Positions 1 to 45,736 of a stretch of DNA of 45,736 nucleotides are shown here, piece by piece. The notes under the pieces were generated by a model. It was given only the letters and a program-made list of their open reading frames with translations. It was not told the origin of the DNA and searched no databases. A program made the translations under genes and the position numbers. Position 1 is the first letter of the stretch. The number at the start of each line of letters is the position of its first letter. This DNA comes from Paludibacteraceae bacterium (lineage in GTDB: Bacteria > Bacteroidota > Bacteroidia > Bacteroidales > Paludibacteraceae). Location of the stretch: positions 1-45,736 of the forward strand of contig JAGCEW010000092.1 in NCBI GenBank assembly GCA_017650465.1. Reading direction: 5' to 3'.

Positions 1-1
1 C

Positions 2-622
2 GATCTGGAGGCATGGTGCAACATCGATTTTGGTGCATACGACTCATCCCCGTTCAGCCGTAATGGCTACTTAAATTATGTGGGAGGCGGAGATCTGTAT
101 GTGAATGGCACCAAAGTGACCACTTTGACCATTCCTGACGGCATTACTGAAATCAAGCATCATGCTTTCTACGGTTTCGCAGGTATTACGTCCATTGATT
201 TCAATCAGGTTACCTCTATAGGCGATGAGGCATTCAATGGGTGCCACGGTTTGAGTGAAGTCACTATTCCGGAAGGCGTGACAGCAATCGGGAATGTTGG
301 ATTCGCATATTGCACCCATCTGCAATCCATTTCTATTCCGGCATCGGCATCCTCTTTGGGAACCTCGATGCTGGCGGCCGATAATATGCTGACGGATATC
401 CATGTGCATTGGACGGAGAATATACCGGCTTGGCCGGAAAATTTCACCAAGAAATCTCCGCAGTCAAGTATCACCCTCCATGTGCCGTGTGCTGCGAGTG
501 ATTTATACCATGCAACTGACGGCTGGAACGGCTATAACCTCGAAGCCGAAGGCGGACCTTATACCATCACCGTCACCACCGACGATGCAAGCATGGGCTC
601 CGTGGCGATTACGGTCCCATAA
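2..622 (+). CDS. BspA-type leucine-rich-repeat surface protein. The 5' end lies outside the window. The C-terminus stops ~20 aa into an InlB-B-repeat-like domain.
   Basis: The reading frame is open from base 2 (DLEAWCNIDFGAYDSS...), so the ATG at 80 is internal. It contains repeated units of the type IPxGITxIxxxAFxGCxxLxSI. The tail is PYTITVTTDDASMGSVAITVP, followed by TAA at 620-622. Confidence 0.85.
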   Translation, partial: DLEAWCNIDFGAYDSSPFSRNGYLNYVGGGDLYVNGTKVTTLTIPDGITEIKHHAFYGFAGITSIDFNQVTSIGDEAFNGCHGLSEVTIPEGVTAIGNVGFAYCTHLQSISIPASASSLGTSMLAADNMLTDIHVHWTENIPAWPENFTKKSPQSSITLHVPCAASDLYHATDGWNGYNLEAEGGPYTITVTTDDASMGSVAITVP

Positions 623-707
623 CATCGTCATAACGATATAACTTTATAACCTCATAACGAAAAAAACAAATTAACAATATTATTAACAAACTAAAACACC
701 AATCAAA

Positions 708-1235
708 ATGAAACGTTTTCATGTAGTGCTCTGCGCAAGCCTTGTATGCGCAATGAACATGTTCGCTCAAACTCCGGCTTCGGACAGTAAGAATGTAGAT
801 TGCGGTAGCTCCGTAACCATCACCGCAACGCCGGCAGCCGGTTTCCACTTCGTACAATGGGAAGATGATGCCACCGCTCCCGCTACACGTACTATCTCCA
901 ACATCAAAGATGCGACGCTCAAGAACTACAAGGCTATCTTTGCTTCCAACCAAGCCATCGATCCGACTATTGACGACCCGAATAACCCAGATCCGAGCCT
1001 TGGTGACATCCTTCAACTCACTCCGAAGACCGATGACGACTGTCTTGAGTTTGAACATTGGAGCGACATCACCGATCCGACAGATCCGAACTATGCTGTC
1101 AATCCCCGTCCCTTCACCTACGAAGGTGTAGCACCGACCTTCACGGCTGTATTCAGAACGAAAGTATATACCGTTACGGTTAACGCGGACGATGACACCC
1201 AAGGTAGCGTAAGCATTACGCCGGTACTGCCCTAA
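708..1235 (+). CDS. Small secreted protein built from InlB-B-repeat-like (Flg_new_2-type) segments, with no C-terminal sorting domain
   Basis: The start is ATG in an A-rich context. There is a Sec-type signal peptide, MKRFHVVLCASLVCAMNMFAQ. Motifs include CGSSVTITATPAAGFHFVQWEDD and LQLTPKTDDDCLEFEHWSD..FTAVF. The protein ends with VYTVTVNADDDTQGSVSITPVLP. Confidence 0.75.
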   Translation: MKRFHVVLCASLVCAMNMFAQTPASDSKNVDCGSSVTITATPAAGFHFVQWEDDATAPATRTISNIKDATLKNYKAIFASNQAIDPTIDDPNNPDPSLGDILQLTPKTDDDCLEFEHWSDITDPTDPNYAVNPRPFTYEGVAPTFTAVFRTKVYTVTVNADDDTQGSVSITPVLP

Positions 1236-1270
1236 TCGGTCAGACTGCCCGAAGGGGCTAATGTCGAATA

Positions 1271-2053
1271 ATGCAACGTAGGTTGCTTTACATATTGTTT
1301 CATGCCCTTGCTGTGCCTTTGATGGCGCTCGAGGTGCCGTGCGGAACGTGGCTCACGCTACGGGCTACCGCTATGGAGGACTGGCATTTTGAGCGTTGGT
1401 CGGATGGTAACACCGACTCTGTGCGAGTGATTGAGATCACGTCGGACACAACGCTCTATGCTTTCTTTGCTGCCAATTGTGAGGAATACGCCAATCTGCC
1501 TGTAGTGGCTCTCTACGACTGGCTACTGATGCTGGATGTCCGTGCTATTCAGGCCAAAGGTTACTGGTTCGCCGAGAAGGATGTAGGGTGGTACCGCGTT
1601 CGTGGTACGCCTGACCCACTGACGGACAACACCGGCAAGGACGATGAATTTATCTGCCGCGGTTATTATCTCACCTTGGACAAGCACCTTGGCGGTACGG
1701 GCGATTATTATGCCGTGGTGGATGTCAGCAGCAGTCCGTCCGGTGTGCTGTGTACGGGACTGATGCGCTCACTCATCGTGCATTACTCGTCCGCGTCCTC
1801 TGCCGCACGACGCACACCGGTCTTGGAACCGACTGTCGTCCGGACCAACGCGCAGCAACGATTGCTCTATTTGGATGACCAGAGTCCGACCACGGTGGTC
1901 ATATACGATATGTCCGGACGACGGGTCTATAGCACGGAAGCCGACCGAGTGGACAAACTCTCTTTGAGTGCTGTCAATACGGCGGGGTGCTATCAGATGG
2001 TAGTCACCACCGGTGGCGAACAATATGTCTTACGTTATATAGTTGTGCAATGA
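1271..2053 (+). CDS. Secreted protein with an N-terminal partial B-repeat domain and a T9SS type A-like C-terminal sorting domain
   Basis: The N-terminus is hydrophobic (MQRRLLYILFHALAVPLMALE) and is followed by VPCGTWLTLRATAMEDWHFERWSDGNTD. The last ~75 aa (..TTVVIYDMSGRRVYSTEADRVDKLSLSAVNTAGCYQMVVTTGGEQYVLRYIVVQ) have the typical Por/T9SS CTD pattern. Confidence 0.8.
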   Translation: MQRRLLYILFHALAVPLMALEVPCGTWLTLRATAMEDWHFERWSDGNTDSVRVIEITSDTTLYAFFAANCEEYANLPVVALYDWLLMLDVRAIQAKGYWFAEKDVGWYRVRGTPDPLTDNTGKDDEFICRGYYLTLDKHLGGTGDYYAVVDVSSSPSGVLCTGLMRSLIVHYSSASSAARRTPVLEPTVVRTNAQQRLLYLDDQSPTTVVIYDMSGRRVYSTEADRVDKLSLSAVNTAGCYQMVVTTGGEQYVLRYIVVQ

Positions 2054-2949
2054 TAAGGGCAAAACAATATATTGGTGTTTTATTACTTTTTGTAGCATCT
2101 CCGCTTCTTGCCGGCACATCGGTCTTTTCTATCGGTGTGCGCGGCGGCGGACAGATGTGGCTGCCTCAACTTGCACCTGAAGCCAACGGCTCGGTCCGTG
2201 GCGACGTGGGAATGAACGGAATGCTGGACTTGCGCTATGCTTGGTATGGCGACTTGAGTTCACCTGTCAGTGCGGGCTTCATGCTTGGCGCGGGGGTGGG
2301 TTATGGTGCCATGGCGATAAAGGGTTCCACCTCCGATGTCTTCCGTAATATCGACTATCTCGGCAACCCGATGGACTATCGTACCACAGCGCATTTTAAG
2401 CAGAGCGAACAGTTTGCAAAAGCGGAGTTTTTAATCCTCTTCGCATTGCGGGCAGGCGGCTTTGCCGTACAGTTAGGCCCACGTATCATGTTGCCTTTTG
2501 CGGCCACGCGGCGGTTTGAGATAAGCAATGTGGATATTGATGCCTATTATGAGCAGTACAATGTTCATGTGCATAACAGGGTGATTACCGGTGCAGTGGA
2601 ACAGCCTTATACGCGCCTGAATAGTGAGAAGATGCCGAAGTGGAATATTCTTGTTGGCATTGAGGCGGGTTGGGAGTGGCCGTTGGGACGCAATGCGAAC
2701 ACTATAGGTCTGCAAGCCTACGCGGATATCGGACTATGGAATGCGTATAAGGCAGCCCCTTACACGCGTCTCTTGGATGTTGCGCCTATCACTGATGCCG
2801 CCAATCCGTCCGCCAAAGTAACGGTAGGAAGTGGGGAGTCGGTTGTCGGTTTCTATAATTACTTGGACTTCGGTCTGCGTCTGTATTATGCTTTCTCGGT
2901 GTCTTCGTCCAAGCGGCATAGGCATGTCCGAACCGGATACCGACGATAA
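2050..2949 (+). CDS. Putative outer-membrane beta-barrel protein (299 aa)
   Basis: The ATG at 2050 overlaps the upstream TGA (ATGA). The signal peptide is MIRAKQYIGVLLLFVASPLLAG. The sequence is Gly/aromatic-rich with alternating strands, and a barrel-end-like LRLYYAF is followed by a short basic tail. The 1987 start in the ORF track would overlap the preceding gene and lacks a signal peptide. Confidence 0.55.
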   Translation: MIRAKQYIGVLLLFVASPLLAGTSVFSIGVRGGGQMWLPQLAPEANGSVRGDVGMNGMLDLRYAWYGDLSSPVSAGFMLGAGVGYGAMAIKGSTSDVFRNIDYLGNPMDYRTTAHFKQSEQFAKAEFLILFALRAGGFAVQLGPRIMLPFAATRRFEISNVDIDAYYEQYNVHVHNRVITGAVEQPYTRLNSEKMPKWNILVGIEAGWEWPLGRNANTIGLQAYADIGLWNAYKAAPYTRLLDVAPITDAANPSAKVTVGSGESVVGFYNYLDFGLRLYYAFSVSSSKRHRHVRTGYRR

Positions 2950-2968
2950 GTCATTACCCACTGTCTCA

Positions 2969-3001
2969 ACACAGGATTAACACAAGATTAACACAGGATA
3001 G
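2969..3001. repeat. Three tandem copies of an 11-bp unit (ACACAGGATTA / ACACAAGATTA / ACACAGGATAG)
   Basis: Read directly from the sequence. The repeat is intergenic, just after the stop at 2949. Confidence 0.9.
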
Positions 3002-3069
3002 TAGGCCTATATGCTTGAGATGACCGAAACCTCGCTGTGAGAACAATTATCTTTCGACTTTCGACTATT

Positions 3070-3102
3070 AAAAGCGCAAAAATTCGCTTTTTTTGCGCTT
3101 TT
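3070..3102. terminator. Bidirectional-looking intrinsic terminator hairpin
   Basis: AAAAGCGCAAAAA - ttcgctt - TTTTTGCGCTTTT forms a 13-bp perfect stem flanked by A and T runs. Confidence 0.75.
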
Positions 3103-3103
3103 A

Positions 3104-3135
3104 TTTGCACATCTCAAAAAAAAGCACTACCTTTG
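3104..3135 (+). promoter_or_regulatory. Bacteroidetes sigma-A type promoter for the holA operon
   Basis: TTTG at 3104-3107 and TACCTTTG at 3128-3135, with a 20-nt spacer containing A9. This matches the B. fragilis-type -33 TTTG / -7 TAnnTTTG consensus. Confidence 0.75.
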
Positions 3136-3164
3136 CAGGCTGATTTGCTTGCAAGGAGAAAAAG

Positions 3165-4196
3165 ATGCAGAAAGCCGATGAAATAATCCGCAATCTGGAG
3201 CGCAAACAATATGCGCCGGTGTATATGCTGTGTGGCGAAGAGTCATACTACATCGACCAGGTTTCCGCCTATATGGAAGAGCATATACTGGACGATGCCT
3301 CCAAAGCTTTCGACCAGATGGTGCTGTACGGCAAAGACCTTCCGGGTGCAGACATAGCACCTGCCATCTCTCACGCACGCGGATTCGCAATGATGGGAGG
3401 ACAGAAACTCATCATCGTTCGCGAGGCCCAGACTATTAAGAAATGGGATGCACTCGGTCTCTATCTGGACAACCCGCAGCCGACATCCATCCTGGTGATT
3501 TGCTATAAATACGGCAACCCCGACAAGCGCCTTTCCGTGTTCAAGAACCTGGAGAAGAAAGGCGGTGTCTGGATGCAGTCCGACCGCCTGCGCGACTATC
3601 AGATGCCCGCTTGGATTCGGGACTATATGCAGCAACGCCTTGCCGCGCTGAGCCGCAAAGTGGATATGGATCCCAAAGTGCCGCAGATGTTGGCAGACTA
3701 TCTGGGTGCGGATATGAGTGCCGTAGTGGGCGCAGTGGACAAACTGATAGTGGGAATGCCGGAAGGGTGCCAGAAGATAGATATGGCGTTGGTGGAACGC
3801 AACGTGGGCATATCGAAAGACTACAATGTGTTCGAGTTGCAAGACGCGCTCATTAAGGGTGATGTGCTGCGGGCGCATCGTATCACGCAATACTTCGCCT
3901 CGTCGAAAGACCACCCGATGGTGAAAGAATTAGGTATCCTCTACAACTTCTTCGCCAATCTGATGCTCTACCACTATTTGCCCGACAAGTCGGAACGTGC
4001 TGTGGCGCCCGTATTGGGTATCTCGCCTTTCTTTGTGAAAGACTATGCCGCTGCCGCACGGCGCTTCTCGGCAGGAAAAACCTTCCATATCATCGGTTAT
4101 TTCCGTGAGATAGATGCGCGCAGTAAGGGAGTAAACAATCCGAGCGCCAAAGATGCAGACCTTTGGAAAGAACTGATATATAAGATTTTGCATTGA
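3165..4196 (+). CDS. holA: DNA polymerase III delta subunit
   Basis: 343 aa. The N-terminus YAPVYMLCGEESYYID and the overall pattern are typical of Bacteroidetes HolA. Its stop overlaps the next ATG (ATGA). Confidence 0.85.
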   Translation: MQKADEIIRNLERKQYAPVYMLCGEESYYIDQVSAYMEEHILDDASKAFDQMVLYGKDLPGADIAPAISHARGFAMMGGQKLIIVREAQTIKKWDALGLYLDNPQPTSILVICYKYGNPDKRLSVFKNLEKKGGVWMQSDRLRDYQMPAWIRDYMQQRLAALSRKVDMDPKVPQMLADYLGADMSAVVGAVDKLIVGMPEGCQKIDMALVERNVGISKDYNVFELQDALIKGDVLRAHRITQYFASSKDHPMVKELGILYNFFANLMLYHYLPDKSERAVAPVLGISPFFVKDYAAAARRFSAGKTFHIIGYFREIDARSKGVNNPSAKDADLWKELIYKILH

Positions 4197-5245
4197 TGAA
4201 CAAAAAAACAGGAAAAATATTGCTGATTGTTGCCATTGTGATAGCTGCTTTGTTGTTTCTGTCCGGCAGTTTTGTGGCGGAGCAGATGTATCGCTACCAG
4301 GTGTGCAATTTCACGAGTCGTGACGGCAAAAGTCATGGATACCATGTGTATCCCGATATGGATGCGGACAGCCTCTTTCGTCTGATGCAGAACGATTACG
4401 ATGTGGCATCTGTGTTTGACTGGCAGCTGCATAAGCGTTACATGATGTACACGCAGCCGAAAGTGGGGTATTACGAATTTCCTGAACGGATAGGAAACGG
4501 CCCTCTCATCAAACGACTGATGCGCGGAGGTGAGTCTCCGGTGCATATCACGTGGACGAACCAGATTCGTACGCATCAGCAGTTGGCGGGAAGGCTTGCT
4601 GTACAATTGATGCTGGATTCTGCCACCATAGAGGAACATTTTGCGTCCGAGGACTTTATGCGTCGTTATGACCTGACACCCGAAACGGCAGTGTGTATGT
4701 TCCTGCCGAACACCTACGAGGTGTATTGGTCTTATTCGATAGACGACCTCTTTAACCGCATGAAGCGTGAGTTCGACCGCTTCTGGAGCGATGAGCGTCA
4801 GCAGAAAGCGGATGCTTTAGGGCTCAAGCGCAGCGAAGTGGCAACGGTTGCCAGTATTGTCGAATCGGAGACACGCAACAAAGAAGAGAAGCCGCTGATA
4901 GCAAGTCTCTACCTCAACCGTGTACGCAAGGGCATGGCGTTGCAGGCTTGCCCGACGGTGATCTTTGCCACAGGCGACTTCAAGTTGAGACGCGTGCTGA
5001 CCCGTCACCTGAAGTTGGATTCTCCTTACAATACCTATCTCTATCGCGGTCTGCCGCCGGGACCGATTCGTTGCTGCAACGCAGAGAGCATAGATATGGT
5101 GCTCAATGCCCCGAAGACGGACTACCTGTTTATGTGTGCCAACCCGGACTTCTCAGGTACACACGTGTTCTCTTCCAACTACCGTCAACACGCCGCAGTA
5201 GCTGCGCAGTACAGGCACGCCTTGGATGAACGGCAAATAAAGTAA
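4193..5245 (+). CDS. mltG: Endolytic murein transglycosylase MltG (YceG family)
   Basis: There is an N-terminal TM helix. YceG motifs are [38 protein letters not shown] and [11 protein letters not shown]. Confidence 0.9.
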
Positions 5246-5262
5246 ATACACAAACAGAAGAT

Positions 5263-6504
5263 ATGAAAAAGAATCACTATTTATTCACTTCCGAGTCCGT
5301 TTCAGAGGGTCATCCGGACAAAGTGGCAGACCAGATCAGCGATGCAATATTAGACCACTTTCTGGCTCAAGACAGTCACGCTCACGTAGCTTGTGAGACG
5401 CTGGTGACGACCGGTCAGGTGGTCGTGGCTGGTGAGGTGAAAGCGCGTTGCTATGTGGATGTGCCGTCGGTGATACGTAATACGATCCGTCGTATCGGCT
5501 ACACGCGTTCGGAGTATAAGTTCGATGCCGAGAGTTGTGGCGTCTTACAGGCCTTGCACGAACAGTCAGCGGATATCGACCGCGGTGTGAGTCGTGGTGC
5601 CAAGATCAGTCAAGGTGCCGGCGACCAGGGAATGATGTTCGGTTATGCCACGGTGGAGACCGAAAGTCTGATGCCTCTCACATTAGATATGGCTCACACC
5701 TTGGTTTATACGCTCGCGCGCATACGAAAAGAAGGTAAGCAAATGACGTATCTTCGTCCCGATGCCAAAAGTCAGGTGACGATTGAATATGACGAACAGA
5801 ACCGTCCTGTGCGCATCGATACCATCGTCGTTTCCACCCAGCACGATGAAGGTGTATCGCAGAGCCGGATAGCCGATGATATCCGTCATATCCTCTTGCC
5901 CGAAGTGGCACGACGTGATACACGCTATGCCGAACTGCTGAAAGGTGACTTCCGTCTGTTGGTCAATCCGACAGGGAACTTCGTCATCGGTGGTCCTCAC
6001 GGAGACACGGGACTGACAGGGCGTAAGATTATTGTAGATACCTACGGTGGTCGTGGTGCGCACGGAGGTGGAGCGTTCTCAGGTAAAGACCCGTCCAAAG
6101 TGGACCGTTCGGCAGCATACGCAGCCCGCTGGATAGCCAAGAATATGGTGGCAGCCAGTGTTGCCAAGCAGATGTTGGTACAGGTTAGTTATGCCATCGG
6201 CGTGGCACGACCCGTCAGTCTAAATGTCCAAACCTTTGGCACAGGTATTGTGCCGGATAACGAGATAGCACAAAAAATCAACCAACTCTTTGACCTCCGT
6301 CCGGGAGCAATCGAACGCGACCTCAAACTGCGTCAGCCTATGTATGAGGAAACGGCTTCGTACGGCCATTTCGGACGTAAGAACGAGTGCGTGCGCAAAT
6401 CGTTTATCAACGGAAACGGCCACGTGGTGGAGAAAGAAGTGGAACTCTTCACCTGGGAAAAACTGGACCGCGTAGAGAGTATAAAAAAAGCATTTAATCT
6501 ATGA
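5263..6504 (+). CDS. metK: S-adenosylmethionine synthetase
   Basis: Motifs are [36 protein letters not shown] and [19 protein letters not shown]. Confidence 0.97.
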
Positions 6505-7097
6505 ATCGACCACAGAAACAGACCACTTTTGTCGCCGTGCTGATAGTCGTTCTGTTGGCACTGGATCAGGCGCTGAAGTTGTATATACATTCACATTTCA
6601 CCTTGGGCGAAAGCGTTGCTGTACTTCCGTTCTTCGAGCTCTGCTATGTGGAGAACAACGGGATGGCGTTTGGCATCGAGTGGTTCAGCAAGTTGTGTCT
6701 GACCTTGTTTCGAATCGGTGCCGTCGGTGTGCTGGGGTGGTATATCCATCGTTTGATTCACGTTGTACATGCCCGCACAAGTTATCTTGCTATGGTGTCG
6801 ATGGTGACGGCGGGTGCATTGGGAAATATCATCGACTGCGTGTTTTATGGTCGTCTGTTCGGCTACGCCGGATGGTTCTATGGTCGTGTGATAGATATGT
6901 TGTATTTCCCCTTGATTCGTGACGCGTCAGGCGAATGTCTGTTTTTCCGACCAGTCTTCAATCTGGCAGACAGTTGTATCACGATAGCTATATTGGCTAT
7001 TGTCTTCTGGTTTCGTAACGATCTGGACAGCAGTCTGCGTCCTGTCTCTTCGCCCGAAGCGAACCCGTCGCAACAAGGAAAGGAATTAGAGAAATGA
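6501..7097 (+). CDS. lspA: Lipoprotein signal peptidase (signal peptidase II)
   Basis: Multi-TM protein with the VENNGMAFG and FNLADSCI motifs. It has ATGA overlaps at both ends. Confidence 0.92.
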
Positions 7098-7555
7098 AAC
7101 AAAAGGTCTTGCTGTGCTTATTGGTGTTGCCCTTGCTTGTGGTCGGCTGTCGTCCTCGCAACGTGCTATCTGTCCATCAAATGAAGGAGGTGCTTTATGA
7201 CTTGCACCGCGTAGAGGGACTACTTTCCGTCTATGGCTACGAGTGGCAGTTGGATAGCACGATGGTGAAGTACTATGGTGCCGTTCTGGACAAACACGGA
7301 ATCACCCAAGCCCAGTTTGATTCGTCGCTGGTCTGGTACACCGACCACCCACAGATGTTTGACAAGATCTATCCGCATATCATTCAGCGATTAGAGGCAG
7401 AGCAGAAAGAATTGAGCGAACAGTTGACCTCTGGTGTTCGTGATTTGCGGCGACTTCCACAAAGGCAGGTTCCGTCGTTCGATTTGGATAAAACCTTGGA
7501 TCGCAGTCTGCATGGCTTGCAGCCTATCATGTTCCGCCAAAAGGAGGAAAATTAG
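7094..7555 (+). CDS. DUF4296-like lipoprotein
   Basis: Signal/lipobox-like LLVVGC. Contains MKEVLYDLHRVEG and AQFDSSLVWYTDHPQMFDKIY. Its position directly after lspA is typical in Bacteroidales. Confidence 0.7.
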   Translation: MKQKVLLCLLVLPLLVVGCRPRNVLSVHQMKEVLYDLHRVEGLLSVYGYEWQLDSTMVKYYGAVLDKHGITQAQFDSSLVWYTDHPQMFDKIYPHIIQRLEAEQKELSEQLTSGVRDLRRLPQRQVPSFDLDKTLDRSLHGLQPIMFRQKEEN

Positions 7556-7562
7556 GGAAAAA

Positions 7563-7585
7563 GCGGTTTTTTTGAAAAAAACTGC
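7563..7585 (+). terminator. Weak A/T-rich hairpin after the holA-operon stop
   Basis: GCGGTTTTTTT g AAAAAAACTGC lies 8 nt after the stop. There is no downstream T-run, so termination is uncertain. Confidence 0.3.
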
Positions 7586-7592
7586 AAAAAAG

Positions 7593-7624
7593 TTTGCACA
7601 GTTCAAAAAAAAGCAGTACCTTTG
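7593..7624 (+). promoter_or_regulatory. Promoter for rplM-rpsI
   Basis: TTTG at 7593-7596 and TACCTTTG at 7617-7624, with a 20-nt spacer containing A8. It leaves a ~120-nt leader before the ATG at 7749. Confidence 0.75.
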
Positions 7625-7748
7625 CACGCTTTTTTCGGTGAAACGAAAAGCTATAACTAAATACTAATCGTCAAGCTGGGCAGTGGTCCCTGTGCTTTTT
7701 GGGGCGTAAATGATGTCTGTCGGCTTGGCCTAATAACAAACAAAACAA

Positions 7749-8204
7749 ATGGATACTTTATCTTACAAGACAGTGTCTGCCAACAAGGCTACCGTGCAGA
7801 AAGAGTGGGTAGTAGTGGACGCTGAAGGCCAGATTCTCGGCCGCATGTGCACGAAGATTGCTAAACTGCTTCGTGGTAAGTACAAACCCAATTTTACGCC
7901 GAACGTAGATTGTGGTGACAACGTAATCGTAATCAATGCTGACAAGGTGCAGCTCACCGGTAACAAGTGGACCGGCCGTACCTATGTTCGTTATACCGGA
8001 TATCCCGGTGGTCAGCGTGAGATGACTCCCGCTCAGTTGCTGGAAAAAGGCGCAGACCGCCTCGTTCGTAAGGTCGTTAAAGGAATGCTGCCCAAGAATC
8101 GTCTGGGTAACAAACTGATCACGAACTTGCACATCTTTGCAGGTGCAGAGCATAATATGCAAGCACAGCAACCCAAACAAATTGACATCAACACCCTTAA
8201 ATAA
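7749..8204 (+). CDS. rplM: 50S ribosomal protein L13
   Basis: 151 aa. Contains WVVVDAEGQILGRMCTKIAKLLRGK and YTGYPGG. Confidence 0.97.
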   Translation: MDTLSYKTVSANKATVQKEWVVVDAEGQILGRMCTKIAKLLRGKYKPNFTPNVDCGDNVIVINADKVQLTGNKWTGRTYVRYTGYPGGQREMTPAQLLEKGADRLVRKVVKGMLPKNRLGNKLITNLHIFAGAEHNMQAQQPKQIDINTLK

Positions 8205-8216
8205 TATTGAAGAATT

Positions 8217-8603
8217 ATGGAGACAATTAATGCATTAGGTCGTCGTAAAGCCGCAGTCGCACGCGTTTATGTAAGTGAAGGTGCCGGCAAAATCACCATC
8301 AATGGTCGTGACCTGGAGGTTTATTTCCCCAGCTCGATTCTTCAATTTGTAGTAAAACAACCTTTGGCAAAACTCGATGTACTGGAGAAGTACGACATCA
8401 AGGTGAACCTGGATGGCGGTGGCTTCAAAGGTCAAGCTGAGGCACTGCGTCTGGCTATCGCTCGCGCATTGGTGAAAATCAATCCGGAAGATAAGCCCGC
8501 TCTGAAAGCGGAAGGCTTTATGACTCGCGATGCTCGTGAGGTTGAACGTAAGAAACCCGGTCAACCCAAAGCTCGTAAACACTTCCAGTTCAGTAAACGT
8601 TAA
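8217..8603 (+). CDS. rpsI: 30S ribosomal protein S9
   Basis: 128 aa. Contains GRRKAAVARV, with a C-terminal KKPGQPKARKHFQFSKR. Confidence 0.97.
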   Translation: METINALGRRKAAVARVYVSEGAGKITINGRDLEVYFPSSILQFVVKQPLAKLDVLEKYDIKVNLDGGGFKGQAEALRLAIARALVKINPEDKPALKAEGFMTRDAREVERKKPGQPKARKHFQFSKR

Positions 8604-8609
8604 CATCCA

Positions 8610-8646
8610 ATTTCGGCAGATGTCCTTCGGGACCTACTGCCGAAAT
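8610..8646 (+). terminator. Strong stem-loop (UUCG tetraloop) after rpsI; a terminator or attenuator
   Basis: ATTTCGGCAG-at-GTCC-ttcg-GGAC-cta-CTGCCGAAAT is followed by GCTTCTTTG. No canonical promoter is visible between it and rpsB. Confidence 0.6.
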
Positions 8647-8768
8647 GCTTCTTTGTCCCCAACCGCCTTTGGCAGGTGCTCCGCTTGATCGAGTGGGAGT
8701 GAACGGATGAAAGAAGTGCGGATAATAAATATCAACTATTTATCAACTATCAAAAATCAACATTCAAA

Positions 8769-9617
8769 ATGAGAACAAATTTTGATCAACTCCTTGAGGC
8801 TGGATGTCACTTTGGCCACCTCAAACGCAAATGGAATCCCGCAATGGCTCCTTACATTTATATGGAGCGCAACGGTATTCACATCATTGACCTCAACAAA
8901 ACTGCTATCAAGATTGACGAAGCAGCCGAGGCTTTGAAGAACATCGCAAGATCCGGTCGCCGTATCCTCTTTGTAGGAACCAAGAAACAAGCTCAGGAAA
9001 TTGTTGCCGCTAAGGCACAAGAGGTTACGATGCCTTACATCACCGAGCGTTGGGCCGGTGGAATGCTGACCAACTTCCCCACCATCCGTAAGGCTGTGAA
9101 GAAGATGTCCAGCATCGACAAGATGATGACCGATGGTACGTTTGACAATATCTCCAAACGTGAGAAACTCCAGATCACTCGTCAGCGTGAGAAACTGGAG
9201 AAGAACCTTGGCTCAATTGCCGACCTGACCCGTCTGCCGAGCGCATTATTCGTGGTTGACGTGCAGAAAGAGCACATCGCTGTAGCAGAAGCCAACCGTC
9301 TGGGTATTCCCGTATTCGGTATCGTAGATACCAACTCCGATCCTCAGAATATCGATTTCGTTATTCCGGCTAACGACGATGCCACCAAGTCCATTGAGGT
9401 AATCATCACCGCCGTTTGTGACGCCATCAAGGAAGGGCTTGACGAACGCAAAGTGGAGAAGGCTGACGAAGAAGCCGCTGCTGCTCAAAATCAGGCCTCA
9501 GAGGATGCTCCTGCTCCCAAAGAGCGCCGCACTCGCGTACGCAAAGCCGTAGAGAAAAAAGAGCCCGTAGTTGTAGAAGTACCCGCAGAGGCTCCTGCTG
9601 AAGAAAAAGCCGAGTAA
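8769..9617 (+). CDS. rpsB: 30S ribosomal protein S2
   Basis: Contains LLEAGCHFGHLKRKWNPAMAPYIY and an acidic/Ala-rich C-terminal tail. Confidence 0.97.
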   Translation: MRTNFDQLLEAGCHFGHLKRKWNPAMAPYIYMERNGIHIIDLNKTAIKIDEAAEALKNIARSGRRILFVGTKKQAQEIVAAKAQEVTMPYITERWAGGMLTNFPTIRKAVKKMSSIDKMMTDGTFDNISKREKLQITRQREKLEKNLGSIADLTRLPSALFVVDVQKEHIAVAEANRLGIPVFGIVDTNSDPQNIDFVIPANDDATKSIEVIITAVCDAIKEGLDERKVEKADEEAAAAQNQASEDAPAPKERRTRVRKAVEKKEPVVVEVPAEAPAEEKAE

Positions 9618-9652
9618 TAGCTTGATAACAACCTTGTAATAATTTCAAAATT

Positions 9653-10642
9653 ATGGCAGTAACACTTGCAGATATTAAGAAACTGCGCGAAATGACAGGC
9701 GCGGGAATGATGGACGTGAAGAAAGCATTGGAAGAAGCCAATGGTGACTTCGAAGTAGCTAAAGACTTGCTTCGTAAGCGTGGTCAGGCTATCGCAGCAA
9801 AGCGTAGCGACCGTGAAGCTTCGGAAGGCTGTGTACTCGCAAAGGCTGAAAACGGATTTGGTGCTATCGTAGCTGTTAAATGCGAAACCGACTTCGTGGC
9901 TAAGAACGAAGACTTCGTTGGTATGGTGAAACTCATCCTCGATGCTGCTATGGCTAACAAACCCGCCAATTTGGAGGAACTTCGTGCTCTCAAGATAGGT
10001 AACTTCACCGTTGCTGAAATCGTAACAGAGCGCAGTGGTGTCACCGGTGAGAAGATGGAACTCAGCGACTACGCTTTTATCGCAGCACCGAAAGTAGATG
10101 CTTACAACCACCTCGGTAATAAGCTCTCGTCTCTCGTTGCCGCTTCTGATGCCAATGCTGACCAGACCACCGTACACGGCGTAAATATGCAAGTCGCTTC
10201 GATGAACCCCGTCGCTTTGGATGCAGAGCACGTGGCTCAGGAGGTGAAAGATAGAGAACTCTCTGTTGCTATCGAAAAGACCAAACAGGACGAAGTCAAC
10301 AAGGCTATCGAACAAGCACTCCGTAAGGTGGGTATCAACCCCGCTCACGCTGACAGCGATGACCATATCGAGAGCAATCTCTCCAAGGGTTGGCTCACCG
10401 AAGAGGACGCACAGAAGGCTCGGGAGATTCGCGCGAATGTTCCGGCTGAAGCAGAAGCGAATATCAATATGAAGAAGGTGGAAATGATCGCTCAAGGACG
10501 TCTCCAGAAGTTCTTGAAAGAATCCACTTTGGTTGAGCAGCAATATATTATGTCTGACTCGAAAGAACTCGTGAAAGACGTGCTCAAACAAAACAACGTT
10601 ACCATCGTTGACTTCAAGCGTATTACCCTCAACGAAGAATAA
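9653..10642 (+). CDS. tsf: Elongation factor Ts
   Basis: Contains IKKLREMTGAGMMDVKKAL (UBA-like N-terminus). It sits immediately after rpsB. Confidence 0.96.
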   Translation: MAVTLADIKKLREMTGAGMMDVKKALEEANGDFEVAKDLLRKRGQAIAAKRSDREASEGCVLAKAENGFGAIVAVKCETDFVAKNEDFVGMVKLILDAAMANKPANLEELRALKIGNFTVAEIVTERSGVTGEKMELSDYAFIAAPKVDAYNHLGNKLSSLVAASDANADQTTVHGVNMQVASMNPVALDAEHVAQEVKDRELSVAIEKTKQDEVNKAIEQALRKVGINPAHADSDDHIESNLSKGWLTEEDAQKAREIRANVPAEAEANINMKKVEMIAQGRLQKFLKESTLVEQQYIMSDSKELVKDVLKQNNVTIVDFKRITLNEE

Positions 10643-10670
10643 TTTTTCGCAAAGATATCGCGAAATATTC

Positions 10671-10708
10671 AAAAAAATGACTTGGAAATTTGTCTAAGTC
10701 ATTTTTTT
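10671..10708. terminator. Intrinsic terminator after tsf, overlapping the ribF promoter
   Basis: AAAAAAATGACTT - ggaaatttgtct - AAGTCATTTTTTT, followed by further T residues. Confidence 0.7.
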
Positions 10709-10720
10709 TTCGTACCTTTG
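10689..10720 (+). promoter_or_regulatory. Promoter for ribF and the downstream barrel gene
   Basis: TTTG at 10689-10692 and TACCTTTG at 10713-10720, with a 20-nt spacer containing T9. Confidence 0.7.
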
Positions 10721-10740
10721 CGGGCTTTTTGGGAGAATAA

Positions 10741-11604
10741 ATGGCTTATGTAGCTACAATAGGATTTTTCGATGGTGTGCATCTTGGACATCAGTTCTTG
10801 CTCACTTCCTTGCGTCGTGAGGCCTCTCAACGCGCGCTCAAAGCCGCAGTAATTACATTTGAGCAACACCCTCGTAAGGTTTTACAAGGCGCTTCTCCGG
10901 CGTTGCTGACCACCTATAGTGAGCGCACCGACTTGCTCAAACAGCAGTCTTTGGATGAGATCTATGTTTTTCAGTTCGATGTCGTACGCGATATGACGTC
11001 TTCCGAGTTTTTGCATCTTTTGCGCGAACGATGCGATGTACGCGTACTTCTAATGGGATACGACCATCAGTTCGGCTCAGACGGGCATAAGTCTTTGGCG
11101 GAATACCAGTCACTCGGGAAAGAGGCTGGGGTAGAAGTCCTTCCTATAACGCAAGCGCCGGAAGGAGACGTCTCTTCGTCTAAGATACGTCGTTTGTTGC
11201 TTACGGGAGATGTCTGTCAAGCCAATGCTATGTTGGGCCGACCGTATAGGGTGCAAGGCACCGTGGTACACGGACGTGGATTAGGTAGGCAAATAGGCTT
11301 TCCGACGGCAAATATCTGTGTTGATAACAAGGACAAACTGATTCCCAAGGATGGTGTCTATGCCGTGCAAGTCACCACTGCTGATGGGTGTCCCCGCAAG
11401 GCGGTCTTGAACATCGGTACGAATCCCACCGTGGGAGGATCTGAACGCACCCTTGAGGTACATATACCCGATTTCTCAGGTGATTTATACGGACAGCCCA
11501 TAATTGTTAATCTTGTTCGTTATATCCGCGAAGAGTGTAAATTCAAATCAACAGACACCCTTCGCAAACAAATACAACAGGATTTAAACTGCCTGAATGA
11601 ATAG
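10741..11604 (+). CDS. ribF: Bifunctional riboflavin kinase / FAD synthetase
   Basis: The N-terminus is GFFDGVHLGHQ. The C-terminal riboflavin kinase part contains GRGLGRQIGFPTANI and LEVHIPDFSGDLYG. Confidence 0.93.
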   Translation: MAYVATIGFFDGVHLGHQFLLTSLRREASQRALKAAVITFEQHPRKVLQGASPALLTTYSERTDLLKQQSLDEIYVFQFDVVRDMTSSEFLHLLRERCDVRVLLMGYDHQFGSDGHKSLAEYQSLGKEAGVEVLPITQAPEGDVSSSKIRRLLLTGDVCQANAMLGRPYRVQGTVVHGRGLGRQIGFPTANICVDNKDKLIPKDGVYAVQVTTADGCPRKAVLNIGTNPTVGGSERTLEVHIPDFSGDLYGQPIIVNLVRYIREECKFKSTDTLRKQIQQDLNCLNE

Positions 11605-11630
11605 AACAAATCTGAGAAAAAACAGATACA

Positions 11631-14579
11631 ATGAAACACATCTTTTTAGCCTTTTTGCTATTTCCGATAACTCTCTTGGCGCAACAAACGGTGCGTGGAA
11701 AGGTCGTTAACAAGAGTGATAATTCACCCGTCGAGTTGGCTGCAGTGCGTCTCTTCTCGCACACGTCACCCACTGATTCCACCCTTGTTCAGGGGGTGCA
11801 GGCTGATTTGGAGGGTGTGTTTGTCTTGTCTCACGTCAAGCCCGGCAAGTACAGCCTTCTGGTATCGAGCATCGGCTTCTTGCCGTATCGCCAGTCGCTG
11901 GTAGTCTCTGCCAAACAAGACAAGTCGGATATCACACTTACCACGATCCGGCTGGCAGAAGATGTGCAAGTCTTGGAGGCGGTTGATGTCAAAGGTCACG
12001 CAGCTGAAATGACGGTCAAGGGCGATACCATCGAGTATAACACCGCTGCCTACAAGATTCAGGAAGGTGCGATGGTGGAGGACCTCCTCAAAAAGATGAA
12101 CGGTATTCAGGTGGACAAAGAAGGCAATGTCACGGTCAACGGAGAAACGGTCAAAGGTGTGCGCATTGACGGCAAAAAGTTCTTTGGCAACGATGTGCAG
12201 TCGGCCACCAAGAATATCCCTGCGGAGATGATTGATAAGATTCAGGTCATTGACGAAAAATCCGATATGGCGAAACTTACCGGCTTTGAGGATGATGACA
12301 CGGAACGTATTATCAATCTGTCGCTTAAGGCGAATCGCAAAAAAGGTGTCTTTGGCAATTTCGGAGGCGGTTTGGGTGCTGATCTTGTGACGGACGACAA
12401 CCGTTGGTTCAATTATGCCAACCCGGACTTTGGGGCTACGCCCGCTGAGCGAACGAAACATTTCTTCAAGAATGATTTCCGATATAATGCCAATCTCTTC
12501 ACGAATATTCTCCTCGGAGAGAGCCAGACTACTATTATCGGAGGTGCCAACAACACCAACGAGATTCGTTCCGGACGGGGGCGTGGTGCCTTTGGACAAC
12601 AGAATCAGGGTATTACTTGGAGCGAGAACTTAGGCGTGAACACCAATCTGGATTTGACCAAACAGCTTCGCAATCCGCGTCCACAAGCCTCACTTATCTT
12701 TGGCGGTGACGGACAGGCGGTGCATTCCTATAACGATTCGCGTTCGTTGAGCAATAAGGACAGTTACAGCAACGGCATCACCTATCAGAACGCCGATTCT
12801 ACCTCCAAGCAAGCTTGGTCGTGGGACACGCGCATCCGTCTGGAACTGGAATATCAGATTGATACGCTCAACAAACTGATCTTCAAACCCACCATCAACT
12901 ATACGCAGTCCCGATACGATGAGTATAGCGATTATCTTTACATGCGCGATGGAGATACGCTCAACAACGGCTATCAGTCGCGTTTCAGCCTACAGGACGA
13001 GATTGGCGCATCGTTGAACACCACCTACAATCATAAGTTCCTCCGTCCGGGGCGCTCGCTTACTATCAGTCTCGATTTGGGACTCACCGACACCAAAGGA
13101 CGTTCCGAGACCTTCGCGTTCGACCGCTTGCTGACCGATACAACGGTCGATCAGAACATCCGTTCCCTCCAAAATTCGTATTCTTATGGCATTAAGGCCT
13201 CGTATGTCGAACCCGTCTATGGCCGCAATCATTTCCTCGAGTTCGTCCTTTCTGCATCGGGAAACAATCGCTCTTCCGAGAAAAATCAGTATATAGGGCA
13301 GTCCCAACAGCGCATCGATTCAGCCTATTCCAGTTCGTTCACAAACAATTTCTATAACGAAGCACTCGAACTCAACTACCGTTGGCTGACCCAGAATAGT
13401 GACCTCAGTGTCGGTTTCCGCGTCAATCCCTCGCAGACGCGTTCCCGTACAACGTATATGGATACCGGAGTGGCACACGACACCCTTGTCTCCGTCTGGA
13501 ATTTCTCACCGAATGTCAATTTCAAGTACAAGTTCGGAAAGAAACAGTTCGCCCGTATTTCCTATCGTGGTACCTCTGTTCAGCCCTCTATCTCGCAGAT
13601 GGAGCCAACACGTAACAACTCCGACGCAATGAGCCGAACGGTTGGTAATCTGGATCTTAACCCCGCTTTCCGTCACACCTTGCGGGCGATGTTCTCTATG
13701 TTCAACGAAAAGACTTTCGTCAGCCTTATGGGAGGTGTTCGCGGTTCGCTTGACAAGGACGCACTGGTTTCCAATTCCATCTATGACGAGACAGGTAAAC
13801 TCTATCGTCAAACCGTCAATGCACGCTCTTTGCCTTGGAATATTGGTGCTGACTTTATGTTCAACCTTCCGTTTGCCAAGAAAATGATGCAGTTGCACAG
13901 CCGCACCTCGGCTTCTTATAATCAGCAGTTGGCCTATCTGTCGCGTGAGCACACAGCTTCCGATATCGCCAAATGGATGGACGGTGGACTACTGCCGCTC
14001 GGAGAGGAATCGCGCACCGGAAATCTACAAGTGGCGGAGAACCTGAACATTCGCTTCACCCACGATATCGTTGATTTGGGACTCAGTGGCGACTTCTCCT
14101 ATTCGCGCTCGAAGAATAGCCTCATCGCTAATTCCGTCTCCAACATCTTCTCTTGGACCGTCAAGGGCGACGTCGAGTTCCATTTGCCCAAAAACTGGAC
14201 CATCGCAGCCGATTGCGGATACACCGACCGATACGGCTATCGCTTGTCGGATGTCAGCGAACTCATCCTCAATGCGTCTGTCAGCAAAGCGTGGACGAAC
14301 GCAAGCCTCAAACTCAGCGCCTTCGATTTGCTGAACAATAAGAAGAATATCCGTCAGGTAGTGGGGGAGAACTATGTCCAGTACCAGAAGTTCAACACCT
14401 TGCCGACTTATGTGATGCTCACCTTTACCTACAAACTCAATAAGATGGGTGATATGAAGGCGAAAGGCATGGCGGGACACATCCAAGAGATGATAGAGCA
14501 GGGTGGTTCGGCATCGGGTCCTGTGCCGGGTATGCCTCCAAAGGGCACGCCCCCGATGGGACCTCCGCCGGGAATGTAA
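11631..14579 (+). CDS. Large outer-membrane beta-barrel family protein with an N-terminal carboxypeptidase-regulatory-like domain (TonB-dependent-receptor-like)
   Basis: The signal peptide is followed by QQTVRGKVVNKSDNSPVELAAVRLF (CarboxypepD_reg-like). There is a plug-like segment, GDTIEYNTAAYK..VRIDGKKFFGND, then a long Asn/Ser/Tyr-rich strand region. The tail is Pro/Gly-rich: GPVPGMPPKGTPPMGPPPGM. Confidence 0.85.
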   Translation: MKHIFLAFLLFPITLLAQQTVRGKVVNKSDNSPVELAAVRLFSHTSPTDSTLVQGVQADLEGVFVLSHVKPGKYSLLVSSIGFLPYRQSLVVSAKQDKSDITLTTIRLAEDVQVLEAVDVKGHAAEMTVKGDTIEYNTAAYKIQEGAMVEDLLKKMNGIQVDKEGNVTVNGETVKGVRIDGKKFFGNDVQSATKNIPAEMIDKIQVIDEKSDMAKLTGFEDDDTERIINLSLKANRKKGVFGNFGGGLGADLVTDDNRWFNYANPDFGATPAERTKHFFKNDFRYNANLFTNILLGESQTTIIGGANNTNEIRSGRGRGAFGQQNQGITWSENLGVNTNLDLTKQLRNPRPQASLIFGGDGQAVHSYNDSRSLSNKDSYSNGITYQNADSTSKQAWSWDTRIRLELEYQIDTLNKLIFKPTINYTQSRYDEYSDYLYMRDGDTLNNGYQSRFSLQDEIGASLNTTYNHKFLRPGRSLTISLDLGLTDTKGRSETFAFDRLLTDTTVDQNIRSLQNSYSYGIKASYVEPVYGRNHFLEFVLSASGNNRSSEKNQYIGQSQQRIDSAYSSSFTNNFYNEALELNYRWLTQNSDLSVGFRVNPSQTRSRTTYMDTGVAHDTLVSVWNFSPNVNFKYKFGKKQFARISYRGTSVQPSISQMEPTRNNSDAMSRTVGNLDLNPAFRHTLRAMFSMFNEKTFVSLMGGVRGSLDKDALVSNSIYDETGKLYRQTVNARSLPWNIGADFMFNLPFAKKMMQLHSRTSASYNQQLAYLSREHTASDIAKWMDGGLLPLGEESRTGNLQVAENLNIRFTHDIVDLGLSGDFSYSRSKNSLIANSVSNIFSWTVKGDVEFHLPKNWTIAADCGYTDRYGYRLSDVSELILNASVSKAWTNASLKLSAFDLLNNKKNIRQVVGENYVQYQKFNTLPTYVMLTFTYKLNKMGDMKAKGMAGHIQEMIEQGGSASGPVPGMPPKGTPPMGPPPGM

Positions 14580-14666
14580 CTCTTTAAGACACTCTCCCAA
14601 CTCTCCATCCCAATCCCCTTCGAATCCCGTCAACCCTCCATTCGAATTTCTCCGAATCCCTCCCAA

Positions 14667-14697
14667 GTACAGAACAAGTCCCAAGCTTGTTCTGTAC
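14667..14697 (+). terminator. Hairpin terminator after the barrel gene
   Basis: GTACAGAACAAG - tcccaag - CTTGTTCTGTAC forms a 12-bp perfect stem, followed by AATTCTTTG. Confidence 0.65.
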
Positions 14698-14728
14698 AAT
14701 TCTTTGACAATTCTTTGACAATTCTCGG
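14696..14728. repeat. Three tandem copies of an 11-bp unit (ACAATTCTTTG x2 plus ACAATTCTCGG)
   Basis: Read directly from the sequence. It abuts the larger 11-bp array. Confidence 0.9.
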
Positions 14729-14734
14729 ACTAAA

Positions 14735-14844
14735 CACGATAGATACACGATAGATACACGATAGATACACGATAGATATACGATAGATACACGATAGATA
14801 TACGATAGATATACGATAGATACACGATAGATATACGATAGATA
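14735..14844. repeat. Tandem array 1: ten 11-bp units, YACGATAGATA
   Basis: Ten head-to-tail units. The first base reads C,C,C,C,T,C,T,T,C,T across units. The array is intergenic and ends 85 bp before the -33 box of the giant-protein promoter. Confidence 0.97.
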
Positions 14845-14929
14845 CAGCAGGGGTCACCGAGACATCTCTTAGTCCGACCTAAGTAAAAAAATAAAAAAGA
14901 AAATTTTTCGTGCTTTTTTACCTATTTTA

Positions 14930-14961
14930 TTTGTTTATCTCAAAAAAATGTTGTACCTTTG
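14930..14961 (+). promoter_or_regulatory. Promoter of the giant surface-protein gene
   Basis: TTTG at 14930-14933 and TACCTTTG at 14954-14961, with a 20-nt spacer containing A7. A-tracts lie upstream. Confidence 0.75.
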
Positions 14962-15034
14962 CACCCGAATTTGATATAGGGAATACAACTCAACTAATCA
15001 ACAATAATTGTTTAACTTTAAAATCAGTACGTTT

Positions 15035-18000
15035 ATGAGAAAAATTCATTTACTTCTCACAACGCTAATGCTGATAGCATTTAGCGTCGGTACAGCGTGG
15101 GCCGGCTCGTACAGCCTTACTCCGAATCAGGCGACTACGGGTAGTGAATCTACCAAGTACATCACTACCTTGACCGAGTTCACCCACAACAGTATCACTT
15201 GGAAGATGAATCAGTGGAATCCATCTTCTCTGCAGGTGAAAACGAACCAGAGTTCTGCAACTGCGGAATTTAGATTCTACAACACATCTGCTTTCCCCGG
15301 TAAAATCACCAAAGTTGTAATTACTTTTAAGGCTCTTACAATCAGCAACCCCGACGAGACCGGTTTTATGTTTGTGGGAGGAACGAGCGAAGTATCCGGA
15401 ACAACGGGCGGTACGAATGGCGTCTGGGATGAAGATAACAAGACAATAACCTGGGAGCCTGCTTCTACAGATAATTTCACATACTTTGCTTTCTACCAGG
15501 ATGGTAAAAAAGCAACAAGTAGTAACTACTTGGCAGAATCGGACGCGATTGTAGTTACCTACGCGGACGGTGGAAGTAGCACCACTCCTTCTATCTCTGT
15601 TAAGCAGAAAGGTAGTGCTATCACAGAGATTGATTTCGGCAATGTGGTTGAAGACACTCAGGATGAAGATCATGGTAAAGCTGCGGTTCAGACCTTTGAT
15701 ATTAAGGGCGCTAACCTGACAGACAAGGTGAAGTTGGAAATTTCCAGTACTCACGCCATGAAGATTTATGTCCCCGGTTACGCTTCTCCGTATTTCAATA
15801 ACCTCACTCTTACTCCAAAGAACGGAGCTATCGACACGACGATTACGATAACTTCTTCTACCATAGGAACGGGAGAGAAGACCGGTGTTTTGACCGTCAG
15901 CAGTTTAACTTCTACGGCGGACTTTACGGCTATTAACATCGACCTTAAGATCAACCTCCTTGAGCGAGTAGATCCTACATCTGTAGCTCTGAACAAGACC
16001 GAGTTAGCGATGGAAGTTGGAGACGAAGAAACGCTGGTGGCTACCGTTTCTCCGGAAAATGCAACCAACAAAAAAGTAAAATGGCAGTCAAGCAACTCTG
16101 CCGTTGCAGATGTAGATGAGAATGGTAAGGTAACGGCAGTAGGCGAAGGTACTTGTACTATCCGCTGCTATGCAGAAGAGAATTACTACACCTATAAATC
16201 GTGCGAAGTAACCGTTTCCGCTCACACCGTCAAAGCCGGTACATATACTATTGATTTAAACAAAGATTTGTATGGCGTAGCTAAGGGCAATAATGAAACA
16301 GAACAGAGTGCATCGCAAAATGATATTACGATAGTTTCCGGATGTGAGTCTTATGCATCTAATAAAACCTATTATGATGATACTCATATTCGTTATTATA
16401 TGGATAGTTATCTAAAATTATCTGCACCTACCGGATTTGTAATTACGGAGGTAGTGTTCACCGCCGGAGGAACATGGAATGGTTACTTTACTGTGAATGC
16501 AGGAGAATATGATAAAGATACCAAAAAGTGGACAGGATCAACAAGTGAAGTAATTTTCTCGTTTACATCTCAGAACCGAATAGCATCTATCAAGGTTACC
16601 TATGCGGCCGCTTCCGAGATCGCTTTGCCGAATATTTCCGGCCAGACTCCGTTCTATCCCTCTACTACGGTGACAATGACTATTGATACCGATGGTGCAG
16701 ATATTATCTATACCATGAACGGTGAAGACCCGTTAGGTGGAGATAACACCTATTCGCAACCGATCGTTTTGACGGAAACGAAGACCATTAAGGCGCGCGG
16801 ATTCAAGGGCGTAAAACTGGGAGAAGTCGCTTCAAAGACCTTCACGAAGGCTACGCCGATTAGTGTAACGGACGCTATTGCGGCTATTCCGAATGAGAAC
16901 GATGCGGTAGATAACGCGTTTGTCTATGGTTATGTTTGCACTTTGAGTGAGTCTGATCCGAATGCTAACGGCCAGATGACCTATTATATTTCGAAAGACG
17001 GTACAGAAACCAACCGCCTGCAGATTTATAAAGGTAAAGGTCTGAACAATGCTGCCTTTGCATCGAAGGAGGACATTGCTTTGGGCGATAAAGTAGTTAT
17101 ATATGGTCAGTTGAAGAACTATGGCGGCACGTATGAAATGAACTCCGGCAACTATATCGTTGAGAAAGTTGCGAAGGGTGATGTACAGAGTGTGGTTATC
17201 AGTGGCGATGCTACGCATGGCGCTTATGAAGGCGGTGATGCTTTCGATCCTGCAGGATTGAAGGTTACTGCAACTTATGCAAGCGGATATCAAGAGGATG
17301 TAACCGCTTCTGCTACGTGGTCGCCGGCAACTATCACTACACAGTCGGGCAACACAGATGTAACGGCTACCTTTGGTGGTAAGACCAGTGATGCCAAGAC
17401 GGTGAACATTACGCTCAATAAGTACACCGTTACCTTCAATACTTCCGTATATGGTGGTACTTGGGGTATTAAGAAAGGCGACAATTATATCAAAACCGGT
17501 AACTACTTCCCGAAGGGTACTGTCCTGACGGTAGTTACTGAAGCTGTTGCTGGATATAAGTTAGGTAGTATTACCGTGAACGATGCACCGCTGGAGGGCA
17601 ATGAGATTACAATCGGTACGGAGAATATCACCGTTGCCGTAGAGTTCGCAATGATTCAAGAAGGTGTGCTCGTTCTCTCGACCAACTCTTTGAACTGGGG
17701 CTCTATCAATGTAGGTACTAAGCCTCAGGATGTTCCTTATCAAACCTTCACGCTGACAGGTGGTAACTTAACACAAGGCCGCACCGTGAAACTGACGGCT
17801 CCGACTTGGTGCTATCTGACTCAAACTACTGCTAATCCTACGGCTGGCGGTAATATCGCAACAACCAGTTTCTATGTATATGTGAAGGATGCAACGCTTG
17901 AGACGGCTGGTGAGTATAGCGGTAATATCGTTATCTCCAGCGATGACCTCGCAAAAGATAGCTTGGTTGCTGTCAAACTGACTGTTACGGAGAAAAAGGA

Positions 18001-21000
18001 CGGTAAACTGACCCTGTCGAAGAACGTTGTGGACTTCGGTGCAAGCAAAATAGGTTCGTCGATTGCAAGTCAATCGTTCAAACTGAGCGGTACAGGCTTT
18101 ACGCCTAATGGTACCATCAGCTTGGCATTTGCCGGAGATAATAAAGACTACTTCGGTCTGATGACTAACAGTTACACTGCAGACGCTAATGGTGCTATCA
18201 GTGAAAAGAACGTGGAGATTTTGGTGGATGAAACAGCTTATGCTACCTATGGTGTACGTGACTGCCAACTCAAAATCTCGAGTGACGACCTGACAAGCGA
18301 CAGTATCGTAACAATCAAACTGACCGTGGGTGGCGTAGTAAGTACAACTCCGAGTCCGGTGGCATTGGACCTGGGCGATGTACTCAATAACGACAATCCG
18401 TCTCTCTATGGAAAGACCTTCCACATTAAGATTACTAACCTCAGTGCAAATAAACAAGCGCGTGTCGTTCCGTCTACGGCAAGTTTCTCTGTTGAGCCAT
18501 ATTATATAATTGCCAATGCGGATGGTGTGATTGACCGCGATGTAACCATCCTTCCGTATCTGAACGGCGGCGGTGCTGCGGTTTATAACGCAAACCTTGA
18601 GGTGGTATGTTCCGGAACGCGTGAGTTTAATGATATTAAAGTAGGTACAGTAACGATGAATCTCTTAGAGGCATATAAGGTTATTGTTCCTGAGATCTCT
18701 AACGGCTCACTCAGTTGGGACGGCGGTACAGCTCCGCAAGCAGCACGCCCGGGTACAACTCATACGCTCGTTGCTACTCCTGCTTCGGGTTACGAAGGTG
18801 GTACTATCCAAATCCTGAAGAACAGTGACGATAGTGATATTACAGAAGATGTGCTTGATGGTTCAACACTAACGATGCCCTCTTACAACATCAAGGTTGT
18901 TGTTAGCGGCTTCAAGCAGTCTGCTAAACCTTCCCTACCGATGTCTTGGAAATATGAAACTTATACCTTGACATTCGGCGAATTCAAAGAGCCCGCACTC
19001 TACTCGTCGCTCAAGATCAATGATAATCTCAAGAGTACGTACGGAGACCAGATTGTTATCACCAGTAGCAATACGAATGTAGCTACCTACACCAGCAAGT
19101 ACTCCGAGTATCAATGTTATACGGTATATAACAGCATCGTAGGCGCAGGTACGACAATCTTCACGGCTTACTTTGCCGGAGACGACACCTATGGTGAGAC
19201 AACGGTTACCTACACGCTGACCGTTAATAAAGCGGACGCAGGTCTCGCATGGAGCGCAAACGCAGCAACGGTTAAGTATGGCGCAAGCAACAATGTCTTC
19301 CCGACGCTGAGCAATCCGAATAACTTGACTGTATCTTATGAGTGTGCCCCGAATTGGATTGCTACCATTGATAGTAATGGTGCTATTACGATCGTCAATG
19401 TGGGCGAGGCAACTATCACGGCTAAGTTTGCCGGCAATAGTAACTACAACGCACAGACGGTTGAATACACGCTCACTATTGAGAAGGGTATTCCGGGATA
19501 CGAGTATCAGATTAACGGCTCAAAGGTAGAGGATGTATATGTGACCTATGGCGCTAAGGACAATGTCTTCCCGACATTGGTTAAGCCGGAAGACTTTGGC
19601 GTAAACTACAAGAGTTCTAACACGGCTGTAGCTGCTATTAATACTTCCGGTACGATTTATCTCTACAAAGCAGGTACAACTACCATCAAGGCTTGCTTCT
19701 GGGGAACTTCTCAATGGGAACCCGACACGGCTACCTTTGTCCTCCACGTGGCAAAGGGTACTCCGAAACTCGAATGGAACGCACAGTACACCCAGATTGT
19801 AAATGGTGAGGTGACTGTAGATATTTACGATAGTGCAGATGGACGCCAGTTACCGCATCTGAACTCTGATGCGCCGGACGGAGTTGTGATTACATCAAAC
19901 AATGAGAGCGTTGTGAAGATTAACGAAACATTCAAATATCCGGTACTGCAGTACGAAACCGGTGACGCAATCGTCACTGCTTCGTTCGCAGAGAATGACC
20001 AATACAATGCGAAGTCCATCAGCTACACCGTTCATGCAGTAGATAATATCCGCTATGAGTCCAACCTCCAGTGGAGAATTGGAACAGAGCAAGTTTCTTC
20101 CGCTTCGGTAACCTTGGCTGGTAATGACAATGTATTCCCAACGCTGTACAACCCGCGCGGAGTAACGCCTACGTATAGCAGTTCAAACGAAAATGTAGCT
20201 ACTATCAGCAACGGAACAATTACCCTTGTAGGAGCCGGTACTACGACTATTACTGCTTCCTTCGACGGTAACTATTCCTACAAGCCCTCGACTGCTACCT
20301 ATACGCTGACGGTGAATGCCGTTGCGAATATCTCTGTTGGTGGAGTATCCTCAATAGACTTTGGCACTGTTAATAAGGGTGCTTCTGTAGATGAGCAGAG
20401 TTTTACGCTCACCGGTTCTAACCTCACAGGAAACGTGAAAGTAACAGTAGCAACAGAGGGTAGTACGACTGCGTTCGTTACCAACGGATTCCGTCCGAGT
20501 AACACATTCACTCCGACTGATGGCGCTATCAATGCTTCTGTTGTAGTGATACCTTATACATCCAATGCCGGTAACTTCAATGGCTCGCTGACTATTCATA
20601 GTCTTACAGACGACTTTGAGGATATCGTCATTCCGCTGCATATTTGGGTGAAGGCTAAACCGACCATCACGCTCGAAGCCGGCACACAGGTTCACATGAC
20701 AGTGAAGAATGGTAACACCGTCATCAACAGCGGTGACGCAGTAGAGGAAGGAACCGTGCTCACGGTGGAGATCTCTATGGGTAGTACCAGTTGGAAACTC
20801 ACCTCGCTGACCGCGGGCGGCGTAGATATTATGGAATCCAGACAGTTCACTGTAGGTACCACTAATATCACCGTCGTGGCTACCAGTGATATGAAAGAAG
20901 ACTCAGACATCACTTGGAGTTCGACCGAAGTAGTCTATGCGTACACCGACGGCAGCAAGGCTACAGTTTGGCCGACTATCGAGAACCCGCACAACATCGC

Positions 21001-21763
21001 CGGTGTTACATGTCGTTCATCGAACGAGCAAGTAGCAAGCGTGGATAATAACGGTAATGTGACGATTCACAAAGAAGGTCAGATCTATATCTGGGTTGAG
21101 GTTAAGAACAATAACGACTACAAAGATGCAAGTGCAAGTTATATGCTCCGCGTTTGCGCACCCGACCATATTAATGTATCGGAGTGGTCTTCTCACCAAG
21201 TATCTTATGAATACGGTGACAACTTCAACTTCAACGGCTTTAAGGCTGAGTTGTATTACAATAACTATGGCGGTAAGCGTGATGTAACTGAGGAGGCAAC
21301 GTGGACTACGGACCCGGCTGCCATCACCGAAGATGGTAATATCACCGTCAATGCAACGGTGGGCGCTATCACCGGTTCGGTAAGCAACGTAAATGTAGTT
21401 GTTAGCAAGCACACCATTGCTATCAACTCCGCAACTCACGGAAGCATCGTTGTTATGCACGGTGACAATGTGGTTGCCAGTGGTGATAAGTTCGTCTATG
21501 GTACCGAACTGACCGTATCCGTAACGCCGGAAGAAGGTTATGAACTGAACACGCTGAAAGCTAATGGTGTTATTATTGAAGAAGGTACGTTCATCGTAAG
21601 ATCGGTAGATGTAACCTTTACTGCTACCTTCAAGCAATCACAAGCTACTGCGTTGGATAACACCACCATTGAGAACCGTCCGACGAAGATCATTCGCGAC
21701 AACAAGGTTTATATCCTTCGTGGCGATAAGATCTACACGGTAGAAGGTCAGTTGGTAAAATAA
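15035..21763 (+). CDS. Giant (2242 aa) secreted multidomain surface, adhesin-like protein
   Basis: The ATG at 15035 gives the signal peptide MRKIHLLLTTLMLIAFSVGTAWA; the 15008 start in the track is TTG. By eye it contains: a Big_2 domain (VALNKTELAMEVGDEETLVATVSPENATNKKVKWQSSN); a chitobiase-C/Fn3-like segment (GADIIYTMNGEDP..TIKARGF); an OB-like segment (VYGYVCTLSE..IYGQLKNYGGTYEM); two Big_3-like segments; five choice-of-anchor-D-like units (DFGxVxxG...QxFxLxGxNL); four InlB-B-repeat-like units; and six ~90-aa Ig-like repeats (..NVFPTLxNP..SSNxxVAxI..GxTTIxAxF..YTLTV). Confidence 0.9.
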   Translation: MRKIHLLLTTLMLIAFSVGTAWAGSYSLTPNQATTGSESTKYITTLTEFTHNSITWKMNQWNPSSLQVKTNQSSATAEFRFYNTSAFPGKITKVVITFKALTISNPDETGFMFVGGTSEVSGTTGGTNGVWDEDNKTITWEPASTDNFTYFAFYQDGKKATSSNYLAESDAIVVTYADGGSSTTPSISVKQKGSAITEIDFGNVVEDTQDEDHGKAAVQTFDIKGANLTDKVKLEISSTHAMKIYVPGYASPYFNNLTLTPKNGAIDTTITITSSTIGTGEKTGVLTVSSLTSTADFTAINIDLKINLLERVDPTSVALNKTELAMEVGDEETLVATVSPENATNKKVKWQSSNSAVADVDENGKVTAVGEGTCTIRCYAEENYYTYKSCEVTVSAHTVKAGTYTIDLNKDLYGVAKGNNETEQSASQNDITIVSGCESYASNKTYYDDTHIRYYMDSYLKLSAPTGFVITEVVFTAGGTWNGYFTVNAGEYDKDTKKWTGSTSEVIFSFTSQNRIASIKVTYAAASEIALPNISGQTPFYPSTTVTMTIDTDGADIIYTMNGEDPLGGDNTYSQPIVLTETKTIKARGFKGVKLGEVASKTFTKATPISVTDAIAAIPNENDAVDNAFVYGYVCTLSESDPNANGQMTYYISKDGTETNRLQIYKGKGLNNAAFASKEDIALGDKVVIYGQLKNYGGTYEMNSGNYIVEKVAKGDVQSVVISGDATHGAYEGGDAFDPAGLKVTATYASGYQEDVTASATWSPATITTQSGNTDVTATFGGKTSDAKTVNITLNKYTVTFNTSVYGGTWGIKKGDNYIKTGNYFPKGTVLTVVTEAVAGYKLGSITVNDAPLEGNEITIGTENITVAVEFAMIQEGVLVLSTNSLNWGSINVGTKPQDVPYQTFTLTGGNLTQGRTVKLTAPTWCYLTQTTANPTAGGNIATTSFYVYVKDATLETAGEYSGNIVISSDDLAKDSLVAVKLTVTEKKDGKLTLSKNVVDFGASKIGSSIASQSFKLSGTGFTPNGTISLAFAGDNKDYFGLMTNSYTADANGAISEKNVEILVDETAYATYGVRDCQLKISSDDLTSDSIVTIKLTVGGVVSTTPSPVALDLGDVLNNDNPSLYGKTFHIKITNLSANKQARVVPSTASFSVEPYYIIANADGVIDRDVTILPYLNGGGAAVYNANLEVVCSGTREFNDIKVGTVTMNLLEAYKVIVPEISNGSLSWDGGTAPQAARPGTTHTLVATPASGYEGGTIQILKNSDDSDITEDVLDGSTLTMPSYNIKVVVSGFKQSAKPSLPMSWKYETYTLTFGEFKEPALYSSLKINDNLKSTYGDQIVITSSNTNVATYTSKYSEYQCYTVYNSIVGAGTTIFTAYFAGDDTYGETTVTYTLTVNKADAGLAWSANAATVKYGASNNVFPTLSNPNNLTVSYECAPNWIATIDSNGAITIVNVGEATITAKFAGNSNYNAQTVEYTLTIEKGIPGYEYQINGSKVEDVYVTYGAKDNVFPTLVKPEDFGVNYKSSNTAVAAINTSGTIYLYKAGTTTIKACFWGTSQWEPDTATFVLHVAKGTPKLEWNAQYTQIVNGEVTVDIYDSADGRQLPHLNSDAPDGVVITSNNESVVKINETFKYPVLQYETGDAIVTASFAENDQYNAKSISYTVHAVDNIRYESNLQWRIGTEQVSSASVTLAGNDNVFPTLYNPRGVTPTYSSSNENVATISNGTITLVGAGTTTITASFDGNYSYKPSTATYTLTVNAVANISVGGVSSIDFGTVNKGASVDEQSFTLTGSNLTGNVKVTVATEGSTTAFVTNGFRPSNTFTPTDGAINASVVVIPYTSNAGNFNGSLTIHSLTDDFEDIVIPLHIWVKAKPTITLEAGTQVHMTVKNGNTVINSGDAVEEGTVLTVEISMGSTSWKLTSLTAGGVDIMESRQFTVGTTNITVVATSDMKEDSDITWSSTEVVYAYTDGSKATVWPTIENPHNIAGVTCRSSNEQVASVDNNGNVTIHKEGQIYIWVEVKNNNDYKDASASYMLRVCAPDHINVSEWSSHQVSYEYGDNFNFNGFKAELYYNNYGGKRDVTEEATWTTDPAAITEDGNITVNATVGAITGSVSNVNVVVSKHTIAINSATHGSIVVMHGDNVVASGDKFVYGTELTVSVTPEEGYELNTLKANGVIIEEGTFIVRSVDVTFTATFKQSQATALDNTTIENRPTKIIRDNKVYILRGDKIYTVEGQLVK

Positions 21764-21780
21764 CCCAACCCGACCAAACG

Positions 21781-21810
21781 AAAAAAGAGACTCGCAAGAG
21801 TCTCTTTTTT
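21781..21810. terminator. Bidirectional intrinsic terminator after the giant gene
   Basis: AAAAAAGAGACTC - gcaa - GAGTCTCTTTTTT. Confidence 0.85.
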
Positions 21811-21919
21811 CGTTCACCACCTTCGCATCGGATTTCGGAATGTGAATCTTTTAATCTTGAAATCCATCACGTGATAGATAGCATATCTCGCGCTACTCTC
21901 GCGCCGCTCAGACGAAAAG

Positions 21920-21947
21920 AATCAGGGCGGTATTTACCGCCCTGATT
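21920..21947 (-). terminator. Terminator hairpin of the minus-strand operon
   Basis: AATCAGGGCGG - tattta - CCGCCCTGATT. On the minus strand it is followed by CTTTTCGTC. It lies 45 nt past the stop of the GGGtGRT gene. Confidence 0.7.
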
Positions 21948-21991
21948 GATCCCTTTAAGGGGAGATGTTCTTTGATGTATTGAACGCAGAT

Positions 21992-23002
21992 TTACTTGTT
22001 CAGCGCCAAAGCTACGTTAACTGCGCAGGCTACGGTGCAACCTACCATCGGATTGTTACCGATACCCAGGAAGCCCATCATCTCTACGTGTGCGGGCACG
22101 GAGCTGGAACCTGCGAACTGTGCATCGCTGTGCATACGTCCCATGGTGTCGGTCATGCCGTACGATGCGGGACCGGCTGCCATGTTATCAGGGTGCAGGG
22201 TACGACCGGTGCCTCCGCCCGAAGCAACCGAGAAATACGGCTTGCCTGCCAGGATACGTTCTTTCTTGTACGTACCTGCTACGGGGTGTTGGAAGCGGGT
22301 GGGGTTCGTGGAGTTACCCGTGATGGATACATCCACATTCTCGTGCCACAGGATAGCCACACCTTCGCGTACATCGTCGGCACCATAGCAGTTCACTTTG
22401 GCACGCGGTCCGTTGGAGTAGGCTTTGCGACGCACCTCTTTGAGTTCGCCGGTGAAGTAGTCAAACTCCGTTTGCACATAGGTGAAGCCGTTGATGCGGC
22501 TGATTATCATGGCTGCGTCTTTACCCAGACCGTTCAGGATGATACGCAGCGGGTTCTTGCGCACTTTATTGGCCATTTCGGCTATCTTGATAGCACCTTC
22601 AGCGGCGGCAAAGCTCTCGTGTCCGGCGAGGAATGCAAAGCATTCGGTCTCTTCGCGCAGCAGACGGGCGGCGAGATTGCCGTGACCGATTCCCACTTTG
22701 CGGTCGTCTGCCACGGAACCGGGGATGCAGAAGGCCTGCAGACCGATACCGATAGCTTCGGCGGCGTCAGCAGCGTTCTTGCAGCCTTTTTTCAGGGCGA
22801 TGGCGCTACCTACAACGTAGGCCCATTTGGCGTTCTCGAAGCAGATACGCTGTGTCTCTTCGCAGGTCAGATAGGGGTCAAGGCCTGCTTTCTCGCATAT
22901 TTCGTTGGCTTCTTCTATCGACTTGATGCCATTGGCATTCAGGGCGGCGAGGATTTGTTTCTCGCGGCGGTCTTGTGACTCGAATTGAACAGGACGGATC
23001 AT
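21992..23002 (-). CDS. GGGtGRT family protein (conserved, function unknown)
   Basis: 336 aa and contains the family-defining SVASGGGTGRTLHPDNMAAGPASYGM. Confidence 0.85.
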   Translation of the reverse strand: MIRPVQFESQDRREKQILAALNANGIKSIEEANEICEKAGLDPYLTCEETQRICFENAKWAYVVGSAIALKKGCKNAADAAEAIGIGLQAFCIPGSVADDRKVGIGHGNLAARLLREETECFAFLAGHESFAAAEGAIKIAEMANKVRKNPLRIILNGLGKDAAMIISRINGFTYVQTEFDYFTGELKEVRRKAYSNGPRAKVNCYGADDVREGVAILWHENVDVSITGNSTNPTRFQHPVAGTYKKERILAGKPYFSVASGGGTGRTLHPDNMAAGPASYGMTDTMGRMHSDAQFAGSSSVPAHVEMMGFLGIGNNPMVGCTVACAVNVALALNK

Positions 23003-23006
23003 AATT

Positions 23007-23708
23007 TTACTCCTTTCTTGGGTCTATGGATTTAACGGCGCCCTGTTCTTTGGTGGTACGGCCATAGGTACCGGTAACGCTTTTGAGGGCTTCATTAGCG
23101 TCCATTCCTTTCTTGATGGCATCCATGAATTTGCCCATATGGACATATTCATATCCGCATATCTCGTTGTCTTCGTCCAAATATTCTTTGGTGATATAGC
23201 CTTCGGTCAGTTGCAGATAGCGCGCACCTTTGGCTTGGGTCGAATACAGGGTGCCCACTTGGCTTACCAGACCCTTGCCGAGGTCTTCCATGCCCGCACC
23301 GATAGCGAGACCGCCTTCCGAGAAGGCCGATTGCGTACGTCCGTAAACGATTTGTAGGAACAACTCGCGCATAGCTGTATTGATGGCGTCGCACACAAGG
23401 TCGGTGTTCAGCGCTTCAAGCAGGGTCTTGCCCGGCAGAATTTCGGCGGCCATGGCGGCTGAGTGGGTCATGCCTGAGCAGCCGATTGTCTCCACCAAAG
23501 CTTCTTCGATGATACCGTTCTTCACATTCAAACTCAGCTTGCATGCGCCTTGTTGCGGGGCGCACCAGCCTATACCGTGGGTCATGCCCGAGATGTCGCC
23601 TATCTCTTTGGCTTTCACCCATTTACCCTCTTCGGGGATGGGAGCCGGTCCGTGATGAGGACCTTTGGCTACCTGGCACATATTCTGTACCTCGTTGGTG
23701 TAAATCAT
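23007..23708 (-). CDS. NifU/IscU-like Fe-S cluster scaffold-related protein (233 aa)
   Basis: Contains GWCAPQQGACKLSLNVKNGIIEEALVETIGCSGMTHSAAMAAEILPGKTLLEAL, which resembles the IscU N-domain. I chose the ATG at 23708 because the 23798 start lies upstream of the predicted promoter. Confidence 0.7.
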   Translation of the reverse strand: MIYTNEVQNMCQVAKGPHHGPAPIPEEGKWVKAKEIGDISGMTHGIGWCAPQQGACKLSLNVKNGIIEEALVETIGCSGMTHSAAMAAEILPGKTLLEALNTDLVCDAINTAMRELFLQIVYGRTQSAFSEGGLAIGAGMEDLGKGLVSQVGTLYSTQAKGARYLQLTEGYITKEYLDEDNEICGYEYVHMGKFMDAIKKGMDANEALKSVTGTYGRTTKEQGAVKSIDPRKE

Positions 23709-23755
23709 AAAATCTCTTCGTTTTGTTTCTTTTGTTTTCTTGTCAAAATAGCCTG

Positions 23756-23787
23756 CAAAAGTACAGGTTTTTTTTGGAATATGCAAA
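23756..23787 (-). promoter_or_regulatory. Promoter of the NifU-like / GGGtGRT operon
   Basis: The minus strand reads TTTG (23787-23784) - 20 nt with A8 - TACTTTTG (23763-23756). Confidence 0.7.
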
Positions 23788-23879
23788 TAAAATTGCAAAA
23801 AAGTGGAAAAATTCTGTTTTTATGTTCATTCGGCTTCCCTGTAATTTTCCCTGAATTTCCCTTCCGTTTCCGAGCTAAA

Positions 23880-23989
23880 CACGATAGATATACGATAGAT
23901 ACACGTTAGATATACGATAGATATACGTTAGATACACGATAGATATACGTTAGATATACGATAGATACACGATAGATATACGATAGATA
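23880..23989. repeat. Tandem array 2: ten 11-bp units, YACGWTAGATA
   Basis: Ten head-to-tail units in the same orientation as array 1. The first base reads C,T,C,T,T,C,T,T,C,T across units. Units 3, 5 and 7 have T instead of A at position 5. Confidence 0.97.
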
Positions 23990-24087
23990 ATAGGGACATT
24001 ATCGGGACGCAAGCGGGAGAAAAGCAGGCCCGTTTGGTGTCGTTCAACTCTAAACCTTAAACGTTCAACCAAAAATCTTCGATTTTA

Positions 24088-24119
24088 TTTGCATATCTCA
24101 AAAAAAAGCAGTACCTTTG
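24088..24119 (+). promoter_or_regulatory. Promoter of the lipoprotein gene and probably the long co-directional gene string behind it
   Basis: TTTG at 24088-24091 and TACCTTTG at 24112-24119, with a 20-nt spacer containing A8. Confidence 0.75.
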
Positions 24120-24149
24120 CGCCCGCAAATTCTTAAATACCATAAAATC

Positions 24150-25112
24150 ATGAGAAAAATACTTTATTTTGCCTTTGCGGCAGTGTTGGCGGTAGCCTTT
24201 GCTTCGTGTGAAAAGAAATCGAATTCGGAATCGGGAGAGAACACAGCCGCTTGGATCAATCCTAATTCTCAGAACGGGTTGATGCTTCACAAATTTTCTG
24301 TTGCTGACACTCGGACGGTGCGTTTTTCGCAAGGTAACTTGCAGTATAGGGCAAGCACCGGCACATGGCGTTTCGCGCCCAACCAGTGGGAAATGATAGG
24401 GGGCGATAACAGTAACCGTTCAATGGATTACAACGGTTGGATCGATTTGTTCAGTTGGGGGGCAACCGGATACAATGGCAGATTACCCCATGTAGTGCCG
24501 TCATCCTCCGGTGATTTTCAGGAACCGCAAGGTAGTATTGCGAATACCGATTACGATTGGGGGTACTATCTTTCCATCGTCAATGGTGGCAATCAGAAGA
24601 ATCTTTGGCGCACACTGACGGATAAGGAATGGGAGTATCTGTTCCACGGGCGGACGAATGCGGAACAGCGTTTCGGATTTGCTACGGTGAATGACGTGGA
24701 GGGGCTGATTCTTCTTCCGGATGATTGGGAGAATCCTACGGAAGTCTTGGGGTTCACTGCAAGTACCGATAAGGGCTTGAATTGGGAAAGTGATTTTGGC
24801 TCATACCAAGACCGTACGAAGACTGTCCATTATTTGGACAACAACTATACCGCCACCCAATGGAAAGCAATGGAAAAGGCGGGGGCAATCTTTTTGCCGG
24901 CAGCAGGGGGGTATAGCAATGACACTTACTTTAATAAAAACATCAATAGTGATTATAACAGAGGAGGTTATTGGTCTGCAACGCGAAAGAATGATAATCA
25001 GGTCTATGTGTTGGATTTCTATTCCAATCCTACAGGCACGCATACTTTCCTCGCTCCATCTACGAATACCACTCATGTGCAATTTGGAGAAGCTGTTCGT
25101 CTGGTGCGTTGA
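24150..25112 (+). CDS. Lipoprotein with a FISUMP-like (Fibrobacter succinogenes major paralogous) domain
   Basis: The ATG at 24150 gives MRKILYFAFAAVLAVAFASC (lipobox). Other motifs are FSQGNLQY, DLFSWGATGYNG, WRTLTDKEWEYL, IFLPAAGGY, GGYWSAT and a C-terminal GEAVRLVR. The track start at 24117 is TTG inside the -7 box. Confidence 0.7.
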   Translation: MRKILYFAFAAVLAVAFASCEKKSNSESGENTAAWINPNSQNGLMLHKFSVADTRTVRFSQGNLQYRASTGTWRFAPNQWEMIGGDNSNRSMDYNGWIDLFSWGATGYNGRLPHVVPSSSGDFQEPQGSIANTDYDWGYYLSIVNGGNQKNLWRTLTDKEWEYLFHGRTNAEQRFGFATVNDVEGLILLPDDWENPTEVLGFTASTDKGLNWESDFGSYQDRTKTVHYLDNNYTATQWKAMEKAGAIFLPAAGGYSNDTYFNKNINSDYNRGGYWSATRKNDNQVYVLDFYSNPTGTHTFLAPSTNTTHVQFGEAVRLVR

Positions 25113-25154
25113 TGGAAGAATACACTGACAGACAAGAAAATCGAAGAAGATATT

Positions 25155-25661
25155 ATGCAGAACTTTTTGGAACTGTGCCGCAATCGCCGGTCAATACGTA
25201 CATATACCAATCAGGCGGTGGAGCCTGACAAACTTGACAGAATACTGCAATGCGCCCTGATGTCACCATCGGGAAAGCGTCTTAATCCTTGGAAGTTTTA
25301 TGTACTGACGGATGAGGCGCGGTTGCGTAAGTTGGCAGCCTGCCGTACCTACGGAAGCCAGATGTTTCAGACCGCCATGGCGGGTATCGTCGTGGCATTG
25401 GATGCCGGCCTGACCGACACATGGCAGTCCGACGGAGCCATTGCGGCCCACAACATACTCCTTGCCGCGGAAGACGAAGGCTTGGGCGCATGTTGGTGCC
25501 AAATCTACCAACGCGAGGGAGCGGAAGAACTTGTGAGAGAGGTCGCGGGCGTGGAAGAAGGACTTACCGTCCTCTGCGTCATCTCCCTTGGTTATAAGAA
25601 CGAAGAGCGCAAGCAATACGACCTTGCCAAACTGGCGTATGACAAAGTAATTAAAGTATAA
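25155..25661 (+). CDS. Nitroreductase family protein
   Basis: 168 aa. Contains RRSIRTYTNQAVEPDKLDRIL..SPSGKRLNPWKF. Confidence 0.85.
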   Translation: MQNFLELCRNRRSIRTYTNQAVEPDKLDRILQCALMSPSGKRLNPWKFYVLTDEARLRKLAACRTYGSQMFQTAMAGIVVALDAGLTDTWQSDGAIAAHNILLAAEDEGLGACWCQIYQREGAEELVREVAGVEEGLTVLCVISLGYKNEERKQYDLAKLAYDKVIKV

Positions 25662-25683
25662 AAAAGACAATACATAAACAACC

Positions 25684-26775
25684 ATGAAACCAATCGTAGC
25701 AATCACAGCAGGTGACATCAACGGAGTGGGCTATGAGATTATCCTCAAAGGTATAGCCGACCCGCATATCTGTGAAATATGCAAACCTATTGTGTATGGT
25801 AATGCGCAAATAGCCAAAATCCATGCACAGACTTTGAGCGAAGAATACAGAAACCTGCAGTTCAATCTGATAGAAGATGCCGCGCAGGCAAAGGACGGAC
25901 GACTAAACATGATAACCTGCTATCCCGATGACACGCCTTGCAAATTGGGTGAATCTACGCCGGAAGCGGGTAAAGCATCCTATGCCAGTCTCAAACGTGC
26001 CTGTCAGGACTTGAAAGACGGAAAAGTGCAAGTGCTCGTCACTGCACCTATCAATAAGGAGAATATCCAGTCCGACGAGTTCCGCTATTCGGGACATACG
26101 GAGTATCTGACCCATGTCTTCGGAGAAGGCAAGAGTTCGCTGATGATGATGGTTAGTCAGGCGATGCGTGTCGCACTGGTTTGCAACCATACGCCCATCA
26201 GTAAAGTGCCGGCGCAGATAACCGAAGAACGCATCCTCGCTAAACTCCGCACCCTGAACGAAACGCTGAAGAGTGACTTCACCATCCGCGAACCGCGCAT
26301 TGCCGTGCTTGCGCTCAATCCTCATGCAGGCGATAACGGACTAATCGGAACGGAAGAGCAGACCATCATCACACCGGCAGTGAAAAAAGCCATAGACGAA
26401 GGACTATGCGTCTTTGGCCCTTACTCGGCGGATGGCTTCTTCGGATCGGGCAAGTTCGCTCATTTTGATGCGGTATTGGCAATGTATCACGATCAGGGAC
26501 TGATTCCTTTCAAGACCCTGGATATGAACGGTGTCAACTTTACGGCGGGCTTGAGCATTATCCGTACCTCGCCCGATCATGGCACGGCCTATGAGTTGGC
26601 AGGCAAGAATACAGCCAATCCGCAGTCCTTCCAGCACGCGTTGTATATGGCTATCGACCTGTTGCGTACACGCGAAGAAAATAAGGAACTGCTGAAGAAT
26701 CCCCTGAAGGTGGAACCCAGAGTAGCAAACAAGAAACCAGACGAAAACAAAGATAATGACAGCGCAAGAAATTAG
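25684..26775 (+). CDS. pdxA: 4-hydroxythreonine-4-phosphate dehydrogenase
   Basis: Contains [37 protein letters not shown] and SPDHGTA. The 3' end overlaps alaS by 20 nt. Confidence 0.92.
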
Positions 26776-29383
26776 AAAGTCCTTCCTGGACTTTATGGCA
26801 AGTAAAGGGCATCAGGTCGTACCCAGTGCCCCGATGGTCATCAAAGATGACCCTACATTGATGTTCACCAATGCGGGAATGAACCCATGGAAAGGCATCA
26901 TCTTGGGAAACGATCCCGTCAAGTATCCCCGTGTCGCAGACAGCCAGAAGTGTCTCCGCGTAAGCGGTAAACATAACGACCTCGAAGAAGTGGGACACGA
27001 TACCTATCACCATACCATGTTCGAGATGTTGGGAAACTGGTCCTTTGGCGATTACTTCAAACGCGAAGCGATTGACTTTGCCTGGGAATATATTGTGGAT
27101 GTCCTGAAGATAGACCCCGCAAACTTATATGCCACTGTTTTCGAAGGCTCGGCTTCCGAAGGTCTGGAGCGTGACAATGAGGCAGCGGCCTTTTGGGAGA
27201 AGCATCTGCCCAAAGACCACATCCTCAATGGGAACAAACACGACAATTTCTGGGAAATGGGCGACACCGGACCTTGCGGACCCTGCTCGGAGATTCATGT
27301 GGACAGCCGTTCGGAAGAGGAGAAAGCCAAAACACCCGGACGCGAATTGGTGAACAAAGACCATCCGCAGGTCATCGAGATTTGGAACCTTGTCTTTATG
27401 CAGTACAACCGCAAAGCGGACGGAAGTCTGGAGGAATTGCCCAACAAAGTGATTGATACCGGTATGGGTTTTGAACGGCTGGTACGCACCATCCAAGGCA
27501 AGCAGTCCAATTACGATACCGATGTCTTCCAACCGATGTTGCGCAAGATTGGCGAACTCTGTGGCTGTCAGTATGGCAAAGACGAGAAAACGGATATCGC
27601 TATGCGTGTGATAGCCGACCATATCCGTACCATCGCTTTCGCCATCACCGATGGTCAGTTGCCCTCTAACGAGAAAGCGGGTTACGTCATCCGTCGCATC
27701 CTGCGCCGTGCCGTACGCTATGGCTATACCTTCCTGGAGCAACGTGAAGCCTTCCTCTATAAACTGGTTCCCCAACTCATTGCCGATATGGGGGATGCGT
27801 ATCCCGAACTCCGTAAGCAGGAGCAACAGATAACGCCGGTCATCAAAGCGGAAGAAGAAGCCTTCCTCCGTACATTGGATAAGGGTATCGGACTGTTGGA
27901 TAAGCTTATTGCCGATGCTCGTGCAGCGGGCAAAACGGAAATATCAGGTGTGGATGTATTCACCCTGAAAGATACCTATGGCTTCCCATTGGATTTGACG
28001 GAACTGATTCTCCGCGAAAACAATATGACCACCAACGAAGAGGAATACAACCGCGCACTGGCACATCAAAAAGAGATGGGGCGTAGCGCGAATAGGCAAG
28101 ACCTTGGCGATTGGCAGGTGCTTCGCGAGGGAGAAACAGAGTTTGTGGGATATGATGAATGGGAATGTGAAACGGAAGTGCTGCGCTATCGTCAGGTAAG
28201 CCAGAAAGGAAAAACCTTCTACCAAGTAGTCTTGGGTAAGACACCTTTCTATGCCGAGATGGGTGGCGAAATCGGTGATACGGGTGTGCTGGCCTATAAT
28301 GGTGAGCAAGTGCAGATTTTGGATACCAAAAAGGAAAACGGATTGCCCGTGCATATATTGGCATCCTTGCCCGAATGGCTCACGGTAGCAGGACGGACCG
28401 TCACGGCCGCAATTGCCACCGAACGCCGTCAGGCCATCAGTTGCAACCATTCGGCTACGCATATCGTTCATTACGCCCTTCGTCAGGTTTTGGGCACGCA
28501 TGTGGAGCAAAAGGGTAGTTTGGTCACTGCCGACAGCCTGCGCTTCGACTTCTCGCACTTCCAGAAGGTGACACCGGACGAACTGCGCCGCGTGGAAATA
28601 CTGGCCAACGACATTATCCGTGCCAATTATCCCTTGGAGGAAAGCCGTCATACACCTATTGCGGAAGCCAAAGCGATGGGGGCGATGGCGTTGTTCGGGG
28701 AGAAGTATGGCGATGATGTGCGCGTCATTAAGTATGGCCCGTCTGTGGAGCTCTGCGGAGGTTGCCATGTCCCTGCAACGGGTGTCATCGGCTCGGTGCG
28801 TATCCTGATGGAAACCAGTGTGGCGGCAGGAGTACGGCGTATCGAAGCTGTCACCGCGGCAAAAGCCGATGAACTCTATTACACCATGCAGGATATGATG
28901 AACAATCTGCGTACTGTTCTTAACAATGCGCCTGATCTGGTGGCAGCCATCCATAAGGCGATTGACGAGAATGCTTCTCTGAAGAAACAGGCGGAGGAAT
29001 TTATGAACGAACGTCTGGCGCACTATGCTGCTCGTTTGCTGGAACGCGCGGAGGAAGTGAACGGTATCCGTCTCGTGCGCTTGGAAGGCGAGGCCGACAA
29101 TACAATGATACGCGGCGTACTGCCGATGATGAAAGGTAAGTTTGCGGATGTGAAGTTTGCTTTTGTCGCTGTCACGGCCGACCAAGGCAAACCGCAGATT
29201 GCACTCTTCCTTTCTCAACCCTTGGTGGATACCGGACTGAATGCCGGTCAGATCATCAAGGCGGCGGCACGGCACATCCAGGGTGGCGGCGGCGGACAAC
29301 CCCAATGGGCCACTGCCGGAGGACGTAATGTGGAAGGACTGAAAGATGCTATGCAGGAGATACTCAATCAGCTCTCAATCTGA
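26756..29383 (+). CDS. alaS: Alanine--tRNA ligase
   Basis: 875 aa. Contains [36 protein letters not shown] and an editing-domain HSATH. Confidence 0.98.
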
Positions 29384-29400
29384 GAAAAACGGAAAAGAAT

Positions 29401-29850
29401 ATGAAACTGTTATCCTCTAAACTCAACACCAACGCTCGTCACGCGGTTCGTTTTACGGTGGTAGGAACGGTGGGAACAATAGTCCAGTACGGTATCTATT
29501 ATTTCTTCTTGTGGCTCTTTGAGACCTATTTCCCCTCTCTCCCTGCCTATGTGACGATTGCCTTCAATCTGGGATTCATCCTGGAAATGATAGCCAACTA
29601 TATAATGCAGGTGGTCTATGTTTTCGAGACAAAGGTAGGAATGAAGACCATCAGCGGATTTGCTGTGGGACGTGCGGTGAACTGGGGACTTCAGAACGGC
29701 CTCCTGTGGCTATTGATGCTTCCCGCCATAGGCTTGAATGCCGATATGGCAGGGATAGGCAGTATCTTGATAGCCGGTGTGGTTAACTTCTTTGTCGTCC
29801 GCCTGTTCTTTAAGAAAAAACAAACAGAAGAAGAACCAATAGCAGAATGA
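29401..29850 (+). CDS. GtrA family membrane protein
   Basis: 149 aa with four hydrophobic segments. Contains RFTVVGTVGTIVQYGIYY. Confidence 0.8.
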   Translation: MKLLSSKLNTNARHAVRFTVVGTVGTIVQYGIYYFFLWLFETYFPSLPAYVTIAFNLGFILEMIANYIMQVVYVFETKVGMKTISGFAVGRAVNWGLQNGLLWLLMLPAIGLNADMAGIGSILIAGVVNFFVVRLFFKKKQTEEEPIAE

Positions 29851-31127
29851 ACATTTATCGGGCTAATATTATCTACACGCCGTCTCCTGACGCGTTCCGT
29901 ATCCTTCCCGGAGGGTATGTGTGCGTGCGCGAGGATGGTATCATTGCCGGAGTGTATGAACAACTGCCGGAGCAGTATCGTACCGCTGAGGTCACGGACT
30001 ATGGCGACAGGCTCCTGATTCCCGCCTTCAACGACATGCATCTTCATGCCCCGCAGTACCGCAATCTCGGTCTGGCGATGGATTTGGAATTGCTGCCTTG
30101 GCTGAACACCTACACCTTCCCGGAAGAGTCCAAATTCAAGGATACGGCCTACGCGGAACGTATCTACCACCGCTTTGTACATGAGCTGTGGATGCAGGGT
30201 ACGATGCGTAGTTGTGTCTTTGCCACGGTGCATCCCGAAGCAACGCGCATGTTGGCGGACTTCTTTGTCCAAGCGGGCTTGGGGGCTAAAGTGGGTATTG
30301 TTGGTATGAACCGCAATTGCCCTGATACGCTCCGAAATACAGCCGAAGAGGTGGTGCGTGATACACGTGCCCTGAAGCAATATCTGGATGTGCACGGAAA
30401 CAACGGATTGGTGGGCACTATCGTTACGCCTCGCTTCATTCCTTCTTGCACAGAGGATATGTCTGCCGCATTGGGACGGTTGGCGGAAGAACTGCAACTG
30501 CCCGTGCAGTCCCACCTCAGCGAAAACCGCAGCGAGATTGACTGGGTGCAGTCGCTTGAACCCGATACCGCTTGCTATGGCGAAGCCTATTACAAATACG
30601 GACTTTTCGGGCAGCAGCCCACGCTGATGGCGCATTGCTGCTATACCGATGGCGAGGAATTGCGGTTGATGAAGCAGCAGGGTGTCTATGTGGTGCATTG
30701 TCCTACCAGCAACAGCAATATAGCGTCCGGTATGGCACCCGTACGCAGTTTCTTGCAGCAAGGTATACCCGTAGCATTAGGAACGGATATATCCGCAGGA
30801 CATTATGTGTCGATGTTGCGAATTATGCAGTACGCTATTCAGACCAGTAAACTGATCTACGCCCAAACACACGGACAGATGCCTTTTCTCAGTCTGAGTG
30901 AGGCTTTCTATCTTGGTACGAAGTCAGGTGGCAGTTTCTTCGGAAAGGTGGGTAGTTTTGAGGAAGGATATGAGTTTGATGCATTACTGGTGGATGACAG
31001 TTACTTGAATTATGATAATTATACGTTAGAACAACGTATTCAGCGATATATTTATATAGGTGACGACAGGGATATCCGTGTGCGCTTCTGCCGCGGAAAA
31101 GAACTGACGGAGCCGCCAATGGATTAA
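29847..31127 (+). CDS. Amidohydrolase superfamily protein, guanine-deaminase-like
   Basis: 426 aa. It has the metal-binding HLHAPQY motif of guanine deaminase/chlorohydrolase type enzymes, with HCxxS and GTD motifs later. The ATG overlaps the upstream stop (ATGA). Confidence 0.65.
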   Translation: MNIYRANIIYTPSPDAFRILPGGYVCVREDGIIAGVYEQLPEQYRTAEVTDYGDRLLIPAFNDMHLHAPQYRNLGLAMDLELLPWLNTYTFPEESKFKDTAYAERIYHRFVHELWMQGTMRSCVFATVHPEATRMLADFFVQAGLGAKVGIVGMNRNCPDTLRNTAEEVVRDTRALKQYLDVHGNNGLVGTIVTPRFIPSCTEDMSAALGRLAEELQLPVQSHLSENRSEIDWVQSLEPDTACYGEAYYKYGLFGQQPTLMAHCCYTDGEELRLMKQQGVYVVHCPTSNSNIASGMAPVRSFLQQGIPVALGTDISAGHYVSMLRIMQYAIQTSKLIYAQTHGQMPFLSLSEAFYLGTKSGGSFFGKVGSFEEGYEFDALLVDDSYLNYDNYTLEQRIQRYIYIGDDRDIRVRFCRGKELTEPPMD

Positions 31128-31132
31128 GAACG

Positions 31133-31849
31133 ATGAAAGAGATTGTAGCCCCTGCGGGTAAAAGATTGGTTTGGTATCTGGCAATGGAGGAATACCTTGC
31201 GCAGCATGTCGGGGAAGAGATGCTCTTCTTCTGGGTAGTGCCGCCTACTGTTATCTTCGGACGTCATCAGGTGATGGCGAATGAAGTGAATGTGGACTAT
31301 TGTCGTGAACACGCGGTGCAGATGTATCGTCGCAAGAGTGGCGGCGGCTGTGTCTATGCGGACGGCGGAAACCTGATGATTTCCTATATCTCTCCTTCCA
31401 CGCACAGCGAAGAGGTCTTTCAGTATTACCTTGACTTGCTTGCAGGTGCGCTTGGCCGGATGGGGTATCCGGCTGTCAAGTCCGAGCATAACGATGTGTT
31501 GGTCGCAGAACGGAAAGTCAGTGGGAATGCATGTTATGCCTTGCCAACAGGCACCATCGTACACGGCACATTGCTTTGGGATGTTGATTTCGGGGCATTG
31601 CAGCAGGCTATTACACCCTCGCGGGAGAAACTGGCAAAGCATGGCGTGGAGTCAGTGCGCCAACGGGTGGTCAATCTGCGCGAACTATCCCAAGGAGAAG
31701 GCTACCCGCGTACGATAGAGGAAATACAGAGCCGTCTGGCGGCGATGTTGACGCAGGGCAATCAACGTATGCTTACCGGACAGGAACTGCAGGAGATAGA
31801 TGCCATCGAACAAACCTATCTGGATCCCGATTTCTTGTATGACAAATAA
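31133..31849 (+). CDS. Lipoate--protein ligase family protein (catalytic domain only)
   Basis: Contains GRHQ, RRKSGGGCVYADGGNL and KVSGNACY. Confidence 0.8.
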   Translation: MKEIVAPAGKRLVWYLAMEEYLAQHVGEEMLFFWVVPPTVIFGRHQVMANEVNVDYCREHAVQMYRRKSGGGCVYADGGNLMISYISPSTHSEEVFQYYLDLLAGALGRMGYPAVKSEHNDVLVAERKVSGNACYALPTGTIVHGTLLWDVDFGALQQAITPSREKLAKHGVESVRQRVVNLRELSQGEGYPRTIEEIQSRLAAMLTQGNQRMLTGQELQEIDAIEQTYLDPDFLYDK

Positions 31850-31860
31850 AAACATGTGCT

Positions 31861-32169
31861 ATGGAAAAAGAAAAACGCGCTTTTAATTGGGGACAAATAC
31901 GGAAATATGTGTTCAATAAATATGTCATCGTCTTGGCTGTTTTTGCCGTAATCTTTATGGTGGGCAAGCAGAGTATCTTTGCTTTTATCAGTCGCGGACG
32001 CGAGATAAGGGAGATCAAACACCAGATCCAAAAGACCCAAGAGGAGAACGCAGTTTGCGAACGCGACTTGCGCACGCTGAAGAACACCGATTCGCTGGAA
32101 CGCTACGCGCGTGAACATTATTATATGCACGCAGAAAACGAGGATGTGTATATCGTGACCGAAGACTAA
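31861..32169 (+). CDS. Septum formation initiator (FtsB/DivIC-like) protein
   Basis: 102 aa with a single TM helix followed by a coiled coil (IREIKHQIQKTQEENAVCERDLRTLKN) and LERYAREHYYM. Confidence 0.75.
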   Translation: MEKEKRAFNWGQIRKYVFNKYVIVLAVFAVIFMVGKQSIFAFISRGREIREIKHQIQKTQEENAVCERDLRTLKNTDSLERYAREHYYMHAENEDVYIVTED

Positions 32170-32181
32170 TCTTTTATCTTT

Positions 32182-32808
32182 ATGCCAATTTCCGAACCTC
32201 AACCACATCGACTGATATTAGGGATAGACCCCGGAACGCTTCTGATGGGCTATGCCTTGTTGGATGTGGAGGGACAGCATGTCAGCATCGTCAAGTTCGA
32301 TTGCTTGGATGTGCGAAAACTGGACGGACAGTATGCGCGTCTGCAACGCGAGTTCTTCTTCTTGCAGGAACTGATTGATACATATCATCCCACCTCATTA
32401 GCCATTGAGACACAGTTTGTTGACAAGAACCCGCAAACGATGATTAAGATCGTACACGCGCAAGGAGTGGCCATTGCTGCGGCTTTGTCCAAAGACTTGC
32501 CTGTTTATGAATACTCACCGATGAAAGTTAAAATGGCCATTACTGGTAACGGTCATTCCACCAAGGAACAGGTGGCAGATATGTTACAGCGTTTTTTGCA
32601 TATCCCGGATGAAGCCATGCCGAAGCATCTGGATGCCACCGATGCACTGGCGATTGCGTATTGCCATTTCCTCCAATTGCGTTTGCCTGCTGCGGCTGCC
32701 GGCGGAGCCAAGGACTGGACCTCATTTGCCAAACGCAAGGGACTGACCGATAATTCTCTTACTACTCCTAATCAACGCTTGTTGGCTGCTTTGAACAAAA
32801 AGAAGTAG
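32182..32808 (+). CDS. ruvC: Crossover junction endodeoxyribonuclease RuvC
   Basis: Contains [34 protein letters not shown] and [12 protein letters not shown]. Confidence 0.93.
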
Positions 32809-32831
32809 TCGGGTGGAGTACAAGTTTACCA

Positions 32832-32853
32832 ACGGTATCTCGACGGTATCTCT
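32832..32853. repeat. Two tandem 11-bp units (ACGGTATCTCG ACGGTATCTCT)
   Basis: Read directly from the sequence. It lies 27 bp upstream of the thrS -33 box. Confidence 0.85.
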
Positions 32854-32879
32854 ATTAAGAAAATATTTTTGCAAAAATA

Positions 32880-32911
32880 TTTGTATATATCAAAAAAAAG
32901 TTGTACCTTTG
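32880..32911 (+). promoter_or_regulatory. thrS promoter
   Basis: TTTG at 32880-32883 and TACCTTTG at 32904-32911, with a 20-nt spacer containing A8. Confidence 0.75.
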
Positions 32912-32971
32912 CAGCGAATTTGGATAATGGGCACTTGTCAGCCTTGCTCCGTAAACATTTGTACGTTTATT

Positions 32972-34927
32972 ATGATAAAGATCACCTTTCCGGACCAAAG
33001 CGTCCGTGAGTATGAAAGCGGCGTTACGCCCTTACAAGTAGCTGAGTCAATCAGCAGTCGTCTGGCACAGGAAATCCTGGTGGCCTCCGTGAAAACCGAT
33101 GGCGAGTTTGTTATCACCGAACTTAATACCCCTCTCACCGCCGATTGTGCGATACGTTTGCACAAATGGGAAGATGAAGAAGCCAAGCACGCGTTTTGGC
33201 ACACCTCGTCCCATCTGATGGCAGAAGCCCTTCAGGAATTGTATCCGGGCATTCAGTTTGGTATAGGTCCCGCGATTGAAAACGGCTTCTATTATGATGT
33301 CTATCCCGCAGAAGGACAAACCATCAGTGAGAAGGATTTTCCTGCCATCGAGCAGAAAATGATGGAACTGCGCGCCAAGAAAGAAGTGCTGGAGAAACGT
33401 TCGATCGCCAAGGCGGATGCCTTGCACGATTTCACGGCACGTGGACAGCACTACAAGTGCGAATTGATTAACGATTTGGCGGATGGAACCATCACCACAT
33501 ATACACAAGGTGCTTTCACCGACCTCTGCCGCGGACCGCACCTCCTGAGCACTGAACCTATCAAAGCAGTGAAAGTGCTTTCTTGCGCTGCCGCATATTG
33601 GCGCGGTGACGAGACACGTCCTATGATGACGCGTATCTATGCCGTCTCTTTCCCCAAGAAAGCCATGCTGGACGAACATCTGGCATTGTTGGAGGAAGCC
33701 AAGAAACGTGACCACCGCAAAATAGGTAAAGAACTGGACCTCTTTATGTTCAGTGAGATGGTGGGAAAAGGTTTGCCTATCTGGCTGCCTAAAGGAACGG
33801 CTTTGCGCCTGCGCCTGGAGGATTTCCTGAAGAAAATCCAGCGTCGCTATGGCTACCAGCAGGTTATTACGCCGCATATTGGCTCCAAGCAGCTCTATAT
33901 CACTTCCGGCCACTGGGATCACTACGGAAAAGACTCGTTCCAGCCCATCACTACGCCTGAAGAAGGCGAAGTGTATCTGCTCAAGCCGATGAACTGCCCG
34001 CACCACTGTGCTATCTTCAAGAACTCTCCTCGCAGCTATAAGGACCTGCCTTTCCGTTGCGCCGAGTTCGGTACCGTTTATCGTTACGAGCAGTCGGGTG
34101 AATTGCACGGTCTGACCCGTGTACGTAGTTTCACCCAAGATGACGCACATATCTTCTGCCGTCCCGACCAGGTAAAGCAGGAGTTTATCCGTGTGATGGA
34201 GATTATTGAAATCATCTTCAAATCGCTTGACTTCAAGAACTTTGAGGCACAGATTTCGCTCCGTGACCCGAACAATCATACTAAGTATGTCGGTTCGGAT
34301 GAGGTCTGGGAAAAAGCGGAAAATGCCATCATTGAGGCTTGCAAGGAGAAAAACTTGCCCGCCAAAGTGGAATACGGTGAAGCCGCTTTCTACGGTCCCA
34401 AACTGGACTTTATGGTAAAGGATGCGCTGGGACGCCGTTGGCAGTTGGGTACCATTCAGGTGGATTACAACCTGCCTGAACGTTTCGAACTGGAATATGT
34501 GGGCGAAGACAATCAAAAGCATCGTCCTGTGATGATTCACCGTGCGCCGTTCGGTTCGATGGAACGCTTTGTGGCTGTGCTTATCGAGCATACTGCAGGT
34601 AAGTTCCCCTTGTGGCTCACTCCCGATCAGGCTGTAGTATTGCCCATTTCCGAGAAATCGAACGAATACGCATGGCAGGTACAGAAAATGCTGGAGCAGC
34701 AGAATGTTCGCGCTATCGTGGATGACCGTAACGAAAAACTCGGCCGCAAGATTCGCGACAACGAACTCAAGCGCATACCGTTCATGCTCATCGTGGGTGA
34801 GAAAGAAGCGGAGCAGGGGCTTGTATCCGTTCGCCAGCAGGGCGCAGAAGACAAAGGACAAATGACCGTGCAGGCGTTTGCAGACTTTGTCAACGAAACA
34901 GTGGACAAACAGATGAATGCCTATTAA
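32972..34927 (+). CDS. thrS: Threonine--tRNA ligase
   Basis: The ATG at 32972 gives [28 protein letters not shown] (TGS domain). Class II motifs are present, including CRGPH and [35 protein letters not shown]. The 32813 start lies upstream of the promoter. Confidence 0.97.
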
Positions 34928-34930
34928 GCC

Positions 34931-35533
34931 GTGAAGCCAGACCGTAAGGAGGAAATAGCCATCAAAGCGTTGGAACTGTTCGCACTGAACGGCTACGACA
35001 GTACATCTATATCCGATTTGCAATACGCACTCGATATGGGTCGTGGTACGCTTTATTACTACTTCCGTGATAAAGACGAACTGTTCACCGAAGTGATGAA
35101 CCGCTTTTTCTTGACACCCAAGCAGCAACGTCTGAATACACTTATTGAACAGACGGTAACTATTCCGGAAATGATTCAGGCTTTGTTGTCCTACCTCTAC
35201 TCGTTGCAGGACTTGTTGACACAGTTTGAAAACAAACATGTCAATACATCCAACGTGGTAACGCTGATGAATACGGCGTATCACCGTTATCCCGAACTCT
35301 ACCGCAAAGCCCGGCGTATCTACGAGAAAGAACTCTACTTGTGGAAACGGGCGTTGCAGCATGAGATGCAACAAGGCATCATCAGACGGGATATACCGGT
35401 GGATACTATGGCAATGATGTTTACACACCTCAAGGACGGATTCGATACCGCCAAGGCCGGTGTGACAATGGATTTTACTGCCTTTCCGCAGCAATATAAC
35501 TATTTGTACGATCTGCTAAAAGTCAAAGAATAG
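34931..35533 (+). CDS. TetR/AcrR family transcriptional regulator
   Basis: The start is GTG, 4 nt after the thrS stop. The HTH is IAIKALELFALNGYDSTSISDLQYALDMGRGTLYYYFRDKDELF. Confidence 0.85.
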   Translation: MKPDRKEEIAIKALELFALNGYDSTSISDLQYALDMGRGTLYYYFRDKDELFTEVMNRFFLTPKQQRLNTLIEQTVTIPEMIQALLSYLYSLQDLLTQFENKHVNTSNVVTLMNTAYHRYPELYRKARRIYEKELYLWKRALQHEMQQGIIRRDIPVDTMAMMFTHLKDGFDTAKAGVTMDFTAFPQQYNYLYDLLKVKE

Positions 35534-35549
35534 CATTTTTTTGCTCTTT

Positions 35550-35585
35550 TTTGAACGGCAGTTCGAATTATAAGTAGTACCTTTG
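35550..35585 (+). promoter_or_regulatory. Promoter with a candidate TetR operator upstream of the acyl-CoA ligase genes
   Basis: TACCTTTG at 35578-35585 and TTTG at 35550-35553, with an atypical 24-nt spacing. The inverted repeat TTTGAAC-ggca-GTTCGAA (35550-35567, 6 of 7 positions pair) overlaps the -33 box. Confidence 0.5.
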
Positions 35586-35617
35586 CAGCGAATTGGAATA
35601 AAAGTAAACAAAACGAT

Positions 35618-37258
35618 ATGGAAACAAAACATTATTTTTCGTATTTGCAGGCCACGATGCAGAAATATTGGGATGAAGCCTGTATGGTTAATTTGGACGG
35701 CACATCGCCTTATACTTATCGCACGCTCGCGACTGCTATAGCGCGTCTTGACGCACAATTTGAGGCTATCGGTATCAAACCTGGCGACAAAGTCGCTCTT
35801 GCGGGAATCAATAGTGCCAACTGGGGTATGTCTTTCCTCGCAATCACGGCGTATAGGGCTGTGGCGGTAAGTATCTTGCCTGATTTTACGGCGGAGGATA
35901 TCGCGAATCTGGTGGCACACTCCGAAGCAAAATTGCTGTTGGTCGGGCCGAATGTCCGCCGCAAAGTGGATTTGGACACTATGCCTGGCTTGATTGGAAC
36001 CATCTTCTTGGACGAACTCTCTATGATTCATGCCAAAGAAGAGGCTATTATCACTGCATTCAATGAGGCTGGGGCTGCTTTCGATGCCGCACATCCGGAA
36101 GGCATAGCTTTGGAGGATATTCATTATCCGACCGACAATATGGATGATGTTGCATTGATTAACTATACGTCCGGCTCTACCGGCAATCCCAAGGGAGTGA
36201 TGCTGACCTATCTGAACCTCAGCCATAACGTGCATTACTCCATCTACAAGATTCCGCATCGTGAAGGCGACCGTGTGCTGTCAATGCTTCCTATTGCTCA
36301 CATGTTCGGACTGATGTTCGAATTTCTGTATCCTATCTGCGAAGCAACGCATATCACGTTCCTTACCCAGCAGCCGACGCCAACCATTCTGATGAAAGCC
36401 TTTGCGGAGGTAAGACCTTATATGATTCTCACCGTTCCTTTGGTTATCGAGAAGATTATCCGTAAGAGTGTCTTCCCTGTCATTAAGAAACCTTGGATGC
36501 AAGTCTTGTGGTACATGCCCGGCATCAGGAACGTATTGCGTAGGAAAGTGAGCGAGAAACTGATGAATGCTTTTGGCGGCAACCTGCGTCATCTCATTAT
36601 AGGTGGTGCTGCGCTCAATTTGGAAGTTGAGCAGTGCCTTCGTGATATCAAGATGCCATATTGCGTAGGTTATGGCATGACCGAGTGTGCTCCGTTGCTT
36701 TCTTACACGCCGTGGAACACCTATCGTATGCACTCATGCGGACAGCCTATTGATGGCATGGAGTTCCGTATCGATTCGTCCGACCAGTGCAACGTGGATG
36801 GTGAAGTGCAGGTACGCGGATTCTGTGTGATGAAGGGCTATTACAAGAACCCTGAAGCCACTAAGGCGACATTCACGGATGACGGCTGGATGCGTACCGG
36901 TGACCTCGGTGTATTGGACAAAGACGGATTCCTCTATCTGCGCGGTCGTAGCAAGAATATGATTCTTGGTGCCAGCGGACAGAATATCTATCCGGAAGAG
37001 ATTGAGGACAAACTCAATGCGTTCCATTATGTTGTGGAGTCAGTGGTTATTGCCCGCGAGGGAAAGATTGTCGCATTGGTTTATCCGGACTATCAGGGAG
37101 GTTTGAACAAAGAGCAACTGCGTGAACGTCTGGAGGCAAACCGCAGAAGTCTCAACCATCATCTGCCTCAATACAGCCAAGTGTCTGCCATTGAAATGGT
37201 GGAGACGGAATTCGAGAAAACGCCGAAAAAGAGTATTAAGCGTTACCTATATAAATAA
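35618..37258 (+). CDS. AMP-binding enzyme (acyl-CoA ligase / fatty-acid--CoA ligase family), paralogue 1
   Basis: Contains INYTSGSTGNPKGVMLTY, GYGMTECAPL, TGDLGVLDKDGFLYLRGRSKN and a C-terminal FEKTPKKSIKRYLY. Its stop overlaps the next ATG (TAATG). Confidence 0.88.
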   Translation: METKHYFSYLQATMQKYWDEACMVNLDGTSPYTYRTLATAIARLDAQFEAIGIKPGDKVALAGINSANWGMSFLAITAYRAVAVSILPDFTAEDIANLVAHSEAKLLLVGPNVRRKVDLDTMPGLIGTIFLDELSMIHAKEEAIITAFNEAGAAFDAAHPEGIALEDIHYPTDNMDDVALINYTSGSTGNPKGVMLTYLNLSHNVHYSIYKIPHREGDRVLSMLPIAHMFGLMFEFLYPICEATHITFLTQQPTPTILMKAFAEVRPYMILTVPLVIEKIIRKSVFPVIKKPWMQVLWYMPGIRNVLRRKVSEKLMNAFGGNLRHLIIGGAALNLEVEQCLRDIKMPYCVGYGMTECAPLLSYTPWNTYRMHSCGQPIDGMEFRIDSSDQCNVDGEVQVRGFCVMKGYYKNPEATKATFTDDGWMRTGDLGVLDKDGFLYLRGRSKNMILGASGQNIYPEEIEDKLNAFHYVVESVVIAREGKIVALVYPDYQGGLNKEQLRERLEANRRSLNHHLPQYSQVSAIEMVETEFEKTPKKSIKRYLYK

Positions 37259-38889
37259 TGCATTATTTTAAGTATCTGAACGAGCAATTCGCATCTTCTT
37301 GGGACAAACCCGCGCTGAGCGATTACGGACAGGAAGGAAGTACGTATACATTTGGCGAACTGGCGCAAGCCATGCTTCGCCTGCATGCGTTGTTCCACAC
37401 TCTGGATGTTCAGCCCGGAGATAAGATTGCCATTGTCGGACGCAATTCCATGGCATGGGCAGTGGCGTATCTGGCGATAGCGTCTTACAAGGGCGTTGTC
37501 GTCTCCATTCTGCCGGATTTTACGCGCGAAGATATAGCCAAACTCTTGGAGCATAGCCAAAGCAAGATGCTTTTTGTCGGCCCGTATGTATGGAACGGAT
37601 TGGACGGAGAGTTGCTTGCCTTCAAGGGACCGGTGGTCTCGCTCAGCGATTTCTCACTCCTTCAGGGCGATAATGACATGCGTACCGGCTTTGTGGACTG
37701 GAAGTCCAAATGCGCGAACGGAACGTATGGTGTTGTTACGCGCGAAACGTTCCGCTTGCCGGAGGACGGTGACAAGGAACTGGCACTTATCAATTATACT
37801 TCCGGCTCAACGGGAAATCCCAAGGGCGTGATGCTCAATGCGGCATCGCTATGCAGCAATGTGGAGGCGGGATTGACGCTTCTGCCGGCACCGAAGAATG
37901 CAACGGTAGTATCCATTCTTCCGCTTGCCCACATGTTCGGTCAGGTGGCGGAGTTCCTTTATCCGCTTTGCACGGGGTGTCACATCTATTTCCTGGCAAA
38001 AACGCCGACACCTGCCATCCTGATGAAAGCCTTGCAGGAGGTCAAACCCTATATGTTGGTCATGGTGCCGTTGGTAATAGAGAAGATCTACCAGCGCAAT
38101 CTCTCAGTCCGTCTGTCGGGAAAACTTATTCATGCGCTGTGGAATGCACCGTTGATTGGGCATTTCATCCGCTTGAAAGTGAAGCAGAAACTCAACGAAT
38201 CGTTTGGCGGCCGTATTCGTTATTTCCTCTTGGGTGGTGCGGCTGTTCATCCTGATGTGGAGGATTGTTTGATGGATATACGGTTCCCGCTTTTGGTGGG
38301 ATATGGCATGACAGAGTGCGGACCGCTTATCGGCGGTTGCCGTGTCAAGGAGTTTCGCCGTCGCAGTTGCGGACGTGCGGTGCCGAATGTCGAAGTGCGT
38401 ATCAACAATCCCAATGTCGAAGGGGTCGGAGAAGTATGGGTACGCGGCACAAACGTCATGATGGGCTATTATCGTAATATGGAGGCCACCGATGAGGTCT
38501 TCGATGCCCAGGGATGGCTCAAGACCGGAGACCTTGGAATGATGGATAAGGATGGATTTATATACCTGAAAGGGCGCAAGAAAACCATGTTCCTTAACGC
38601 CAACGGACAGAATATATATCCCGAAGAAATTGAGTCGAAACTCAATGCCTTGGATGGAGTGGAGGAGAGCCTTATTGTAGAGCGAAAAGGTAAGCTCGTA
38701 GCACTTGTCTTCCCTGAGGATAAGACCAAAACGTGGAGCAAAGAGGCTATTCTGGAGGCAATGCAAGCTAACTTGCATAAACTGAACAAACTCATTCCAA
38801 ACTACTCGCAAGTGTCTGACATCGAGATCAAAGAAGATCCTTTCGAGAAGACGCCCAAAAAGAGTATAAAGCGGTTCTTATATGAATAA
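37258..38889 (+). CDS. AMP-binding enzyme (acyl-CoA ligase family), paralogue 2
   Basis: It has the same motif set (INYTSGSTGNPKGVML, GYGMTECGPL, TGDLGMMDKDGFIYLKGRKK, FEKTPKKSIKRFLY) and is collinear with paralogue 1. Confidence 0.88.
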   Translation: MHYFKYLNEQFASSWDKPALSDYGQEGSTYTFGELAQAMLRLHALFHTLDVQPGDKIAIVGRNSMAWAVAYLAIASYKGVVVSILPDFTREDIAKLLEHSQSKMLFVGPYVWNGLDGELLAFKGPVVSLSDFSLLQGDNDMRTGFVDWKSKCANGTYGVVTRETFRLPEDGDKELALINYTSGSTGNPKGVMLNAASLCSNVEAGLTLLPAPKNATVVSILPLAHMFGQVAEFLYPLCTGCHIYFLAKTPTPAILMKALQEVKPYMLVMVPLVIEKIYQRNLSVRLSGKLIHALWNAPLIGHFIRLKVKQKLNESFGGRIRYFLLGGAAVHPDVEDCLMDIRFPLLVGYGMTECGPLIGGCRVKEFRRRSCGRAVPNVEVRINNPNVEGVGEVWVRGTNVMMGYYRNMEATDEVFDAQGWLKTGDLGMMDKDGFIYLKGRKKTMFLNANGQNIYPEEIESKLNALDGVEESLIVERKGKLVALVFPEDKTKTWSKEAILEAMQANLHKLNKLIPNYSQVSDIEIKEDPFEKTPKKSIKRFLYE

Positions 38890-38912
38890 CGAAGAGGTAA
38901 AAAGAGACCAAT

Positions 38913-39443
38913 ATGCGACTGATAAAAAATCCGTGGATAGGAAAAGAAGGCTACAATTGTTTTGGCTGTTGTCCGACCAATCCGATTGGTTTGCAGATGC
39001 GTTTCTATGAGGATGGGGAAGACATCGTCTCCATCTGGCATCCTAATCTGCGCTATCAGTCGTGGATTAACACCATCCATGGCGGGGTACAAGCGGTTCT
39101 CTTGGACGAAGTCTGTGGCTGGGTAGCTTTCCACAAACTGCAGTTGTCCGGTGTCACAGCCAAGATGGAGTTGCGCTATCGTCGGCCGATGTTGGGTTCC
39201 ATGCCTTTCATTGAAGCGCGTGCGCACTTGGTGGAGCGCCGTCGCAATCTTGCTGTCATTCATGGGCAACTCTCCGACAATGAAGGAAACATACTCGTTG
39301 AGACTGATTGCACCTACTTCCTTTATGGCGAAAGCCAGATGCCTCAGGCGGTCGTTTCGGGTCATTCGGTGGCGATAGGGGAGGAACTGACGCGCGAAGA
39401 AGTCATTGCCCGCGAACTGAACGGAACACAAAGAATAAAATAG
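38913..39443 (+). CDS. PaaI-family hotdog-fold thioesterase
   Basis: 176 aa. Contains [17 protein letters not shown] and [17 protein letters not shown]. Confidence 0.8.
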
Positions 39444-39502
39444 TAAATGACATAAATGATGGAGCTATGTTTTTCCTCCATCGCAAAAAAACTGAAAACA
39501 AT

Positions 39503-39991
39503 ATGCGAACAAACACAGAATTGGAAGGCGTCAGCCTTCTCGGAAACCAGCACACGGTCTATCCTTCCGATTATGACCCGTCATTGTTGGAGACTTTTGT
39601 CAACAAGCACACGGAGAATGACTATCTTGTCACGCTTCATTGTCCGGAGTTCACCTCTCTTTGCCCGAAGACAGGGCAGCCCGATTACGGCACCATTCTC
39701 ATCTCGTATATCCCGCGTATTCGGATGGTTGAGTCCAAGAGCCTCAAACTCTACCTCTTCTCTTTCCGCAATCATGGTGATTTTCACGAGGATTGTGTCA
39801 ACATCATCATGAAGGATCTCATCCGTCTGATGGACCCGAAGTATATTGAGGTCACGGGCTTGTTCCATCCGCGTGGAGGTATTTCTATTTTGCCTTTTGC
39901 TTCTTGGGCGGACGGAGAGCATCAGGCGTTGCTGCAGCAGCGTTTGGCGGCTCGGATGGCGGATGTTTTGCAATACAAAAACAACTTCTGA
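39503..39991 (+). CDS. queF: NADPH-dependent 7-cyano-7-deazaguanine reductase (unimodular type)
   Basis: The ATG at 39503 gives a 162-aa protein. It has the catalytic-Cys region [15 protein letters not shown] and the QueF motif [16 protein letters not shown]. The 39308 start would overlap the thioesterase gene. Confidence 0.92.
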
Positions 39992-39994
39992 ACC

Positions 39995-40648
39995 ATGAAG
40001 GACACGCTCTTGATTTTGTCCGGAGGTTTAGACTCCGTCACGATGTTGTATGACTATCGCGATCGTATCGCTTTGGCGGTCACATTTGACTACGGAAGTC
40101 GTCATTCGCAGAACGAGATACCTTTTGCTCGTCATCATTGTCGCCAATTAGGCATCGAGCATCTGGTCATTTCGATGGATTTTATGCAACGCTATTTTCA
40201 TTCTTCGCTCTTGGTCGGCGGTGAGCCTATTCCCGAAGGAAACTACGACGATGACAATATGCGTTCCACCATAGTACCTTTCCGAAACGGTATTATGCTT
40301 TCCGTGGCGGCGGGTTTGGCGGAAGACCGTGGACTGAAAGCGGTTATGATGGCGAATCATGGTGGTGACCATGCCATCTATCCCGATTGTCGACCGGAAT
40401 TCGTTGCTGCGATGGACGGGGCGATGCAGGCGGGGACTTATCAGCATGTTCAGCTTTTGACGCCTTATACCGATTGGACGAAAGCGGACATCGTGCGGCG
40501 CGGGCATGCGCTGGGCGTGGATTATGCGCAAACCTGGAGTTGTTATAAGGGTGGCGAACGCCAGTGCGGACGTTGTGGCACTTGCACCGAGAGGAAGCAG
40601 GCCTTTGCCGATGCCGGAATTCCTGACCCTACTGTTTATCAATATTGA
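39995..40648 (+). CDS. queC: 7-cyano-7-deazaguanine synthase
   Basis: Has the SGGLDS PP-loop and the C-terminal Zn cluster CYKGGERQCGRCGTCTERKQAF. Confidence 0.95.
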   Translation: MKDTLLILSGGLDSVTMLYDYRDRIALAVTFDYGSRHSQNEIPFARHHCRQLGIEHLVISMDFMQRYFHSSLLVGGEPIPEGNYDDDNMRSTIVPFRNGIMLSVAAGLAEDRGLKAVMMANHGGDHAIYPDCRPEFVAAMDGAMQAGTYQHVQLLTPYTDWTKADIVRRGHALGVDYAQTWSCYKGGERQCGRCGTCTERKQAFADAGIPDPTVYQY

Positions 40649-40674
40649 ATATCTTTAACTTTATATATCGAACA

Positions 40675-41010
40675 ATGTACTACATAAAAAAGACACTTAC
40701 TATCTCGGCAGCCCATCATTTGGAACTGGATTACGAGAGCAAATGCAGCAATCTGCACGGCCACAACTGGACCGTTACGGTCTTCTGTCGCGCAGCACAA
40801 TTGGACAAAAACGGCATGGTCACCGACTTCAGCCACATCAAAGACCTCGTACAAGGCCAACTGGACCACACTTGTCTGAATGATGTCCTCGATTGTAACC
40901 CCACGGCGGAGAACCTCGCACGATGGATTTGTGAACGAATCAACCATTGCTATCGTGTCGAAGTGCAAGAATCCGAAGGAAATCTTGCTGTATACGAAAA
41001 GGAAGAATAA
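40675..41010 (+). CDS. queD: 6-carboxy-5,6,7,8-tetrahydropterin synthase
   Basis: The ATG at 40675 gives a 111-aa protein with AAHHL..CSNLHGHNW. The 40645 start in the track is TTG. Confidence 0.9.
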   Translation: MYYIKKTLTISAAHHLELDYESKCSNLHGHNWTVTVFCRAAQLDKNGMVTDFSHIKDLVQGQLDHTCLNDVLDCNPTAENLARWICERINHCYRVEVQESEGNLAVYEKEE

Positions 41011-41586
41011 ATGGAACCCACTGCGCACATCTATCGCATCAACGAGATTTTCTATTCGCTTCAGGGCGAAGGACTCCACGTCGGTATGCCGGCTGTCTTT
41101 GTGCGCTTCAGCGGTTGCAATCTCCGTTGCCCGTTTTGTGACACCGATTTCGCGGCTTTTTCCGAAATGACCACAGAGGACATCGTCGCGAGGGTACAGG
41201 ACTTATCGCCTTCCACCCAAACGCTGGTCATCCTCACGGGCGGAGAACCGATGCTGCAAGTCGATCAACCCCTCTTAGATGCCTTGCATCGCACCGGAAA
41301 AAACCTTTGCCTGGAGACCAACGGAACCCTTCCTGTCCCCGATGCTATCGACTTCGTCACTTGTTCACCCAAAGAGGGTAGTCGGGTAGTGCTCACCCAT
41401 GCCGATGAACTCAAAGTCGTCTTCTGCGGACAAGATGTGGAGCATTGGGCAAAAACCATCGCAGCACCCCACAACTATTTGCAACCCCTTTCGTGTTCCA
41501 ACACCGAAGCTGTCGTCGCTTATATCTTGCAACATCCCCACTGGGCTTTATCCCTACAAACACATAAACTAATCAACATCCGATAA
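41011..41586 (+). CDS. queE: 7-carboxy-7-deazaguanine synthase (radical SAM)
   Basis: Contains EIFYSLQGEG, the Cys cluster CNLRCPFCDT and ILTGGEP. Confidence 0.92.
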   Translation: MEPTAHIYRINEIFYSLQGEGLHVGMPAVFVRFSGCNLRCPFCDTDFAAFSEMTTEDIVARVQDLSPSTQTLVILTGGEPMLQVDQPLLDALHRTGKNLCLETNGTLPVPDAIDFVTCSPKEGSRVVLTHADELKVVFCGQDVEHWAKTIAAPHNYLQPLSCSNTEAVVAYILQHPHWALSLQTHKLINIR

Positions 41587-41607
41587 CTCACACCAATCTT
41601 TTCTCTT

Positions 41608-42768
41608 ATGGACACCAATCGTTTCTTTCAACTCTGGGAGCGTTTCAGCCGGTTCTTCGATTTCCGCGATTATATCGATGTCGAAGCGGGGGCGGAGAGT
41701 ATCCGTTCCAATGTCCGTTTCCGCGGACCGAACATCGCCATCTTGTTCTGTGCCATCGTCATCGCTTCGGTCGGATTGAACGTCAATTCCATCCCTGTTA
41801 TCATCGGTGCGATGTTGATTTCTCCGCTCATGTCGCCTATTATGGGCTTAGGTCTCGCCTTAGGCATCAACGACACGCGACTCCTCAACTCGTCTATCAA
41901 GAACCTTGTTGTCATGGTGGGTATATCCATCTTGGCGTCCACACTCTTTTTCGTCATATCGCCTTTGTACCTCGAACATCCCACCGAACTGTTGGCGCGC
42001 ACCAACCCCACCATCTATGACGTCCTCATTGCCCTCTTTGGCGGATTTGCGGGCATCATCGAGACCTCCCGTAAAAAGCAAGGAACGGTGATCGTCGGCG
42101 TCGCTATTGCCACAGCCCTTATGCCCCCGTTGTGTACCGTCGGCTACGGCTTGGCATCATTAGATATGTCCGTCTTCTTGGGCGCGCTGTACCTCTTCTT
42201 TATCAACCTCAGTTTCATCGCATTGGCTTCTTTGGTCGGAGTCAAACTCTTGCACTACCCGGTGGAACAAGGCACCAATCCTATCGCCAGAAAACGCAAC
42301 AGAGTCATTGTCTCCGTCTTTCTCATTGCCTTGGTCGTGCCCAGTATCTTGTCCGGAATTACCATGATTCGTGAAACCAATTTCACACGAAGTGCCAATG
42401 CATTCGTGACTGCCAATAAGTCACACGGCAAGAGTTATGTCTATGATTATAAAATCAATAGCTCCTCCAAACCCGCTACGGTCGAACTCTATATTGCCGG
42501 AGAAACTTTGGAAGAAGCGGACTATATCGACATCTATACCTCTGCTTTGGAGTATGGTATCCATCGCGAGCAGATTGTTTTCCACCAAGATGCCGCTTAT
42601 ACCAGTCCTACTGTCGATGAGAATCAGGTAGTTAGGGATATCCTCCACCATTACGAGGACTTGCTCAATGAGCGCCAACAGACCATCAACGCCCTCCATC
42701 GACGCATCGATTCGCTCGAAAACGCTGCTACTGCCCGTGAAAATCCCAACACTTCACAAGAAAATTAA
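41608..42768 (+). CDS. DUF389 family integral membrane protein
   Basis: Multiple TM helices. Contains GAMLISPLMSPIMGLGLALG and ATALMPPLCTVGYG, with a soluble C-terminal part. Confidence 0.8.
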   Translation: MDTNRFFQLWERFSRFFDFRDYIDVEAGAESIRSNVRFRGPNIAILFCAIVIASVGLNVNSIPVIIGAMLISPLMSPIMGLGLALGINDTRLLNSSIKNLVVMVGISILASTLFFVISPLYLEHPTELLARTNPTIYDVLIALFGGFAGIIETSRKKQGTVIVGVAIATALMPPLCTVGYGLASLDMSVFLGALYLFFINLSFIALASLVGVKLLHYPVEQGTNPIARKRNRVIVSVFLIALVVPSILSGITMIRETNFTRSANAFVTANKSHGKSYVYDYKINSSSKPATVELYIAGETLEEADYIDIYTSALEYGIHREQIVFHQDAAYTSPTVDENQVVRDILHHYEDLLNERQQTINALHRRIDSLENAATARENPNTSQEN

Positions 42769-42833
42769 CCCGCGTTGCTCGACTTTTCCTGCCCAAAAAT
42801 CCGAGCGGTAGTCTAATTTTGCTCAACCCATTT

Positions 42834-42869
42834 ACGCCTGACTCCTCGTTAGTCAGGCGTTCCTTTTTG
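42834..42869 (+). terminator. Intrinsic terminator ending the TetR-to-DUF389 gene string
   Basis: ACGCCTGACT - cctcgtt - AGTCAGGCGT forms a 10-bp perfect stem, followed by TCCTTTTTG. Confidence 0.85.
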
Positions 42870-42900
42870 TGCACTTTTTTGAGTACCTCTCGAACGAATT

Positions 42901-42922
42901 ACGGCAAAAAGACGGCAAAAGG
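42901..42922. repeat. Two tandem 11-bp units (ACGGCAAAAAG ACGGCAAAAGG)
   Basis: Read directly from the sequence; intergenic. Confidence 0.85.
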
Positions 42923-43055
42923 CCGAGTTATAAAGCCAACCCTGGCGAATCTCAACCTAAATGAATGAATGAGAGCGCAATACTATCGCAAAAACTGCAA
43001 AAACTTCTCAAAAATTTCTCTCTGTACACGATTTAAGAAAAAAAATGACCAAAAA

Positions 43056-43087
43056 TTTGTATATATGCTTTTTTTTTCGTATCTTTG
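43056..43087 (+). promoter_or_regulatory. Promoter of the Cys-module repeat protein gene
   Basis: TTTG at 43056-43059 and TATCTTTG at 43080-43087, with a 20-nt spacer containing T9. Phased A5 tracts lie upstream (42990, 42999, 43010). Confidence 0.7.
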
Positions 43088-43114
43088 CGCGGTAATTTGT
43101 AATATTGTGTGCTT

Positions 43115-45736
43115 ATGAAGCGAATATACTTCTTGTTCATCCTGTCTTTTTTAATTGGTTCATTAACAACCATTGCGAGTGCCCAATGTTGTCCTGATAG
43201 ACAAAAGGTCGGTCAGCGCGATGAGTTTCTGTATGAATATGACAATATCCAAATAGATACTTATTCATGCGGGGCGCATGGAGATGATGATTGGGTAACG
43301 ATTTTGTCAAATGGGGACATGTGGGTTGAAAACGACGAGGCAACTTTTCTTCGTGTTCGGGCTTGGTCTTCTCGTTCTTCAAATACTGACAATTATATTC
43401 AATTGTGTTGGTGGATAAGCACAAATGCGAGTAGATGGACACAAACTTATGCAAACGGAGTAGGTCCAAAGGCTGGGGATTATACGCTTTATGAACCTTA
43501 CATCTGGAATTATTGCGATAATATGTATTATGGTATATGTTATGGCAATAGTTGGAACTTTTGGGGGTGGAATGCCAACCAGTTTAATACATATTCTAAT
43601 GCTGCCCAACCGATACTTATTCAATATAAATTTTCGAGAGATCTTTCTTGGGTATGTCCGTTTTCTTCCTATGCTTCGAGAGCCGGTGGCCCGACGAATA
43701 ACACAAGTAGAATCACTCATTTCAATAGTTTTACGGTAACAGTGGCCGAAGGAGATGGAGGTAAATTGTACATACAAATCGGAGGACAGGATTGTAATTC
43801 ACAACCCGCCGTTACTATCGGAACACGCACGAATACAAATGTGAATAAACTGACGACATCGGTTGTCGGTTCTGGATCTGTAAGTGTTAATCCCGATTGT
43901 GAATATCACACCACAGGCGATAACATTACTCTCACTCCGGTACCAAATAATTCTTCTGTCTGCTTCACGGGTTGGACAGGTTCCGATGCTGCTTATGTAA
44001 TGGACAATGGTAATGGTACATATCGCCTTACTATGCAAGCGCGAGATATGAATATTACCGCTAATTTCGGCGCCTGTGAAAAAGATAGTGTCATTGTTGA
44101 TACCATTTGTGCGGGAGTGATATATGACAGAGAGTACCTCAAAAATATACGTCCTTATTTACCCGCGAGTCAAGTAAATAGCTTTGTGGAGACAACGCGC
44201 GTTCCTAATCCTGCCAAAGATGCGGATACTACCGCAGTTTGGACAGGTACAATCTCAACAGCCGAAGGAGTTACGAATTACACCATCAAAGTCCTAACAG
44301 CCAAAGCCTATAACAATTCCGCCACGCCGATAGAACGTGATTTCTGTTACACGGACACGGAAGATAATACTACTGGCGAAAACAACTTGCGTACTTTCTG
44401 GAATAGACACACACTCGTTGATCCTACAACAGGAAATCAGTTGTCCTATCCGACCAACGTATCACAATCCTTCCTCGCCGAAGAAAGATTGACCTCGCGC
44501 TTCAATTGCGACTCGGTTATTACTTACAGAATTACGGTTAATCCGATAGTGGTAGTTCCGGCGCCGCGCGTTGAGATTTGTAGCAGTCAACTTCCATACT
44601 CGTGGCTCGATAACCACGTCATCACAGGCGAAGAGAGCAGGGGGGATACGGTACACCGCAAGCTGCAGCCGAACGACCCCTGTTACACGGTATTTGTCTT
44701 GAGCGATTTGGTAATCCACGAGCCGGATTTAATTATAGACACGGTACAGGTGGAAACCTATCCCTTCTCATGGAAAGGCTTTACGATAAACTCCTATGAC
44801 GAGGCGGCGACAAATGGCGTAATCCACAAGTGGAATCAGTTTGACTGTGACTCCACCGTACGCCTGTTCATCATCGAGAATACCTACGAAACAGCACAAA
44901 TCTGTAACGGTGCGTCCTACGACTGGCCCAACCATCCCAAATATCAGAACCTTAGAGCCCCGACGGACTATTTTGATACCATCCGTTCGGTCCGCACAGG
45001 AGTGGACAGCGTATACGCTCGTCTTACCCTCACCTTATCCCCTGTCTATGAAGATATCACGGATGGTATGACCATCTGTTCTTCTGCACTGAGCGAATTT
45101 ACCTGGGAAGGTTTACATTTCTCGCTCGACAACCTCGAACGGACGAAGACACTTGAATCCTCAAAGGGGTGTGACAGCACGGTCACTTTCACCCTTACCG
45201 TGTCCGATGCTTATGAGATTCAGGACGGCGCCTCAGTCTGCGAAAACGAATTGGCAGAATTCACTTGGGAAGGTGAATACTTCACGCCCGACGAACTCTC
45301 CAAAACAAAGACCTTTACCGCAGCAAACAACTGTGACTCTATAGTTACCTTCACCGTCACCTTACTTCCCACTTATACGGACATACAAGCTGGTGACATA
45401 ATCTGTGACACGGAGTTGCCCTATGAGTGGAGACACGGTAACACCCTTATCGAGACCTTCACCGAGGCAGGAACAGTCACCAAGACCTTGCAGACCATTA
45501 ACGGCTGTGACTCCACTGTCACCTTCACCCTTACGGTTAATCCCACCTATAGGGACATACAAGATGGTGACATAATCTGTGACACGGAGTTACCCTATGA
45601 GTGGAGAAACGGCAACACCCTTATAGAGACCTTCAATGAGGGAAAAACCGTCACCAGGACCTTGCAGACCATTAATGGTTGTGACTCCATCGTCACCTTC
45701 ACCCTTACGGTTAATCCCACATATAGGGACATAAAA
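43115..45736 (+). CDS. Large secreted repeat protein, 3' end outside the window (874 aa or more). It has an unrecognised Trp/Tyr/Cys-rich N-domain, one InlB-B-repeat-like domain, then eight or more Cys-bracketed ~55-60-aa modules.
   Basis: This ORF is not in the supplied ORF track because it has no stop. I translated it by hand from the ATG at 43115 to base 45736 and found no stop. The signal peptide is MKRIYFLFILSFLIGSLTTIASA. The B-repeat-like segment is SVVGSGSVSVNPDCEYHTTGDNITLTPVPNNSSVCFTGW. The modules have the form IC..ELPYEW..G....F......T.TLQTINGCDS.VTFTLTVNPTY.DI. Confidence 0.85.
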   Translation, partial: MKRIYFLFILSFLIGSLTTIASAQCCPDRQKVGQRDEFLYEYDNIQIDTYSCGAHGDDDWVTILSNGDMWVENDEATFLRVRAWSSRSSNTDNYIQLCWWISTNASRWTQTYANGVGPKAGDYTLYEPYIWNYCDNMYYGICYGNSWNFWGWNANQFNTYSNAAQPILIQYKFSRDLSWVCPFSSYASRAGGPTNNTSRITHFNSFTVTVAEGDGGKLYIQIGGQDCNSQPAVTIGTRTNTNVNKLTTSVVGSGSVSVNPDCEYHTTGDNITLTPVPNNSSVCFTGWTGSDAAYVMDNGNGTYRLTMQARDMNITANFGACEKDSVIVDTICAGVIYDREYLKNIRPYLPASQVNSFVETTRVPNPAKDADTTAVWTGTISTAEGVTNYTIKVLTAKAYNNSATPIERDFCYTDTEDNTTGENNLRTFWNRHTLVDPTTGNQLSYPTNVSQSFLAEERLTSRFNCDSVITYRITVNPIVVVPAPRVEICSSQLPYSWLDNHVITGEESRGDTVHRKLQPNDPCYTVFVLSDLVIHEPDLIIDTVQVETYPFSWKGFTINSYDEAATNGVIHKWNQFDCDSTVRLFIIENTYETAQICNGASYDWPNHPKYQNLRAPTDYFDTIRSVRTGVDSVYARLTLTLSPVYEDITDGMTICSSALSEFTWEGLHFSLDNLERTKTLESSKGCDSTVTFTLTVSDAYEIQDGASVCENELAEFTWEGEYFTPDELSKTKTFTAANNCDSIVTFTVTLLPTYTDIQAGDIICDTELPYEWRHGNTLIETFTEAGTVTKTLQTINGCDSTVTFTLTVNPTYRDIQDGDIICDTELPYEWRNGNTLIETFNEGKTVTRTLQTINGCDSIVTFTLTVNPTYRDIK
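45380..45736. repeat. In-frame 174-bp (58-codon) tandem repeat, two full copies plus the start of a third at the window edge
   Basis: The copies are 45380-45553 and 45554-45727, and GACATA begins again at 45728. By hand alignment I count 17 mismatches in 174, about 90% identity. Upstream modules are much more diverged. Confidence 0.9.

Follow-up and report, generated by a model that had tools for sequence, protein, structure and literature searches.

B-repeat domains divided between consecutive genes in Paludibacteraceae: a conserved arrangement and a possible mode of adhesin assembly

The window is the whole stretch of DNA that was analysed, 45,736 nt from Paludibacteraceae bacterium (Bacteroidales; GCA_017650465.1, contig JAGCEW010000092.1, positions 1 to 45,736). 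Table 1 lists the features of the locus at its start. Re-reading of the open reading frames bore out the ORFs, the ORF ends and the 85- and 35-nt spacers given by an earlier, sequence-only reading of this DNA. Its account of three genes stands, and it had overlooked how large gene 1 really is, the presence of a fourth gene and the chains of 2-5 subunits that occur elsewhere. Gene 2 is read in a different frame from genes 1 and 3, whose frame is the same.

Table 1. Coordinates of the genes, spacers and domain parts at the locus (tip, adaptor, base, donor and acceptor are names given under the proposed assembly).
Feature	Position	Strand	Description
Gene 1 3' end, tip subunit	2..622	+	LRR_5 match at aa 36-135 of the fragment
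Gene 1 donor hairpin YTITVTTDDASMGSVAITVP	560..619	+	Local B-repeat profile positions 1-15; stop directly after, 620-622
Intergenic spacer, gene 1/gene 2	623..707	+	85 nt, AT-rich, without Bacteroidetes -7 box, without terminator
Gene 2, adaptor subunit	708..1235	+	175 aa: signal peptide, truncated B-repeat head, second four-stranded domain, donor hairpin
Gene 2 signal peptide MKRFHVVLCASLVCAMNMFA, followed by Q	708..767	+	Conserved in 100 homologues; pN/pS 0.56
Gene 2 acceptor head	780..947	+	Flg_new_2 positions 14-71 of 73, E 1e-10; first two strands absent
Gene 2 donor hairpin YTVTVNADDDTQGSVSITPVLP	1167..1232	+	Local profile positions 1-16; stop 1233-1235; pN/pS 0.34
Spacer, gene 2/gene 3	1236..1270	+	35 nt
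Gene 3, base subunit	1271..2053	+	260 aa: signal peptide, truncated B-repeat head, beta-rich middle domain, T9SS type A CTD
Gene 3 acceptor head, aa 22-69	1334..1477	+	Flg_new_2 21-72, local profile 20-65; four strands in model
Gene 3 T9SS type A C-terminal sorting domain	1820..2050	+	TIGR04183 at aa 198-258; model beta-sandwich aa 184-259
Gene 4	2050..2949	+	299 aa; signal peptide, GVRGGG motif, ...YYAF end then basic tail; ATG overlaps gene 3 stop

The fragment of gene 1 in the window matches LRR_5 (PF13306, BspA type) with 76.2 bits (E 2.8e-21; cut-off 27.7 bits), which places it among the BspA-type LRR proteins. The full gene, in contig L001, encodes a protein of about 1,708 aa that has a signal peptide of its own and a number of LRR_5 and intact Flg_new_2 blocks. 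The C-termini of gene 1 (...PYTITVTTDDASMGSVAITVP, then the stop) and gene 2 (...VYTVTVNADDDTQGSVSITPVLP) both consist of a 20-22-aa hairpin. Gene 3 begins with the signal peptide MQRRLLYILFHALAVPLMA, cut before LEVPCG, and its match to TIGR04183 scores 32.0 bits (cut-off 23 bits); with a CTD above the cut-off and an N-terminal signal peptide it classifies as T9SS type A cargo (TIGR04183/PF18962). The CTD was found in gene 3 only, as the earlier reading had held: the Pfam and NCBIfam profiles, TIGR04183 included, gave no CTD match in gene 2 or in gene 1, including its full protein in L001, and so neither has the C-terminal sorting domain that defines type A cargo.

Gene 4 is kept 3' of gene 3 and also of the fused relatives described below. 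It is probably an outer-membrane beta-barrel; its profile matches are weak, namely DUF3575 (E 0.02) and OMP_b-brl_2 (two of the 13 members, E 1e-3, with one further precomputed match). No PDB sequence match was obtained in a profile search, and no PorP/SprF match (PF11751, TIGR03519) in Pfam and NCBIfam. A Bacteroidetes -7 box TACCTTTG precedes the tip gene in L001, and another precedes holA at 3128. The box is absent from the + strand of the spacers between genes 1-4, and its one match within the operon, at 935-942, is internal to gene 2. There is no terminator-like site between genes 1 and 3, and a sigma-70/terminator scan gave nothing above chance. On the placement of the -7 box, the lack of a terminator between genes 1 and 3 and the overlap of genes 3 and 4, genes 1-4 are predicted to be one operon. 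The operon content in the window and in related loci is the tip, the adaptor(s), the base and gene 4, with no usher and no periplasmic chaperone.

Two profiles were used for the B-repeat: Flg_new_2 (PF18998, divergent InlB B-repeat; 73 positions, gathering score 23.6 bits) and a local profile of 65 positions built from 281 intact B-repeats of related loci. Both confirm that the tails of genes 1 and 2 are the opening strands of a B-repeat, each stopping after the first two strands, and that the mature N-termini (heads) of genes 2 and 3 are the remainder of the domain, matching the profiles without the first strands. The mapping of the break points, which the sequence-only reading had suggested, puts the tails at local profile positions 1-15 (gene 1) and 1-16 (gene 2) and the heads at 15-61 (gene 2) and 20-65 (gene 3). 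Therefore both cuts fall in the same strand2-strand3 loop, in agreement with that reading.

Artificial concatenates of tail and head gave full-length Flg_new_2 alignments (positions 1/2-72, 27.7-42.6 bits). The gene 2 head alone scores 41.9-43.1 bits, and 41.1-42.6 with the tail added, which is no rise; the gene 3 head by itself stays under the Pfam cut-off at 18.3-22.2 bits and rises above it, to as much as 28.5, with a tail. Only the reconstituted tail-plus-head domain belongs to Flg_new_2 over the whole domain length. In the homologue alignment of gene 2, Cys32 of the head and G166 of the tail are invariant, and V156 and V168 of the tail are nearly so.

The pairing of tails and heads was surveyed in 1,399 ORF segments of 84 related loci. 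Donor-hairpin tails were found in 68 ORFs, and in 63 of them the break is at position 15 or 16 of the 65 in the local profile. Within 260 nt downstream of 57 of the 68 donors lies a head whose match begins at profile position 12 or beyond, and 5 further donors are followed by heads starting at positions 8-11, giving a total of 62. Viewed from the other side, 61 of 83 truncated heads have a donor directly upstream compared with 4.0 expected (binomial P 2e-61), so that donor-acceptor adjacency is about 15 times more frequent than expected. By eye, hairpin-like tails are present in most of the other 21 as well. Tips have only a donor, bases only an acceptor and adaptors one of each, and therefore donor and acceptor numbers match. 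In some chains a donor lacks a vacant acceptor: a "type 2" tail, which contains Cys, precedes a head whose hairpin is complete. Loci L027, L033 and L059 also have orphan donors.

The split-domain arrangement is conserved across genomes. Close and moderately distant relatives all keep the split together with the signal peptides, which is the result of the orthologous-locus survey that the earlier reading had called for. About 30 species-level genomes keep the order tip-adaptor(s)-base-gene 4, their chains having 2-5 members, and the form of the junction is identical at every junction examined there. In related loci the spacers measure -17 to +200 nt and the frames vary, tips span 440 to 2,040 aa, and long adaptors of 300-565 aa contain several domains. 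There are 122 homologues of gene 2, of which the 120 listed span 139-194 aa, and 221 of gene 3, of which those listed span about 224-274 aa. More than 100 protein clusters contain them as free-standing proteins of unchanged size, with identity down to 45-47%, and signal peptides, heads and tails are all kept among them; alternative start codons in related loci leave the signal peptide in frame. The values of pN/pS are 0.34 for the tails, 0.36-0.56 for the signal peptides and 0.36-0.39 for the bodies, with synonymous sites near saturation while pN/pS is about 0.35. The tails retain the alternating core-facing residues of strands 1-2, and the tails inside one locus are alike. Identical copies of the locus were found in three independent metagenomes. 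Judged from these comparisons, the split is evidently ancient and maintained.

Uninterrupted single-chain relatives were found only at 35-37% identity and below. The tail of gene 2 plus mature gene 3 aligns with the C-terminal end of a single-chain relative of 1,094 aa at 37% identity (E 7e-44), and the alignment is colinear and unbroken across the junction. In at least 7 further 50%-identity cluster representatives the base module ends chains of 430-4,481 aa; there the hairpin is intact and the strand2-strand3 loop is long. Fused relatives include L036, L037, P0249, P0252, P0281 and P0296, and in a rough tree the fused and split forms interleave.

We consider it reasonably probable that genes 1-4 encode a multi-subunit surface adhesin, the subunits of which are joined by a B-repeat split between consecutive polypeptides and are exported and anchored via a single CTD. 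The sequence-only reading likewise favoured a split-domain design, and each part of it that was examined here points the same way. From the patterns above we infer complementation in trans, with the pairing order, the co-export and the role of gene 4 as follows. Each protein would reach the periplasm by means of a Sec signal peptide of its own, and cleavage of this peptide would expose a four-stranded, hairpin-less B-repeat at the N-terminus of gene 2 and of gene 3. The two-strand hairpin that ends the upstream protein would then insert into the next head and complete the fold, giving a chain of LRR tip (gene 1), adaptor (gene 2) and base (gene 3). The adaptor bears both an acceptor and a donor, so it might also add to itself and lengthen the stalk. 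Transport by the T9SS requires a CTD and takes place on folded cargo (PMC9251779, PMC4804311). Since the type A CTD is confined to the base, the chain, assembled and folded, would rely on this one domain to cross the T9SS translocon, and it may be fixed at the surface via the processed base C-terminus and perhaps also the gene 4 outer-membrane protein. We count as support for such export that the LRR_5 adhesin forming the tip bears a signal peptide and lacks a CTD.

A different wiring of the split domain has to be weighed against this assembly. The adaptor may close on itself while the tip plugs into the base, or adaptors may polymerise head-to-tail into a variable stalk, and we think this unlikely. 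The likeness of the tails inside one locus is in keeping with it, and the Pfam scores do not tell tail-head partners apart (gene 2 tail with gene 2 head 42.6 bits, gene 1 tail with gene 3 head 27.7 bits). Also, a coupling score (mutual information/log-odds) computed on 221 intact, non-redundant B-repeats gave adjacent pairing no preference, native, shuffled and swapped pairings showing no difference, where couplings are weak and the concatenates imperfectly aligned. On the other hand, the monomer model of gene 2 does not dock the tail on its own head as a sheet; the tail has pLDDT above 90 yet no assigned strand. Moreover, gene order almost always sets a donor directly before an acceptor, and the long multi-domain adaptors would need rings to close in cis.

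The second alternative is that the split is a scar of gene fission without reassembly. The proteins would act separately, with tails kept for stability, sorting or quality control, and the tip and adaptor would stay in the periplasm or leave by another exit. In the monomer models the heads of genes 2 and 3 are four-stranded with pLDDT 85-96 without the hairpin, which speaks for this reading, as do the donors without acceptor; no report of T9SS transport of CTD-less partners was found in the literature searched, so passenger export lacks a precedent there. The monomer models of genes 2 and 3 are compatible with complementation or its absence, and Foldseek against the PDB returned generic beta-sandwich or FnIII strings, with weak matches to the T9SS grappling-hook protein GhpA and the InlB B-repeat. 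Nevertheless, tails under selection as strong as the rest and with their core-facing alternation kept, a break position shared by nearly all donors, the excess of donor-acceptor neighbours and the interleaving of fused and split forms all argue against a scar, and there would be little point in an LRR adhesin that stays in the periplasm. We judge this alternative improbable as well.

The sequence-only reading had also offered a decaying single-chain adhesin gene, with pseudogene fragments arising from recent stops or frameshifts; the three ORFs do add up to the usual single-chain layout and fused relatives exist, but we reject this very improbable reading because the split is kept with its signal peptides in relatives (over 100 protein clusters, about 30 species-level genomes, identical copies in three metagenomes) under purifying rather than relaxed selection at near-saturated synonymous sites, and the spacer regions carry new signal-peptide coding sequence and junctions without frameshift or insertion scars. 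Programmed recoding (frameshift, read-through or bypass) that fuses the ORFs into one chain is in accord with the shared frame of genes 1 and 3 and the short spacers, but its probability is close to nil and we reject it too, since the spacers and frames vary among related loci, the signal peptides are themselves conserved and would be put as hydrophobic segments into a domain loop, and no conserved recoding element was seen.

If the subunits join via the split B-repeat, the T9SS can carry pre-assembled non-covalent complexes and proteins without a CTD of their own, and present cargo predictions, which count CTD-bearing proteins alone, would miss such passengers. Giant Bacteroidota adhesins could then diversify by swapping whole tip genes on a constant base, which fits tips that differ widely in size beside adaptors and bases that are conserved. 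Donor-strand assembly systems, which are few, would gain a new fold and a further secretion route, and the small natural hairpin/acceptor pair would be a possible protein-joining tag. As the hosts are uncultured Paludibacteraceae that abound in rumen and gut, the system may be of importance for their attachment to plant fibre, host mucus or other microbes. In the literature searched, no description of a split B-repeat or of this arrangement was found (strand complementation, T9SS hitch-hiking, Flg_new_2). A wider proposal, which we put forward only tentatively, is that this could be a third, independently evolved class of donor-strand fibre, in which the nicked B-repeat may serve as a universal connector of Sec-exported subunits, T9SS hetero-oligomers may be exported and anchored via one CTD in trans, tips of 440-2,040 aa may be swapped on a conserved base and adaptors might polymerise to give stalks that differ in length.

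The closest known systems are compared as follows. Single-chain BspA-type LRR/B-repeat adhesins of Bacteroidales (for example, the BspA-like proteins of Tannerella forsythia) and the fused relatives have LRR_5, Flg_new_2, base module and type A CTD in the same order, with a gene 4-like ORF downstream. Here, in contrast, there are three polypeptides (elsewhere two to five), each with a signal peptide and with the cuts inside the B-repeat, and two of the three are without any CTD.

In chaperone-usher pili, an incomplete beta-domain is filled by a strand of the neighbour, giving a non-covalent and very stable fibre. The assembly proposed here resembles them in that a neighbouring subunit would complete an incomplete beta-domain. 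However, their donor is an N-terminal single strand, they require a chaperone and an usher, neither of which is encoded here, and they belong to a different phylum and secretion route. The type V pili of Bacteroidia (FimA/Mfa1) are Bacteroidales surface fibres with operon-encoded tip, shaft and anchor subunits, and are alike in this respect; a C-terminal strand fills a groove at the neighbour's N-terminus which is opened by proteolytic processing (PMC4789730, PMC5954841). The present locus differs in having a B-repeat instead of a pilin fold, a two-strand hairpin as the proposed donated element, a base with a T9SS CTD, and signal peptides of SPase I type instead of lipoprotein precursors; the groove would be opened by signal-peptide removal, whereas gingipain opens it in type V pili. 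No match to the pilin (FimA/Mfa1) family was found in Pfam or NCBIfam, and the Cys present in the signal region does not belong to a lipobox, nor do the tips conserve it, so the proteins do not classify as type V pilins.

RgpA, Kgp and HagA form non-covalent, multi-piece, T9SS-dependent surface complexes. The adhesin proposed here would likewise be such a complex, with CTD-processed anchoring; CTD processing is described for the gingipain-adhesin complexes of Porphyromonas gingivalis (PMC4804311). Their pieces are cut from a polyprotein after export, while here they are encoded by separate genes. The SprB-SprF type pairs (PorP/SprF) also have a large T9SS cargo gene followed by a gene for an outer-membrane protein of about 300 aa, but gene 4 is without a PorP/SprF match and the cargo CTD is type A here and type B in those pairs. 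Finally, the InlB B-repeat of Listeria (PDB 2y5p; Pfam Flg_new_2) represents the domain family of the split module, with the weak Foldseek matches noted above; its known examples are intact domains within one chain, whereas the domain at this locus is divided between consecutive polypeptides.

The four adjacent ORFs in the table below comprise an LRR tip subunit (gene 1), an adaptor (gene 2), a base bearing the T9SS C-terminal sorting domain, CTD (gene 3), and a downstream ORF (gene 4). The spacers measure 85 nt between genes 1 and 2 and 35 nt between genes 2 and 3; genes 1 and 3 share a reading frame and gene 2 lies in a different one.

Genes of the split adhesin locus and the ORF that follows them
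Feature	Position	Length	Strand	Basis
gene 1	start beyond window edge, stop 620-622		+	ORF reading
gene 2	708-1235	175 aa	+	ORF reading
gene 3	1271-2053	260 aa	+	ORF reading
gene 4	2050-2949	299 aa	+	ORF reading; ATG overlaps gene 3 stop

Domains of genes 1-3 were called with Pfam and NCBIfam. The gene 1 fragment contains LRR_5 of BspA type (E 2.8e-21). The B-repeat family Flg_new_2 is matched once in gene 2, at profile positions 14-71 of 73 only, and in gene 3 at positions 21-72, followed there by a type A CTD (TIGR04183, 32 bits vs a cut-off of 23); these searches found no CTD in genes 1 and 2. What the heads lack, the opening part of the domain, forms the tails of genes 1 and 2 (YTITVTTDDASMGSVAITVP and YTVTVNADDDTQGSVSITPVLP), and artificial tail-head concatenates align with Flg_new_2 from position 1 or 2 through 72. 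For the gene 3 head, the added tail raised the score from 22.2 to 28.5 bits, exceeding the Pfam cut-off. Therefore, the sequence-only reading, in which B-repeats are divided between consecutive genes, was right in every detail readable from the sequence, as the ORFs, Flg_new_2 ranges and concatenate alignments agree. The gene 2 tail ends 3-5 residues past profile position 16, and mature gene 3 begins near position 19-20. The V-x-C-G motif forms the very start of each truncated head. Cysteines at gene 2 aa 32 and 112 and gene 3 aa 24, 70, 161 and 240, flanking the heads, are invariant or nearly so; several fused relatives have YSYG, YAYG or VASG in place of the head Cys, which may form a disulfide stabilising the open head.

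Identical copies of gene 2 exist in three metagenome contigs. Gene 1 is complete in the 11.2-kb contig L001 (about 1,708 aa), with a signal peptide (MLHRTRRILLLLALLIGSAGA...) at its start, three LRR_5 blocks and several B-repeats that are intact. The last LRR block has an internal copy that runs into an intact B-repeat (...RTVSIASNNATYGLVQYNDETPVASIEKQIPCTTSFVVKAIPAEGYHFVEWSDG...); after the terminal copy come the hairpin, a stop and nothing else. In L001 the gene 1 start is preceded, at about 30 nt, by a canonical Bacteroidetes -7 box (TACCTTTG), and the next + strand box preceding a gene is at 3128, ahead of holA. The spacers between genes 1-4 hold no + strand box, the sole match in the operon (935-942) being inside gene 2, and no terminator-like site was found between genes 1 and 3. 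From this placement and the lack of such a site, genes 1-4 are read as one putative operon. The box recurs 30-50 nt ahead of gene starts in the window at 3128-3135, 7617, 10713, 14954, 24112 and 35578 (+), with TANNTTTG giving 41 matches against 25 expected, and this recurrence helps delimit operons.

A 65-position profile built from 281 intact, interior B-repeats of related loci was scanned over all 1,399 + strand ORF segments of these loci. With donor tails defined as partial matches that start at profile position 1-3 and end at the protein end, 68 segments carry one. The break is at position 15 or 16 in 63 of the 68. For 57 donors, the next ORF lies within 260 nt and its first B-repeat, near the N-terminus, starts at position 12 or later; 5 further donors precede heads starting at positions 8-11, and the remainder are mostly at contig ends. 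Conversely, 61 of 83 truncated heads have a donor directly upstream, compared with 4.0 expected (P 2e-61), and most of the other 21 also follow hairpin-like tails that score below the threshold used. A tip has a donor and no acceptor, a base an acceptor and no donor, and an adaptor one of each, so the two balance along the chain.

When one genome per GTDB species was scanned, 80 loci were obtained, nearly all in Paludibacteraceae or Bacteroidales MAGs, from rumen, reticulum, omasum, caecum, horse faeces and human gut. About 30 of them have a full-length base gene, and every junction examined there has the same form: the upstream protein has the C-terminal pattern Y/F-x-I/V-x-V...G-x-V-x-I/V-(1-6 aa)-stop, and the downstream one starts with a signal peptide and then ...V-x-C-G-x-x-V-x-I-x-A-x-P-x-x-G-Y/F-H-F. 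Two to five proteins make up a chain. Even where gene 2 is only 47-56% identical, the genes run tip (700-2,040 aa), adaptor, base, gene 4; at another locus, whose gene 3 has 48% identity, proteins of 135 aa and 444 aa with the same ends take the upstream places. Small subunits linked by this junction were also seen in related loci L033 (12975-14780), L034, L040, L045, L046, L048, L050 and L052, whose last gene is a distant gene 3 relative or resembles it in the head only; the connector is thus used beyond this operon type. A second junction type exists in 4-5-gene chains (L020, L022, L024, L026, L028, L023 and L025; for example, L026 6619-8947), where the C-terminus of the first protein is a Cys-containing hairpin (Y-x-I-x-V-N-Q-D-C-x-x-x-I-E/Q) and the next begins with its own complete, Cys-containing hairpin. 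Either the donor here is an orphan or the joint is of another kind, perhaps a disulfide.

A profile was searched against 1.84 billion cluster representatives. The best 150 hits include 11 stand-alone bases (245-288 aa); in at least 7 others, of 430-4,481 aa, the base module sits at the extreme C-terminus. The long fused proteins have an intact hairpin and then a long variable loop exactly at the cut site of the split forms. The base module also closes the single chains of two genes of one MAG, L036 (1,094 aa) and L037 (1,910 aa), each with a gene 4-like ORF on its 3' side, and the concatenate of gene 2 tail and mature gene 3 stays colinear with L036 across the junction (37% identity, 275 columns, E 7e-44). 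In a rough neighbour-joining tree lacking support values, fused and split sequences are intermingled, which suggests that conversion has gone both ways and that both states serve the same function. The gene is split at the roughly 30 loci, and its uninterrupted relatives exist only at a distance; the split arrangement is a general design, and the sequence-only reading had favoured a split-domain design over a decayed gene.

We propose that every subunit would be Sec-exported through its own signal peptide, whose cleavage would expose an N-terminus at most a few residues away from the cut loop, and that the hairpin of the upstream protein would fill in the next head, giving a chain from tip through adaptor to base. 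This complementation in trans is likely. In intact B-repeats, strand 1 is weakly coupled to the last strand, and strand 2 to strands 3-4, so the hairpin would lie inside the sheet, not at its edge; the pairing score from these weak couplings was about equal for adjacent, swapped and shuffled partners. It is improbable that the split is a scar after which the proteins never rejoin. Other wirings, in which the adaptor closes in cis or adaptors polymerise, are similarly unlikely. The gene 2 monomer model (pLDDT 87) has two four-stranded domains, and its tail, at high pLDDT, has no strand assigned and is therefore not docked as a sheet on the gene 2 head in that model, which argues against cis closure. 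In the gene 3 model (pLDDT 85) the head has four strands, the middle domain is rich in beta structure and the CTD forms a sandwich; Foldseek searches with both models returned generic matches only. For the trans-complemented chain, since T9SS cargo is folded and requires a CTD (PMC9251779), which is removed at the surface where the new C-terminus is anchored (PMC4804311), the base's single CTD would export and anchor the entire chain. We put this co-export at slightly under an even chance.

The decayed-adhesin alternative of the sequence-only reading is refuted by more than 100 homologues of the same size, by conserved signal peptides, heads and tails, and by pN/pS of 0.34-0.56. Homologues number 122 for gene 2, of which the 120 listed are 139-194 aa long and 47-98% identical, all with Flg_new_2, and 221 for gene 3, those listed being about 224-274 aa with identity down to 45%. 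In alignments of 26, 100, 24 and 90 members, signal peptides, truncated heads and tails are all conserved. Gene 2 residue G166 is invariant, and V156 and V168 are nearly so; all three face the core in strands 1-2. In several genomes the start codon of gene 3 is TTG or GTG, at an unchanged position and with the signal peptide still in frame. In comparisons with nine orthologous loci, synonymous sites approach saturation (pS 0.5-0.8). Within gene 2, pN/pS is 0.34 in the tail and 0.38 in the body; the signal peptides of genes 2 and 3 give 0.56 and 0.36, and the head of gene 3 gives 0.36. Genes 1-3 are almost certainly conserved, functional split genes. Two gene 3 homologues, P0123 and P0212, have an Obg GTPase N-terminal domain fused in frame precisely at a common ...VP(C/V)GT word, and probably reflect chimeric assemblies or gene calls.

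Gene 4 is a member of an uncharacterised family of about 300 aa, marked by a GxRGGG motif that follows the signal peptide, a ...YYAF end and, at the C-terminus, a conserved basic extension (...R.D.R.H.NRY..W). Its homologues always lie 3' of base genes and of fused adhesins. Family matches are weak outer-membrane-barrel hits only; gene 4 is probably such a barrel, and may act as a dedicated membrane partner of the chain.

Two other window proteins contain one intact Flg_new_2 each. The 2,251-aa surface protein at 15008-21763 (+), with Big_2, Fn3_assoc, CHB_HEX_C_1 and the B-repeat (aa 2136-2211), ends in a motif of about 30 aa (...KIIRDNKVYILRGDKIYTVEGQLVK) in place of a full CTD, and its gene has a clean terminator hairpin on the 3' side. 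The same short ending is found on large ORFs of related loci (L043 4001-7711, L035 5042-8596, L004 12156-14126). The secreted protein at 43115-45736 (+), continuing past the window end, has a signal peptide and, after its B-repeat (aa 246-318), tandem Cys-containing repeats of about 45 aa (...NGCDSxVTFTLTVNPTY...).

No description of a split B-repeat or of CTD-less T9SS passengers was found in the literature covered, which leaves out most subscription journals. The parts belong to known families (LRR_5, Flg_new_2, type A CTD), and the fused relatives are giant T9SS adhesins of the ordinary sort. Unlike pili systems, genes 1-4 have no pilin, usher, chaperone or lipoprotein precursor feature, and no PorP/SprF feature is present. 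The proposed assembly principle is like donor-strand complementation in chaperone-usher pili and resembles that of type V pili of Bacteroidia (PMC4789730, PMC5954841). Pending experimental proof, we would place the system, as a variant, among donor-strand-joined surface fibres.

Follow-up and report, generated by a model that had tools for sequence, protein, structure and literature searches.

Within the window analysed here, a 45,736-nt stretch of DNA from a Paludibacteraceae bacterium, two arrays of ten head-to-tail 11-bp units stand on the same strand some 9 kb apart, each ahead of a promoter. We sought to determine whether these arrays arose by independent slippage or are copies of one element, as a preliminary description of this DNA had proposed, and what such an element might do. 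The arrays, together with their leaders and tails, are arranged as follows:

14696..14734, + strand: leader of array 1, ACAATTCTTTG repeated 2.7 times (14696-14725), then the lineage-specific left junction AATTCTCGGACTAAA
14735..14844, + strand: array 1, ten units of YACGATAGATA, first bases CCCCTCTTCT
14845..14877, + strand: tail of array 1, CAGCAGGGGTC ACCGAGACATC TCTTAGTCCGA, with the in-phase CG retained in the second tail unit
23835..23879, + strand: leader of array 2, pyrimidine-rich, TTCCCTGTAATT repeated 2.5 times (23835-23862), then the junction TTTCCGAGCTAAA
23880..23989, + strand: array 2, ten units of YACGWTAGATA, first bases CTCTTCTTCT, W being T in units 3, 5 and 7
23990..24022, + strand: tail of array 2, ATAGGGACATT ATCGGGACGCA AGCGGGAGAAA, with the in-phase CG retained in the second and third tail units

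Checked against the sequence, the position, unit, copy number and strand first given for both arrays were all correct. TRF reports the same period of 11 at 14734-14846 (10.3 copies, score 198) and at 23881-23989 (9.9 copies, score 176), and a two-unit pattern matches 18 times in the window versus 0 times in 100 dinucleotide shuffles. The finer observations of the preliminary description were likewise borne out: the C/T state of the first base in units 5-10 is the same in both arrays, array 2 carries the A-to-T change at unit position 5, both arrays are entered through CTAAA followed by CACGATAGATA, the leaders have a beat of 11-12 bp, and no ORF of at least 80 aa spans either array completely, as expected of non-coding DNA. 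A 22-bp dimer as the true unit was rejected, as first-base alternation is weak (54% versus 48% expected), leaving a unit of 11 bp. The left junction of array 1 is also present at four other loci (L094, L129, L130 and L131), and the tail of array 2 matches the lineage tail consensus ACAGGGMCATYATCGGGMC. In the tail of array 1, TTAGTCCGA pairs as a 9-bp inverted repeat with TCGGACTAA at 14725-14733.

The surroundings of the arrays include several promoters and two further 11-bp repeats:

2968..2999, + strand: unrelated 11-bp array, AACACAGGATT repeated 2.9 times, with a like layout, 128 bp upstream of a -7 box at 3128
14580..14697, + strand: C-rich, G-poor tract, then a perfect hairpin with a 12-bp stem (14667-14697), between the stop codon of an OMP gene and the array 1 leader
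14930..14961, + strand: Bacteroidetes-type promoter of the surface protein gene, with -33 box TTTG, A-tract spacer and -7 box TACCTTTG
23756..23787, - strand: divergent promoter of the NifU-like/GGGtGRT operon
24041..24124, + strand: promoter module of 84 bp
24088..24119, + strand: promoter of a 320-aa lipoprotein gene (24150-25112), of the same TTTG/TACCTTTG type as at 14930
32832..32852, + strand: related 11-bp mini-array, ACGGTATCTCG repeated 1.9 times, 27 nt upstream of a -33 box at 32880

The reported array-to-promoter distances were reproduced, with -33 boxes 85 nt past array 1 and 98 nt past array 2, and a divergent promoter that lies 92 nt before array 2. A sigma-70 scanner was left aside, given the Bacteroidetes -33/-7 promoters of the organism. 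The divergent promoter and the lipoprotein promoter together form a 39-nt inverted repeat, which places array 2 about midway between both. On account of AAACGTTCAA near 24063, a Mpi-type invertible promoter as in Bacteroides was considered, but this sequence has no inverted partner downstream of the promoter and the idea was rejected. The gene at 15035-21763 encodes a 2242-aa Big_2/Fn3_assoc surface protein. The lipoprotein at 24150 did not keep its earlier label of 'FISUMP-like', having zero Pfam matches and only a sub-threshold NCBIfam match. The reverse complement of the unit in the 32832-32852 mini-array, GAGATACCGTC, resembles the main unit.

Tandem arrays of the unit, with 2-14 copies, occur at more than 116 loci in approximately 60 Paludibacteraceae/Bacteroidales MAG species from ruminant guts, and single genomes hold at least 8-11 such loci. 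This dispersal strengthens the case that the two window arrays are copies of one element. The arrays are a family of dispersed intergenic repeats in many rumen and gut Paludibacteraceae that was previously undescribed; searching the literature for the unit sequence, '11-bp tandem' and Paludibacteraceae repeats returned no description, and the matches to the unit were primer coincidences. Array loci are nearly always intergenic, including tight intercistronic gaps (L038, L067, L098 and L101), and where the gene context is co-directional, sense orientation predominates (51:10, or 30:9 after de-replication, p=0.001). A search of 2.9 million viral contigs gave a single two-unit match, at chance level, so that the element is not phage-borne.

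The family-wide view did not sustain a specific link to surface-protein promoters. The genes downstream of arrays are diverse, with topA and trmD-, lptB-, mraY- and fabF-like genes among them, and signal peptides are only weakly enriched (45% versus 33%, p=0.03). Among the array loci in the lineage of the window are cassettes for surface proteins, restriction-modification and ATPases that vary between strains. Depending on the locus, a canonical promoter precedes the array, follows it or cannot be detected: both window arrays and ~40% of loci have the array upstream of the promoter, while at ~12 loci a -7 box 22-33 nt upstream puts the array at the mRNA 5′ end. Array-to-(-7) distances show no 11-bp quantisation across loci. 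Together with the unfixed promoter position, this argues against stereospecific contact with RNA polymerase.

What remains constant is the unit and its register. Positions A2, C3, G4, T6, A7, A9 and T10 are nearly invariant within arrays, and conservation covers 8 of the 11 positions, unlike a core with a free spacer. The 11-bp register is strict and continues into degenerate flanking 11-mers, of which the left keeps CCGCTATCAAc and the right A.C.TA; the core CGnTA is retained even there. These in-register flanks imply a full element of ~10-12 units, or about 110 bp, and a total phased length of ~110 bp recurs in differing lineages. Eleven bp is the commonest tandem period in array-bearing genomes, also when the main unit is excluded, and the other 11-mer families of these genomes have CGATA/CGnTA in common. 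A wedge model predicts a twist of 368-370 degrees per unit, which would keep the units on one helix face, in agreement with the helical phasing first proposed.

Orthologous loci reveal where constraint is concentrated. Upstream of one gene in seven species, mean pairwise identity is 0.98 within the array and 0.82-0.88 in the phased flanks, falling to 0.16-0.22 beyond 22 nt upstream, and all seven have their unit variants in one and the same order. A second gene group has kept the element too, while an indel of ~63 nt alters how far it lies from the promoter. Copies conserved to the same degree are found either upstream of a canonical promoter or within a 5′UTR, which suggests a role at the DNA rather than the RNA level. 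The arrays form a multi-copy, intergenic, orientation-biased, 11-bp-phased dispersed family with a sharp island of conservation. Conservation islands can also come from gene conversion among copies, and conservation at 8 of 11 positions could equally reflect homogenisation from a master copy.

Each array is the homogenised core of a ~110-bp helically phased cis-element. Our preferred reading, to which we give a probability of roughly 40%, is that this element acts at the DNA level as a platform for a putative DNA-binding protein and has spread as a mosaic interspersed repeat. A putative conserved protein would recognise the in-phase core CGnTA and bind head-to-tail, with each helical turn taking one protomer and the whole element about ten. 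In the window, the resulting nucleoprotein block might regulate or insulate the downstream gene from 85-98 nt upstream of the -33 boxes of two strong promoters, and 92 nt from the divergent promoter. The element has also spread together with genome-specific leader and tail modules, sometimes with a promoter module, and so may provide portable homology at the margins of strain-variable gene cassettes. The earlier suggestion of a protein-binding array thus survives as the most economical reading and is backed by the family-wide dispersal. In favour of a platform count the more than 116 loci in ~60 species, the strict phasing, the constraint of 0.98, the sense bias, the predicted twist and the stable copy number. 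Against it count the functional diversity of the downstream genes and the variable position relative to promoters, as well as leaders and tails peculiar to each genome and a mosaic structure with 14-bp repeats, which are typical of proliferating repeats.

Direct-repeat operators offer one precedent for such a platform. OmpR/PhoB-type regulators, CarH and ParR bind 11-bp direct repeats head-to-tail, and the Pho boxes of the OmpR/PhoB family and the Streptomyces DRus are 11-bp direct repeats for winged-helix regulators. Known operators of this type have 2-8 repeats with a conserved core of 6-7 bp and a free spacer, near the -35 region. The arrays likewise have a head-to-tail arrangement on one helix face, an 11-bp period, a conserved core (CGnTA), an orientation that matters, and a position upstream of the promoter or overlapping the transcribed region. 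They differ in having up to 14 near-identical units, at ~100 bp or a variable distance from the promoter, with no fixed geometry relative to the -35/-33 region: they lie upstream, downstream or between cistrons. The CarH operator itself consists of three tandem 11-bp repeats (PMC9304148).

A second precedent matches the arrays in number. The parC site of plasmid R1 has ten 11-bp iterons, bound by ParR as a helical protein filament; it is a single plasmid locus, with its repeats split 5+5 around the par promoter beside parMR. The window arrays share with it exactly ten 11-bp direct repeats near a promoter. Unlike parC, the present arrays occur in dozens of chromosomal copies, and partition genes are absent. 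A plasmid iteron or ParR-parC centromere was rejected, as each genome has at least 8-11 chromosomal loci with unrelated neighbours and no rep or par gene adjoins either window array. CRISPR arrays have repeats of 23-50 bp, unique spacers and cas genes; this class was also rejected, as the arrays are contiguous 11-mers without spacers and no cas gene lies among the handful of ORFs scanned beside them.

A candidate for the partner of the element is a lineage-restricted small basic protein of 115-137 aa. An array stands ahead of its gene at 14-15 of the loci that were fetched, all of them from different MAGs. It matches no entry in Pfam, PHROG or NCBIfam, and its 579 homologues are all without functional annotation. 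Its AF2 model is weak (pLDDT 64), and Foldseek gives nothing at E<1. In a more far-reaching version of the platform reading, which we consider improbable, the arrays would be assembly sites of an unrecognised Paludibacteraceae-wide DNA-binding system, whose protein would polymerise on CGnTA cores, with ~ten protomers over 110 bp, to set or insulate transcription at dozens of loci.

The main rival, which we hold to be somewhat less likely, takes the arrays for an interspersed repeat that is selfish or near-neutral: a minisatellite within a mosaic MITE- or REP-like element that proliferates or is homogenised inside genomes and performs no regulatory function of its own. The orientation bias would then simply mark the orientation tolerated inside transcription units. 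Leaders and tails are genome-specific, alike among the copies of one genome and differing between genomes, the arrays are mosaic with 14-bp modules and other 11-mers, every kind of intergenic site is occupied down to tight intercistronic gaps, and contigs often stop at arrays, all of which fit such a repeat. So does a 245-bp block of array, tail and promoter that is 94.7% identical between window array 2 and a second locus (L104) with other neighbours in the related RUG12580. The closest known anatomy is that of BrickBuilt in Porphyromonas gingivalis and P. gulae, a 23-nt unit with IS5-like terminal inverted repeats, leader and tail, present in 19 always intergenic copies (PMC4596501). Both are Bacteroidales repeats with ~10-20 or more dispersed intergenic copies per genome, often beside promoters, and in both a tandem core that lacks spacers and varies in copy number stands between leader and tail.

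The leader and tail of BrickBuilt are conserved, whereas those of the present family differ between genomes; BrickBuilt is restricted to two species, whereas the 11-bp unit is nearly invariant over ~60 species and conserved across the whole family. The arrays have the multi-copy, intergenic layout of a MITE with tandem core, leader and tail, but not terminal inverted repeats matching an IS family: inverted repeats occur in array 1 (9 bp) and L038 (11 bp) but are absent from array 2 and most copies. Comparison of paralogous copies revealed no shared termini, and there is neither a consistent target-site duplication around copies nor an associated transposase. The chance-level result from viral contigs, the stable copy number, and the exact order of unit variants kept at orthologous copies while adjoining DNA is unalignable also speak against a selfish repeat. 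REP/BIME, BOX and MIRU elements resemble the arrays in being extragenic, multi-copy, mosaic and orientation-biased relative to transcription, with some inside operons and some bound by host proteins (IHF, gyrase). However, REP is palindromic, BOX and MIRU have units of 40-100 bp, and all are species- or genus-specific, in contrast to the short, non-palindromic, phased 11-mer described here.

A role at the RNA level appears quite unlikely. In this reading, the sense RNA (ACGAUAGAUAY)n would form an A-rich, unstructured stretch, in a leader or between cistrons, that offers repeated sites for an RNA-binding protein or small RNA, or simply enhances or insulates translation; the latter is conceivable because TAG occurs in all three frames once at least three units are present. 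The sense bias, the ~12 loci with a closely preceding -7 box, the tight intercistronic copies, the lack of predicted structure (z-scores of +0.53 and -0.07) and the G-poor sense strand of the flanks are consistent with this idea. However, the placement of the window arrays and ~40% of loci upstream of canonical promoters, and of array 2 between divergent promoters with no sense promoter upstream, means that equally conserved copies exist where sense transcription is not expected. The arrays also lack Rfam matches: at the gathering threshold there were 0 matches in the window and, in ten related loci, only two tRNAs upstream of arrays, and at an E-value threshold nothing was found at the array of L094. 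A structured non-coding RNA was rejected on these grounds and on the z-scores. Reading the C-rich leader and in-phase CG as Rho-utilisation or pause sites was set aside too, as it leaves the orientation bias unexplained.

Still more doubtful is a purely structural role, in which any 11-bp repeat would give in-phase curvature or anisotropic flexibility. With no sequence-specific recognition, this could make it easier for gyrase or a nucleoid protein to wrap the DNA, or could activate a promoter from upstream. Period 11 is over-represented for many unrelated units, one of which has a like layout at 2968-2999, and helical phasing over ~110 bp recurs in differing lineages. However, intrinsic bending, as the preliminary description had also considered, was not supported by the wedge model, a purely computational prediction, which gives ~54 degrees of curvature per 110 bp of array. 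Such modest static curvature ranks at the 89th percentile among genomic 110-mers, yet 77% of arrays made by shuffling the unit exceed it. Intrinsically curved upstream DNA was therefore rejected, and a structural role leaves the near-invariance of one 11-mer in ~60 species unexplained.

Strain comparisons bear on the suggestion that the arrays vary in copy number or delete and amplify the 9 kb between them. Unit number ranges from 2 to 14 between loci and sometimes varies between species at one locus, but at array 2 the count stays at 10 in 9 of 10 independent contigs, with variant order mostly identical. For array 1, a search via the exact OMP protein yielded one readable contig, which breaks off 126 bp beyond the gene and so stops shortly before the array. 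A contig connecting the DNA left of array 1 with that right of array 2 was not found, although the collection may simply lack the relevant strain. The giant-adhesin segment is strain-specific. A larger rearrangement distinguishes the strains that lack the giant gene, and its breakpoints, at ~2950 and 21992, do not fall on the arrays. In one structural variant (L118, L120, L123 and L124), divergence begins directly after array 2, at the start of a 5.4-6.1 kb insert; its other side is bounded by the 84-bp promoter module, directly duplicated at both insert ends in related strains, and not by an array. Arrays may thus supply portable homology where segments that vary between strains begin or end. 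With arrays outside ORFs and the -33/-7 spacer, 85-98 nt upstream of the -33 box, we rejected a slipped-strand contingency locus that switches promoters, and regard this reading, together with deletion or amplification of the 9-kb adhesin segment, as highly improbable.

The rumen and hindgut harbour the Paludibacteraceae (RF16-type) in abundance, as uncultured bacteria associated with fibre, and to our knowledge nothing is known of their gene regulation. Arrays at which contigs end break short-read assemblies, and they mark the edges of strain-variable segments, making them relevant to MAG quality and strain typing. Should they prove to be only a selfish minisatellite, they would constitute a second, independent example in the Bacteroidales beside BrickBuilt. 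As a family-wide phased cis-element, they offer a practical way into the search for a global DNA-binding factor, and may also account for the organisation of promoter cassettes and variable surface-protein genes in these bacteria.

Both 11-bp arrays in the window are as the preliminary description had them: ten contiguous YACGWTAGATA units each, on the + strand, with TRF scores of 198 for array 1 and 176-197 for array 2. The first-base strings (CCCCTCTTCT in array 1, CTCTTCTTCT in array 2), the three A-to-T changes of array 2 (units 3, 5 and 7), the common left junction (CTAAA directly followed by CACG) and the ~11-bp beat in both leaders all held on re-examination, as did the distances to the -33 boxes (85 nt for array 1, 98 nt for array 2) and the divergent promoter 92 nt from array 2. 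The two-unit pattern matches 18 times in the window, versus 0 times in 100 dinucleotide-preserving shuffles; outside the arrays, the window holds nothing else unit-like beyond three one-mismatch singletons (~2.4 expected by chance). The features concerned are as follows.

14735-14844 (+): array 1, between genes for a 982-aa OMP_b-brl_3 protein and a 2242-aa Big_2/Fn3_assoc protein (Pfam)
23880-23989 (+): array 2, between the GGGtGRT and NifU-like genes (minus strand) and the genes for a 320-aa lipoprotein, nitroreductase and PdxA (Pfam)
2968-2999: other 11-bp array, AACACAGGATT x3, 128 bp upstream of a -7 box
32832-32852: other 11-bp array, ACGGTATCTCG x2, 27 nt upstream of a -33 box
3104-3135 (+): extended-consensus promoter
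7593-7624 (+): extended-consensus promoter
14930-14961 (+): extended-consensus promoter
24088-24119 (+): extended-consensus promoter
32880-32911 (+): extended-consensus promoter
23756-23787 (-): extended-consensus promoter
23755-23793 / 24082-24120: 39-nt inverted repeat, 87% complementary

Promoters of the source organism are of the Bacteroidetes type, and the six window sites share the extended consensus TTTG-N7-8-A8-GNNNTACCTTTGC. This consensus is unusually extended, reaching far past the generic Bacteroidetes -33/-7 motif; in two further promoters, at 10689 and 43056, a T-run replaces the A-tract. The 39-nt inverted repeat represents two divergent copies of one promoter, with array 2 nearly central between the arms (spacers of 86 and 92 bp). 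Pfam and NCBIfam searches lend no support to the earlier 'FISUMP-like' label of the 320-aa lipoprotein. The OMP stop codon is immediately followed by a strongly C-rich, G-poor tract with TCCC every ~11 nt, and this in turn by a perfect 12-bp-stem hairpin without a U-tract; the region (14580-14697) may contain a terminator, Rho-type or non-canonical. Separately, a 174-bp tandem repeat (45331-45733, 2.3 copies, 87% identity) sits in the apparent coding sequence of a large secreted protein that starts at ~43116 and is open at the window end, and probably encodes repeated protein domains.

Both window arrays belong to a dispersed repeat spread family-wide through Paludibacteraceae. In a scan for two adjacent units that covered each GTDB species with one genome, we matched at least 116 array stretches; the matches listed come from about 60 species, mostly rumen or hindgut MAGs. 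All but one of the listed matches fall in Paludibacteraceae or unclassified Bacteroidales/Bacteroidia, the sole exception being a two-unit match in an Acidobacteriota MAG. In RUG12580 (93% identity to the window) and Red_deer_4_mag_9, the loci found in one genome reach 8-11. Among the matches listed, arrays have 2-14 units, most often 4-5, and outside the window lineage only the MAG RGIG10178 has any of 10-14 units. A scan of 2.9 million viral contigs gave a single, chance-level match, while searches of Rfam and of the literature found no family matching the arrays and no paper matching the unit. Short-read contigs often stop at or just short of arrays (the contig end at L128, and L021, L104 and L116), making the arrays assembly breakpoints in MAGs of this family.

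Within arrays, unit positions A2, C3, G4, T6, A7, A9 and T10 are nearly invariant, and Y1, W5 and G/C8 vary. The left flank continues in the same 11-bp register with two to three units resembling CCGCTATCAAc, and the right flank with three to four units of the form A.C.TA (e.g. ACCCTATTCAC ACCGTAGGAAT ACCGTATCTAT). Because these in-register flank units are still informative, the whole element comprises ~10-12 phased units (~110 bp), homogenised in its centre, and both window copies are homogenised throughout. Window-lineage flanks differ (AATTCTCRGGMTAAA, array, ACAGGGMCATYATCGGGMC), with tails that retain an in-phase CG. Leaders and tails are genome-specific and common to copies within one genome, as in Red_deer_4_mag_9, where a 14-bp tandem module is followed by CAGCAAGCAAG, the array and AAGCAGACCTCACCG. 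With the main unit removed, the commonest tandem period at array loci is 11 (54 arrays, versus 16 for period 10 and 22 for period 12), and other 11-mers with CGATA/CGnTA include GACGATAAGCY, ACACGGWCGAT and ACGGTAGATAY. A 22-bp super-unit was rejected, first-base alternation being just weak (54% versus 48% expected). In Red_deer_4_mag_9 and RUI460 (loci L053, L072, L081, L091, L095 and L109), the 14-bp module (ACACGCAGTCCCCA x2-8) lies to the left of the 11-bp array, and the two make up a mosaic element that occupies all the space between the array and the stop codon upstream of it.

A simple ORF-based gene call placed 112 of 118 arrays between genes; the ORFs that overlap the other six are probably spurious, since the unit's reverse strand is free of stop codons in every frame. 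Where the neighbouring genes are co-directional, the ACGATAGATA strand is in sense orientation by 51:10, and by 30:9 (p=0.001) when de-replicated into 68 orthology groups. Arrays lie in divergent regions more often than in convergent ones (28:5, or a non-significant 13:5 when de-replicated). Promoter geometry relative to the arrays varies among three layouts. In type A (about a dozen loci), the -7 box lies 22-33 nt upstream of the array, which places the array within the 5′UTR. In type B (~27 loci, both window arrays among them), it lies ~93-136 nt downstream, with no 11-bp quantisation of the distance. In type C, the array occupies a tight intercistronic gap with no recognisable promoter.

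The genes downstream are diverse, including large secreted proteins, lipoproteins, topA, and trmD-, lptB-, mraY- and fabF-like genes (names other than topA were assigned by eye from N-terminal translations), and signal peptides downstream of arrays stand at 45% versus a 33% background (p=0.03, crude test). The proposed association with surface proteins is therefore at most a weak tendency, and a specific link is not borne out. The tendency is more marked in the window lineage, whose arrays mostly precede accessory genes (for surface proteins, methylase-like products and an AAA_14 ATPase). Between array and topA lies a conserved ~470-nt leader (L094 2742-3215, L129 and L116), rich in hairpins such as AATGTCCGGTGGACATT and GGAGTGCCTTGAATGGCACTCC and without an Rfam match even at E<=1.

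The most frequent gene downstream of arrays encodes a small basic protein of 115-137 aa (loci L001, L004, L018, L019, L026, L030, L043, L055, L058, L059, L066, L075, L077 and L099), with the array in the 5′UTR in one clade and upstream of a canonical promoter in another. The protein, considered as a candidate binder of the arrays, is restricted to Paludibacteraceae, carries the motif MA....P....SGK...RTRNGRTHAY and has 579 homologues, all without functional annotation. Searches of Pfam, PHROG and NCBIfam gave no match, its AF2 model (pLDDT 64) gave no fold match, and no copy is encoded in the window. Upstream of this gene in seven species, five units are kept and their variant order is unchanged. 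Mean pairwise identity points to constraint: it is 0.98 within the array, 0.82 over 22 nt on the left and 0.88 over 36 nt on the right, falling to 0.68 over the following 64 nt and, beyond these stretches, to 0.16-0.22 on the upstream side and 0.29-0.45 on the downstream side. In a second group, the 5′UTR of a giant surface-protein gene, the element (2 to 5 units) is retained and a ~63-nt indel shifts the promoter distance.

Array 2 occupies the same left junction in 10 of 10 contigs encoding an identical NifU-like protein, with mostly identical variant order. It has 10 units in nine contigs and 11 in the other and is thus not hypervariable; the suggested unit-number polymorphism between strains is not supported by these contigs. 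Four contigs (L118, L120, L123 and L124) diverge directly after the last unit into a different tail and a 5.4-6.1 kb insert encoding an AAA_14/DUF4143 ATPase and LRR (LRR_5) proteins. At its far end, the insert carries a direct duplicate of an 84-bp promoter module (window 24041-24124), so that copies of the module bound it; the L118 regions concerned are 4104-4533 and 9354-9719. Insert-bearing strains also have an inverted copy of the tail motif (GGACCGAnnAT repeats) upstream of the displaced lipoprotein promoter. In RUG12580, a 245-bp block of array, tail and promoter recurs at a second locus (L104) with other neighbours. Together with the insert edges, this block indicates that arrays move along with promoter modules and can sit at the boundaries of structural variants.

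Among the strains compared, the giant-adhesin segment occurs in the window strain only, and relatives are set apart from the window by a larger rearrangement, whose breakpoints (near 2950 and 21992) lie away from the arrays. The whole 19-kb block 2950-21991, from the 320-aa gene (1987-2949) to GGGtGRT, differs from relatives (contigs L117-L121), which have DUF3276, BamA, RNase HII, SppA, LpxK and MsbA in its place. The left breakpoint carries different 11-bp arrays, AACACAGGATT in the window versus GACGATGAGCT in relatives.

The closest described system is BrickBuilt, an intergenic, promoter-associated interspersed element of Bacteroidales with a tandem core, leader and tail (PMC4596501). The present arrays differ from it in unit length (11 nt versus 23 nt) and taxonomic breadth (a family versus a species) (PMC4596501). 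Inverted repeats of 9-11 bp bracket array 1 and locus L038, most other copies lack them, and TIRs and TSDs are inconsistent across the copies examined, so the arrays are not formally MITEs. A plasmid-centromere (ParR-parC) identity was likewise rejected. In how they would work, the nearest analogues are the 11-bp direct-repeat operators of OmpR/PhoB-type regulators, CarH and ParR-parC. The 11-bp arrays fall among bacterial interspersed mosaic or minisatellite repeats, as a new variant there.

The element is dispersed, conserved, helically phased, orientation-biased, intergenic and ~110 bp long. The most economical mechanism, to which we give a probability of about 0.4, would be DNA-level recognition by a putative conserved protein that binds head-to-tail, one per helical turn. 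This reading is suggested by equally conserved copies at sites with and without expected sense transcription, and by the persistence of the 11-bp register and CGnTA core in degenerate units and sister unit families. A wedge model (Bolshoy/Trifonov parameters) gives a twist of 368-370 degrees per unit, so units stay on one helix face, as had been proposed from the 11-bp period.

The main rival, possible if doubtful, is a BrickBuilt-like selfish or near-neutral minisatellite element, whose conservation would stem from homogenisation by master copies or from what a putative mobilising factor requires. Three further readings are less well supported than these two. An RNA-level role is unlikely. 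No secondary structure is predicted for the array RNA (z = +0.53 and -0.07). Purely structural DNA is quite unlikely: the wedge model predicts ~54 degrees per 110 bp, which ranks at the 89th percentile among genomic 110-mers, and 77% of shuffled-unit arrays exceed the real array in curvature, at odds with the intrinsic bending considered earlier. A contingency locus or recombination substrate is very unlikely: the left flank of array 1 was not found joined to the right flank of array 2 in any metagenome contig, the rearrangement breakpoints lie elsewhere, and there is no evidence for the suggested recombination between the two window arrays.

The protein-platform and selfish-repeat readings are not mutually exclusive, REP/BIME elements being an example. 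Under protein recognition, the window arrays would carry nucleoprotein blocks of ~110 bp, some 85-98 nt upstream of three strong promoters in all.
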